From positions 450,001 through 482,000 of the forward strand of contig NZ_CP017260.1 in the NCBI RefSeq assembly GCF_001735745.1: a stretch of 32,000 bases of DNA, read 5' to 3'. The notes under the pieces were generated by a model. That model worked only from the letters and a program-made list of their open reading frames with translations, had not been told where the DNA came from and made no database searches. Origin of the DNA: Formosa sp. Hel1_33_131 (GTDB taxonomy: Bacteria; Bacteroidota; Bacteroidia; Flavobacteriales; Flavobacteriaceae). This document shows positions 1-32,000 of this stretch, piece after piece. The translations under genes were made by a program, and so were the position numbers. How positions within the stretch are numbered: position 1 is the first letter of the stretch; each line of letters begins with the position of its first letter.

Positions 1-93
1 ATTGGAGTAGCTGCGAAAACAGGTAGATATGGAGGAACTTATGCTCATTCAGACATCGCTCGCTCTCGCACGAAATCGAAGATTCAACGAAGT
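1..93 (+). CDS. 3' fragment of a KilA-N-like domain protein (partial at window edge, possibly truncated)
   Basis: Frame +1 reads IGVAAKTGRYGGTYAHSDIARSRTKSKIQRS*. GRYGGTYAHxDIA resembles the conserved end of KilA-N domains. The tail after DIA does not continue the usual FEFAxW helix. Confidence 0.35.
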
Positions 94-132
94 TAATCTT
101 TCGTGTGGTTAGTACAAAAAACTCCGCTATCT

Positions 133-2145
<2,013 letters not shown>

Positions 2146-2232
2146 TTAATATTTAGCTCTACAAGATATAAAAATGAGCGGTATCTAAAAGGGAAATACG
2201 GAGAATTTATCAGCAATTTAGTCAACAAAAAT

Positions 2233-3081
2233 TCAACGCTTGGTAGCGCGCATCATTCTATTTTTAGCAAAAACATCCGCTTTTAATTGAACGTCTTCAA
2301 AATCATCTGAGGAACAAAGTGCTTTTGTTTCAGCTCCTAAATATTCGTTGATTTCAAAATAGAGCAAACCGTCTTTTTTAAGGTTTATTTTACTCAGCTC
2401 CACAATGGCTTTATAAAATACGAGTGGACTTTCATTTTCAACAAACAACGCCAAATGCGGCTCGTGTTCCAACACATTGGGTGCCATGTGTTCTTTTTCA
2501 CTCTCACGAACATAAGGCGGATTGGACACGATGACATCAAACGACAATTCAGTGTTTGTCCATTCCAAAACATTCGCTTCGATACAGTTCAACTGAACGT
2601 CATTTTGTTGCGCATTGTACTGTGCCATTTCCAAAGCAGCTGGGCTCACATCCAAGGCATACACTTCTGCATTGGGCAAGTGCTTAGCCAAACTCACCGC
2701 AATGCAGCCAGAACCAGTGCCTATATCTAAAATTTTAAGGGGGTTGTTGGGATCTGCACCTTTTAAAATCCAAGCCACCAATTCTTCAGTTTCAGGGCGT
2801 GGGATCAATACATTGACATCGACTTTAAATTCCAATCCAAAAAAGGAGGTGGTTCCTAAAATATACTGAATGGGCTCATAGGTTAACAAACGACTGATGA
2901 TAGTTTCAAAATATTCAAACGTTTCGGGAGTAATGAGGGTCTCGGATTTTAGGCTCACATCAATGCGTTTGAACCCTAAATGATGTTCGCAAACTCTGTG
3001 AAAAAATGCACCTATTTCATCTTTAGGGTAATAGCCTAAGAGTCCATTTTGAAAAAAATTATGAAGTGATTTTAATTGCAT
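2233..3081 (-). CDS. prmC: Peptide chain release factor N5-glutamine methyltransferase (PrmC/HemK)
   Basis: SAM-binding DIGTGSGCIA and catalytic NPPY (VSNPPYV). I prefer the internal ATG (MQLKSLHNFF) at 3081, which overlaps the upstream gene's stop as TAATG. The track start at 3111 is an alternative. Confidence 0.9.
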   Translation of the reverse strand: MQLKSLHNFFQNGLLGYYPKDEIGAFFHRVCEHHLGFKRIDVSLKSETLITPETFEYFETIISRLLTYEPIQYILGTTSFFGLEFKVDVNVLIPRPETEELVAWILKGADPNNPLKILDIGTGSGCIAVSLAKHLPNAEVYALDVSPAALEMAQYNAQQNDVQLNCIEANVLEWTNTELSFDVIVSNPPYVRESEKEHMAPNVLEHEPHLALFVENESPLVFYKAIVELSKINLKKDGLLYFEINEYLGAETKALCSSDDFEDVQLKADVFAKNRMMRATKR

Positions 3082-3557
3082 TATAAGGTTTTTATCATTC
3101 GAACACCGCAAGAGCTGTGGCCGGTATTTCCCATTGAAGTCTCTAAGTATTCAAATCCGTATTGTTTATATAATTTCTGAGCTGTTTTAAGTTCCGAGAG
3201 CGTTTCTAAATAGCACTGCTTGTACCCCATCGATTTGGCAGCATCCAAACAAATTTCTAAAAGTTGTTTGCTGTATCCTTTCCCTCGTATTTCGTGAGAA
3301 AGATACATTTTTTGAAGTTCACAAATGGATGCATCTTTAGGGTCTAAGACTTTAATCCCAGAACCGCCCTTCACTTCGCCTTCATCCACCACCACAAAAT
3401 AAACGGCCTTTTCTTCTTGATAGGATTCAAACATTTGCGTGGTTTCAACATCTTCGTAAACAGTCCCTGTCAAAGGGAGTTGAAGCTCTCTAAATATGGA
3501 TTTAATGATGGATTCGATTTGTGAATTATCGTTAAATTGAATTTCTCTAATACGCAT
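3081..3557 (-). CDS. GNAT family N-acetyltransferase
   Basis: 158 aa. Acetyl-CoA motif-A-like IRGKGYSKQLLE and typical GNAT length and topology. Confidence 0.8.
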   Translation of the reverse strand: MRIREIQFNDNSQIESIIKSIFRELQLPLTGTVYEDVETTQMFESYQEEKAVYFVVVDEGEVKGGSGIKVLDPKDASICELQKMYLSHEIRGKGYSKQLLEICLDAAKSMGYKQCYLETLSELKTAQKLYKQYGFEYLETSMGNTGHSSCGVRMIKTL

Positions 3558-3624
3558 GTTATGGATACCGATTAATAAATCTTATTTTTGTTGTTCGAAG
3601 ATACATATAATACCCAAAAAAATA

Positions 3625-4086
3625 ATGAAAAAATTTACGATCCTCGCCTTAATCGTTTTGACAACGAGTTGCGCCATCAAGCAGAAACCTGTATTTATCA
3701 AAATAGACGGGATTCAACTTGTGGACGCTAATTCCAAAACACTGACCTTGAGAGCGGATGCCCTTTTTAACAATCCAAACGATGTTGGCGGCCGACTGAA
3801 TACCGAAGGTGTCACTGTGTTTGTAAATGATATTTTAATGGGAGTCGTTCGTGCAGAGGAATTTAAAGTCCCTACAAAAGATGATTTTAGGGTGCCACTT
3901 CAAATGGAAGTCAACACAAAAGACCTTTTAAACAAGGATCCAAATGGGTTGTTAGGTGGGCTTCTAAACAGTGTTTTGAATCGCACTTTAAAAGTTAAAT
4001 ATGAAGGAGTTATTCAATTTAAAGCCTTAGGTTTTACGTACACATATCCTATTAATAAAACAGAAACTATTAAAATTAAATTATAA
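3625..4086 (+). CDS. Lipoprotein, LEA type-2 / WHy-like domain
   Basis: Internal ATG gives MKKFTILALIVLTTSC with a lipobox Cys. The remainder resembles bacterial LEA_2 lipoproteins. The track start at 3556 is probably too long. Confidence 0.55.
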   Translation: MKKFTILALIVLTTSCAIKQKPVFIKIDGIQLVDANSKTLTLRADALFNNPNDVGGRLNTEGVTVFVNDILMGVVRAEEFKVPTKDDFRVPLQMEVNTKDLLNKDPNGLLGGLLNSVLNRTLKVKYEGVIQFKALGFTYTYPINKTETIKIKL

Positions 4087-4136
4087 TCACCCACGAACAT
4101 TACATAGCACGTTGCATTGAAATTGCCAAAAAAGGC

Positions 4137-5087
4137 TTGGGCTCTACAGCTCCCAATCCGATGGTGGGCTGTGTGATTGTGGTGGATGACCAGATTATAA
4201 CAGAAGGCTATACAGGACCTTACGGAAGTTCGCATGCAGAAGTGAATGCCATAAACGCTGTCAAAGATCCAAGCGTACTCTCAAAAGCGACCCTCTATGT
4301 CACCTTAGAACCTTGTGCGCATTATGGAAAAACACCGCCTTGTAGCGATTTGATTATTGCCCATAAAATCCCCAAAGTGGTGATTGGATGTTTAGATGAA
4401 CACGAAAAAGTGTGTGGCAAAGGCATCGCAAAACTGAAGGCCGCTGGATGTGACGTTCTTGTAGGCGTTTTGGAACAAGAATGTAAAACACATCACAAAC
4501 GTTTTTTTACCTTCCATACTAAAAAGCGTCCTTATATTATATTGAAATGGGCCGAAAGCAAAGACGGCTTTATCGCTCCCCTATCAAAATCTGAAACAAA
4601 ACCTGTTTGGATTAGCAATACTTACTCCAGGCAACTGGTGCATCAATGGCGTGCAGAGGAACAAGCGATTTTGGTTGGTGCAAATACAGTGGTTCAAGAC
4701 AACCCGAGTTTGACCACCCGAGAGGTCGAAGGTTCCAACCCAATCCGAGTTGTCATCGACCTAAAAAATTCTTTAGCAGATTCCTATCAGGTGTTTAATT
4801 CTGAAGCAAAAACCATTCGGTTGACTTCTCATGAAATTAATATACAAAACCCACTGGCATCTGAAGTTTGCAAGGCTTTACATGCAGAGCATATAACTTC
4901 CGTAATTATTGAAGGGGGACAAAAAACATTGCAAGCATTTATTGATGAAAATCTTTGGGATGAAGCACGTGTTTTTTCAAGTGAGCTCAATTTAAATGAC
5001 GGAATTTCAAAACCTCAAATTAAAGGTTCATTAGTTTCTGAAACACAGCTTACTTCTGATTGCTTAAAAATTCTTGTGAATGATTAA
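4137..5087 (+). CDS. ribD: Bifunctional riboflavin biosynthesis deaminase/reductase RibD (true start probably upstream, see findings)
   Basis: CDA zinc motifs HAEVNAI and PCAHYGKTPPC, plus a C-terminal RibD_C reductase domain. Homology (HEHYIARCIEIAKKGLG) continues upstream of the TTG at 4137 to about 4089. Confidence 0.9.
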   Translation: MGSTAPNPMVGCVIVVDDQIITEGYTGPYGSSHAEVNAINAVKDPSVLSKATLYVTLEPCAHYGKTPPCSDLIIAHKIPKVVIGCLDEHEKVCGKGIAKLKAAGCDVLVGVLEQECKTHHKRFFTFHTKKRPYIILKWAESKDGFIAPLSKSETKPVWISNTYSRQLVHQWRAEEQAILVGANTVVQDNPSLTTREVEGSNPIRVVIDLKNSLADSYQVFNSEAKTIRLTSHEINIQNPLASEVCKALHAEHITSVIIEGGQKTLQAFIDENLWDEARVFSSELNLNDGISKPQIKGSLVSETQLTSDCLKILVND

Positions 5088-5697
5088 CACACTTATATTT
5101 GATTTTGGGGATGTGTTTATCAACTTAGACAAGCCTGCCATTGAACGTTCGTTGTTCAATCTTGGAGTGACTTCTATTACAGAGGACATGCTTCAGACGG
5201 CAATGCAGTATGAAAAAGGGGGGATATCTACTGACGACTTTGTAACTGCATTCACGGCGAAATATCCATCCATTTCTGCGGCACAATTTAAAAAAGCTTG
5301 GAATTCAATTATTTTAGAGTTTCCAGAATACCGTTTAGAGTTTATAGAAAAACTCTCTACATATAAAAACTACAAACTTATTTTACTCAGCAACACCAAT
5401 GCACTTCATATCGAACAAGTCATAGAAAACATGTCTTTATATAGGTATGAACGTTTTAAAAGTTGTTTTGACAAATTTTACCTTTCACATGAAATACACT
5501 TCCGAAAGCCCGATGCATCCATTTATGAATATGTATTAAACGAGAATCAACTGGAAGCTGACCGTTGTTTCTTCGTAGATGACACCAAAGAAAATACACA
5601 AGCAGCAGCCCAACTCGGCATACATACTTGGAATAATAACCCTGAAAAAGAGGATATTATAAACCTTTTTGACAACCCTTTATTTACAAATTCATAA
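5080..5697 (+). CDS. HAD superfamily hydrolase (subfamily IA-like)
   Basis: Motif I IFDFGDVFI, motif II LLSNTN, motif IV FVDD. Overlaps the ribD end by 8 nt. Confidence 0.8.
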   Translation: MINTLIFDFGDVFINLDKPAIERSLFNLGVTSITEDMLQTAMQYEKGGISTDDFVTAFTAKYPSISAAQFKKAWNSIILEFPEYRLEFIEKLSTYKNYKLILLSNTNALHIEQVIENMSLYRYERFKSCFDKFYLSHEIHFRKPDASIYEYVLNENQLEADRCFFVDDTKENTQAAAQLGIHTWNNNPEKEDIINLFDNPLFTNS

Positions 5698-6308
5698 TGT
5701 CAGTGTTGACTTATAAAACAATTCTCAAACCTTCTGAAGAAGTTCTTTATAAAGACAAAGGGAGTAAGTTTTATGGGTACGCATTCCCCCTAAAGACAAT
5801 AGAAGAGTATAAAAAAATTATAGAAAAACTTAAACAAAAACATTCCAGTGCAGGTCATTTTTGTTTTGCGTACCAACACGGCATTGAAACCCTCTATCAC
5901 AGAGCTTCAGATGATGGAGAGCCCTCAAATAGTGCAGGCTTGCCAATTTATGGGCAATTGCAAGCGTTTGATGTTACCAATGTTCTTGTGGTGGTGGTCC
6001 GTTATTTTGGAGGGACAAAACTTGGCGTTGGGGGCTTGATCAGCGCTTACAAGACTACGGCGAAATTAAGTTTGGAGGCGAGCGACATAAAAACCTTGGA
6101 TATTTTAATCACCTTCAAACTAAGTTTTGAATACAAAGATTTGAGTCAAGTAATGCGGATTATTAAAAAACAGCAGCTCGTTATAAAGTCTCAGCGGCTT
6201 GAAATGGAATGTGAAGTGGTTGTTTTGGTCAAAAAAAGTGGTAAAAAAAGCCTTCAAACTACTTTTGAGGCCTTTCATAAAATTAAAGTTGAAATTTTAA
6301 ACGATTAA
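5697..6308 (+). CDS. YigZ / IMPACT family protein (UPF0029)
   Basis: 203 aa. DDGEPSNSAG and YFGGTKLGVGGL are hallmarks of the IMPACT N-domain. Start overlaps the upstream stop (TAATG). Confidence 0.8.
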   Translation: MSVLTYKTILKPSEEVLYKDKGSKFYGYAFPLKTIEEYKKIIEKLKQKHSSAGHFCFAYQHGIETLYHRASDDGEPSNSAGLPIYGQLQAFDVTNVLVVVVRYFGGTKLGVGGLISAYKTTAKLSLEASDIKTLDILITFKLSFEYKDLSQVMRIIKKQQLVIKSQRLEMECEVVVLVKKSGKKSLQTTFEAFHKIKVEILND

Positions 6309-6703
6309 ATTTGCAGTTTATCTAAAATATATTGGGGACAACGCATCGGGAAATTAGACTTCATGTTAACAAATACCAATTTGGTGTTGGCCGTTGTGAG
6401 TAATTCACCGCTAGAATTATGAATTTCGTAATTAAACTCAATAGAAGCCGTTGGTTGTTTCACAAGTGTCGTAGATATCGTCAAAACATCATCGTAAAAA
6501 GCTGGTTTTTTGTAGTTTAAACTCAAAGACACCACCGGTAACATCACGTCATTGGCCTCCATTTCTTTATAAGAAATCCCTAAAGCAGTCAACCACTCTA
6601 AACGTCCAATTTCCAGATACTGAGCGTAATTCCCATGGTACACAACCCCCATTTGATCAGTTTCTGCGTATCTCACCTTAATCTTTGTTTGATGTATATT
6701 CAT
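6305..6703 (-). CDS. Acyl-CoA thioesterase, 4HBT/YbgC family
   Basis: 132 aa hotdog-fold size. N-terminal RYAETDQMGVVYHGNY contains the catalytic Asp motif. Confidence 0.85.
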   Translation of the reverse strand: MNIHQTKIKVRYAETDQMGVVYHGNYAQYLEIGRLEWLTALGISYKEMEANDVMLPVVSLSLNYKKPAFYDDVLTISTTLVKQPTASIEFNYEIHNSSGELLTTANTKLVFVNMKSNFPMRCPQYILDKLQI

Positions 6704-6882
6704 ATATTAAAATTTGTATATTTATAAAAATTAAACATGAGGAAAAAATATTAAATAATCAATCAAATTTGATTTTTTTTTTTGGAATTTTGTTCACATA
6801 TTTGTACTGTAAAATAACGATAACCATTTCCCCCAAGATTATTCTTATTTTTGATCACTAACTAAAAAAATAAACTACTGAA

Positions 6883-8310
6883 ATGAATAACACTGCGCAA
6901 TCGGTCTGGGAAAACTGTCTAAACTTTATAAAAGACAACATTCAGCCGCAAGCCTACAAAACATGGTTTGAACCTATTGTAGCTGTAAAACTTGACGATC
7001 ATGCGCTCAGTATTCAAGTTCCTAGTAAATTTTTCTACGAATGGTTAGAAGAACACTACGTTAAAATTTTAAAAGTAGCCCTTACTAAAGAGCTCGGTAT
7101 AAATGCCAAATTGGTGTATATCATCAAAATGGAAAATACGTATGGTAATAAACAACCGTTTACGGAGAAAATTCCTAGTTCAAACCGTTCAGCAGTCTAT
7201 TCACAACGCGTTGATATTCCCTTAAAAAATATAAATCCTGAATTAAAAAATCCCTTTGTAATTCCTGGGATTAGAAACGTTAAAATTGAGTCTCAACTAA
7301 ATCCAACATATACTTTTGATAACTTTTTGGAAGGTGACTCAAACCGGTTGGCGCGAAATGCAAGTATTGCAGTGGCTAACAAGCCAGGAGGCACCTCTTT
7401 TAACCCCTTATTGATTTTTGGTGGGGTTGGCTTAGGAAAAACACATTTAGCGCATGCAATAGGGGTTGACATAAAAGATAAATATCCTGAAAAAACAGTG
7501 TTGTATATCTCCGCTGAAAAATTCACCCAACAATATATAGAGTCTGTCAAGAAGAACAATCGAAATGATTTTATTCACTTCTATCAAATTATAGATGTTT
7601 TAATTATTGATGATGTTCAATTCCTTTCTGGAAAATCAGGAACACAAGATGTATTCTTTCATATTTTTAACCATTTACATCAAAACGGGAAACAAGTTAT
7701 TTTAACAAGTGATAAGGCACCTGTGGACATGCAAGATATTGAGCAACGCTTATTATCTCGATTCAAATGGGGATTATCTGCAGAGCTTCAAAATCCTGAT
7801 TTTGAAACGCGTGTATCTATTGTAAAGAACAAACTATACAGAGATGGCGTTGAAATGCCAGAAGAAATTATTGAGTATTTAGCCAAGCACATCACTTCAA
7901 ATGTTCGTGAATTGGAAGGGGCTATCATTTCATTAATTGCACAATCTTCATTTAATAAAAAAGAAATCACACTTTCTTTAGCGAAAGAAATCGTTGAGAA
8001 ATTTGTAAAAAACACCAAGCGAGAAGTGTCTATCGACTACATTCAAAAAGTCGTTTCAGATTATTTCCAAATGGATGTGGACACCCTTCAATCCAAAACA
8101 CGAAAGCGTCATATTGTGCAAGCAAGACAATTGGCCATGTTTTTTGCGAAGAAATTCACCAAAGCTTCTTTAGCCAGTATTGGTTCTCAAATTGGGAAAC
8201 GTGATCACGCTACAGTTCTACACGCTTGTAAAACGGTTAATAACCTCTCTACTACAGATAAGCAGTTTAGAAAATATGTAGAAGACTTGACGAAGAAATT
8301 ATCCATATAA
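6883..8310 (+). CDS. dnaA: Chromosomal replication initiator DnaA
   Basis: 475 aa. Walker A GGVGLGKTHL, Walker B IIDDVQFL, sensor region and a C-terminal DNA-binding domain (KRDHATVLHA). Confidence 0.97.
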   Translation: MNNTAQSVWENCLNFIKDNIQPQAYKTWFEPIVAVKLDDHALSIQVPSKFFYEWLEEHYVKILKVALTKELGINAKLVYIIKMENTYGNKQPFTEKIPSSNRSAVYSQRVDIPLKNINPELKNPFVIPGIRNVKIESQLNPTYTFDNFLEGDSNRLARNASIAVANKPGGTSFNPLLIFGGVGLGKTHLAHAIGVDIKDKYPEKTVLYISAEKFTQQYIESVKKNNRNDFIHFYQIIDVLIIDDVQFLSGKSGTQDVFFHIFNHLHQNGKQVILTSDKAPVDMQDIEQRLLSRFKWGLSAELQNPDFETRVSIVKNKLYRDGVEMPEEIIEYLAKHITSNVRELEGAIISLIAQSSFNKKEITLSLAKEIVEKFVKNTKREVSIDYIQKVVSDYFQMDVDTLQSKTRKRHIVQARQLAMFFAKKFTKASLASIGSQIGKRDHATVLHACKTVNNLSTTDKQFRKYVEDLTKKLSI

Positions 8311-8389
8311 CCGCTGTTTTTGATTAAGAGTTCATACTCCAATTGTATGGCTTCTATCCACTTCAAAAACGACTAATATTTCTATAATA

Positions 8390-9097
8390 ATGACTGGTAA
8401 ATTATACTTAATTCCTACAGGTTTAGGCGACAACGCTCCTTTAGAAGTACTGCCTATTTCCATCAAAAAAGTCATTGAAAACATAGATACTTATATTGTT
8501 GAAAACGAAAAGGCAGCACGTAAGTTTATAAAAACGGTAAGCTCTGGAAAATCTCAAGCGAGCTTGAATTTGTTTAGTTTAAATAAGTTTACAGACCCTT
8601 TAGAAATCCCTTCTTTTTTAGAAGAATGCTTGGCAGGAAACAGCATTGGATTGCTTTCAGACGCAGGATGCCCTGGGGTTGCAGATCCTGGAGCAGAAGT
8701 GGTAAAAATAGCCCATAAACAGAACATTCAAGTCATTCCGTTGGTAGGACCATCTTCTATATTATTAGCGATGATGAGCTCTGGAATGAACGGTCAAAAC
8801 TTTGCATTTAATGGCTACTTACCTATTGACAAAGCGGAACGAAAATCTAAAATAAAACAACTCGAAAGACGCTCGTTTGAAGAACAGCAATCTCAGTTAT
8901 TCATAGAAACGCCTTATAGAAACAACAGTATTTTAGAAGATTTGAGTGCGACCCTTAGCCCAGACACCCGAATTTGTGTGGCTTGCGATTTGACACTACC
9001 ATCGGAATATATCAAAACGCAAACAGCCAAAGAATGGAAACATTCAAAAATAGATTTCCATAAACGCCCTGCTATTTTTATCATTCAAAAAGACTAA
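8390..9097 (+). CDS. SAM-dependent methyltransferase, tetrapyrrole-methylase fold (RsmI-like)
   Basis: 235 aa. SDAGCPGVADPG resembles the RsmI SDAGTPxISDPG motif. Confidence 0.7.
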   Translation: MTGKLYLIPTGLGDNAPLEVLPISIKKVIENIDTYIVENEKAARKFIKTVSSGKSQASLNLFSLNKFTDPLEIPSFLEECLAGNSIGLLSDAGCPGVADPGAEVVKIAHKQNIQVIPLVGPSSILLAMMSSGMNGQNFAFNGYLPIDKAERKSKIKQLERRSFEEQQSQLFIETPYRNNSILEDLSATLSPDTRICVACDLTLPSEYIKTQTAKEWKHSKIDFHKRPAIFIIQKD

Positions 9098-9744
9098 GGG
9101 AAATCAAATTTTGATTTTTTTTGAGCTGTAACAAAAGAGGTGTCATAACCGGAGAATTTACGCATATACGAAAGAATGTCAGTCCCATAGGCATCTGTAA
9201 AACCCAAGGCTCCGTAGCTTCTTAAATAGCGCTTTACATTTCCTGGTCCTGCTAAATGAGCGGCTGCTAAAATTCCTGATTCTGTAATGCGTATGCCATC
9301 AATTTTTTTACCAACAAAACGTTTGATATCTCGTCGTAAAACCCATTTGTTGCGTTTTGTATTTACTAAAAAAGCTTTCTCTTGAAGTGCGGGATTCTTT
9401 AAAAAAAATTCAGGATTGTAGATCCCGAGCAATTCTAAAGTCGTGATTCCAAATTGATATTTCCCTAAGTAGCCAAGCGTGTTTACAGCACCATACTTTC
9501 CCTGAGATTCCTTGAACGCAATGGCCTCTTTGAATGCGACATACGAATTCCCTAAAAACAGAATTTTTGAGTTGCGGTTTTTAATTTTTTGGGAGGATAT
9601 ATCTTGGTAAACAGTGTAATGTAACAACTCCGAAGTGACGGCATAGTCCTTATAATCAATTTTTGGTTGAGCTGAAAATAAAGTCAACAAGCAAATCGCC
9701 ATGAGCAGAGGCACTATAAAATAAAATGAATACTTTAAATTCAT
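9094..9744 (-). CDS. Secreted lysozyme-like / lytic transglycosylase-like protein
   Basis: N-terminal signal/anchor. FKESQGKYGAVN (E-S catalytic-type motif) and YLGKYQFG are typical of SLT/lysozyme-like folds. Lies next to mltG. Confidence 0.45.
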   Translation of the reverse strand: MNLKYSFYFIVPLLMAICLLTLFSAQPKIDYKDYAVTSELLHYTVYQDISSQKIKNRNSKILFLGNSYVAFKEAIAFKESQGKYGAVNTLGYLGKYQFGITTLELLGIYNPEFFLKNPALQEKAFLVNTKRNKWVLRRDIKRFVGKKIDGIRITESGILAAAHLAGPGNVKRYLRSYGALGFTDAYGTDILSYMRKFSGYDTSFVTAQKKSKFDFP

Positions 9745-9796
9745 ATCAATCTTGTTGATAACACTTGAGTAAAACTAAAAACAGCATAAATATACG

Positions 9797-10840
9797 TTAT
9801 TTCCGAACCCCTCGACGGTCCAAATATGAATGGTACATTCTAGCATTTTGATTGTGTCCTCTTAGCGTTTTCGCAAACCTGTGAAAGCCTGGGTTTTGGG
9901 CGTCTGCAGCAAAATAAAAATACGAATGTTGTTCGTAGTTTAATACCGCTTCAATCGCCGTCAAGTCTGGCATCGCAATCAAACCTGGAGGTAAGCCTTT
10001 ATTCTTGTAAGTGTTATATGGGGAGCTAATCAATTTATGTACATTCAAAACACGTTTGATAATGGTGTTTTTATACTTTGGCAATTGATAGGCCGCATAT
10101 TTGACTGTCGGATCTGCTTGTAAAGGCCAAGCATTGTTTAAACGATTGATATAAACCCCCGCGATTCGCGGCTGTTCGGAGGCTTGTTTGGACTCTTCAT
10201 GAACGATTGCTGCAAGTGCGATCACGTCATGGGGCGTCAAACCAATTGACTTTGCTTTTTCTAAACGGCTGGCATTCCAAAAACGGTTGTACTCTTTTAA
10301 CATGCGTTTTCTGAAGGTCGTTGCAGACGTATTCCAGAAAAATTCATAACTATTTGGCAAATACATTCCTAGGGCATTCGCCTCCGTAAAATCATGAGAT
10401 TCTAAAAACTCTTTATCTGTAAAGGCAGTAATCAAGGCGGTACTGTCGGCCTCTATCTGACTCGAAATTCGAGATGCTAAATCAGCCAATGTATGTTGGT
10501 TATTGAAAGCTATTTTTATTGGCAAATTACGACTGCGAATGGAGTTAATGATATCATTATTGGTCATCCCTTTGGTAATCAAGAATCGCCCCGCTTTGAT
10601 ATTATTCACATATTTCTTTTGCTTTGCTAATGTTTCAAACGTTTCAATATCTTTTAGAAGCGGCTCTAAATCGGCACGAACCTCAGCGAAGGTCGCATCC
10701 GACCCCACAAAAATATAGGCTTCTTTGGAATTAAAACTCGTATTGGGAACGAGCATCACCGAATAAATATAGTAGGAAAAAATTCCGGCACCAATCAATC
10801 CAAGTAACACAATGGCAATCGCTATTTTTTTAAAGTACAT
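9797..10840 (-). CDS. mltG: Endolytic murein transglycosylase MltG (YceG family)
   Basis: 347 aa. N-terminal TM helix and YceG-like core with AAIVHEES (catalytic Glu region) and PPGLIAMPD. Confidence 0.9.
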   Translation of the reverse strand: MYFKKIAIAIVLLGLIGAGIFSYYIYSVMLVPNTSFNSKEAYIFVGSDATFAEVRADLEPLLKDIETFETLAKQKKYVNNIKAGRFLITKGMTNNDIINSIRSRNLPIKIAFNNQHTLADLASRISSQIEADSTALITAFTDKEFLESHDFTEANALGMYLPNSYEFFWNTSATTFRKRMLKEYNRFWNASRLEKAKSIGLTPHDVIALAAIVHEESKQASEQPRIAGVYINRLNNAWPLQADPTVKYAAYQLPKYKNTIIKRVLNVHKLISSPYNTYKNKGLPPGLIAMPDLTAIEAVLNYEQHSYFYFAADAQNPGFHRFAKTLRGHNQNARMYHSYLDRRGVRK

Positions 10841-11357
10841 GATTTATAAATTGAAATAAATATTCGTTTTTATAGCGTCCTTTGTAGAATCGCCACTTTT
10901 TCTTAAGCCCAACTTTTTCAAACCCAACAGATTCAAATAAGCGAATACTCACATTATTATCTTCTAACACATTGCTATACAATTGATGGAGACCTAGTTT
11001 ATTAAAACTATAATCCATCAACACAGATAAGGCGTCTCTCCCATACCCTTTCCCACGATATTTATCTAATACTACAATGCTGACTCCCGCATGTTTGTTT
11101 TGTAGATCAAAATCAAAAAGATCAATAAAACCAAGTGGATCATTGGTTTTAGAAGTAATTACCAACCGCAATTGTTTGAGTTCTTTAATATTTTTTTGAG
11201 TGGTTTCTAAATATTTTCGCAGCACATCCTTAGAAAAAGGAGTTTCAATTTGACTTAACTCCCACAAAGATTCGTCGTTTTCTATGGTATATAAAAACGC
11301 TAAATCTTCGAGCACTAAGGCTCTAAGATTGATCTGATTTCCTTTTAATGCTACCAT
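10830..11357 (-). CDS. GNAT family N-acetyltransferase (RimJ/RimL-like)
   Basis: 175 aa. YRGKGYGRDALSVLMDYSF matches the acetyl-CoA-binding motif. Confidence 0.8.
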   Translation of the reverse strand: MVALKGNQINLRALVLEDLAFLYTIENDESLWELSQIETPFSKDVLRKYLETTQKNIKELKQLRLVITSKTNDPLGFIDLFDFDLQNKHAGVSIVVLDKYRGKGYGRDALSVLMDYSFNKLGLHQLYSNVLEDNNVSIRLFESVGFEKVGLKKKWRFYKGRYKNEYLFQFINHVL

Positions 11358-12130
11358 TCTAAATCTCCTTTAAAGACTTGCTTTGTAGGGCCGCACAACC
11401 ACACATCGGAATACGAAGACGCAAGCGGTTCAAATCGAACCTGCAAATTCCCTCCTTGTGCTTCTAACTTGATAGATTTTGAAGCCGTTTGATTGGAATG
11501 ATACATCGCTATAGCAACAGCTGTGGCTCCTGTACCACAGGACAAGGTCTCCCCTTCTACCCCACGTTCATAAGTACGAATCGCAAAGGTATCTTCATTA
11601 ATTTTTTCGGCAAAATTCACGTTGACACCGCTTTCATCAAAGGGCGCACTGTGTCGAATTTTAGATCCCTCAGCGTTCATGTCAATTGCTTGTAAACCCG
11701 ATTGAAGCGTCACATAATGTGGAGAGCCTGTATCGAGGATATGGTAATTTTCATTGGAGGTAATCGTAGAGACCTCTTGCATTTTCAATTCAACATAGGC
11801 ATCATTAATTTGTGCTAAATGCGGGCCGTCAATGGCTATAAATTCAGTAGTTGATTCTATGATTCCTAAAAAATTTGCAAAGGCAACAATACAGCGACCT
11901 CCATTTCCACACATGGTACTTTCATTGCCATCGGCATTAAAATACACCATTCTGAAGTCGTAATCGGATTCAGATTCTAAGAGAATCAAACCATCCGCAC
12001 CCACACCCGTACGGCGATTGCACAAATGCGCAATCAAATCTGTATTGTTTTTGTCAAACGCACCCAAACGATTATCAATCATCACAAAATCGTTCCCTGT
12101 TCCTTGGTATTTATAAAATAAATGCTTCAT
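11351..12130 (-). CDS. dapF: Diaminopimelate epimerase
   Basis: Catalytic Cys motifs MCGNGGRC and LSCGTGA. ATG at 12130 (MKHLFYKYQGTGNDF) preferred over the TTG at 12142. Confidence 0.93.
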   Translation of the reverse strand: MKHLFYKYQGTGNDFVMIDNRLGAFDKNNTDLIAHLCNRRTGVGADGLILLESESDYDFRMVYFNADGNESTMCGNGGRCIVAFANFLGIIESTTEFIAIDGPHLAQINDAYVELKMQEVSTITSNENYHILDTGSPHYVTLQSGLQAIDMNAEGSKIRHSAPFDESGVNVNFAEKINEDTFAIRTYERGVEGETLSCGTGATAVAIAMYHSNQTASKSIKLEAQGGNLQVRFEPLASSYSDVWLCGPTKQVFKGDLEW

Positions 12131-12255
12131 ATATAAAGACAAATATAAGAATATTAAACTGTAAGTGGAGCTGTTAAAAGGTCGTTAAAATTGAATTGCG
12201 AATTCAATAAAAAACTAATTTTAGGGTTATCATAAAAAATTAAAAATAGAACACC

Positions 12256-13653
12256 ATGAAAAAATTTCTCACATTAGTATGTATTTCAGCTTTAGGTGGA
12301 GCACTCACCCTTGGGACCTACAAACAATTTTTTGAAGATTCTTCAACTCCTAAGCCTATTGAAAATCAAGCGACTGCTTCCTTTTTTCCTGTAAATTTAA
12401 ACACCAATTTGAATGGCGGAACCAATGTGGATTTTACGACCGCTGCGGACAAAACTGTGCATTCAGTCGTTCATGTAAAAAACACAACGCTTAGTAAAGG
12501 CTATACCAGTTTAGAAGACTTATTTAGGGGAAGACCTCAACAGCAAGAGCAGATTGGGACAGGCTCGGGCGTTATTATTTCGCCAGATGGCTATATCATT
12601 ACAAATAATCATGTCATCGACGGAGCGCAATCTATTGAGATTACCACAAATGGCAATAAAACGTACGATGCAGAACTCGTCGGAACCGATCCAAATACTG
12701 ATATTGCTTTACTAAAAATAGAAGCTGATGCCCCCTTAGATTACACCACATTTGGAGATAGTAATTCCGTTCGAATTGGAGAATGGGTTTTAGCCGTTGG
12801 CAACCCTTTTAATCTAAATTCTACAGTAACGGCTGGAATTATAAGTGCAAAATCCAGAGATTTATCTGGACGAAATACGCAGTCGTTTATCCAAACAGAT
12901 GCTGCTGTGAATCCCGGAAATTCAGGCGGTGCTTTGGTCAATATTAAGGGCGAATTAATCGGCATTAATACCGCTATTTCGTCTCAAACAGGTTCCTATA
13001 TTGGCTATTCGTTTGCAGTTCCTAGCAATATTGCGCGCAAGGTCGTGGAAGATCTTATGGAGTTTGGAAATGTACAGAACGGAATTCTAGGAGTGATCGG
13101 TGGCGAATTAAATGGTAAAAATGCTAAAGATTTTGGTGTCGATCAAACGGAGGGTTTTTATGTAACGGACGTACAAAAAGGGACCGGTGCTGAAAGTGCT
13201 GGCATCCAAAAAGGGGACATCATTCAACGCATTGATGGAATTACAATTTCAAAATTTTCGGATTTAAAAGGGTTTCTAAATACCAAAAGTCCTGAAGATC
13301 AAGTAGAAGTTGAGATCCTAAGAAATGGTATCCCTCAAAGTTTGATGGTAACCTTAGAAAAACTCACCACGATTGACATTCCTATCCTTGGAACCCTTCA
13401 AGAGCCCTCAAAAGAAGTGCTTTATAACCTTGATGTAGACTATGGTTTACAAGTTTCAGAGCTCTCAGAAACCCACCGAAAAGATTGGGAATCAGATGGT
13501 ATTTCAGAGGGGAGTGTTGTAACCGAAATCAACGAAGTGAAAATTAATTCTATCAATGATGCTCAGAGAGCATTGGAAAAATACTCCAATAGAGTCCTGA
13601 GAATCGCTCTTGTCAAAAATAATGGTGAAAAAGTAGTGTATCGATTTAGATAA
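12256..13653 (+). CDS. htrA: Periplasmic serine protease, HtrA/DegP/DegQ family with PDZ domains
   Basis: Signal peptide. Catalytic triad contexts TNNHV, DIALLK and GNSGGAL. Two PDZ-like C-terminal segments. Confidence 0.9.
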   Translation: MKKFLTLVCISALGGALTLGTYKQFFEDSSTPKPIENQATASFFPVNLNTNLNGGTNVDFTTAADKTVHSVVHVKNTTLSKGYTSLEDLFRGRPQQQEQIGTGSGVIISPDGYIITNNHVIDGAQSIEITTNGNKTYDAELVGTDPNTDIALLKIEADAPLDYTTFGDSNSVRIGEWVLAVGNPFNLNSTVTAGIISAKSRDLSGRNTQSFIQTDAAVNPGNSGGALVNIKGELIGINTAISSQTGSYIGYSFAVPSNIARKVVEDLMEFGNVQNGILGVIGGELNGKNAKDFGVDQTEGFYVTDVQKGTGAESAGIQKGDIIQRIDGITISKFSDLKGFLNTKSPEDQVEVEILRNGIPQSLMVTLEKLTTIDIPILGTLQEPSKEVLYNLDVDYGLQVSELSETHRKDWESDGISEGSVVTEINEVKINSINDAQRALEKYSNRVLRIALVKNNGEKVVYRFR

Positions 13654-13675
13654 CACATTCTATTACTGAGCCTTA

Positions 13676-13713
13676 AAATCCATGATTCAATTTTTGAATG
13701 GTGGATTTTTTTT
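13676..13713 (+). terminator. Rho-independent terminator after the htrA-like gene
   Basis: AAATCCATGATTCAA / TTGAATGGTGGATTT stem (6 bp + 2x2 internal loop + 7 bp, 3-nt loop) followed by a T8 run. Confidence 0.7.
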
Positions 13714-13747
13714 ATTCAAAAAAGTTACGAAAACGTTTGAAATCTTC

Positions 13748-13755
13748 TATTTTTG
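13748..13755 (+). promoter_or_regulatory. Bacteroidetes-type -7 box TATTTTTG upstream of gap
   Basis: Exact match to TAnnTTTG, 26 nt before the ATG at 13781. Confidence 0.4.
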
Positions 13756-13780
13756 CAAAAACAATTAAAACTCAAATTAA

Positions 13781-15229
13781 ATGGCTTCAAAACCCACCTA
13801 CGATTCCGAAATTGCATTCCAATCCGACCGCAGAAAAGCAGCGGTTGAACTTATTAAAATTCTCAGTGATTTGTGGTACGACAGCGCGATTGAATTGGTT
13901 TTATTTAGAAATCAATTGATGGATCGAAATGTCAGCGAGATTCTTAAACTTCACGAATATGCCGGCGAATTTGTCAATAAACCCATCTCCATATTTGATT
14001 CCGTAGAAATGGTACAAGCCATTAAACTGCTCAACCTTCCAGCCTCAAAATTAGATATCGGAAAATTAACCTTTGAATATCACAAAGAAGAAGCCACGAA
14101 CCTTAGCAGCTCCGCCTTTCTTTCTAAAAAATTAAAAGACGCAAAACAACAACCAAAACTGGAGCCCAAAGATGTGGTTCTCTACGGATTTGGACGCATT
14201 GGACGGTTGGTAGCCCGCGAGTTGATGGGGAAGTCTGGAAGCGGAAGTCAATTGCGACTTCGCGCCATCGTCACTCGAGATAAACTAACCCCCACTATTT
14301 TAGAAAAAAGAGCCGCATTGCTGCGAAGCGATTCTGTTCATGGTGATTTTTATGGAACAGTTCGCGTGGATACAAAATTACAGGCGTTAATTATCAACGG
14401 CATGACCGTTTACATCATATCCGCTGCGAAACCCGAAGACATTGACTATACAGCCTACGGCATAAACGAGGCGTTGATTATTGATAATACGGGAGCTTTT
14501 AGAGATCAAGAAGCACTGCAAAGACATTTGACTTCTAAAGGGTCGAAAAAAGTATTATTAACCGCGCCGGGCAAAGGCATTCCAAATATTGTGCATGGCG
14601 TGAACCATTTAGAACATTCGCCAGATACCGTCGATATTTTCTCTGCAGCCTCTTGTACAACCAATGCCATCACCCCGATTCTAAAAGTAATTGAAGACGC
14701 TTTTGGAGTGGTTCATGGCCATCTCGAAACCATTCATGCCTACACAAACGATCAGAATTTGGTGGACAATATGCATTCTAAATACAGAAGAGGACGCGCC
14801 GCAGCCCTCAATATGGTCATTACTGAAACGGGAGCCGGAAAAGCAGTCAGTAAGGCACTCCCCTCTTTAGAGAACAAGCTCACCTCCAATGCGATTCGGG
14901 TGCCGGTTCCCAATGGAAGTTTGGCTATTTTAAACCTTGAAATCAATAAGAAAACGAATCTCAAAAAAATCAATGAGGTCATCAAAACTGCTGCACTCTC
15001 TGGCGCATTGGTTGAACAAATTAAATATGAATTCAACGACGAGCTTGTTTCTAGCGACATTGTAGGAAGTACGGCACCCGCCATTTACGATAGCAAAGCA
15101 ACCATTGTGAGTCCGAACGGGAAAAATATAATTCTATATATATGGTATGATAACGAGTTTGGGTACAGCCATCAAGTGGTGCGATTGGCCAAATACATTG
15201 CCAAAGTAAGGCGATTCACCTACTATTAG
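13781..15229 (+). CDS. gap: Glyceraldehyde-3-phosphate dehydrogenase, long form with N-terminal extension
   Basis: 482 aa. Rossmann GFGRIGR, active site SAASCTTNAITP and C-terminal WYDNEFGYS. Confidence 0.9.
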   Translation: MASKPTYDSEIAFQSDRRKAAVELIKILSDLWYDSAIELVLFRNQLMDRNVSEILKLHEYAGEFVNKPISIFDSVEMVQAIKLLNLPASKLDIGKLTFEYHKEEATNLSSSAFLSKKLKDAKQQPKLEPKDVVLYGFGRIGRLVARELMGKSGSGSQLRLRAIVTRDKLTPTILEKRAALLRSDSVHGDFYGTVRVDTKLQALIINGMTVYIISAAKPEDIDYTAYGINEALIIDNTGAFRDQEALQRHLTSKGSKKVLLTAPGKGIPNIVHGVNHLEHSPDTVDIFSAASCTTNAITPILKVIEDAFGVVHGHLETIHAYTNDQNLVDNMHSKYRRGRAAALNMVITETGAGKAVSKALPSLENKLTSNAIRVPVPNGSLAILNLEINKKTNLKKINEVIKTAALSGALVEQIKYEFNDELVSSDIVGSTAPAIYDSKATIVSPNGKNIILYIWYDNEFGYSHQVVRLAKYIAKVRRFTYY

Positions 15230-15243
15230 AATTTTCAATTCGT

Positions 15244-15251
15244 TATCTTTG
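15244..15251 (+). promoter_or_regulatory. -7 box TATCTTTG upstream of trmD
   Basis: Matches TAnnTTTG, 17 nt before the ATG at 15269. Confidence 0.4.
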
Positions 15252-15268
15252 CGCTTTAAATTTAGCAG

Positions 15269-15946
15269 ATGCGCATAGACATCATTACCGTTTTACCAGA
15301 ATTACTGAAAAGTCCTTTTGAGGCCTCCATATTAAAGCGTGCCATTGATGCAGGCTTGGTCAGTGTTCATTTTCATAATTTACGGGATTATACCTCCGAT
15401 AATTACAAATCCATTGACGACACCCAATTTGGCGGCGGTGCTGGCATGGTGATGATGATAGAACCTATTGATAAATGTATTTCTAAATTAAAATCGGAAC
15501 GGGATTATGACGAGGTTATTTATATGACACCCGATGGAGAAACACTCAATCAAGGCATTGCCAATCAGCTATCGATGAAAGGGAATCTCATTATGCTTTG
15601 TGGACATTATAAAGGGGTGGATCAACGTGTGCGGGATCAGTTTATAACCAAAGAAATCTCTATTGGCGACTATGTGCTTTCTGGAGGCGAACTAGGAGCT
15701 GCTGTTCTTTGTGATTCAATTATTCGTCTCATTCCAGGGGTTTTAGGAAATGAAACTTCGGCACTGACCGATTCATTTCAAGATGGATTGTTAGCCCCGC
15801 CCATCTATACAAAACCACGAGATTATAAAGGATGGACGGTTCCAGAAATTTTAGTGAGTGGGAATTTTCCAAAAATAGAAAAATGGCGAGAAGAACAAGC
15901 GTTAGAACACACCAAAACACGACGCCCCGATTTGTTGGAAGACTAA
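15269..15946 (+). CDS. trmD: tRNA (guanine37-N1)-methyltransferase TrmD
   Basis: 225 aa. Full-length similarity to TrmD, including [11 protein letters not shown] and [11 protein letters not shown]. Confidence 0.95.
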
Positions 15947-16004
15947 AACGCTGTGTGTTACAAAACTTTTTCTATAATAAAGTTTCTAGGTTTTACTTTT
16001 TACT

Positions 16005-16012
16005 TATATTTG
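16005..16012 (+). promoter_or_regulatory. -7 box TATATTTG upstream of rplS
   Basis: Matches TAnnTTTG in the 140-nt trmD-rplS spacer. Confidence 0.4.
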
Positions 16013-16085
16013 CAGCCAATTTCGAGTTAACCTCTGGCGATCATCGCGAATGTTGTTTCGGATAAATACATAAAAAACCATTAAT

Positions 16086-16436
16086 ATGGAATCCTTAATT
16101 AAATTTGTTCAAGACGAATTTGTAGCAAAAAAAGACTTTCCAGAATTTGCAGCTGGTGACACCATCACTGTTTATTACGAAATTAGAGAAGGCGAAAAAG
16201 TACGTACACAGTTCTACCGAGGGGTTGTTCTTCAAAGAAGAGGCTCAGGAAGTTCTGAAACATTTACAATCAGAAAAATGTCTGGCACCATTGGTGTTGA
16301 ACGTATTTTCCCTGTAAACTTACCCGCCTTACAGAAAATTGAAGTCAACAAACGTGGTAAAGTAAGAAGAGCTCGTATCTTTTACTTTAGAGAACTTACT
16401 GGTAAAAAAGCCAGAATTAAAGAAAGAAGACGTTAG
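16086..16436 (+). CDS. rplS: 50S ribosomal protein L19
   Basis: 116 aa. FxxGDTITVYYEIxEGxKxRxQxFxGVV is a typical L19 pattern. Confidence 0.97.
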   Translation: MESLIKFVQDEFVAKKDFPEFAAGDTITVYYEIREGEKVRTQFYRGVVLQRRGSGSSETFTIRKMSGTIGVERIFPVNLPALQKIEVNKRGKVRRARIFYFRELTGKKARIKERRR

Positions 16437-16460
16437 TCAGATTTTCAATTTAAACACTCA

Positions 16461-16492
16461 AAAAAGCTCTATTTATTTAGAGCTTTTTTTTT
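16461..16492 (+). terminator. Rho-independent terminator after rplS
   Basis: AAAAAGCTCT / AGAGCTTTTT stem with an 8-nt loop, then a T-run. Confidence 0.8.
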
Positions 16493-16596
16493 GCCTTATA
16501 TTTTTCAATGAGGACTCCTGAATTTTAAAACTATTAATATTAAGTTTCTTGATGATTTTTCGAATTAAATTACTCCATAAAATCATTACAATTTCA

Positions 16597-16604
16597 TATA
16601 TTTG
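16597..16604 (+). promoter_or_regulatory. -7 box TATATTTG upstream of icd
   Basis: Matches TAnnTTTG, 67 nt before the ATG at 16672. Confidence 0.4.
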
Positions 16605-16644
16605 CACGCCTTATTTGATGTAAGGCAAGACCTATTCTTACTGA

Positions 16645-18882
<2,238 letters not shown>

Positions 18883-18907
18883 TAACGCCCTGTCAGAATA
18901 TTTTGTT

Positions 18908-18937
18908 AAAAGCACCTTTTAGGGGTGCTTTTTTTTT
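18908..18937 (+). terminator. Rho-independent terminator after icd
   Basis: AAAAGCACC / GGTGCTTTT stem, 7-nt loop, T9 run. Confidence 0.8.
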
Positions 18938-18944
18938 AAATTTG
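18937..18944 (+). promoter_or_regulatory. -7 box TAAATTTG upstream of the TonB-dependent receptor
   Basis: Matches TAnnTTTG, 18 nt before the ATG at 18963. Confidence 0.4.
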
Positions 18945-18962
18945 TATCCTAAAATTTAACCA

Positions 18963-21323
18963 ATGAGACGGCTCTTCTTTTTCCTATGTATAGGACTTAG
19001 TTTATTAGGATATTCCCAAGAAAAATACACCCTTAGCGGAACTATTTTTGAGGCAGAAGGACAAGAAACCTTGATTGGTGCCAACATCCTTATTTTGGAG
19101 CTTAAAACAGGAACCATTTCAAATGAATACGGTTTCTACTCGATCACCCTAAACGAAGGAACTTACGAAATTACGGTCAGTACGATTGGCTATGCAACCT
19201 TAAAACAAACCATCACCCTTGATAAAAATATTTCTCAAAACTTCACGCTGACAGAATCTCTAGAAGCTTTGGACGAAATCGTGATTGAAACTGATATTGA
19301 GTCTATTGATATCAAAACACCCCAAATGAGTGTCAATTCATTAACTGCTTCCACAATCAAGCAAATTCCAGTGGTGTTTGGCGAAGCGGATGTCATCAAA
19401 GCGATCACGCTTTTACCAGGCGTTTCCAGTGGTGGCGAAGGCGCTGCGGGTTTCAATGTTCGTGGGGGTGCTGTAGATCAGAATTTGATTTTATTGGATG
19501 AAGCAACCATCTTTAATTCCTCTCATTTATTTGGATTGTTTTCCGTATTTAATCCGGATGCGATTAAAAGTTTAAAACTTTATAAGGGCGGAATTCCTGC
19601 CAAGTATGGAGGACGTGTTGCTTCGGTATTAGATATTTATCAAAAAGAAGGAAATAAAAACAAGTTCCATGCCAATGGAGGCGTCGGGATTGTTGCCAGT
19701 CGGTTACTGCTCGAAGGTCCTCTAAAAAAAGGAACGGGTTCGTTTCTATTGGGCGGACGCGCCACCTATGCCCATTTACTTTTGCCATTGTTTGATGTGG
19801 ATAATATTGCGTATTTCTACGATCTAAACACCAAGTTAAGCTATAAACTGAACGAAAAAAACAACATTTATTTATCGGGTTATTTTGGAAGAGATGTGTT
19901 TAATGTCTCCGATAGTTTTGAAAACACCTATGGTAATACGGTCGTGAATTTTAGATGGAATCATTTATTTTCGGATCAATTATTTTCTAATTTATCCCTT
20001 ATATACTCTGACTATTATTATGGTTTGAATTTGAATTTTGTGGGTTTCGAATGGAATTCAGGGATTCAGAACATGAATATCAAATACGATTTTAAACAAT
20101 ACATTAACGACCGCTACAAACTGGAATATGGGGTTCACAGTACCTACTACCGTTTCAATCCAGGAATCATCAGTCCAAATGGCCCAGATTCTGGAATCAA
20201 TAGAGAAAAACTGACGGATAAGTTTGCTTTTGAAAATGCGGTTTATATCGATGTGAATCAGCAATTAACAGAGCGCTTGGCACTGAGTTATGGCGCACGT
20301 TTGAGCTCTTTTTTAAGATTGGGGCAAGACGAACTTAATGTGTATGAAAACGACCAAGCAGTTGGATTTAACAGTGATTTACAACTCTATGAAAAAATAA
20401 ACCCCATTGGAACTGAAAGTGACAACCATGGAAAGGTGATCAAATCCTTTCTAAATATTGAGCCTCGTTTTGCACTCTCTTACCAACTGAATGAGGACAC
20501 TTCTCTAAAGGCAAGCTACAACCGAATGACACAGTATTTGCATTTGCTTTCCAACACCAGTTCTCCAGCGCCCTTGGATGTTTGGACACCAAGTGGGAAA
20601 TTTATTCAACCTCAAATTCTGGATCAAATAGCCGTCGGGTATTTTAAAAATTACGATGCTTATTCTCTGGAAGTGGAAAGCTTTTATAAGATCATTAAAA
20701 ACCGCATCGACTATATTGATGGTGCTAATTTAATTGCCAATGACGCCATCGAACAAGTATTGTTGAATGGTCGCTCGAGAGCTTACGGATTGGAGCTCTT
20801 ATTCCGTAAAAACAAAGGCCGTTTCAAAGGATGGTTTGCCTATACCCTCTCCAAATCGGAACAACAAACCGTAGGTCAAAATGCATCAGAACCGGGTATC
20901 AATAACGGAAACTGGTACAATACTCCTTATGACAAAACACACGATATTTCCATCACATCAACCTATGATCTGACTAAAAAATGGAACTTGAGTGCTAATT
21001 TTATCTTTCAAACGGGACAGCCAACGACCTACCCCAACGGACAATACAACTACAATGGCTTGGTCGTTCCAACATTTGAAGCTCGAAATTCAAGCCGTTT
21101 GGATGCCTACCACCGCTTTGATATATCTGGGACTTATACGCCTAAACCAAACAAGAAAAAAGGATGGCAAGGCGAATGGGTTTTTAGTATTTACAATCTG
21201 TACAATCGGAAAAATACTCAATCGTTGAACTTTAGAGAAAACGAAGTTACGGGTCAAAATGAGGCCGTCAAATTATCCCTGTTTGGCGCCGTGGGAGCCA
21301 TTTCTTATAACTTTAAATTTTAG
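18963..21323 (+). CDS. TonB-dependent receptor with N-terminal CarboxypepD_reg-like domain
   Basis: Signal peptide and a carboxypeptidase-regulatory-like N-domain (YTLSGTI...GYATLKQTITL), then plug and barrel, with a C-terminal aromatic residue (SYNFKF). Confidence 0.9.
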   Translation: MRRLFFFLCIGLSLLGYSQEKYTLSGTIFEAEGQETLIGANILILELKTGTISNEYGFYSITLNEGTYEITVSTIGYATLKQTITLDKNISQNFTLTESLEALDEIVIETDIESIDIKTPQMSVNSLTASTIKQIPVVFGEADVIKAITLLPGVSSGGEGAAGFNVRGGAVDQNLILLDEATIFNSSHLFGLFSVFNPDAIKSLKLYKGGIPAKYGGRVASVLDIYQKEGNKNKFHANGGVGIVASRLLLEGPLKKGTGSFLLGGRATYAHLLLPLFDVDNIAYFYDLNTKLSYKLNEKNNIYLSGYFGRDVFNVSDSFENTYGNTVVNFRWNHLFSDQLFSNLSLIYSDYYYGLNLNFVGFEWNSGIQNMNIKYDFKQYINDRYKLEYGVHSTYYRFNPGIISPNGPDSGINREKLTDKFAFENAVYIDVNQQLTERLALSYGARLSSFLRLGQDELNVYENDQAVGFNSDLQLYEKINPIGTESDNHGKVIKSFLNIEPRFALSYQLNEDTSLKASYNRMTQYLHLLSNTSSPAPLDVWTPSGKFIQPQILDQIAVGYFKNYDAYSLEVESFYKIIKNRIDYIDGANLIANDAIEQVLLNGRSRAYGLELLFRKNKGRFKGWFAYTLSKSEQQTVGQNASEPGINNGNWYNTPYDKTHDISITSTYDLTKKWNLSANFIFQTGQPTTYPNGQYNYNGLVVPTFEARNSSRLDAYHRFDISGTYTPKPNKKKGWQGEWVFSIYNLYNRKNTQSLNFRENEVTGQNEAVKLSLFGAVGAISYNFKF

Positions 21324-21327
21324 AGCT

Positions 21328-22134
21328 ATGAAACACATGAAAAAATTATTTATACTGATCGGTCTGGGATTCCTAAGTACTTCTTGCGAAGAAGTAATTC
21401 AACTCGATTTACCCACCGAAACACCTCGATTGGCCATTGATGCATCGCTTCAAATGACGCCCAATGAAACTTTGGCACAAGTGGTAAAACTAAGTTTATC
21501 TGGTGGATTTTATCAAGAAGAAAATCCAGTGGTGTCCGATGCCAGCGTGCAACTGCTAGACCTCACAAACAACCAAACATTTGAGTTTGTTTATGACACG
21601 GAGTTAGAAAATTACAACTTGGACTTCACCCCTAGTTTTGATACCGACTATAAACTGCGCATCGTATATGCCAATGAAACCTATGAATCCTCCGTGGAAC
21701 AACTGATGCATGCGGTGCCTATTGACAACTTAGAGCAAGGAGAAAGCACACTTTTTGCAGGGGATGAAAAAGAAATTTTAATTTCCTATACGGACAGTGC
21801 CGAACGCGATGATTTTTATTTATTTGATTTTGGACTTCAAAGGTATTTAGCAACAAAAGATGAGTTCTACCAAGGAAATGTATTTATCTTTTCGCATTTC
21901 TATGAGGATTTACTCGCAGGAGACGAAGCGGTTGTTAAAATCATGGGAATCGACGAGCGTCATTTTAATTTTATGACCATTTTGATTGACCAAACTGAAG
22001 ACGGTGGAAATCCTTTTAGCACCACTCCAAGCACGGTGCGTGGCAACCTCTCTAATATGACCAATCCAGAGCATTTTCCGATGGGGTATTTTAGACTTTC
22101 TGAAACGTATAGCGCGAGTTTAATTTTAGAATAG
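21328..22134 (+). CDS. DUF4249-like lipoprotein (TBDR partner)
   Basis: Internal ATG gives MKHMKKLFILIGLGFLSTSC with a lipobox. Its position directly after a CarboxypepD_reg TBDR is the usual DUF4249 context. Confidence 0.7.
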   Translation: MKHMKKLFILIGLGFLSTSCEEVIQLDLPTETPRLAIDASLQMTPNETLAQVVKLSLSGGFYQEENPVVSDASVQLLDLTNNQTFEFVYDTELENYNLDFTPSFDTDYKLRIVYANETYESSVEQLMHAVPIDNLEQGESTLFAGDEKEILISYTDSAERDDFYLFDFGLQRYLATKDEFYQGNVFIFSHFYEDLLAGDEAVVKIMGIDERHFNFMTILIDQTEDGGNPFSTTPSTVRGNLSNMTNPEHFPMGYFRLSETYSASLILE

Positions 22135-22167
22135 TACAAAAGTGTTTCAAAAATTCTATTTTTGTGT

Positions 22168-22989
22168 ATGACTTTCACAAAAACCACCGAACAGGATTCG
22201 CATTACAACCATCTCGAAAAAATGTCTATTAAGGATGTTTTAAACGTGATCAATCAAGAAGATCAGAGCGTTCCTACGGCGGTTGCATCAGCAGTCCCAC
22301 AAATTGAAGCTCTGGTAGCACAGATTGTAAACAACCTGAAAAACGGCGGACGTTTGTTTTATTTGGGTGCTGGAACCAGTGGACGCCTCGGAATTTTGGA
22401 TGCTTCTGAATGTCCTCCCACTTTTGGAGTCCCACATGAAATGGTGATTGGACTGATTGCAGGTGGTGATAGTGCCATCCGTAAAGCGGTTGAATTTGCC
22501 GAAGACGATACCCAACAAGGCTGGAAGGATTTACAAGCATATAGTATCTCCACAAACGATGTGGTGGTTGGTATTGCTGCTTCTGGCACAACGCCCTATG
22601 TGATTGCGGCCTTGAAAGCCTGTCAGCAAGCCAACATCAGCACGGGATGTATGACGTGCAACGAGGGCAGTCCCCTCGCCCAAGTATCGGATTACCCAAT
22701 TGAAGTGGTGGTAGGTCCCGAAGTATTAACGGGCAGCTCACGAATGAAAGCCGGCACGGCACAAAAATTAGTATTGAATATGATCACCACCACCACAATG
22801 ATTCAGCTTGGAAAGGTAAAAGGCAACAAAATGGTGGACATGCAACTGAACAATGATAAACTAGTCGCCCGTGGCGTCAAGATGTTGATGGATCAGTTGA
22901 ACCTCTCAGAAACCGAAGCACAACAGTTGTTAGACACTCATAAAAACGTACGTACCGCATTAAAAAAATATACCAATGGAAACGCCTAG
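22168..22989 (+). CDS. murQ: N-acetylmuramic acid 6-phosphate etherase MurQ
   Basis: SIS domain LGAGTSGRLGILDASECPPTFG and GSSRMKAGTAQK. N-terminal TTE aligns with the conserved MurQ N-terminus, so the ATG near 22168 is preferred. Confidence 0.92.
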   Translation: MTFTKTTEQDSHYNHLEKMSIKDVLNVINQEDQSVPTAVASAVPQIEALVAQIVNNLKNGGRLFYLGAGTSGRLGILDASECPPTFGVPHEMVIGLIAGGDSAIRKAVEFAEDDTQQGWKDLQAYSISTNDVVVGIAASGTTPYVIAALKACQQANISTGCMTCNEGSPLAQVSDYPIEVVVGPEVLTGSSRMKAGTAQKLVLNMITTTTMIQLGKVKGNKMVDMQLNNDKLVARGVKMLMDQLNLSETEAQQLLDTHKNVRTALKKYTNGNA

Positions 22990-23209
22990 AACCAATAAAG
23001 ACCTTTTAGTGGGTGGACTTAAAACAATGGGGGTGACTCTCTTCTTATTATTTTTAGGGCCTTTTATTTTACATGCTGGATTTTCCAATCCCGATAAACC
23101 GCTTTACATCCCTTTGGTGATTGCGGGTGTTTTGACTTGTGGAGCGGCGATTTACTTTGGTTTTAAAGGGATCCGCACAATTATGGACAGCCTTTTTGGG
23201 CGGAAATAA
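22976..23209 (+). CDS. Small two-TM membrane protein (DUF6095-like); its 3' end is the first repeat copy
   Basis: 77 aa. Two hydrophobic helices (GVTLFLLFLGPFILHAGF and LVIAGVLTCGAAIYFGF). Overlaps the murQ end by 14 nt. Confidence 0.6.
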   Translation: METPRTNKDLLVGGLKTMGVTLFLLFLGPFILHAGFSNPDKPLYIPLVIAGVLTCGAAIYFGFKGIRTIMDSLFGRK

Positions 23210-23277
23210 TTTCTTTTTATTATATTTACAACGGACTTAGACCTCAAATCTGATTCTTCATTTTAACCAATTCAACT
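23162..23277 (+). repeat. Repeat module copy C1 (gene 3' end + TTTG/TATATTTA promoter-like pair + invariant core)
   Basis: About 82% identity over ~115 nt to 25685-25796. A 27-nt identical block GACTTAGACCTCAAATCTGATTCTTCA lies at 23234-23260. Confidence 0.85.
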
Positions 23278-23297
23278 TTTTAGTAAGCTATTAAAAT

Positions 23298-23313
23298 ACT
23301 GTATTTATACAGT
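23298..23313. promoter_or_regulatory. 16-nt perfect palindrome ACTGTATttATACAGT (candidate operator)
   Basis: 7+7 perfect inverted repeat with a 2-nt centre, 38 nt downstream of the C1 core. Confidence 0.3.
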
Positions 23314-23449
23314 GGTGTATGGGTATGCGGAGTTTTTAAAAATTGATTGAGCAACGAAGTATACATACTAATGAATTATAAACTTTAGTTTTTAGTGTTA
23401 AAAATGAATGAAATGAAAAAACATTTAAATACGTTTTATAAAACAGAAA

Positions 23450-23488
23450 GTTCAACAATACACGCCAATTTGGGATGTATTGTTGAAC
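23450..23488. repeat. 39-nt near-perfect palindrome / 13-bp hairpin
   Basis: GTTCAACAATACA / TGTATTGTTGAAC arms with a 13-nt loop that is itself partly palindromic (CCAAtTTGG). Confidence 0.8.
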
Positions 23489-23511
23489 GAAACACTAAAT
23501 ATAATGGAAAT

Positions 23512-23549
23512 ATGCACACCTAAAGGTGTGTATATACACTAGTTCTACG
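23512..23549 (+). repeat. Hairpin + TATACacTAG-GTTCTACG boundary element (X0)
   Basis: ATGCACACC taaa GGTGTGTAT forms a 9-bp stem. GTTCTACG (23542-23549) is the exact reverse complement of 24698-24705. Confidence 0.55.
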
Positions 23550-23568
23550 TCATTAAAAAAATCAAAGA

Positions 23569-24666
23569 ATGAAAAAAATATTAAAAACAATAAAATATTC
23601 GATTATAACCATCGTGGTAATAGTTTTAGTATTTATCGCAATTGTTTTTATAAAAAGCCCTGGAGTAGCTGACATTGTTAGAAATAATGATGGAAATATT
23701 CCTAAAAATGCTATTTCTACTATAGTAACAATTCCTGTTGGCGAAATACAGCAGACTATTATTATTAGAGGAGAAGATAATACTAAACCTGTTTTGTTAT
23801 TCTTACATGGAGGTCCGGGGACACCTGAATTTCCATTTATGAAAAATATAGGATTAAATTTAGAGCAAGAATTTGTAGTAGCGTATTGGGAACAACGAGG
23901 AGCGGGAAAATCTTATTTTAAAGATATACCTGTAGAAAGTATGTCATTACCACAAATGATATCTGATGCTGTTGAAGTCTCAGAATATTTACAAATCCAA
24001 TTTAAGCAAAATAAAATTTATTTGATGGGGCATTCTTGGGGCTCTTTTTTAGGTACTATGTTAGCTTATCAGCACCCTAATCATTTTCACTCTTACATTG
24101 GCATTGGGCAAGTTTCTCACCAATATTATGGAGAAAAAATCTCTTTGAATTGGATTAAAAAAATGGCTAAAAACCTTAAAAATAAATCAGATGTTGAGAT
24201 TATAAATACACTAGTATTTCCTGACTCTTTGGCGGACAACCAAACATGGATGGACTATTTGATACCTCAAAGAGATTTTGTCAATAAATATGGTGGTGGT
24301 TTTAGCCACAAAAACTATAATTTGACAAATCTTTATAAAACCATTCTCTTTGATAGTCCTGAATATACTTTTCGAAATAAAATAAATTATTTAGAGGGAG
24401 CTCTATTTTCACCTATGCATCTTTGGGATGATGTTATTCAAACAAATTTAATACAAGAAGTTGATAGTATCTCTATTCCAGTTCATATCATTCAAGGTAT
24501 TCATGACTATCAGACACCTCTGAAACCTGCTAAAGATTTTTTTACTCAATTAAAAGCACCAGAGAAAAATTTTTATCAGTTCGATCATTCAGCTCATTTT
24601 CCATTTATAGACGAACCCAATAAATTTAACAAAATAATAGAAAAAATAGTCTTAGGTGAAAATTGA
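23569..24666 (+). CDS. Membrane-anchored alpha/beta hydrolase (proline iminopeptidase-like, S33-type)
   Basis: N-terminal TM helix, oxyanion HGGPG, nucleophile elbow GHSWGS, and a C-terminal His region (DHSAHFPF). Confidence 0.85.
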   Translation: MKKILKTIKYSIITIVVIVLVFIAIVFIKSPGVADIVRNNDGNIPKNAISTIVTIPVGEIQQTIIIRGEDNTKPVLLFLHGGPGTPEFPFMKNIGLNLEQEFVVAYWEQRGAGKSYFKDIPVESMSLPQMISDAVEVSEYLQIQFKQNKIYLMGHSWGSFLGTMLAYQHPNHFHSYIGIGQVSHQYYGEKISLNWIKKMAKNLKNKSDVEIINTLVFPDSLADNQTWMDYLIPQRDFVNKYGGGFSHKNYNLTNLYKTILFDSPEYTFRNKINYLEGALFSPMHLWDDVIQTNLIQEVDSISIPVHIIQGIHDYQTPLKPAKDFFTQLKAPEKNFYQFDHSAHFPFIDEPNKFNKIIEKIVLGEN

Positions 24667-24697
24667 GAAAAAAGAAATAAAAATGAATTTAAAACGC

Positions 24698-24830
24698 CGT
24701 AGAACAAGGTATAAAAATAATAGCGGTTTAATCACTAAAACAAAAGTAATGAAACATAAAAAAGGTCTGTGTTTAACCGAAAAGTTAGTGCGTGTAAATC
24801 CGCTACTATTCTTATACTAGACCGTTAGCA
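24698..24830 (+). repeat. Imperfect inverted-repeat element X-A (attC-like architecture)
   Basis: CGTAGAAC, then arm GTATAAAAATAATAGCGGTTTA (24709-24730), a 64-nt spacer, arm TAAATCCGCTACTATTCTTATACT (24795-24818), then TAGACC-GTTAGCA (24824-24830). Confidence 0.65.
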
Positions 24831-24861
24831 AACTTATAGAATAAATTAAAAATCACTTCCT

Positions 24862-25548
24862 ATGAAAAATATATTATTATTTATATTGTTACTTTCCTCT
24901 CATATTGTTATTAGTCAGAACCTCATAGAGTTCAGAACAGCATCACTCGTAGATGGTGATTACTCACTCGAGGGAGACGTGTATCTGGAACTGTTTGACG
25001 ATAATTCCCTCAACCTCAGATTTGATACAAATTATTTGACTCAGAGTAACGTATTTGATGTTCATGTGTTTCTAACTAATAATAATGACTATACACAACC
25101 TATTGACACATCTGGGATGTTACTAGTGGAAAACATAGGAACCATTAGTGGCCTAAATTACTCATCAGGCGCTATGACATTTAACTTACCTTCAGGTGTA
25201 GGCATCAATGATTATGACCATATTGTCTTTGTTTGCATCCAATTCGGCCAGTTGCATTGGGGAGATGGAACCTTTGGCTCAACATCTCTAGGTATTATCA
25301 AAAACGATTTTGGAAGCAAACTTTTAGCACACCCTAATCCAACTGATGGTAATTTCTCGATTGACTTGGGAGCTGTTTATGAATCTGTAGAAATTATTCT
25401 TTCTGATATTAATGGCAAGTTAATTCGTTCAGAGTCATTTCGTCAAGAGCAACTTGTTAATATACCATTAAAAGAACCGTCTGGCATATATTTAATAACA
25501 GTTCAAGCAGATAATAGAAAGGCATCAATAAAATTGATAAAAGAATAA
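24862..25548 (+). CDS. Secreted DM13-like domain protein with T9SS C-terminal sorting domain
   Basis: Signal peptide. DM13-like segment (GDVYLELFDDNSLNLRF...FDVHVFL). C-terminal Por secretion tail pattern (HPNPTDGNFSIDL...SGIYLITVQADNRKASIKLIKE). Confidence 0.65.
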   Translation: MKNILLFILLLSSHIVISQNLIEFRTASLVDGDYSLEGDVYLELFDDNSLNLRFDTNYLTQSNVFDVHVFLTNNNDYTQPIDTSGMLLVENIGTISGLNYSSGAMTFNLPSGVGINDYDHIVFVCIQFGQLHWGDGTFGSTSLGIIKNDFGSKLLAHPNPTDGNFSIDLGAVYESVEIILSDINGKLIRSESFRQEQLVNIPLKEPSGIYLITVQADNRKASIKLIKE

Positions 25549-25554
25549 ACGATT

Positions 25555-25607
25555 TGCCAACAATGTATAAGCGGCATTAAAACGACCGCTTATACTAACC
25601 GTCAAAC
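25555..25607 (+). repeat. Inverted-repeat element X-B (short homologue of X-A)
   Basis: TGCCAAC-aat-GTATAAGCGG (25565-25574), 11-nt loop, CCGCTTATAC (25586-25595), then TAACCGTCAAAC. It aligns with X-A apart from internal deletions. Confidence 0.65.
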
Positions 25608-25684
25608 TACGCAAAATCTAAAGGTATTCCATGACTTAAACAAATAGAACTTTATAATTTTAAATCTAGAATACGCAGCAAGAC

Positions 25685-25732
25685 TTTAAAGGCATCCGCA
25701 CCATTAAGTAGAGTCTCTTTGGTCAGAAATAA
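25685..25732 (+). pseudogene. Decayed duplicate of the last 16 codons of the 22976-23209 gene
   Basis: Reads FKGIRTIK*SLFGQK*, compared with FKGIRTIMDSLFGRK* at 23162-23209. There is no upstream ORF. Confidence 0.7.
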
Positions 25733-25796
25733 TTTTTTTATTATCTTTACAATAGACTTAGACCTCAAATCTGATTCTTCAAAAAACCAATTCAAC
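25685..25796 (+). repeat. Repeat module copy C2
   Basis: Collinear with C1. TTTG (25718-25721), TATCTTTA (25742-25749), identical 27-mer at 25755-25781, and AACCAATTCAAC at the end. Confidence 0.85.
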
Positions 25797-25916
25797 CAAA
25801 AGTATTTTAAGATTATTATGCTATTTAGACGCCTCTAAATGGGCTTGTTCGGAAATAATCCTATTTAAGCAGGGTGTGATTTGTAGTCGTTAGCATTCAT
25901 ATTAAAAAATAGAACT

Positions 25917-26486
25917 ATGAAATACAATTCTTCTGAAATGATGTGTTTAGACATTTATCTTTCTTCTTTGTCAGATAAAGAACATGACAAAATAAAACAT
26001 CAAATTAAATCGTCTAAAGCTAAAATATCCCCGTTATCAAGTTGGGATATCTATAGGCCAAATTATTTTAAAACACTTGACAAGCAGAGAAAAAAAAGAG
26101 ATCTTAAGGTTGTAAATTCATTCTTTAAAAAAGAAAAATGGAGTAATGATTTTCAGAGTGTTTTTAAAAATCAAGAGTTTGAAGCACTCGTAATTACCGA
26201 TTTAAACCAAAGAATTATTTGGGTTAATGAAGGATTTACTAAAATGACAGGCTATTCAAAAGATTTTGCCATAAACAAAACACCCCATTTTTTACAGGGA
26301 GAAAACACCTGCTCATCTGTTAAGAAAAAAATTAGAACTAAATTAAAAAAATCACATCCATTTAAGGAGGTGATCACAAACTACAGAAAAGATAATTCAG
26401 TCTATAATTGCGAAGTGAGAATTATCCCTTTGTATTGTAATGAAAAGGTAACTCACTTTTTAGCTTTAGAAAAAGAAGTCATCTAA
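25917..26486 (+). CDS. Stand-alone PAS domain protein, LOV-like but lacking the adduct-forming Cys
   Basis: Residues ~90-189 align with LOV domains (VITD...GYS...NKTPHFLQG...NYRKD). The N-terminal ~90 aa are unassigned. Confidence 0.7.
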   Translation: MKYNSSEMMCLDIYLSSLSDKEHDKIKHQIKSSKAKISPLSSWDIYRPNYFKTLDKQRKKRDLKVVNSFFKKEKWSNDFQSVFKNQEFEALVITDLNQRIIWVNEGFTKMTGYSKDFAINKTPHFLQGENTCSSVKKKIRTKLKKSHPFKEVITNYRKDNSVYNCEVRIIPLYCNEKVTHFLALEKEVI

Positions 26487-26584
26487 ATAGATTAAATGAA
26501 ATTCTCCAAGCTGCGTACTCTATGGATTAAACCAATAAACCCTCGCTAGCAAAAGAACAAAAACTAACGAATAACAATTAAAAA

Positions 26585-26809
26585 ATGATAGTTTTAGCAA
26601 TGATGGAGACTTGGGAATTAATTATACTCTTATTTATTTTAGCGCTCGCTGTGTTACCAACTGTCTTAGCACTTATTGATATTCAAAAAAGTGAATTTCA
26701 GGGAAACACGAAACTAATTTGGCTGTTGGTGGTGATATTTTTGAGCTTTTTTGGAGCTATTTTGTATTTTTTAATTGGAAAGGAACAGAAAACAACTACA
26801 AACAACTAG
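26585..26809 (+). CDS. Small membrane protein with PLD-nuclease N-terminal (PLDc_N) domain
   Basis: 74 aa, two TM helices. KLIWLLVVIFLSFFGAILYFLIG is the PLDc_N signature. Confidence 0.65.
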   Translation: MIVLAMMETWELIILLFILALAVLPTVLALIDIQKSEFQGNTKLIWLLVVIFLSFFGAILYFLIGKEQKTTTNN

Positions 26810-26841
26810 ACGTATTAAATGCAATGTTCCTGAGGTTTTTA

Positions 26842-26937
26842 GCGTGAGGGATTGCAGTTGAAAAGCCCACGGTCATAGCGCGGCGTTAGCCTGTGTTGTG
26901 GCGAGGACTTGTAGCGGAAAGCCCGGCTTTGAACGCC
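26842..26937. repeat. GC-rich tandem degenerate repeat / structured element between convergent genes
   Basis: Two ~33-nt units, GCGTGAGGGATTGCAGTTGAAAAGCCCACGG and GTGGCGAGGACTTGTAGCGGAAAGCCCGGC. The second is enclosed by the stem GGCGTTAGCC / GGCTttgAACGCC. Confidence 0.6.
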
Positions 26938-26961
26938 CAAAAAAAGTTTTTTTATTTTTAT

Positions 26962-28224
26962 CTAAAAATATTGCCCAATACCAAACACAAATCCTCTGTT
27001 GGCATTTTTTGTGATGCCATAGCCATAGTCGATACGAAGGATGGCATTGAATATTTTTTTGTGAATGATCCGCACGCCTATACCTGTATAAACATTAATG
27101 TTTTCGCTGTCTCCAAAAGTGCTTAAACTGCCCCCTGGGTTTCGCCAAGTTCCTGCATCAATAAATCCATTGCCTTGCACAACGATGCTTTTCTTTTCCA
27201 AAAAAGTATGTCGGTACTCTGTATTAAAAACAATACTGCCTGTGCCTCTGTCAACAGCGTTTCCAACGCCTCTTAAATTTACGTTGTTATCCAAGGCAAA
27301 AGGTGCAAAAGGGCTGTCGTTATTTGTGGATAAGCCAAGGCGTAATCTGTTGGCCCAATTTCCTTTATCCCCAACTCTTTTGTAATACAAGAAGTCGTTC
27401 CAAGCGATTATAAAATTGTTTTGAGATTTGATTTCGGAGCTTACGAATTGTCCATTGAAAACACTTTTAAAACCACTGATGTAGAAATAAAAATAATTTA
27501 GATTTTCGTGTGTATAAATAAGTTTAAACAATCGCTTATTCACATCCAATTGGCTGGGAACTCCAGACTCTATATCCCCCGTTTTATGATCGTATTTTTC
27601 ATTAAAAACAGAGAATCCAACTTTTAAAGTATTTTTGAAATTTAGCTCATAGGATCCCAATAACTCATAGGAGGTGTTGTGGTAAAGGTAATTGGCCGTG
27701 TTTTCTCCAAAATGAAGCGGTTCTTCGCTTTTCCAATTTAGGTAGTTGAGCCCCAAACCAAACTTATTTGAAAACAAATAAGGGGCATTAAAATTTAAGG
27801 AAAAGGTGTTATAGCCATTATTTTGATAAAAGCCACCCATGGTTATATTTCTGCCAAATAAATTATATTCGGAGATACCAATTTTATAAGCGACTGTCCT
27901 AATTGTTGTCCAATAATTAAAAACGGGTATCAAGGTGAAGTTTTCTTCTAAATTAAACTGAACCTTGAGGTGATTATCGGGAAGTTGGACGACTTCATAA
28001 GTAGCATTAGAAATGGAGGGCAATCGTTTTAACCTAATAAGATCTTTTTCTATGAGGGTAGAATCTAGTGGGTGTCCTTTTTTGGTTTCTAAAATAGTTC
28101 TTAAAAACGATGCTTTTGTTTTTTTGAGGCCTTTAAAATCGAGTTCATTAATGAGTTCCGTTTGTGCGCACACGGAGGTACTGACTACAATAAAAAAAGT
28201 AAAAAGAGATGCTATGGATTTCAT
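26962..28224 (-). CDS. POTRA-domain outer-membrane beta-barrel protein (BamA/TamA/ShlB superfamily)
   Basis: Signal peptide, one POTRA-like N-domain (INELDFKGLKKTKASFL...), barrel with a C-terminal GIGQYF. Confidence 0.75.
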   Translation of the reverse strand: MKSIASLFTFFIVVSTSVCAQTELINELDFKGLKKTKASFLRTILETKKGHPLDSTLIEKDLIRLKRLPSISNATYEVVQLPDNHLKVQFNLEENFTLIPVFNYWTTIRTVAYKIGISEYNLFGRNITMGGFYQNNGYNTFSLNFNAPYLFSNKFGLGLNYLNWKSEEPLHFGENTANYLYHNTSYELLGSYELNFKNTLKVGFSVFNEKYDHKTGDIESGVPSQLDVNKRLFKLIYTHENLNYFYFYISGFKSVFNGQFVSSEIKSQNNFIIAWNDFLYYKRVGDKGNWANRLRLGLSTNNDSPFAPFALDNNVNLRGVGNAVDRGTGSIVFNTEYRHTFLEKKSIVVQGNGFIDAGTWRNPGGSLSTFGDSENINVYTGIGVRIIHKKIFNAILRIDYGYGITKNANRGFVFGIGQYF

Positions 28225-28242
28225 ACGTCCTTGATTATAAAT

Positions 28243-29115
28243 TTAAAATAGGGTTCTTAAGCCGATATTAAATGTTTGACCCAATCCGGTGTTATTTCCT
28301 CTCACAAAATTGGTGTATAAAAACTCAATATTCAACACCTTTGTGAGTTGATATTTTGTTCCAAAACCAAGCACTGAATAGTCTTGTGCTAAACTTTCTC
28401 CAAGATCGAGCCTTTGGGAATGTTGCGCCATCACTAAAACAGTAAATTTTTGACTTGGAAAATAACTAAAAAAGACACTTGGTGTTAAAACCAAACTCGT
28501 ATTTGCAAAGCTCTCTTTCTTATCCCCAAAATTATATTCTGTATTTATTTCAGCAAATAATTGTAGTTCATCTCCTGCAAAGGTGTAATCATACAAAAAT
28601 CGGTTTTGGAGGGTATATCCTTTTTGATCTAAATAAACGTTGTTTTCTGATTCCTCTTTTACCAATGGAATATGGAAGGCTGTCAACAATGTTAAATTAC
28701 TAATTTTATTAAAGGGTTTGAATTTTATGGCAGGTGCAAATGAGGTAAATCCAGAACGCGTCCCATTGGTTGAATTATTCTCAAATTTAAAAACATCAAA
28801 GGTATCTAGGCCATTGACCGCATTTGAACGTATTTCTAATAAAAGTCCAACGTCTAAATTGTTGTTTTTAGAGATGCCAGTAAAAATATCTATGGTGGAT
28901 GTAAAATAAGTTTCTCTTGGCTGTGAACCAGGTTTTTCAGAGTTTTTTGTTTGGGTATAAATATTATTAAACCATTTAATATCCCATTGCCCTTTATTCA
29001 ATAGTTTTGAGGGGGTATAAGTGATGATGTTACTCTGTTCATTATCGTTATCTTCTTGTGAAGCGATTGAGAATGTCAGCATTAAAAATAGTACTGTGGT
29101 GATTTTAAGTTTCAT
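28243..29115 (-). CDS. Outer-membrane beta-barrel protein, family unassigned
   Basis: Signal peptide, alternating amphipathic strands, and a C-terminal OMP signature (GLRTLF). Confidence 0.5.
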   Translation of the reverse strand: MKLKITTVLFLMLTFSIASQEDNDNEQSNIITYTPSKLLNKGQWDIKWFNNIYTQTKNSEKPGSQPRETYFTSTIDIFTGISKNNNLDVGLLLEIRSNAVNGLDTFDVFKFENNSTNGTRSGFTSFAPAIKFKPFNKISNLTLLTAFHIPLVKEESENNVYLDQKGYTLQNRFLYDYTFAGDELQLFAEINTEYNFGDKKESFANTSLVLTPSVFFSYFPSQKFTVLVMAQHSQRLDLGESLAQDYSVLGFGTKYQLTKVLNIEFLYTNFVRGNNTGLGQTFNIGLRTLF

Positions 29116-29145
29116 AAGTAGGGTGTTTAAGGCGTGTGTTTAATG

Positions 29146-29862
29146 TTAGGGTTGACTGTTTAAAGTCCAGTTGTACGTGAAGTACCGTAATTTAAAATTT
29201 GGGGGTATTTTCTCTTTTCTGTAGAGGTTTAAAAAATCAATTTCAGATTGACCTTTTATTACAAAATCTTCTTTATACCATTTTAGGATCTCGGAGGCTT
29301 CGACACGCTTTTTTTTGATATTGACTTTTATAAATGAATCGCCATTAATGGCCAATTCGGTTTGTTCTTTTAACTGTTTGTCTAAGGTTTCTGGGAAATA
29401 CGCTTTAGGGATTAAAGGCGGACATCCTATGGCACCACAAACCAATACAAAGTGCAAGCGCGGATCCTTAAATTGAGCTCTTAACAGGGTGTTTTCAATG
29501 GAGTTTAACGTGACTTTTTGACCTGCAATCTCATAGGTAATTTTATCAAAAAAACCACCTTTATCTAAAGGAGAATTCATAGGGTAATTGGTTATGATTC
29601 CTTTGATAACCGCTAAATTATAGGCATTAATCCAAAATGCTTTATAGTGATCCTCTTCTTTAGAAATAGAAAGCGTTGCTGCTATATTGAAGAGTTCATC
29701 TAACGCGGATGGGTTGGAATGGATTTTTTCATACGCTACTGTTCCGTTCTGAACGTAGGTTTTTAAAAACTGATCGGTTTTTGTGAAAAATGAAGAGACA
29801 TCTTGTGCATATAAAGAATAGGCTAAGAGTGTCAGTAGAAAAATAAGGGGATATTTTTTCAT
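29146..29862 (-). CDS. DUF547 domain protein (secreted)
   Basis: Signal peptide. AFWINAYNLAVIKGI and the HFVLVCGAIGCPPL motifs are typical of DUF547. Confidence 0.8.
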   Translation of the reverse strand: MKKYPLIFLLTLLAYSLYAQDVSSFFTKTDQFLKTYVQNGTVAYEKIHSNPSALDELFNIAATLSISKEEDHYKAFWINAYNLAVIKGIITNYPMNSPLDKGGFFDKITYEIAGQKVTLNSIENTLLRAQFKDPRLHFVLVCGAIGCPPLIPKAYFPETLDKQLKEQTELAINGDSFIKVNIKKKRVEASEILKWYKEDFVIKGQSEIDFLNLYRKEKIPPNFKLRYFTYNWTLNSQP

Positions 29863-30040
29863 GATTTTATTGAGATTGGAGGATTATATAATATCAAAAT
29901 TTTCAGTTAAAGTATAAAATTAATTCGAGAAATCAAACGATATTCATAACATTCAGTCTGGTACTCGTTTGGGAGTCCCCTATAAATTAGTATCAAATAG
30001 GGTGCCATATTGACTCAACCTAAGCTTAATATAATTTTAA

Positions 30041-30128
30041 TTTTTTGGTCGTATTCATTTTTTGACTACTTTTATGGCGGAATAAGACCTCAAATCTGAT
30101 TCTTCAATAACCTATATAAACTAGTAAG
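30041..30128 (+). repeat. Repeat module copy C3 (most diverged)
   Basis: TTTG (30044-30047), TACTTTTA (30067-30074), exact 22-mer at 30085-30106, then AACC...AAC-TAGTAAG as in C1. Confidence 0.7.
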
Positions 30129-30244
30129 TGTTTTATTAGATTGTTCGCGCCTAAGAGGCCTGTAAATAGAGAGGGGCTTTAATAGATTTTGTTTGAAGCA
30201 ATTGAAACAGGTTTAAACAAATAAACGATGGACAATGTTAAACA

Positions 30245-30676
30245 ATGAATAAAAAAGAAGCTTTAAAGATTTTAAACGATAATGCTGCTACAGAAAATGA
30301 CAGCTATCTTTACTTTATACATGAAGAAGGATGCTTTGACGAATTTTCTTTTTGGGAATTTTACAATGCTATAAAAGTATTAGGACATGAATTTAAAGAT
30401 GAAAAAAAACTGTCAAGAGAATTAATGAAAAAAATAATTAAGAGCTATGAATGGTATTTAATTTTAATTGGATTTCATTTTGACCCAAATGACAAAAGTA
30501 GAATCGATCATTTACCAGAAAATTATTCTCAATACAGTTTGAGGTTGAGAAATGCAATAACTAGTTTTATAGATGGAAACCCTATCACGAACGAATTAGA
30601 GGAAGTTCTTAATAATGATTTAAAAAATAAAACGAAAGTTTTTAAAAAAGTTGATTATAATAAATCAAATATGTAA
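30245..30676 (+). CDS. Hypothetical cytoplasmic all-alpha protein (immunity-protein-like, family not recognised)
   Basis: 143 aa with no signal peptide or TM helix. AT-rich codon usage like the islands. No motif I can name. Confidence 0.45.
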   Translation: MNKKEALKILNDNAATENDSYLYFIHEEGCFDEFSFWEFYNAIKVLGHEFKDEKKLSRELMKKIIKSYEWYLILIGFHFDPNDKSRIDHLPENYSQYSLRLRNAITSFIDGNPITNELEEVLNNDLKNKTKVFKKVDYNKSNM

Positions 30677-30714
30677 ATTTATAAAAATGTGAATTTCAGT
30701 ACATACGAAATCAC

Positions 30715-30722
30715 TAATTTTG
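30715..30722 (+). promoter_or_regulatory. -7 box TAATTTTG upstream of dgkA
   Basis: Matches TAnnTTTG, 44 nt before the ATG at 30767. This supports the shorter dgkA start. Confidence 0.4.
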
Positions 30723-30766
30723 CAAACAAGTACCCAATACTAATATTACAAAAAATAAAGAATAGA

Positions 30767-31135
30767 ATGATATTATTTATAAAAGGAAGGCTTCAAAGTT
30801 TTAAATATGCCTTTAGAGGTTTGTTTTTATTATTAAAAACAGAGCACAGCATCATGGCCCAAACCTTCGTTTTTTCGTTAACCATTTTACTGGGTTTTAT
30901 CGTTGGCATTTCTAAACAAGATTGGATCAATCAAATCATTGCGATGGGATTGGTTATGAGCATAGAAGGCATGAATACGGCCGTTGAAAAATTAGCCGAT
31001 TTTGTACATAAAGAAAACCACCCTAAAATAGGATTCATAAAAGACATTTCAGCAGGAGCAGTTACTTTTGCTGCACTCACATTCATAGTCATTTTTGCAA
31101 TAACCTATCTCCCCTATATCATAAATCGAACCTAA
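30767..31135 (+). CDS. dgkA: Diacylglycerol kinase family protein (DgkA)
   Basis: 122 aa from the internal ATG. SFKYAFRGL...EHS N-terminus, three TM helices and MNTAVE. Confidence 0.85.
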   Translation: MILFIKGRLQSFKYAFRGLFLLLKTEHSIMAQTFVFSLTILLGFIVGISKQDWINQIIAMGLVMSIEGMNTAVEKLADFVHKENHPKIGFIKDISAGAVTFAALTFIVIFAITYLPYIINRT

Positions 31136-31138
31136 AAA

Positions 31139-32000
31139 ATGAAAAAAAACAGCCGCTTATCTACCTACAAAAACTTTATTTTACAATTCATACTCATTTC
31201 CTTTAGTGTCCGATGTGTGTTTTATGTTTGGTCCTTCTCAGAAATTGATTTTTCCATACTCAATTTTTTTCGAGTTCTGTTCACTGGATTATTTTTTGAC
31301 ATTGGGGTGATTTCGTTTTTTGTAATCCTATACACTCTTTATTTAATACTGTTTCCCAACAAATGGATTGGCAGTCTTGTGGATAAATCATGTACCTATG
31401 TCTTTTATTTTTTAACAACCCTCATACTCACCTTCTCATTTTTTGCAGAACTGACATTTTGGGAAGAATTTCAGAACAGATTTAATTTCATTGCCGTGGA
31501 TTATTTAATCTACACCTATGAAGTCGTGCAAAACATCAATGAATCCTATCCAATCCCCTTACTGTTATTTGTAGTGTTTGTCTTGGTGTTTTTACAATAT
31601 TATATTCTAAAAAAACAGAACGTTTTTAAAAATACATTTTCCTCCAAAAGAACTTCAAAAGACCGAATCTTACTAGTTACTGTCTTAATAATTCCTTTTT
31701 TGTACGGGGCTTATATAGACAATAATGATGCAGAATGGTCAAAGAATCGCTATGAAAATGAAATCTCAAAAGCTGGCATTTACTCCTTCTTTTCAGCTTT
31801 TAAAAACAACGAATTGAATTATACCGACTTCTATAAGACACAGGATTTAGAGCTATCTTTTAGAAAATTAAAAGGAAATTTAAACACCCCAAACGACACC
31901 CTTTTTTCTGAAGATAAACACAGCATCTCAAGAACAGTAAAAGCTTACAATCCAGAAACAAAACCCAATGTAATTTTCATCTGTTTAGAAAGTTTTAATG
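31139..32000 (+). CDS. LTA synthase / sulfatase family membrane protein (5' part, runs off the window)
   Basis: Open frame with no stop to the window end, and absent from the ORF track. Multi-TM N-terminus with FWEEFQNRFNFIAVDYLIYTYEV. The sulfatase domain begins at NVIFICLESF. Confidence 0.7.
   Translation, partial: MKKNSRLSTYKNFILQFILISFSVRCVFYVWSFSEIDFSILNFFRVLFTGLFFDIGVISFFVILYTLYLILFPNKWIGSLVDKSCTYVFYFLTTLILTFSFFAELTFWEEFQNRFNFIAVDYLIYTYEVVQNINESYPIPLLLFVVFVLVFLQYYILKKQNVFKNTFSSKRTSKDRILLVTVLIIPFLYGAYIDNNDAEWSKNRYENEISKAGIYSFFSAFKNNELNYTDFYKTQDLELSFRKLKGNLNTPNDTLFSEDKHSISRTVKAYNPETKPNVIFICLESFN

Follow-up and report, generated by a model that had tools for sequence, protein, structure and literature searches.

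A recurrent putative promoter-leader module and a probable integron-like gene-cassette system in Formosa-clade flavobacteria

Within a stretch of 32,000 nucleotides from Formosa sp. Hel1_33_131 (hereafter the window), a 22-nt sequence recurs three times in an AT-rich accessory region between a small membrane-protein gene and dgkA. We consider it probable that all three belong to one family of promoter-plus-leader modules, and that these modules are parts of an integron-like gene-cassette system of Formosa-clade flavobacteria. If so, this small region would expose a whole gene-capture machinery, previously unrecognised, in marine flavobacteria. The original prediction had read the copies as the residue of repeated site-specific integration at a gene 3' end, a view to which we return below.

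The 22-mer, AGACCTCAAATCTGATTCTTCA, starts at 23239, 25760 and 30085 (copies C1, C2 and C3), always on the + strand as originally noted; searching the window at up to three mismatches returned nothing beyond these copies, and none of 100 shuffles gave any match, the chance expectation being none. C1 (23162-23276) and C2 (25685-25796) are collinear over 115 nt at 84% identity, close to the ~82% first given, and share an identical 27-nt block, GACTTAGACCTCAAATCTGATTCTTCA, which in C1 starts at 23234 (GACTTAGACC..TTCA) and encloses the core at 23239-23260 (+ strand). C3 aligns with C2 over ~126 nt (71% identity) and with C1 over 47 nt (81%). The spacings, 2521 nt from C1 to C2 and 4325 nt from C2 to C3, agree with the predicted intervals of 2.5 and 4.3 kb. 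The arms of the core, GACTTAGA and TCTGATTC, are imperfect inverted repeats of each other, separated by a spacer of 7 nt; ssDNA folding of the core found no stable DNA fold.

C1 does begin within the last 16 codons of the DUF6095 small membrane-protein gene (22976-23209, + strand; Pfam PF19589, E 2e-31), a conserved 'anchor' on the left side of the array, whose upstream gene order is shared by all relatives. From there the order is promoter, core, ~170 nt of non-coding DNA, the last ~40 codons of a recombinase and an attI-like site. The predicted promoter-like element (23195-23228, + strand), read from sequence, consists of TTTG at 23195-23198 and TATATTTA at 23221-23228, which we take to resemble the Bacteroidetes -33/-7 motifs TTTG / TAnnTTTG. 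The recombinase codons (23401-23523, + strand; translation ending ..FYKTESSTIHANLGCIVERNTKYNGNMHT before the stop) match residues 357-396 of an intact tyrosine recombinase encoded on a sister-strain contig, L091 (tblastn, 70% identity, E 3e-12), and the DNA is 88% identical to positions 3289-3420 of that contig. The earlier statement that no integrase gene is visible is correct for a complete gene, of which the window holds none, but overlooked this C-terminal remnant of 40 codons. The attI-like insertion site (23450-23544, + strand) contains hairpins at 23450-23488 and 23510-23535, has an ssDNA fold z of -6.4, and ends in the junction ..ATATACACTAG/TT (G23542/T23543; the slash here and below marks a junction). 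As a whole, this recombinase-less platform, a type-A module of ~340 nt (23204-23544, + strand), is also present at further chromosomal anchors: copies in seven other anchor contexts have the stretch from -36 to +304 of the core in common at 75-80% identity, and the shared sequence stops exactly at 23544 (blastn). In near-identical backgrounds, differing cargo begins directly behind the attI GTT.

Two canonical cassettes, and only two, are detectable in the window. Cassette 1 (23543-24824, + strand) carries an alpha/beta hydrolase ORF (23569-24666; Pfam) and an attC-like site of 132 nt (24699-24830, + strand), a long imperfect hairpin that scores 124 bits with covariance model R1 and ends ..CTAGACCG/TTAGCA; its R'' box, GTAGAAC, can pair with G + TTCTAC, the bases with which this cassette begins. 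Cassette 2 (24825-25602, + strand) carries an ORF for a Por_Secre_tail (T9SS-sorted) protein (24862-25548) and a short attC-like site found by motif search (25555-25609, + strand; TGCCAAC-AATG-TATAAGCGG..CCGCTTATA-CTAACCG/TCAAAC), with a hairpin z of -4.0 and an R'' box that has one mismatch against the complement of G+TTAGCA. Each cassette in the window is closed by an attC-like palindrome whose first 7-mer pairs with G plus the cassette's first six bases. For 23 first cassettes, the first attC left half downstream was located with the variable bases left out of the search; in 14 of them all four variable R'' bases pair perfectly with the bases that open the same cassette; mean complementarity was 2.87 of 4, against 1.44 for shuffled pairs, and none of 10,000 shuffles reached the observed value. 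Nine attC-like sites of ~132 nt from different loci form a 13-pair stem with double compensatory changes in six pairs. The attC covariance model returned 39 sites in 886 kb, all of them in the same orientation as the module or recombinase, against none in module-free control loci. The stems carry symmetric internal loops and no obvious extrahelical bases. Cargo is exchanged at the population level, and cassette 1 is block-replaced by other genes in three near-identical strains (L001, L003 and L010). The strain-level swap points lie not in the core but at 23542/23543 (the attI-like G/TT) and 24824/24825 (the attC-like hairpin), 300 nt and 1.6 kb downstream of it; in near-identical backgrounds cargo diverges exactly after ..CACTAG/TT or ..ATAACTAG/TT, with at least 12 different continuations.

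The contig L091 covers the same locus as the window and holds an intact gene for a 402-aa recombinase (2210-3418), whose TAG stop is the attI junction; in front of the gene lie the same promoter and a diverged version of the core. The protein passes the NCBIfam model NF040815 'tyrosine recombinase/integron integrase' (232 bits, cutoff 220) and falls below the TIGR02249 integron-integrase cutoff (209 vs 265 bits); in the PDB it is most closely related to XerA and VchIntIA. By sequence it is Xer/IntI-like, the IntI-specific additional domain is absent, and the Formosa recombinases carry an N-terminal extension of ~95 aa. The genes of its homologues on four further contigs (L151, L152, L153 and L154) are followed, like that of L091, by the same attI end (...CACTAG/TT), and behind it come cassettes with matching R''/R'. 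Both attI and attC sequences of the Formosa system are also present in distant Bacteroidota. The regions upstream of three recombinase genes can be aligned with promoter and core of C1-C3, the invariant pattern being TTTTT.A.TA..TTT...AG..C.CAAA.CTG.T, and in complete platforms this promoter and core stand directly 5' of the recombinase start codon. Since the sister strain carries an intact gene at this very locus, the suggestion of a recombinase acting in trans is plausible.

The right-hand part of the region is organised by the two remaining modules. C2 (type B; 25718-25781, + strand; TTTG 25718-25721, TATCTTTA 25742-25749, core 25760-25781) is preceded by a pseudo-copy of the last 16 DUF6095 codons with an in-frame stop (25685-25731, + strand), and similar remnants stand in front of modules in L034 and L101; C2 heads genes for PAS (25917-26486) and PLDc_N (26585-26809) proteins. 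The 115-nt C1/C2 duplication includes these DUF6095 codons; the cassette model does not account for it in detail. There follows a strain-specific insertion on the - strand (26812-29927) with genes for a POTRA protein (26962-28224), a 290-aa ORF (28243-29115) and a DUF547 protein (29146-29862); this 3.1-kb segment is absent from L007, L024 and L091, in which PLDc_N is directly followed by a C3-like module. C3 itself (type C; 30044-30106, + strand; TTTG 30044-30047, TACTTTTA 30067-30074, core 30085-30106) heads a 143-aa ORF (30245-30676) and dgkA (30689-31135). Motif search and covariance model found no attC-like site at the ends of the minus-strand insertion and no recognisable attC in the C2 or C3 unit. 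The cargo originally listed (hydrolase, Por_Secre_tail, PAS, PLDc_N and the minus-strand POTRA/290-aa/DUF547 trio) holds, and its AT-richness stands against the left flank (GC 0.28-0.36 vs 0.37-0.46) but not against the right, which from dgkA onward is equally AT-rich.

Outside the window, more than 110 different contexts from Formosa-clade genomes and metagenomes carry a promoter-linked module that invariably starts with the 22-mer. A genome scan gave 20 module-bearing stretches from Formosa/Flavobacteriaceae MAGs, in which they lie on more than one contig of the same genome (several per genome), and a metagenome scan more than 112; the 113 unique genuine members have TTTT..TAnnTTTA..GAyTTA plus the core in common at fixed, ungapped spacing. 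The module occupies at least seven chromosomal sites per genome, with recurring conserved genes upstream, and is always directed into variable cargo (83 proteins, 66 clusters). Many copies per genome and the ~85-nt presence/absence difference between relatives L011 and L040 are what a generic dispersed repeat of the REP or MITE kind, with no specific link to recombination, would give. We nevertheless regard this as very improbable, as the module lacks terminal inverted repeats, strictly faces the cargo, has a fixed promoter and forms one continuous stretch with attI and the recombinase remnant, and as the 39 attC-model hits all share its orientation. The modules might instead be multicopy genes for small trans-acting RNAs of ~95-120 nt with an invariant 5' seed, merely lying beside variable genes. 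Each has a promoter of its own; the first ~27 nt are invariant and variable hairpins follow, at positions kept between types whose hairpin sequences differ, with a U-run at about +95 in type A. We find this unlikely, however: RNAalifold gave only weak covariation and supported no structure except a 5' hairpin of 5-7 bp with one-sided changes and one short stem, the module has no Rfam match, and both the promoter/core in front of the recombinase start codon and the co-orientation of the adjacent gene (84 of 92 cases, 84:8) at short distances of 100-350 nt suit a 5' leader or promoter better.

The history of the locus bears on whether the core is itself a crossover site. Three states of the DUF6095-dgkA interval occur: empty (L011-13, with dgkA directly behind DUF6095, the empty site that the original prediction had proposed looking for), a single module (L040, C1-type in its left half and C3-type in its right half, in front of dgkA), and the window, which amounts to L040 with 6.8 kb added between two cores. 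Together with the other cargo, likewise sought, in the near-identical L001, L003, L010 and L007, these relatives bear out the proposal of a recombination-built accessory region. The mechanism first envisaged, in which a core of 22-27 nt beside the DUF6095 3' end serves as att site and successive integrations leave attL, hybrid and attR as tandem islands, would fit the direct repeats with identical core and diverged flanks, the displaced DUF6095 pseudo-3' end in C2, the hybrid module of L040, the strain pair L032/L107 that diverges directly after the core, and the arms and spacer of the core, laid out like a tyrosine-recombinase core site. We consider it improbable all the same. The core is not specific to the DUF6095 3' end but is found downstream of no fewer than seven different anchors; it is missing altogether from the empty-site relative; it always keeps a fixed distance to a promoter, and it also fronts the recombinase gene itself. 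Nor do the copies border the exchangeable units: the demonstrable swaps fall at G/TT, and breaks near the core spread over positions +0 to +108, with no single crossover point. We therefore reject successive att duplications as the origin of identical cores with diverged flanks, a pattern that reflects constraint on the module or its spread. Because the window equals L040 plus a segment between two cores, a site-specific or Campbell-type event at the core may still have occurred.

In its complete form, the proposed system consists of a Bacteroidetes-type promoter and a short leader before the gene for the 402-aa Xer/IntI-related tyrosine recombinase, whose 3' end overlaps the attI-like site; cassettes are inserted behind the G of CACTAG/TT, each closed by an attC-like imperfect palindrome, nnnnAAC ... 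GTTnnnn. The recombinase would catalyse these exchanges on folded single strands, and its reaction chemistry may differ from that of integrons, because it lacks the additional domain, scores below the TIGR02249 cutoff and would meet stems with symmetric loops. The window represents a form with the recombinase gene missing, a C1 platform followed by two promoterless cassettes, with C2 and C3 as further modules heading the next transcription units (PAS/PLDc_N and 143-aa ORF/dgkA). Promoter, leader and transcription start are predicted from motifs, and the core most likely acts as a shared leader or operator, which, transcribed or bound at a fixed distance from the -7 box, would tie the expression of cargo and recombinase to one regulator; it may secondarily offer portable homology for exchange of module-headed units. 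The weak RNA covariation of the module and the missing stable fold of the core count against this reading, as does the lack of a recognisable attC in the C2 unit, the C3 unit and the minus-strand insertion. The 22-mer would be invariant as a constrained and/or recently spread part of the module.

Bacteroidota are regarded as almost integron-free (PMC9024848; bioRxiv 10.1101/2024.07.02.601686). The Formosa system is like integrons in that a tyrosine recombinase gene adjoins an attI-type insertion point, in its co-oriented cassettes, each closed by an imperfect nnnnAAC...GTTnnnn palindrome with a G/TT junction, in an R'' box that can pair with the start of its own cassette (circular-cassette logic), in attC sites uniform within the lineage in length (~132 nt) and sequence, and in integrase-less arrays with diverse cargo, including defence-like genes. 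It is unlike them in a recombinase without the IntI-specific domain and below the integron-integrase model cutoff, in attC-like stems without obvious asymmetric extrahelical bases, in an attI that overlaps the recombinase gene 3' end, in that each genome has many attI platforms without a recombinase, placed behind different core genes, and in the many units with a conserved promoter/leader module of their own. Such a short conserved element at both recombinase and cassette-reading promoters recalls Pint/Pc of classical integrons with their LexA operator, and is partly dyad-symmetric (TTAGA-N7-TCTGA, or ACAG-N9-CTGT in front of the recombinase gene), yet of the two SOS boxes that have been reported from Bacteroidetes, GGA-N5-TCC and CTAA-N5-TTAG (PMC8565304), neither fits it.

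Among solved structures, those of Xer recombinases (XerA, XerC/D) come closest in sequence (XerA 4a8e and 5hxy, XerD 1a0p); these enzymes likewise lack the additional domain, but do not carry the ~95-aa N-terminal extension of the Formosa proteins. Exchange of gene modules at short recombinase sites is also known from Xer/dif, as in the pdif modules of Acinetobacter; whereas dif and pdif are 28-bp duplex sites with fixed arms, the Formosa sites are palindromes of 41-136 nt, and the free covariation of their outer 4 nt speaks for a folded substrate held together by base pairs. Integrases of Treponema- and Chlorobi-type integrons have the IntI additional domain that the Formosa recombinase lacks, and dispersed promoter modules are not known to have been described for them. 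In these integrons the integrase gene is co-oriented with the cassettes, and the Formosa recombinase gene is similarly transcribed towards attI and the cassettes, so that one upstream promoter can serve both.

The 22-nt core, AGACCTCAAATCTGATTCTTCA, occurs three times in the window and always on the + strand, at 23239 (copy C1), 25760 (C2) and 30085 (C3), just as the original prediction had it; the window holds no further match at three or fewer mismatches, and shuffled sequence yielded no match. Much else that had been noticed about the region was borne out: C1 and C2 are collinear over approximately 115 nt (84% identity, including one block of 27 identical nt), the shared stretch in C1 begins within the end of the DUF6095 gene (22976-23209), 16 codons before its stop, C3 is a more diverged copy, and the gene content (a hydrolase and a T9SS protein, then PAS, PLDc_N and a three-gene OMP operon) is as described. 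The C2 copy of the last 16 DUF6095 codons is interrupted by an in-frame stop. The DUF6095 protein matches that of Formosa sp. Hel1_33_131 without a difference, which assigns the window to this strain or to one very close to it. The claim that the cargo is more AT-rich than its flanks holds against the left flank and fails against the right one. Searches of the window for tRNA, tmRNA and Rfam families found nothing at the repeats; elsewhere, upstream of rplS, there is an ordinary L19-Flavobacteria ribosomal-protein leader (RF03130, 40.5 bits, 16028-16055, + strand). A murQ-like SIS gene (22162-22989) overlaps the DUF6095 gene by 14 nt (22976-22989), and this pair is syntenic in all relatives, Psychroserpens included. 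Where we depart from the original prediction is in the nature of the repeats, which had been taken for att scars of integration at DUF6095. The copies are instead, most probably, promoter/leader modules of an integron-like system, and the region is, as had been anticipated, a gene-capture hot spot whose presumed recombinase is absent from the window.

The exchange of cargo is most clearly seen among close relatives. An identical DUF6095 protein is encoded on ten metagenomic contigs, and in strains that are 97.5-100% identical on both sides the hydrolase segment alone is swapped, being replaced by DUF6864 plus a 95-aa ORF, by a 181-aa ORF or by a 251-aa ORF; such alternative cargo was one of the signs that the original prediction had looked to. 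The left break of the swap falls exactly after ..ATATACACTAG/TT (G23542; the slash marks the junction), and the right break at ..CTAGACCG/TTAGCAAAC (G24824). An all-against-all comparison of the fetched loci places the left junction at other anchors (the conserved genes upstream of the module) at ..CACTAG/TT or ..ATAACTAG/TT, with at least 12 different continuations. Behind seven other anchor contexts the homology of the C1-type module runs from position -36 to position +304, counted from the core, and this unit of approximately 340 nt stops precisely at the G/TT left junction. The presumed excision and insertion of cassettes by a recombinase is thus far seen as a population-level outcome, that is, as replacement between strains with 99-100% identity to either side of the cassette. 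Were such a reaction to occur, a circular form of the hydrolase cassette (23543-24824) would carry the junction ..CTAGACCG/TTCTACGTC.., and the attI site would, after loss of this cassette, be joined to the next one as ..CACTAG/TTAGCAAAC...

Other relatives differ as well. In a 92%-identical strain (L007, 10437-12889) six different genes lie past the platform, one of them with a Mob_CxxC_CxxC domain (PF27874), and the PAS and Por_Secre_tail genes are absent. In a relative whose DUF6095 protein is 75% identical (contigs L014 and L015, 10249-12926), two paralogous Por_Secre_tail genes lie convergently behind the DUF6095 gene, and a 361-nt segment changes place between these two positions from one contig to the other, perhaps through gene conversion or as a variation of the assembly.

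The exchanged segments share a common organization. Each begins with TT after the G, and near its 3' end carries a 7-mer that complements this G and the six bases with which the segment opens; in the window, the hydrolase cassette opens with TTCTAC and its 7-mer, GTAGAAC, lies at 24699, and the cassettes of two other loci (L001 and L003) start TTAGGC and carry GCCTAAC. The 7-mer is followed by AAnGTATAAAAATAATAGCGG, a variable centre and CCGCTACTATTCTTATACTAGACC-G/TT, a layout that is, judged by its sequence, the R''-L''...L'-R' arrangement of integron attC sites, with R' as GTTRnnn and not strictly GTTRRRY. Cassette 1 of the window (23543-24824, + strand, hydrolase) has its attC-like site at 24699-24830 and cassette 2 (24825-25602, + strand, Por_Secre_tail protein) a short one at 25555-25609, and both are predicted to fold as long imperfect hairpins. 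With sites detected without use of the variable bases, complementarity between R'' and the cassette's own start was perfect (4/4) in 14 of 23 first cassettes, and its mean was 2.87 as against 1.44 in shuffled pairings, the observed value being reached by none of 10000 shuffles. Nine sites of approximately 132 nt from different loci give a consensus stem of 13 pairs, six of which show double compensatory changes, and the consensus fold has 2x2 and 1x1 internal loops with no clear single-sided bulges. A simple regular expression for the left half of attC lacked specificity (64 matches on the same strand versus 35 on the opposite one, with further matches in control loci) and was replaced by a covariance model built from the nine sites. 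This model finds 39 sites in 886 kb, 30 of them outside the training set; all 39 lie on the strand of the module cores or recombinase genes, and none was found in module-free control loci. That the outer four bases covary freely speaks for selection upon base pairing, and presumably upon a folded strand, rather than for recognition of a fixed duplex.

No attC-like site was found near the PAS/PLDc_N unit, near the 3.1-kb insertion on the minus strand or in the sequence that precedes C3, and these three segments have no homologues in the other fetched loci. The sequence that follows the last attC-like site of the window (25603-25684, G/TCAAACTACGCAAAA..) resembles the post-attC sequence of one other locus (L051, - strand, about 10045, G/TCAGACTGCGCAAAA..), and may be the conserved right side of an ancestral empty attI or the start of a cassette. 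As a recurrent cassette start, 'G/TCAAAC..' was not retained, L051 being its one further example.

When the fetched loci were all searched by tblastn with IntI1 and XerD as queries, there was one match for a recombinase, on a sister-strain contig of the window locus itself (L091), which continues downstream with PLDc_N, a C3-like module, dgkA and genes for a sulfatase and an acetyltransferase. Here an intact gene encodes a 402-aa tyrosine recombinase, and its TAG stop is that of the ..CACTAG/TT junction. Positions 23412-23544 of the window match the end of this gene, together with attI, at 88% identity and still read FYKTESSTIHANLGCIVERNTKYNGNMHT followed by a stop, and the same C-terminal piece, with nothing more of the gene, is present at more than 20 other module loci. 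Past the recombinase/attI end, a second contig, L094, has the same sequence as L091, but in place of the gene it carries a non-coding type-A (C1-type) module. The coding sequence for the last 30 or so recombinase residues (..FYKTKSSTIHANLGCIVE..) lies in the attI hairpin region, at 3307-3418 in L091, at equivalent positions in L151, L152 and L154, and at 23434-23523 in the window. This tail is conserved as protein sequence in homologues that are 55-69% identical, so one stretch of DNA appears to do double duty, as part of a gene and as a recombination site.

The L091 recombinase passes NCBIfam NF040815 ('site-specific tyrosine recombinase/integron integrase'); with TIGR02249 it scores 209 bits, under the cutoff of 265, and this match is split in two stretches, as is that to VchIntIA (2a3v). 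Its closest solved relatives are, in order, archaeal XerA, VchIntIA and XerD. In a MAFFT alignment the Formosa-type recombinases have gaps of 31 and 11 residues at the IntI1 insertion, as XerD does, and so lack the IntI-specific additional domain. They possess an N-terminal extension of approximately 95 aa and, in the Formosa clade, the conserved tail of approximately 30 aa as well. Homologues in Bacteroidota number in the thousands, and five further recombinase loci (L151-L155) were inspected. Beside the recombinase, cassettes start right after ..TA(C or G)..TAG/TT, at or just past the stop (L091, L152, L153 and L154); the corresponding attI site of the window spans 23450-23544. In L151 (69% identity) and L152 (63%) the gene lies behind another conserved gene and the same attI hairpin region comes next; in L151 the last bases of that region are ..ATACAATAG/AT, a short way from the end of the contig, and in L152 it is followed by a DUF5655 cassette with an attC R'' that fits the start of the cassette itself. 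L154 and L155 (55%) read ..ATATACAGTAG/TT, then a cassette with R'' again matching its own start. L153 (52%) lies on a 3.4-Mb contig of a distant Bacteroidota genome and reads ATATACACTAG/TT, as in the window; all three cassettes checked there have the R''/R' match and the same attC family, and its cassettes (10927-18197) encode SIR2_2, SLFN/AlbA_2, a metallophosphatase with an ORC/Cdc6-like ATPase, and a D12 methyltransferase.

The module itself belongs to a large family. C1-C3 share a promoter-like layout of TTTG, TAnnTTTA some 20 nt on, and then GAyTTA plus the core at a fixed distance. Promoters of Bacteroidetes have the -33/-7 consensus TTTG / TAnnTTTG, to which this predicted element corresponds. 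In a scan of one genome per species the 20-mer was confined to Formosa/Flavobacteriaceae MAGs, on several contigs per genome, and a somewhat relaxed pattern, run against metagenomes, gave at least 112 stretches. The family set comprises, after removal of duplicates and of six chance matches in coding DNA, at least 113 unique members, which have in common the promoter-like element at ungapped, fixed spacing. Among the matches listed, the next downstream gene is co-oriented with the module in 84 cases versus 8, usually 100-350 nt away; the genes recurring upstream, in either orientation, are DUF6095 and those of 131, 160, 221, 242, 247 and 308 aa; 83 downstream proteins fall into 66 clusters; and loci with two or three module copies always have them in identical orientation. 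The cargo ranges over T9SS substrates and DNA-repair, redox, restriction and superinfection-exclusion proteins, and dgkA too is found there. With a conserved gene upstream and diverse, co-oriented cargo downstream, the module marks a boundary between conserved and variable sequence at many chromosomal sites. Had it occurred at many unrelated loci with no synteny breaks, it would have resembled a generic regulatory or REP element; the loci are indeed many, but they do show synteny breaks. Near-identical type-A modules are interrupted by GC-rich segments in L029, L121 and L127 (approximately 75 nt past the core) and in L026, L076 and L098; these segments differ (e.g. CGGGCCCCGCTGCCGCACGAATCCC.., ..CTTGTAGCGGAG..) and may form a family of their own, be it of small insertions or of structured elements.

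As for the role of the 22-mer, the upstream regions of the recombinase genes are instructive. The three closest recombinase genes are preceded by the same predicted promoter, TTTTTTTAyTAyATTTG, after which comes ACAG-N9-CTG(T) with CCCAAAtCTG inside it. When this stretch is aligned to the promoter and core of C1-C3, the pattern TTTTT.A.TA..TTT...AG..C.CAAA.CTG.T is invariant, and the module is therefore a paralogue of the promoter/leader that belongs to the recombinase gene itself. In platforms without a recombinase the module reads toward attI and the cassettes, in other units it forms the 5' end of the cargo unit, and in arrays it lies directly behind the preceding attC; among the matches listed, it stands 56-65 nt past a G/TTA(A or G) junction in 27% of cases. 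Nearly all members have a predicted small hairpin, UUAGA-N7-UCUGA, which natural variants preserve, and the recombinase leaders have AACAG-N9-CUGUU in its place. A reading of the modules as small RNAs was tested with RNAalifold (29 type-A and 11 type-B, or C2-type, members), which gives a weak 5' hairpin of 5-7 bp, with one-sided changes of U.G to U-A and of A-U to G.U, and an AGUAA/UUACU stem; a compensatory double change is seen in one pair of these, in a single sequence. Rfam had no match on any module, at gathering threshold or at E<=1. Two other candidates were set aside, namely a DNA hairpin or cruciform site, the core having no stable fold, and an SOS (LexA-type) box, there being no match to published Bacteroidetes motifs (PMC8565304). 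We prefer to read the core as a transcribed leader or operator common to recombinase and cargo promoters, and give this roughly an even chance of being correct.

The history of the locus bears upon the principal alternative. Three states are found: DUF6095 followed directly by dgkA with no module, the empty site that the original prediction had hoped for (L011-13); DUF6095, a single module and dgkA (L040, whose module has a C1-type left half and a C3-type right half, and also L032 and L107); and multi-module arrays with or without a recombinase gene (the window, L007/L024 and L091). L040 differs from L011 by approximately 85 extra nt, comprising promoter, core and 25 nt, and the window has relative to L040 an extra 6.8 kb that lies between two cores. 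That last comparison keeps in play a core-mediated event at this locus, either site-specific or of the Campbell type, and the existence of single-core sites (L040, L032 and L107) is what integration of the attL/attR type would call for. However, such integration would have the core confined to the end of the target gene and the ends of the element, and the core is seen in more than 110 other contexts, behind at least seven anchor genes, and so is not confined to the DUF6095 end. The best-documented swaps, moreover, are at G/TT sites away from the core. Breaks near the core fall right after it in one strain pair and at +10, +20, +58, +75, +85, +89 and +108 in others; this spread among near-identical strains shows that module copies also act as recombination homology, giving mosaics. 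We therefore regard a core-mediated event as the lesser explanation, and cassette exchange by the integron-like system as the main one. Cassette logic does not explain the origin of two features, the duplication seen in C1 and C2, of which 48 nt are DUF6095 coding sequence (DUF6095-like remnants also precede modules in L034 and L101), and the 3.1-kb minus-strand insertion at 26812-29927, which is absent from L007, L024 and L091.

At the left edge of that insertion, after PLDc_N, lies a GC-rich structured element (26837-26932, + strand) with a weak, sub-threshold but full-length match to Rfam Flavo-1 (26 bits, gathering 42, E 0.03). A recurrent Flavo-1 RNA of the arrays was considered and dropped, given that the window has this one sub-threshold match and that 16 other loci gave no match. 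Downstream of dgkA, L011 and L012, contigs of one population, differ by a short replacement (approximately 14327-14478) inside an apparent rRNA operon, extending up to the 3' end of a tRNA-like sequence (..GGTTCGACTCCGAT..CCAC).

The integron is the textbook gene-capture system, and its integrase IntI is distinguished by an additional domain, an insertion of approximately 30-35 aa that binds extrahelical bases. The Formosa system resembles it in having attI beside the recombinase gene, and cassettes that end in attC-like palindromes, with a G/TT junction and an R'' complementing their own start; at the DNA level it would thus appear to work like an integron. It differs in that the recombinase is without the additional domain, a defining feature of IntI, and in its many orphan attI platforms and dispersed promoter modules, an architecture that is not described for integrons. 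Surveys that require an integrase with the additional domain find integrons to be nearly absent from Bacteroidetes (PMC9024848; 10.1101/2024.07.02.601686); IntegronFinder returned In0 elements and one complete integron, in Salinibacter (PMC9024848), and a 2024 preprint counts Bacteroidota among clades 'previously found without any integrons' (10.1101/2024.07.02.601686). In the open-access literature, most subscription journals being outside its scope, we found no published description of the Formosa cassette system. Here, a cassette system with the main DNA hallmarks of an integron is tied to a recombinase without the additional domain, and near-identical attI and attC occur in abundant marine flavobacteria and in distant Bacteroidota, the latter with defence-like arrays. 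It is possible, although we would place it slightly below an even chance, that Bacteroidota own a widespread integron-type system in which a Xer-like recombinase without the additional domain acts on folded attC-like hairpins, either as an independent invention or as a living relative of a pre-IntI ancestor, with one recombinase serving in trans, in the Formosa clade, many orphan attI platforms behind core genes, and with the core of a mobile module co-regulating cargo and recombinase. If the recombinase is active, integron-type evolution would extend to a major phylum, the strain-level 'flexible genome' of Formosa populations that form blooms would be accounted for in part, and there would be a natural test of the need for the additional domain in folded-hairpin recombination, with a bearing upon the origin of integrons. 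The parallel extends to the cargo, in that the role of 'defence biobank' reported for Vibrio integrons has its counterpart in the defence-like genes of the L153 array.

Follow-up and report, generated by a model that had tools for sequence, protein, structure and literature searches.

Three plus-strand copies of one 22-mer, AGACCTCAAATCTGATTCTTCA, begin at 23239, 25760 and 30085 of a 32,000-nt stretch of the Formosa sp. Hel1_33_131 genome (the window), and they raise the question of whether such a repeat serves as a portable promoter and leader, as a recombination site, or as part of an integron-like platform. The window holds no fourth copy with three or fewer mismatches (chance expectation 0). 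The pattern TANNTTTA-N10-AGACC has three exact matches (23221, 25742 and 30067; chance expectation 0.03), and a TTTG lies above each box, at 23195-98, 25718-21 and 30044-47, with spacers of 22, 20 and 19 nt. These coordinates verify what the first-pass annotation had reported for the three copies, here C1, C2 and C3: a box exactly 10 nt before AGACC in each, a TTTG 19-22 nt above it and, in C1, a -33 TTTG formed by the L-F-G codons of the upstream gene, which encodes a 77-aa DUF6095 protein. The repeat unit is larger than described there, spanning about 85 bp, with its left limit near -57 and its right limit at +28 or beyond, counted from the predicted transcription start. C1 and C2 are alike over about 115 nt because C2 lies behind a degenerate DUF6095 3′ end; a module copy at locus L015 (loci compared with the window carry L numbers) is likewise preceded by a duplicated DUF6095 3′ end. 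The window contains no tRNA or tmRNA integration target. We consider it probable, from comparison of these sequences, that the copies are promoter/5′UTR modules derived from a tyrosine recombinase gene, with C1 a recombinase-less Pc plus attI-like platform, C2 and C3 reduced to promoter and 5′UTR, and the 22-mer a stem-loop in the leader (Table 1).

Table 1. Features around the three module copies, in window coordinates.
Feature	Position	Strand	Details
DUF6095 gene, 77 aa	22976..23209	+	Pfam PF19589, E=2.4e-31; last codons ..DSLFGRK-stop give the C1 -33 TTTG
C1 promoter (predicted)	23195..23228	+	-33 TTTG 23195-98, 22-nt spacer, -7 box TATATTTA 23221-28
C1 predicted transcript start and conserved 5′ leader	23233..23260	+	Start 23233; 22-mer core 23239-60
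C1 leader stem-loop	TTAGA 23237-41, TCTGA 23249-53	+	Loop CCTCAAA; only consensus helix
C1 "subfamily A" leader middle	23261..23411	+	AACCAATTCAAC, ACTGT-loop-ACAGT hairpin, GU-rich hairpin, U-run at ~+95; alignment A3
Copy of last ~130 nt of recombinase gene (HE)	23412..23544	+	11-bp hairpin 23450-88; ends ATATACACTAG|TT; junction G23542|T23543
Cassette-like gene 1, alpha/beta hydrolase	23569..24666	+	Pfam
attC-like imperfect palindrome, 124 nt, behind gene 1	24703..24826	+	AAC-AAG-GTATAAAAATAATAGCGG ... CCGCTACTATTCTTATAC-TAGAC-CG|TT
Cassette-like gene 2, T9SS C-terminal sorting domain protein	24862..25548	+	Pfam Por_Secre_tail
Degenerate duplicate of DUF6095 3′ end, directly before C2	25685..25731	+	82% identical to 23162-23216
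C2	25718..25781	+	TTTG 25718-21, -7 box TATCTTTA 25742-49, predicted start 25754, core 25760-81
PAS-domain gene	25917..26486	+	Pfam; 157 nt downstream of C2 core
C3	30044..30106	+	TTTG 30044-47, -7 box TACTTTTA 30067-74, predicted start 30079, core 30085-106
143-aa ORF	30245..30676	+	No Pfam match; 160 nt downstream of C3 core

The earlier proposal that each copy carries a Bacteroidetes-type promoter, matching the consensus in all but its last base, is supported by conservation. Among 22 copies picked from 8 genomes by the core alone, every one has the predicted box at the fixed distance, always ending in A, and 17 have a TTG 14-24 nt above it (background 30%); the box is also in place in 15 of 16 copies chosen independently of the search pattern. 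Across the family, TAnnTTT occupies the fixed position in 151 of 152 copies, and in all 151 the final base is A where the consensus has G. The recombinase promoters considered below, unlike the modules, end their -7 box in the consensus G. The two boxes and the 19-22 nt spacer resemble those of Bacteroidetes sigma-A promoters (-33 TTTG / -7 TAnnTTTG), in which TTTG or TTG stands ~19-21 nt above the -7 box, a spacing to which the window's 22, 20 and 19 nt correspond. Because the sigma-A box of F. psychrophilum occupies -12 to -5 (PMC9723704), +1 was placed at 23233, 25754 and 30079, 5 nt past the -7 TAnnTTTA box of the module. In the family alignment the 4 bases before this predicted start are variable and conservation reaches at least 90% over the 28 bases that follow, so that the conserved transcribed sequence would begin at the position mapped as +1 in F. 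psychrophilum. This agrees with the earlier suggestion that transcripts start at about the conserved core, and a conserved stretch that opens at the predicted start points to a shared 5′ leader. We infer that the module is an active promoter with this start. Its leaders, with a median of 221 nt from module to start codon, are much longer than the F. psychrophilum 5′UTR median of 24 nt.

A scan of the plus strand found no TAnnTTTG between 22165 and 26735 or between 29010 and 30714, confirming that the island ORFs have no such box of their own. Housekeeping genes of the window carry TAnnTTTG 5-75 nt upstream (e.g., at 6846, 13748, 15244, 16597, 18937 and 22157). Scanning with E. coli-type promoter and terminator models, which are unfit for Bacteroidetes, gave no enrichment.

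The module belongs to a repeat family of 157 copies on 131 contigs of marine Flavobacteriaceae, 102 of them non-redundant. Copies occupy orthologous positions in different genomes, where the downstream DNA changes and the position of the copy does not. The next gene downstream is co-oriented with the module in 85 of 92 cases and convergent in 7, compared with 56 and 33 for the upstream gene; together, the many loci and this bias uphold the earlier view of a portable module. Alternatively, the copies would be genes for trans-acting sRNAs, each comprising a promoter and a ~100-nt sRNA with the 22-mer as its 5′ seed and a U-run at its end, and variable genes would then pile up downstream, sRNA genes being prone to insertions in the way that tRNA genes are. 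The 5′ end is indeed the best conserved part, several copies occur per genome, subfamily A has a U-run at ~+95 after a GU-rich hairpin, and many comparisons of paralogous copies lose similarity between +94 and +110. However, that hairpin is weak and is not called as a terminator, subfamily B (C2 and C3 among them) has no common terminator, conservation in C1-type copies runs on to +305, and covariation is absent. The co-orientation of 92% of the next genes, as opposed to 63% of the upstream genes, the absence of a promoter box from the island genes themselves, and the homology of the module to an mRNA 5′UTR also argue against sRNA genes, which we regard as an unlikely explanation. In the literature we found nothing on flavobacterial sRNAs or island repeats, nor on integrons in Flavobacteriaceae.

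Within the leader, columns 1-28 reach at least 90% conservation over 99 non-redundant copies and read RGACUUAGAYCYCAAAUCURAUUCUUCA, which folds into a 5-bp stem capped by a constant loop of 7 nt and lying 4 nt from the transcript 5′ end. This invariant 5′ hairpin is the sole helix in the family consensus fold, and single-sequence folds of the leader are mutually inconsistent. Three further helices proposed for subfamily A show covariation no higher than shuffles, and the loop of the HE hairpin is complementary to the 5′ core, yet this pairing is without covariation. Of the two kinds of analysis named in the first-pass annotation, conservation is strong over the first 28 nt, and covariation in helices other than the 5′ stem-loop does not rise above shuffles. 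Rfam gave no match at the gathering threshold for the window and 14 loci, Flavo-1 included, and nothing meaningful at E<=10 around C1. We conclude that the 22-mer is a 5′UTR stem-loop and not a crossover site. Most likely it is a shared regulatory element, which a protein or an RNA would bind or which would act as an operator, and as such it would couple expression of the recombinase to that of the cassettes.

The imperfect dyad TTAGA-N7-TCTRA just past the promoter might also suggest that the 22-mer is the DNA target of a factor acting in trans, such as an SOS-type repressor or a dCas12f-sigmaE complex, and RNA-guided transcription with conserved 14-16-nt targets exists in Flavobacteriia (PMC13472631). 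Unlike in a dyad operator, though, conservation is highest in the loop YCYCAAA and extends to the asymmetric TTCTTCA tail, and RNA-guided transcription needs no promoter motif, whereas a sigma-A-type box is conserved here. We rejected an SOS operator because neither Bacteroidetes SOS box, GGA-N5-TCC or CTAA-N5-TTAG (PMC8565304), matches the 22-mer, and a dCas12f-sigmaE target because neither dCas12f nor a guide RNA was seen in any locus. A DNA target of this kind is extremely improbable.

The origin of the stem-loop leader is indicated by its homology to the promoter and 5′UTR of a gene for an Xer/IntI-like tyrosine recombinase that these bacteria carry on the chromosome; the two align as tttttTAnTAnATTTG-N6-9-AGnnCCCAAATCTGTTCT..ATG (alignment A4). 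Judged by this alignment, the module descends from, or has common ancestry with, the recombinase promoter/5′UTR. The intact locus, whose synteny (lpdA, then the recombinase) is kept, consists of the promoter, the recombinase gene, the end ATATACA(C/A)TAG|TT, and then co-oriented variable genes separated by attC-like palindromes that start with AAC and end with GTT; in L136 the genes downstream include SIR2, Schlafen-like and Dam-type genes. The recombinase passes NF040815 ("XerA/integron integrase"; 231.6, cut-off 220), scores 209 against TIGR02249 (cut-off 265) and 153 against NF011946 (cut-off 435), and is equally close to XerA and IntI. In alignment, 21 aa replace residues 184-247 (64 aa) of VchIntIA, so that the IntI-specific insertion is absent, and we therefore do not class the system as a canonical integron. 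The window encodes no recombinase, and 923 kb of module-bearing loci yielded a single one.

In C1 the recombinase homology resumes downstream of the leader. Its HE segment matches the 3′ end of a complete recombinase ORF (L058:3289-3420) at 88% identity, and frame 0 still encodes FYKTESSTIHANLGCIVERN. There are 24 cases of HE, each behind a complete recombinase ORF or a module lying no more than 400 nt away, a count that leaves out reverse-strand matches to the palindromic hairpin and in which one contig-edge copy is unjudged. The ~150 nt between core and HE (23261-23411) have no similarity to the recombinase ORF above shuffles, and we rejected the idea that this leader middle is an ORF remnant. 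We likewise rejected the 3′ part of the A-leader as an attC with pairing ends, as its minimum-energy fold favours local hairpins and it corresponds to the recombinase 3′ end. In the manner of an attI site, variable DNA appears to begin directly after the G|TT at the recombinase stop in L058, L132, L133, L135, L136 and L137; L131 is an exception, its recombinase end reading ..CAATAGAT. A putative G|TT junction also follows recombinase-end copies at at least eight loci, with 23542|23543 of the window among them. The cargo after the C1 junction differs among the window, L006, L127 and L017, breaks recur after ..TAGTT, where one locus has at least four different cargos, and L059 and L116 are 100% identical upstream of such a break. 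At C2 and C3 no attI-like end is recognisable, and an alignment of the C2 region with L075 gave no clear G|TT junction before the PAS-domain gene. The idea of a Pc/attI-like platform fits C1 well, with its recombinase-homologous promoter/5′UTR, 3′ end with G|TT, cassette and attC-like site, but not for C2 and C3, and the likeness to an integron platform is further reduced by a recombinase that lacks the IntI-specific domain and is not encoded in the window.

The position of this junction also bears on the earlier option that the 22-mer is itself a recombination site, which we abandon. If core direct repeats flanked integrated units with crossover inside the core, one would understand why several pairs of orthologous loci break at +22/+23 (e.g., L075 versus L121, 98.8% identical upstream), why direct repeats flank gene groups, and why the DUF6095 3′ end is duplicated before C2 and the L015 copy. 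The multi-cargo junction, however, sits at ..TAG|TT, about 300 nt downstream; +22 is merely where paralogous copies cease to match, the core aligns to a 5′UTR, and no recombinase lies beside the copies. The best-resolved +23 break is the edge of a long diverged import tract: L075 and L013 are 96% identical, then 82% over the imported tract, then 96% again, the signature of homologous recombination, to which we attribute the homology breaks at the 22-mer edge. An att site within the 22-mer is thus very unlikely. Because it is so well conserved, the stem-loop may instead double as the anchoring sequence when tracts downstream of it are replaced by homologous recombination.

On the side of the cassettes, the window contains one clear attC-like site, which has about 30 convincing relatives; these sites are found between co-oriented ORFs. 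Scans with a simple attC pattern (122 matches against about 70 in shuffles) and with a generic AAC..GTT palindrome (978 against 754) were too noisy, and we therefore used the homologous family and its covariation instead. Like attC sites, its members combine conserved AAC/GTT triplets with R and L boxes, a central spacer that stays unpaired and a terminal structure that varies. The covariation score is 0.278 compared with 0.103 in shuffles, a value reached by 0 of 500 shuffles, and 17 of 25 pairs have changed on both sides. Of the G.T pairs in the L box, 48 lie on the bottom strand and 2 on the top strand, and single-strand folds give z = -1.99 for the bottom and z = -0.62 for the top strand. 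The sites fall into two size classes, 52-59 and ~123 nt, without U-runs, and have two conserved mismatches, not clear extrahelical bases. Their arms remain conserved even in a genome with a recombinase of only 52% identity. The AAC/GTT ends, two size classes, covariation and bottom-strand G.T bias match published properties of attC (PMC5027507).

Cargo at these sites appears to have been exchanged. In L006 the place of gene 1 is taken by HTH, Dcm and restriction enzyme genes, L017 and L127 have still other genes there, and behind the same attC-like site that precedes gene 2 L006 carries an unrelated 228-aa ORF. The cassette start TTATGGGCAATTAAAAC lies behind an attC-like site in L132 and behind the recombinase stop in L135; alternative cargos at one junction and the same start after two site types are what cassette exchange would leave. 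At C3, 30255-30643, within the 143-aa ORF, is missing from L006. Cargo across the family is diverse and of accessory type, including restriction-modification, toxin-antitoxin, SieB, Ogt-like and secreted proteins and Cas9. An alternative account would have an ordinary duplicated promoter and leader without site-specific recombination, the islands turning over by homologous recombination and the palindromes acting as terminators or structured spacers. The window does lack a recombinase, breakpoints occur at several block edges, and the import tract has the core as its left boundary; in aquatic bacteria, flexible islands are reportedly replaced through homologous recombination. This account is rather unlikely: at those eight or more loci the junction recurs at exactly G|TT behind the recombinase stop or copies of it, and an identical cassette start lies behind two site types. 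The palindromes, moreover, have AAC/GTT ends, pairing-preserving covariation and no U-runs, their G.T pairs lie almost all on the bottom, antisense strand, unlike in a terminator, and their arms are kept where the recombinase has diverged to 52% identity.

We therefore return to modules derived from the recombinase gene. C1 would be an internally deleted recombinase gene that retains the promoter/5′UTR, ~150 nt, and the last 130 nt with the junction. Since it keeps both the promoter/5′UTR and the gene end with cassettes behind, it would transcribe promoterless cassettes and probably captured some in the past. C2 and C3 would be the promoter/5′UTR fused to other leaders, driving the PAS-domain gene and the 143-aa ORF. 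To the observed homologies, conservation pattern, orientation bias, recurrent junctions and attC-like covariation, recombinase action at G|TT and at the attC-like sites would be added as a putative step. More tentatively, marine Flavobacteriaceae, Formosa-like bloom bacteria included, may possess an undescribed capture system of integron type, with an Xer-type recombinase that has no IntI domain, an attI-like 3′ end (ATATACACTAG|TT) and co-oriented cassettes. Recombinase-less mini-platforms at at least six chromosomal loci would then capture and express cassettes in trans, with attC-like hairpins folding best as the bottom strand and the stem-loop as a common switch.

Such a system would resemble sedentary chromosomal integrons, especially those of the "inverted integrase" type, where intI has the orientation of the cassettes. 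Shared with integrons are a tyrosine recombinase gene beside a fixed G|TT insertion point, co-oriented and mostly promoterless accessory genes into which a predicted upstream promoter would read, and imperfect palindromes that run from AAC to GTT and combine R-like and L-like boxes with an unpaired spacer and a variable centre. The size classes are near those of mobile attC sites (57-70 bp) and of VCR2 (133 bp), and the site arms are alike within and between arrays, as in chromosomal integrons. In contrast to integrons, the recombinase has 21 aa for the 64 aa of VchIntIA, two conserved A.C/G.T mismatches stand in for extrahelical bases, the spacers measure 3 and 4-6 nt, the attI-like end touches or overlaps the recombinase gene at its 3′ end, and promoter and attI-like end are multiplied as recombinase-less copies at many loci. 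Clusters of attC sites without an integron integrase (CALINs) are thought to be degraded integrons. By the IntegronFinder 2 default, a CALIN has at least two attC close together and no integrase; L120 (3 sites), L069 (4 sites) and L105 (2 sites) carry that many attC-like sites in a few kb without a recombinase, and the window, with one clear site, falls below the threshold. The arrays differ from CALINs in being headed by a recombinase remnant with promoter, 5′UTR and 3′ junction.

MITE-like internal deletions are non-autonomous derivatives of mobile elements, and the Correia elements of Neisseria are repeats that carry promoters. The module is similar to these in its internal deletion that keeps both parent ends, its multiple copies and its provision of a promoter to neighbouring genes, but it has no terminal inverted repeats or target-site duplication. 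The pdif modules of Acinetobacter plasmids belong to the Xer/dif system, with 28-bp XerC/XerD sites. They share with the flavobacterial loci an Xer-type tyrosine recombinase and small accessory modules bounded by recombination sites, whereas here the sites are structured AAC/GTT palindromes of 52-125 nt and the arrays are co-oriented behind one promoter. The enrichment of bottom-strand G.T mispairs is a further likeness to integrons (PMC5027507), which are almost unreported in Bacteroidetes (PMC9024848).

If this reading is correct, streamlined, dominant marine flavobacteria would have a mechanism for maintaining small flexible gene pools at many fixed sites, holding restriction-modification, toxin-antitoxin, Cas9, surface and redox proteins, with one conserved promoter/leader to express any captured gene. 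Integron-like gene capture would also extend to a phylum with almost none in surveys (PMC9024848), and, because the domain credited with reading attC structure is missing from the recombinase, one could test directly how attC recognition evolved. The promoter/leader module could be of use in genetic tools for Flavobacteriia, and the signature of the core, the ATATACACTAGTT end and AAC...GTT palindromes could be used to find hypervariable islets. The same arrangement would account for contig breaks in metagenome assemblies; three assemblies break directly after the recombinase gene.

The 22-mer core of the repeat, AGACCTCAAATCTGATTCTTCA, occurs three times in the window, at 23239, 25760, and 30085 on the + strand (copies C1, C2, and C3), and a search allowing up to three mismatches found no fourth copy there; none would be expected by chance. 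The three copies are real rather than chance matches. The first-pass annotation had placed a TAnnTTTA box 10 nt before AGACC in every copy, and this holds: the pattern TANNTTTA-N10-AGACC has three exact matches in the window, compared with 0.03 expected. The TTTG it had seen 19-22 nt above the boxes is likewise present, with spacers of 22, 20, and 19 nt in C1, C2, and C3, and in C1 it is indeed formed by Leu-Phe-Gly codons of the upstream gene, which encodes a DUF6095 protein. The cargo ORFs had been described as lacking a TAnnTTTG box of their own, and none is present on the + strand throughout 22165-26735 and 29010-30714; housekeeping genes of the same window carry TAnnTTTG 5-75 nt upstream.

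Features of the three module copies and of the attC-like site
Feature	Position	Strand	Context
C1 predicted promoter and 5′UTR	23195-23260	+	
C1 middle stretch, 150 nt	23261-23411	+	between the core and the copy of the recombinase 3′ end
C1 recombinase 3′ end with junction	23412-23544	+	
C1 cassette 1, hydrolase with attC-like site	end G24824|TT		followed by cassette 2, a T9SS-tail protein
attC-like imperfect palindrome, 124 nt, AAC...GTT ends	24703-24826		between two cassette-like genes
C2, degenerate duplicate of the DUF6095 3′ end in front	25685-25731		PAS gene downstream
C3			leads into a 143-aa ORF, deleted in L006

Exact copies of the core were found in eight Formosa-like genome assemblies, and scanning metagenomes with a relaxed pattern, then searching with a profile, yielded a family of 157 copies on 131 contigs (102 nonredundant) with the core consensus AGAYCYCAAATCTRATTCTTCA. 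No Rfam family matches the repeat, and we found nothing on the module in the literature. All 22 copies chosen by the core alone have TAnnTTTA at the fixed distance, and 17 of the 22 have TTG at -33, against a background of 30%. Because the -7 box of Flavobacterium psychrophilum sigma-A spans -12 to -5 (PMC9723704), transcription is predicted to start at 23233, 25754, and 30079. When the first transcribed nucleotides were compared across homologous copies, a check suggested in the first-pass annotation, the four bases from the box to the predicted +1 were variable and the next 28 were at least 90% conserved; conservation of the transcribed strand therefore starts at the predicted start. Of the downstream genes, 85 run in the direction of the module and 7 are convergent, against only 56 of 89 upstream genes sharing its direction, and the median distance from module to start codon is 221 nt; orientation bias and distance support a promoter plus leader over a free-standing RNA gene. 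The sole family-wide helix is an essentially invariant 5′ stem-loop, UUAGA[YCYCAAA]UCURA, and further helices proposed for C1-type (subfamily A) leaders did not rise above shuffled controls. Descent alone does not explain the extreme conservation of the 22-mer, and we infer that it has a shared regulatory role. The 22-mer does not match Bacteroidetes SOS boxes, and it was rejected as an SOS operator, as it was as a target of RNA-guided transcription, to which nothing was found linking it.

A motif scan of the 882 ORFs of the fetched loci returned one tyrosine recombinase only, in locus L058, with Phage_integrase and Phage_int_SAM_4 domains and passing NCBIfam NF040815 ("site-specific tyrosine recombinase/integron integrase"). 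The last ~130 nt of its gene match the 3′ part of C1 (23412-23544) at 88% identity, with the window copy translating to FYKTESSTIHANLGCIVERN, and the gene stops at the TAG of CACTAG|TT; this 3′ end is absent from C2 and C3. Orthologs at 71%, 63%, 62%, and 54% identity have conserved synteny (lpdA, then the recombinase), and those at 56% and 52% are located elsewhere. All the recombinase genes but one end in ATATACA(C/A)TAG|TT followed by unrelated DNA, the exception being CAATAGAT in L131, and the hairpin of this 3′ element shows covariation between genera. The recombinase promoter and 5′UTR align with the repeat as tttttTAnTAnATTTG, 6-9 nt, AGnnCCCAAATCTGTTCT, and ATG. The loop is constant, and two stem pairs, judged by eye, are changed on both sides between the recombinase 5′UTR and the modules (C-G to U-A/U-G; A-U to U-A). 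Copies of the 3′ element, mapped with reverse-strand matches to the palindromic hairpin excluded and one contig-edge copy left unjudged, all lie behind either a complete recombinase ORF or a promoter module no more than 400 nt away (24 cases). Given the shared 3′ end, the promoter/5′UTR homology, and this map, C1-type modules appear to be recombinase genes with an internal deletion, in which the promoter, 5′UTR, and 3′ junction are retained. The loop of the 11-bp hairpin within the copied recombinase 3′ end (CCAATTTGGGATG; 23450-23488) is complementary to that of the 5′UTR stem-loop (AUCCCAAAU in many copies; 23242-23250), so that a 9-bp inverted repeat brackets the recombinase gene and each of its deleted copies; no covariation was seen between the two loops. 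The middle stretch of C1 does not resemble the recombinase ORF and contains a GU-rich hairpin with a U-run at about +95, where likeness among many copies ends; this stretch may act as an attenuator or represent a small RNA. Three independent metagenome assemblies (L131, L132, and L133) stop 0.1-1.1 kb past the recombinase gene, a pattern that repeats or strain-variable cassettes behind the gene would produce.

Comparison across genomes places the modules at the left boundary of variable DNA. Copies are orthologously placed (after DUF6095, recA-acyltransferase, mutS2-DUF393, and others) and have different genes behind them. At the DUF6095 locus, these are a hydrolase in the window, an HTH protein with a Dcm methylase and a restriction enzyme in L006, and other genes in L017 and L127; L013 passes almost directly into dgk. 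Breakpoints of two kinds recur, one where the core ends on its 3′ side and one ~200-300 nt downstream. The core-edge break is best resolved between L075 and L013, which share 96% identity over 2.8 kb, 82% over a tract including dgk, and 96% again; this tract was imported by homologous recombination, with the conserved module serving for the left crossover. The downstream break always lies past ...ATATAC(AC)TAGTT, with at least four alternative cargos at one locus and one pair 100% identical up to the junction. Family cargo is diverse and accessory, comprising EcoRI-type and HsdM methylases, HaeIII endonuclease, SieB, a presumed antitoxin (a DUF6364 protein), Ogt-like and thioredoxin-like proteins, substrates of the T9SS, and many proteins without a Pfam match. 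A Cas9 gene starts 292 nt 3′ of one module copy (L050:2618, - strand). In a complete 3.4-Mb genome (L136:9927-17152), several co-oriented genes come after the recombinase (SIR2-like, Schlafen/AlbA, metallophosphatase with ORC/Cdc6-like ATPase, and Dam-type), an arrangement resembling a defence island. Degenerate duplicates of the final ~50 nt of DUF6095 genes precede module copies in two different genomes, in front of C2 and at L015:4229-4260, with inserted genes in between, and may reflect tandem duplication or Campbell-type insertion. The body of the 143-aa ORF after C3 (30255-30643) is missing in L006, with the start and last codons kept and a junction overlap of ~6 nt; this is a simple deletion, not a cassette exchange.

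The attC-like piece of the window is conserved and non-coding, lies between two unrelated cassette genes here and in L006 and L017, and belongs to a diverged repeat family whose members start nnnnAAC-AAn-G... and end ...-nAnC-CGTT, with arms that pair. Both sides are changed in 17 of 25 pairs, and the covariation score of 0.278 (0.103 for shuffled sequences) was reached by none of 500 shuffles, with slid controls at or below 0.092. At two conserved mismatch positions, the top strand has A.C and the bottom strand hence G.T; the bottom strand folds better and has 48 L-box G.T pairs against 2 on the top. The sites fall into two size classes, a short one of 52-59 nt and a long one of ~123 nt, and form arrays of three (L120, ~1 kb apart, after a module), four (L069), and two (L105), and the cassette start TTATGGGCAATTAAAAC is common to L132, after an attC-like site, and L135, after the recombinase stop. 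These properties match those of published attC sites, which carry AAC/GTT triplets together with R and L boxes and an unpaired spacer, are enriched in G:T on the bottom strand, measure 57-70 and 133 bp, and resemble one another within chromosomal arrays (PMC5027507). The sites here differ in showing conserved mismatches instead of clear extrahelical bases, and the window holds one attC-like site only and no recombinase gene. Nor is the recombinase a canonical IntI: it scores below integron-integrase cut-offs, is equally close to archaeal XerA and VchIntIA, and has 21 residues in place of 64 in VchIntIA, which presumably include the IntI-specific domain. Because of the non-canonical recombinase, the mismatches, and the single site and missing recombinase in the window, we describe the system, from its sequence features, as one that would work like an integron and do not class it as one. 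IntegronFinder 2.0 reported for Bacteroidetes only integrases without cassettes and one complete integron, in Salinibacter (PMC9024848), and we found no literature on integrons in Flavobacteriaceae. The end of the C2 leader (25886-25899), ..GATTTGTAGTCGTT|AGCATTC, resembles the attC-like right end ..TAGACCGTT|AGCAAAC, and a G|TT junction before the PAS gene is possible.

The DNA of the window is chromosomal and comes from a marine bacterium of the Flavobacteriaceae; its housekeeping genes include dnaA, ligA, icd, and murQ. Upstream of rplS, at 16028-16055, is an L19-Flavobacteria ribosomal-protein leader (Rfam RF03130, 40.5 bits). An AT-rich stretch with overlapping palindromes (6740-6880) directly precedes dnaA (6883-8310), and the window probably adjoins the replication origin.

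What the first reader, a model, noticed from the sequence alone, without database searches (positions are those of the whole stretch)
23512..25607. Cassette-like units: ORFs bounded by homologous imperfect inverted-repeat elements whose outer heptamer is the reverse complement of the unit's 5' edge
The hydrolase ORF is preceded by a hairpin plus TATACacTAG-GTTCTACG (23542-23549). It is followed by CGTAGAAC (24698-24705), the exact 8-nt reverse complement. Next comes a bulged ~23-nt inverted repeat (24709-24730 / 24795-24818, 64-nt spacer), ending in TATACTAGACC-GTTAGCA (24824-24830). The following DM13/T9SS ORF therefore begins after GTTAGCA. It is followed by TGCCAAC (25555-25561), which is the reverse complement of GTTGGCA and a 6/7 match. 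Then comes a shorter homologue of the same element (GTATAAGCGG / CCGCTTATAC, tail TAACCGTCAAAC). A third TAG-TC-GTTAGCA sits 22 nt before the PAS ORF (25889-25895). Three features mirror integron cassette/attC geometry: the ...AAC at the element's 5' side is complementary to the GTT... at the 5' edge of the same unit, the arms are structured but poorly conserved in sequence, and the ORFs lack their own promoters. The heptamers do not satisfy RYYYAAC/GTTRRRY, and no intI is present. If real, this is a non-canonical or intI-independent cassette array.
Basis: partly seen in the sequence, partly recalled or inferred. Interest (0 to 1): 0.75.

Follow-up and report, generated by a model that had tools for sequence, protein, structure and literature searches.

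The report
Integron-like gene cassettes in Formosa
This stretch of a marine Formosa chromosome is a real gene-cassette array of the integron type, and it belongs to a widespread Bacteroidota system whose recombinase and recombination sites differ from classical integrons.

Summary
The window is from Formosa sp. Hel1_33_131. Positions 23510-25607 hold an insertion site (hairpin + ACACTA + G|TT at 23542) followed by two cassettes: an alpha/beta hydrolase and a DM13/T9SS protein. Each cassette ends in an attC-like hairpin.

In near-identical strains from metagenomes, the first slot holds at least 8 different cassettes. All are joined exactly at the same G|TT. Nearly every cassette's attC begins with the exact reverse complement of that cassette's first 8-10 bases.

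Homologous attC sites occur across Bacteroidota. In Lacinutrix, Maribacter, Zeaxanthinibacter, Algoriphagus and about 50 metagenome contigs, the arrays start right after a 375-aa tyrosine recombinase gene. The order is recombinase, a hairpin, a 3-6 nt spacer (4 nt in most), then GTT.

That recombinase is XerA-like. It lacks the roughly 42-aa segment that defines integron integrases. Most of the attC hairpins lack extrahelical bases. The bottom strand still folds better in 22 of 22 sites.

The window itself has no recombinase. It is an orphan insertion site plus array, presumably serviced in trans.

The GTTAGCA before the PAS gene is not supported as a cassette boundary.

I found no published description. 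My verdict is a new variant of a known kind, of high interest.

The parts
23162..23277 (+). Direct repeat copy A. It covers the 3' end of the DUF6095 gene (ORF 22976-23209) plus about 70 nt downstream. It contains a possible Bacteroidetes-type promoter (TTTG 23195-23198, TATATTTA 23221-23228), which is inferred only.
   Evidence: promoter read from the sequence only
23278..23509 (+). Non-coding platform upstream of the insertion site. It includes a strong hairpin at 23450-23488. In other genera the recombinase gene occupies this position. No recombinase remnant is present here.
   Evidence: no compensatory covariation found
23510..23544 (+). Orphan attI-like insertion site: hairpin ATATGCACACC-TAAA-GGTGTGTATAT, then ACACTA, then the crossover triplet G|TT at 23542-23544.
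   Evidence: This is the left boundary of all strain-to-strain variation. It has the same architecture and similar sequence as the sites directly after recombinase genes, e.g. L089 GAAATATGCGTAC-TA-GTACGCATATAC-AATT-GTT.
23542..24824 (+). Cassette 1. It starts GTTCTACG, has a 27-nt leader, and carries an alpha/beta hydrolase ORF at 23569-24666, followed by its attC.
   Evidence: replaced by other cassettes in sister strains
24698..24830 (+). attC-like site of cassette 1. R'' CGTAGAAC 24698-24705; spacer AAG; L'' 24709-24726; 73-nt variable part; L' 24800-24817; spacer TAGACC; R' G|TTAGCA 24824-24830.
   Evidence: model R2 scores 74.8 bits, E 3e-19, on the minus (bottom) strand; same type as Lacinutrix attC 2 and 4
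24824..25601 (+). Cassette 2. It starts GTTAGCA (GTTGGCA in strain L018), has a 38-nt leader, and carries a DM13-like/T9SS-sorted protein ORF at 24862-25548, followed by its attC. It is present in nearly all strains sampled.
   Evidence: absent in L067
25555..25607 (+). Short attC-like site of cassette 2. R'' TGCCAAC 25555-25561; spacer AAT; L'' GTATAAGCGG 25565-25574; 11-nt loop; L' CCGCTTATAC 25586-25595; spacer TAACC; terminal R' GTCAAAC 25601-25607, which is degenerate (GTC rather than GTT).
   Evidence: model R2 scores 25.2 bits, E 5e-5
25608..25684 (+). 77-nt segment after the last attC. It may be the original right flank of the empty insertion site (inference).
   Evidence: invariant among strains; inference
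25685..25797 (+). Direct repeat copy B, 82-94% identical to copy A. It includes a dead copy of the DUF6095 3' end (FKGIRTIK* against FKGIRTIMDSLFGRK*).
25889..25895 (+). GTTAGCA before the PAS ORF. It is not supported as a cassette boundary.

Best explanation
**What it is.** Window 23510-25607 is an integron-type array of two promoterless gene cassettes. It sits at an orphan attI-like insertion site in the chromosome of Formosa sp. Hel1_33_131.

**How a cassette is built.** Each cassette is a mobile unit: one ORF (sometimes a few) plus a 3' attC-like imperfect palindrome, laid out as R''(..AAC) - L'' - variable part - L' - R'(GTT..).

**Likely mechanism.** A tyrosine recombinase cuts at G|TT. 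It exchanges the folded bottom strand of a circular cassette's attC with the GTT that follows the attI hairpin. New cassettes therefore enter at position 1. Each cassette's own R'' stays complementary to the bases at its 5' edge.

**Likely catalyst.** The probable enzyme is not a classical IntI. It is a 375-aa XerA-like recombinase that, in other Bacteroidota, is encoded immediately upstream of such arrays in the same orientation. It lacks the IntI-specific domain. Most of its attC sites correspondingly lack extrahelical bases.

**Situation in Formosa.** No recombinase gene lies beside the array. The enzyme would have to act in trans, from elsewhere in the genome or from a mobile element.

**Shown versus inferred.**
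- Shown: cassette boundaries, cassette replacement and shuffling among strains, the complementarity rule, the bottom-strand folding bias, the recombinase-attI-array linkage in other genera, and the absence of the IntI insertion.
- Inferred: which enzyme acts in Formosa, single-strand chemistry, the exact cut position within GTT, and expression from the upstream promoter-like repeat.
For: **Exact boundaries of variation.**
- Sister-strain contigs share the left flank up to ...ACACTA|GTT (window 23541/23542) and the right flank from G|TTAGCA (24824).
- Between these points they carry different genes: the hydrolase, DUF6864 + 95 aa, a 181-aa protein, WD40 + a 200-aa protein, a 214-aa protein, and the L067, L069 and L070 types.

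**Shuffling.** The WD40 cassette is followed by the 200-aa cassette in L016 but directly by DM13 in L020. The junction is at GTTAG in both.

**Complementarity rule (cassette start / attC R'').**
- Window: GTTCTACG/CGTAGAAC.
- L011: GTTAGGCA/TGCCTAAC.
- L018: GTTACCAC/GTGGTAAC.
- L016: GTTATGTA/TACATAAC and GTTAGGCA/TGCCTAAC.
- L067: GTTATGGGC/GCCCATAAC.
- DM13: TGCCAAC is perfect against L018's GTTGGCA.
- Lacinutrix: five cassettes at 8/8 to 10/10.
- L033 and L027 form chains of matching pairs.
- An automated walk closed 26 cassettes of 417-1537 nt. It found the R'' 8-mer in 14 of 16 loci with at least 1.5 kb of flank; chance is at most 0.09 each.

**Family membership.**
- Model R2, built without window sequences, hits only 24698-24830 (E 3e-19) and 25554-25607 (E 5e-5) in the window.
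- In 51 loci it finds 57 sites, each in the orientation of that locus's array; in the loci that carry a recombinase gene this is the gene's orientation.

**Strand bias.** The bottom strand is more stable in 22 of 22 sites with DNA parameters, by 3.3 kcal/mol on average.

**Recombinase linkage.**
- L052, L033, L027 and L072 all show recombinase, then hairpin, then GTT, then array.
- About 50 metagenome contigs show hairpin + short spacer (4 nt in most) + GTT 10-15 nt after the stop codon.
- Contigs with identical hairpins diverge right after GTT, and several contigs end exactly there.

**Recombinase nature.**
- NF040815 (XerA/integron integrase) scores 243.6 against a cutoff of 220.
- TIGR02249 (integron integrase) scores 212.6 against a cutoff of 265.
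- 26 residues stand where VchIntIA has 68. The protein is colinear with P. abyssi XerA.

**Promoterless geometry.** The leaders inside the cassettes are only 27 and 38 nt.
Against: - No tyrosine recombinase lies in the 32-kb window or within 10 kb downstream in sister contigs.
- I could not establish whether the Formosa genome encodes the XerA-like enzyme. No Formosa entry appeared in the top-120 lists. No contig pairs a window-type hairpin with a recombinase.
- Some strains have a degenerate right arm in the attI hairpin yet still carry cassettes.
- The last attC ends GTC, not GTT.
- One exception to the rule: L012 starts GTTATGGGCA, but its attC R'' is TGCCTAAC.
- Two cassettes (DM13, and L067 B) match at 6/7 and 7/8 only.
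- Strain differences could have spread by homologous recombination through the conserved flanks rather than by ongoing site-specific recombination.
- No recombination was observed directly. All of the chemistry is by analogy with integrons.
Confidence: 0.8

Rival explanations
1. [quoted passage not shown] Its sites would be classical attC sites made and used by a classical IntI that carries the additional domain.
For: - The overall geometry is that of attC: AAC...GTT, unpaired spacers, a variable top, bottom-strand bias, and cassette sizes of 0.4-1.5 kb.
- A few sites, such as the WD40 cassette attC, do have two bulged bases on the R''-L'' arm like classical attC.
- Absence of extrahelical bases does not abolish IntI recombination in Vibrio tests (PMC2727003).
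Against: - Every array found with a neighbouring recombinase has the XerA-like enzyme that lacks the IntI segment. tblastn with IntI1 detected no other IntI-like gene in any locus fetched up to that point (L001-L061 and the window).
- 19 of 22 sites have no extrahelical base.
- The window heptamers do not fit RYYYAAC/GTTRRRY.
- Complete integrons are reported as nearly absent from Bacteroidetes (PMC9024848).
Confidence: 0.1
2. It is a fossil array. The cassettes were inserted long ago or in other hosts. Present strain differences reflect only homologous recombination or allele replacement through the conserved flanks, as in a replacement-type flexible genomic island. No site-specific recombination would be active in Formosa today.
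For: - There is no recombinase next to the array.
- The flanks are identical or nearly so among strains, which gives ample homology for exchange.
- The platform block 23331-23415 and the cassette content are re-assorted among strains.
- The last attC is degenerate (GTC), and some attI hairpins are eroded.
Against: - At least 8 different first cassettes are joined at one and the same G|TT next to a lineage-specific hairpin. That hairpin was not seen beside any recombinase elsewhere, so the insertions most likely happened at this very site in this population.
- The same WD40 cassette appears in two array contexts.
- The greatest cassette diversity is in strains with the intact hairpin.
Confidence: 0.25
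3. The elements are plain intergenic hairpins, either transcription terminators or REP-like repeats. The edge complementarity would then be coincidence.
For: - Both elements lie just after stop codons and form hairpins.
- A geometry-only scan (AAC, hairpin, GTT) finds about 10 hits per strand in 32 kb, so geometry alone is not specific.
Against: - There is no T-run after the stems, and the terminator scan found none here.
- Only two copies exist in 32 kb, both in the array.
- The complementarity repeats at 8-10 bases in more than 30 cassettes from several genera.
- Cassette replacement occurs exactly at the elements.
Confidence: 0.02
4. It is a Xer/dif-type system. The conserved recombinase would be a housekeeping chromosome-dimer resolvase, the hairpin next to it a dif-like site, and the 'cassettes' elements that exploit Xer (IMEX-like or pdif-module-like).
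For: - The recombinase is closest to XerA.
- It is 75-90% identical across genera.
- The site beside the gene is a palindrome with roughly 10-nt arms.
- Xer acting on a folded single-stranded hairpin has a precedent in CTX phage (own knowledge).
Against: - The crossover is at a GTT a few bases (3-6 nt) outside the palindrome, not in its centre.
- The units carry 50-195-nt attC-type hairpins in direct orientation, not 28-bp XerC/XerD sites.
- The gene is 90% identical between Lacinutrix and Maribacter, occurs twice in some genomes, and has variable upstream neighbours. It therefore behaves as a mobile module rather than a core gene.
Confidence: 0.1

Closest known systems
Integrons (IntI + attI + attC cassettes; e.g. 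class 1 integrons, Vibrio chromosomal integrons)
   Same: - Promoterless cassettes of one or a few ORFs, each ending in an imperfect palindrome R''(..AAC)-L''...L'-R'(GTT..).
- Crossover at G|TT, so that R'' matches the cassette's own 5' edge.
- New cassettes enter at one site at the head of the array.
- The bottom strand is the better-folding strand.
- Cargo is mostly of unknown function.
   Different: - The linked recombinase lacks the roughly 42-aa IntI-specific domain and scores below the integron-integrase cutoff.
- Most attC sites have no extrahelical bases. Strand asymmetry comes from G.T against A.C pairs and from unequal spacers.
- The insertion site is a hairpin/palindrome immediately 3' of the recombinase gene, in the same orientation as the cassettes.
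- In the window there is no recombinase at all.
[quoted passage not shown]
   Same: Two attC-like sites, same strand, no integrase within the window.
   Different: - CALINs are viewed as degraded integrons. This array keeps a conserved head site at which cassettes are still being exchanged in the population.
- Whether IntegronFinder's attC model recognises these sites could not be tested.
Integrons with intI in the same orientation as the cassettes (Treponema denticola type; own knowledge)
   Same: The recombinase gene is upstream of the cassettes and co-oriented with them.
   Different: Those enzymes carry the IntI additional domain; this one does not.
Archaeal XerA and archaeal integrons (PMC9668308)
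   Same: The recombinase is closest in sequence and colinear with P. abyssi XerA. NCBIfam NF040815 passes its cutoff.
   Different: - XerA resolves chromosome dimers at dif.
- Reported archaeal integrons were defined with IntI-type enzymes.
- This enzyme has an extra N-terminal stretch of about 105 aa and is tied to cassette arrays.
Acinetobacter pdif modules and Xer-exploiting elements such as CTX phage (own knowledge)
   Same: Gene modules or elements moved by Xer-family recombinases. CTX phage uses a folded single-stranded hairpin.
   Different: - pdif sites are 28-bp double-stranded XerC/XerD sites that flank modules in alternating orientation.
- Here the sites are long hairpins, co-oriented, with cassette-specific AAC/GTT edges.

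Membership tests
Classical integron | An intI gene encoding a tyrosine recombinase with the IntI-specific additional domain, adjacent to the array | tested here: not met
   - The window has no tyrosine recombinase (tblastn).
- In related arrays the adjacent enzyme has 26 residues where VchIntIA has 68.
- TIGR02249 scores 212.6 against a cutoff of 265.
- The additional domain is the accepted IntI marker (PMC8352920).
Classical integron | A primary insertion site (attI) at the head of the array where new cassettes enter | tested here: met
   At least 8 different first cassettes are joined at the same G|TT after a conserved hairpin. The same holds beside recombinase genes in other taxa. The site's sequence and architecture differ from the known attI.
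Classical integron | attC: inverse core and core sites RYYYAAC ... GTTRRRY | tested here: inconclusive
   - AAC and GTT are present in all verified sites except the terminal GTC at 25601.
- The purine/pyrimidine pattern fails in the window (GTAGAAC, TGCCAAC, GTTAGCA).
- It fits in several sister cassettes, e.g. GCCTAAC.
Classical integron | R'' of each attC is complementary to the first bases of its own cassette (the signature of crossover at G|TT) | tested here: met
   8/8 to 10/10 in more than 30 cassettes. Exceptions: L012, DM13 at 6/7 in most strains, and L067 B at 7/8.
Classical integron | Two or three extrahelical bases on the R''-L'' arm of the folded bottom strand | tested here: not met
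   Both window sites have arms of equal length and no bulge. 19 of 22 verified sites have none in predicted folds. Definition taken from PMC2727003. This rests on structure prediction only.
Classical integron | Bottom strand is the preferred folded substrate; an unpaired central spacer lies between the R and L boxes | tested here: met
   The bottom strand is more stable in 22 of 22 sites. Spacers are 3 vs 6 nt and 3 vs 5 nt in the window, and 5 vs 7 nt in the 62-nt type. Strand use in vivo is not testable here.
Classical integron / CALIN | attC sites recognised by the IntegronFinder or HattCI models | not testable with these tools
   Neither model is available here. Rfam 15 gives no hit on these sites.
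CALIN | At least 2 attC sites clustered, with no integron integrase nearby | tested here: met
   Two co-oriented sites lie about 0.7 kb apart. No recombinase lies within -23.5 kb or +6.4 kb. Met only if the sites are accepted as attC.
Bacteroidota recombinase-linked cassette arrays (defined here) | attC-like sites homologous to those in arrays that start after the 375-aa XerA-like recombinase | tested here: met
   Model R2, built from Lacinutrix, Algoriphagus and L067 sites only, hits 24698-24830 (E 3e-19) and 25554-25607 (E 5e-5).
Bacteroidota recombinase-linked cassette arrays (defined here) | Recombinase gene immediately 5' of the hairpin + GTT insertion site | tested here: not met
   The hairpin + ACACTA + GTT is present, but it is preceded by 233 nt of non-coding DNA and the DUF6095 gene. 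This makes it an orphan site.
Xer/dif modules (pdif) or IMEX | 28-bp XerC-spacer-XerD sites flanking modules, or a single element integrated at dif | tested here: not met
   The sites are 53-195-nt hairpins in direct orientation with cassette-specific edges.
REP-like repeats / intrinsic terminators | Many scattered intergenic copies, or a GC-rich stem followed by a T-run | tested here: not met
   Only two copies, both in the array. No terminator call at either site.

The most novel reading that the evidence does not exclude
Bacteroidota, especially marine Flavobacteriaceae, may carry a large and so far undescribed lineage of integron-like gene-capture systems.

- The systems would be run by a XerA-like tyrosine recombinase that never acquired, or has lost, the IntI additional domain.
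- They would use attC-type hairpins without extrahelical bases and a hairpin-type attI placed right after the recombinase gene.
- The Formosa array would be an orphan attI that is still being loaded in trans in a bloom-forming population.

Such a system would be either a sister or an ancestral-like form of integrons, or a convergent one.
Probability: 0.5. Interest if true: 0.9.

Novelty: new variant of a known kind. Interest (0 to 1): 0.8.

Why it matters
Integrons are defined by IntI and its extra domain, which reads the extrahelical bases of attC. On that definition, surveys report them as nearly absent from Bacteroidetes (PMC9024848).

The present system has the same cassette logic but an enzyme without that domain and sites without those bases. 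It was found in dozens of genera and in many metagenome contigs.

Four consequences would follow if this holds.

- **Evolution of integrons.** It would make the step from Xer-type recombinases to integron integrases directly testable, because an intermediate or parallel form would be in hand.
- **Hidden gene pool.** Tools keyed to IntI would miss the recombinase, so a large cassette pool in ocean Flavobacteriia may be going unrecorded.
- **Strain variation in bloom bacteria.** It would explain a strain-variable locus in Formosa, a key degrader of algal-bloom polysaccharides.
- **Synthetic biology.** It would offer a second, possibly simpler, single-strand recombination system.

Tried and rejected
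- **Rfam.** A scan of the region and of five related loci gave no family for the elements.
- **Model R1.** This model of the conserved 62-nt attC type finds arrays in other taxa but not the window's two sites, because it is dominated by primary sequence. It was replaced by model R2.
- **Geometry-only scanner.** The first version timed out. The second is non-specific, at about 10 hits per strand per 32 kb, so geometry alone is not evidence.
- **Similarity of the platform to other loci.** None found.
- **Finding the recombinase in Formosa.** No Formosa entry appeared in two top-120 homologue lists. None of the 69 metagenome loci had a window-type hairpin. Contigs L144 and L086 are not Formosa. 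The question stays undetermined.
- **Phage carriage of the recombinase.** None on IMG/VR contigs.
- **Structured RNA in the platform.** RNAalifold found conserved hairpins but no compensatory changes.
- **Defence-system annotation of cargo.** No meaningful PADLOC hits.
- **Att-type duplication reading of the 115-nt repeat.** Its 47-nt core is a promoter/leader-like motif with a third copy at 30060-30106, so the origin of the repeat is unresolved.
- **PAS gene as a third cassette.** Rejected: no attC-like hairpin lies between its stop codon and the next gene, and no strain-to-strain variation occurs at its GTTAGCA.
- **Literature.** Seven searches found no description of such arrays in Flavobacteriia.


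Full report

- A hairpin ATATGCACACC-TAAA-GGTGTGTATAT (23510-23535) is followed by ACACTA and GTTCTACG (23542-23549).
- The alpha/beta-hydrolase ORF (23569-24666; Pfam) is followed by CGTAGAAC (24698-24705). This is the exact 8-nt reverse complement of the unit's first eight bases.
- Next comes an 18-nt imperfect inverted repeat (24709-24726 / 24800-24817), then TAGACC and GTTAGCA (24824-24830).
- The DM13-like/T9SS ORF (24862-25548) is followed by TGCCAAC (25555-25561), GTATAAGCGG/CCGCTTATAC, TAACC and GTCAAAC (25601-25607).

The arm pattern is unique to this spot in the 32 kb. The bare heptamer GTTAGCA is not enriched.

**2. Source of the window.** Exact protein look-ups identify it as Formosa sp. 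Hel1_33_131. DnaA is AOR27468, the hydrolase is AOR27484, and the DM13/T9SS protein is FORMB_04240. The genome is 2,735,158 bp.

**3. The population test.** I looked up the hydrolase, the DM13 protein and the upstream DUF6095 protein as exact sequences. This returned dozens of metagenome contigs from near-identical strains.

The DM13 protein and everything from 25520 to 25946 are identical in the window and all 17 contigs compared. The slot between DUF6095 and DM13 differs. It holds:
- the hydrolase;
- DUF6864 plus a 95-aa ORF;
- a 181-aa protein;
- a WD40 protein plus a 200-aa protein;
- a 214-aa protein;
- three further types in L067, L069 and L070.

The breakpoints are exact.
- On the left, every strain reads ...ACACTA (or a close variant) and then GTT. 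After that the sequences differ.
- On the right, they rejoin at G|TTAGCA (24824). In L018 the sequence there is GTTGGCA, the perfect complement of the DM13 cassette's own TGCCAAC.

The WD40 cassette is followed by the 200-aa cassette in L016 but directly by DM13 in L020, with the junction at GTTAG. This is cassette shuffling.

**4. The complementary-edge rule in new copies.** Cassette start and own attC R'' pair as follows:
- L011: GTTAGGCA/TGCCTAAC.
- L018: GTTACCAC/GTGGTAAC.
- L016: GTTATGTA/TACATAAC and GTTAGGCA/TGCCTAAC.
- L064: GTTAGGCA/TGCCTAAC.
- L067: GTTATGGGC/GCCCATAAC.

The exceptions are L012, DM13 at 6/7 in most strains, and L067 B at 7/8.

Five free bases matching by chance has a probability of about 1 in 1000 per cassette. 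This is the signature expected if circular cassettes are inserted and excised by a cut at G|TT, as in integrons.

**5. Beyond Formosa.** A pattern taken from the attC of two sister cassettes found 41 loci in the species-representative genome set. Nearly all are Bacteroidota: Flavobacteriales, Cytophagales, Sphingobacteriales, Balneolaceae and Ignavibacteria.

They share a 62-nt site: xxxxxAAC-AAnAC-CTATACGCAATGCCC-TTC-GGGACACTGCGCATAG-CCAAACC-GTTAG. Its outer bases are variable, and one pair covaries.

Three of these loci carry a tyrosine recombinase just 5' of the array and co-oriented with it.

The complete genome of Lacinutrix sp. Bg11-31 shows the full layout. It has the recombinase, then a hairpin, then AATT, then GTT, then five cassettes. 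All five obey the rule at 8/8 to 10/10. Two of its attC sites (ACC-GTATAAAAATAAT...ATTCTTATAC-ATAAAC-GTT) are of the same type as window element 1.

A scan of metagenomes with this recombinase gave 69 loci. In nearly all that include the 3' end of the gene, a hairpin, 'AC', a 4-nt spacer and GTT lie 10-15 nt after the stop codon. Contigs with identical hairpins diverge immediately after GTT. Several contigs end exactly at GTT, as expected of assembly breaks at a hypervariable junction.

An automated walk from these sites closed 26 cassettes of 417-1537 nt. It found the predicted R'' 8-mer in 14 of 16 loci with enough flank.

The window's hairpin, GAAATATGCACACC-TAAA-GGTGTGTATATAC-ACTA-GTT, is a clear relative of, for example, L089's GAAATATGCGTAC-TA-GTACGCATATAC-AATT-GTT.

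**6. Formal membership of the window elements.** I built covariance model R2 from bottom strands of attC sites from Lacinutrix, Algoriphagus and L067 only.
- In the window it hits 24698-24830 (74.8 bits, E 3e-19) and 25554-25607 (25.2 bits, E 5e-5). Nothing else is convincing.
- Over 51 loci it finds 57 sites, each in the orientation of that locus's array; where a recombinase gene is present, this is the gene's orientation.

**7. How the sites and the enzyme differ from integrons.**

The recombinase is 375 aa.
- It passes NCBIfam NF040815 ('XerA / integron integrase') at 243.6 bits against a cutoff of 220.
- It fails the integron-integrase model TIGR02249 at 212.6 bits against a cutoff of 265.
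- It is colinear with P. abyssi XerA. It aligns to V. cholerae IntIA in two pieces, with 26 residues where IntIA has 68.
- The missing stretch is the region that holds the IntI-specific additional domain. That domain is the accepted marker of integron integrases (PMC8352920). From my own knowledge of MacDonald et al. 2006, it is the part that contacts the extrahelical bases.

The sites match this difference.
- 19 of 22 verified attC sites, including both in the window, have no extrahelical base in predicted folds. Classical attC sites have two or three on the R''-L'' arm (PMC2727003).
- Strand asymmetry is still present. What are A.C mismatches on the top strand are G.T pairs on the bottom strand.
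- The bottom strand is the more stable one in 22 of 22 sites with DNA parameters, by 3.3 kcal/mol on average.
- The spacers between the R and L boxes are unequal: 3 vs 6 nt and 3 vs 5 nt in the window.

**8. The window's own peculiarity.** There is no recombinase in the window or within 10 kb downstream in sister contigs. Where other genera have the gene, Formosa has 233 nt of non-coding DNA. It is an orphan insertion site.

The recombinase family is 75-90% identical across genera. It is 90% identical between Lacinutrix and Maribacter arcticus, and it occurs twice in some Maribacter genomes. It sits next to other integrases. It therefore behaves as a horizontally mobile module and could be supplied in trans. 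I could not determine whether Formosa Hel1_33_131 encodes one.

**9. Expression.** The leaders inside the cassettes are 27 and 38 nt. That is too short for a Bacteroidetes promoter plus leader, so the cassettes are probably read from upstream. A promoter-like motif lies in the repeat at 23195-23228. This reading is inference only.

**10. What is not supported.** The GTTAGCA before the PAS ORF has no hairpin, shows no variation among strains, and the PAS ORF has no attC-like hairpin between its stop codon and the next gene. One divergent contig (L067) lacks DM13 and PAS, but it is rearranged further downstream as well.

**11. Literature.** Seven full-text searches found no description of such arrays in Flavobacteriia.
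- The IntegronFinder 2 survey reports only In0 elements and one complete integron (in Salinibacter) for Bacteroidetes.
- The tyrosine-recombinase survey notes only that the IntI insertion 'is not fully conserved' in its integron-like subgroup.

The held library is incomplete, so prior description cannot be excluded.

**12. Verdict.** This is a real cassette array of the integron kind. It belongs to a widespread Bacteroidota variant with a XerA-like recombinase, mostly bulge-free attC hairpins and a hairpin-type attI. In the window it takes the form of an orphan, still variable, two-cassette array.

Noticed in passing
window 23162-23277 and 25685-25797: A ~115-nt direct repeat (82-94% identical) brackets the insertion site plus both cassettes. 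Copy B carries a dead copy of the DUF6095 3' end. The origin is unresolved; a Campbell-type insertion of the attI platform and a duplication are both possible.
   Followed up: partly
window 23214-23260, 25735-25781, 30060-30106: A 47-nt promoter/leader-like motif (..TTTAYRRYGGAMTWAGACCTCAAATCTGATTCTTCA) occurs three times in the window, each upstream of a plus-strand gene or of the array. A further copy lies in L067 at about 9733.
   Followed up: partly
window 26837-26932 (+): A sub-threshold match to the Flavo-1 RNA family (26.3 bits, gathering score 42) in a GC-rich stretch after the PLDc_N ORF. The same match appears in L016.
   Followed up: no
window 23450-23488: A strong 13-bp hairpin (GTTCAACAATACA...TGTATTGTTGAAC) lies 20 nt upstream of the attI hairpin. 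It is conserved in almost all strains. Its function is unknown.
   Followed up: partly
window 23331-23415 against sister contigs: This block of the platform is much more diverged among strains than its surroundings. It re-assorts independently of cassette content. No compensatory base-pair changes were found.
   Followed up: partly
L052 4074-4463(-), L072 7563-7934(-), L074 7557-7937(-), L086 3340-3729(-), L144 5560-5934(-): A conserved gene of about 125 aa, with a weak zinc-ribbon (YacG-like) N-terminus, lies divergently just upstream of the recombinase gene in every full locus inspected. It may be an accessory factor.
   Followed up: partly
L052 5690-7043: Maribacter flavus carries three tandem copies of the same 451-bp cassette with no convincing plus-strand ORF (an 80-aa GTG ORF on the minus strand). 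A 108-aa membrane-protein cassette follows.
   Followed up: no
L016 9181-9276 (also L020 294-390): The WD40 cassette's attC differs from most others. It has two single-base bulges on the R''-L'' arm, like classical integron attC sites.
   Followed up: no
L105 4-134 and L082 66-220: attC-like sites also lie upstream of the recombinase gene, in the same orientation. Either the recombinase gene sits inside or after another array, or modules are tandem.
   Followed up: no
L033 1440-1520: A tRNA-like 3' fragment (..GGGTTCGATTCCCATCCCCCCCA) lies inside the first cassette of the Zeaxanthinibacter array.
   Followed up: no
L012 about 9201: In L012 the 181-aa cassette starts GTTATGGGCA (as the L067 cassette does) instead of GTTAGGCA. 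This may be a hybrid junction from a crossover a few bases to the right of GTT.
   Followed up: partly
L149 and L150 (IMG/VR contigs): Two viral contigs carry an exact match to the conserved 62-nt attC type, although no viral contig encodes the recombinase.
   Followed up: no
L037, L046, L055: The conserved 62-nt attC type also occurs on contigs binned as Hyphobacterium, Pelagibacter and a gammaproteobacterium. This could be mis-binning or cross-phylum cassette transfer.
   Followed up: no
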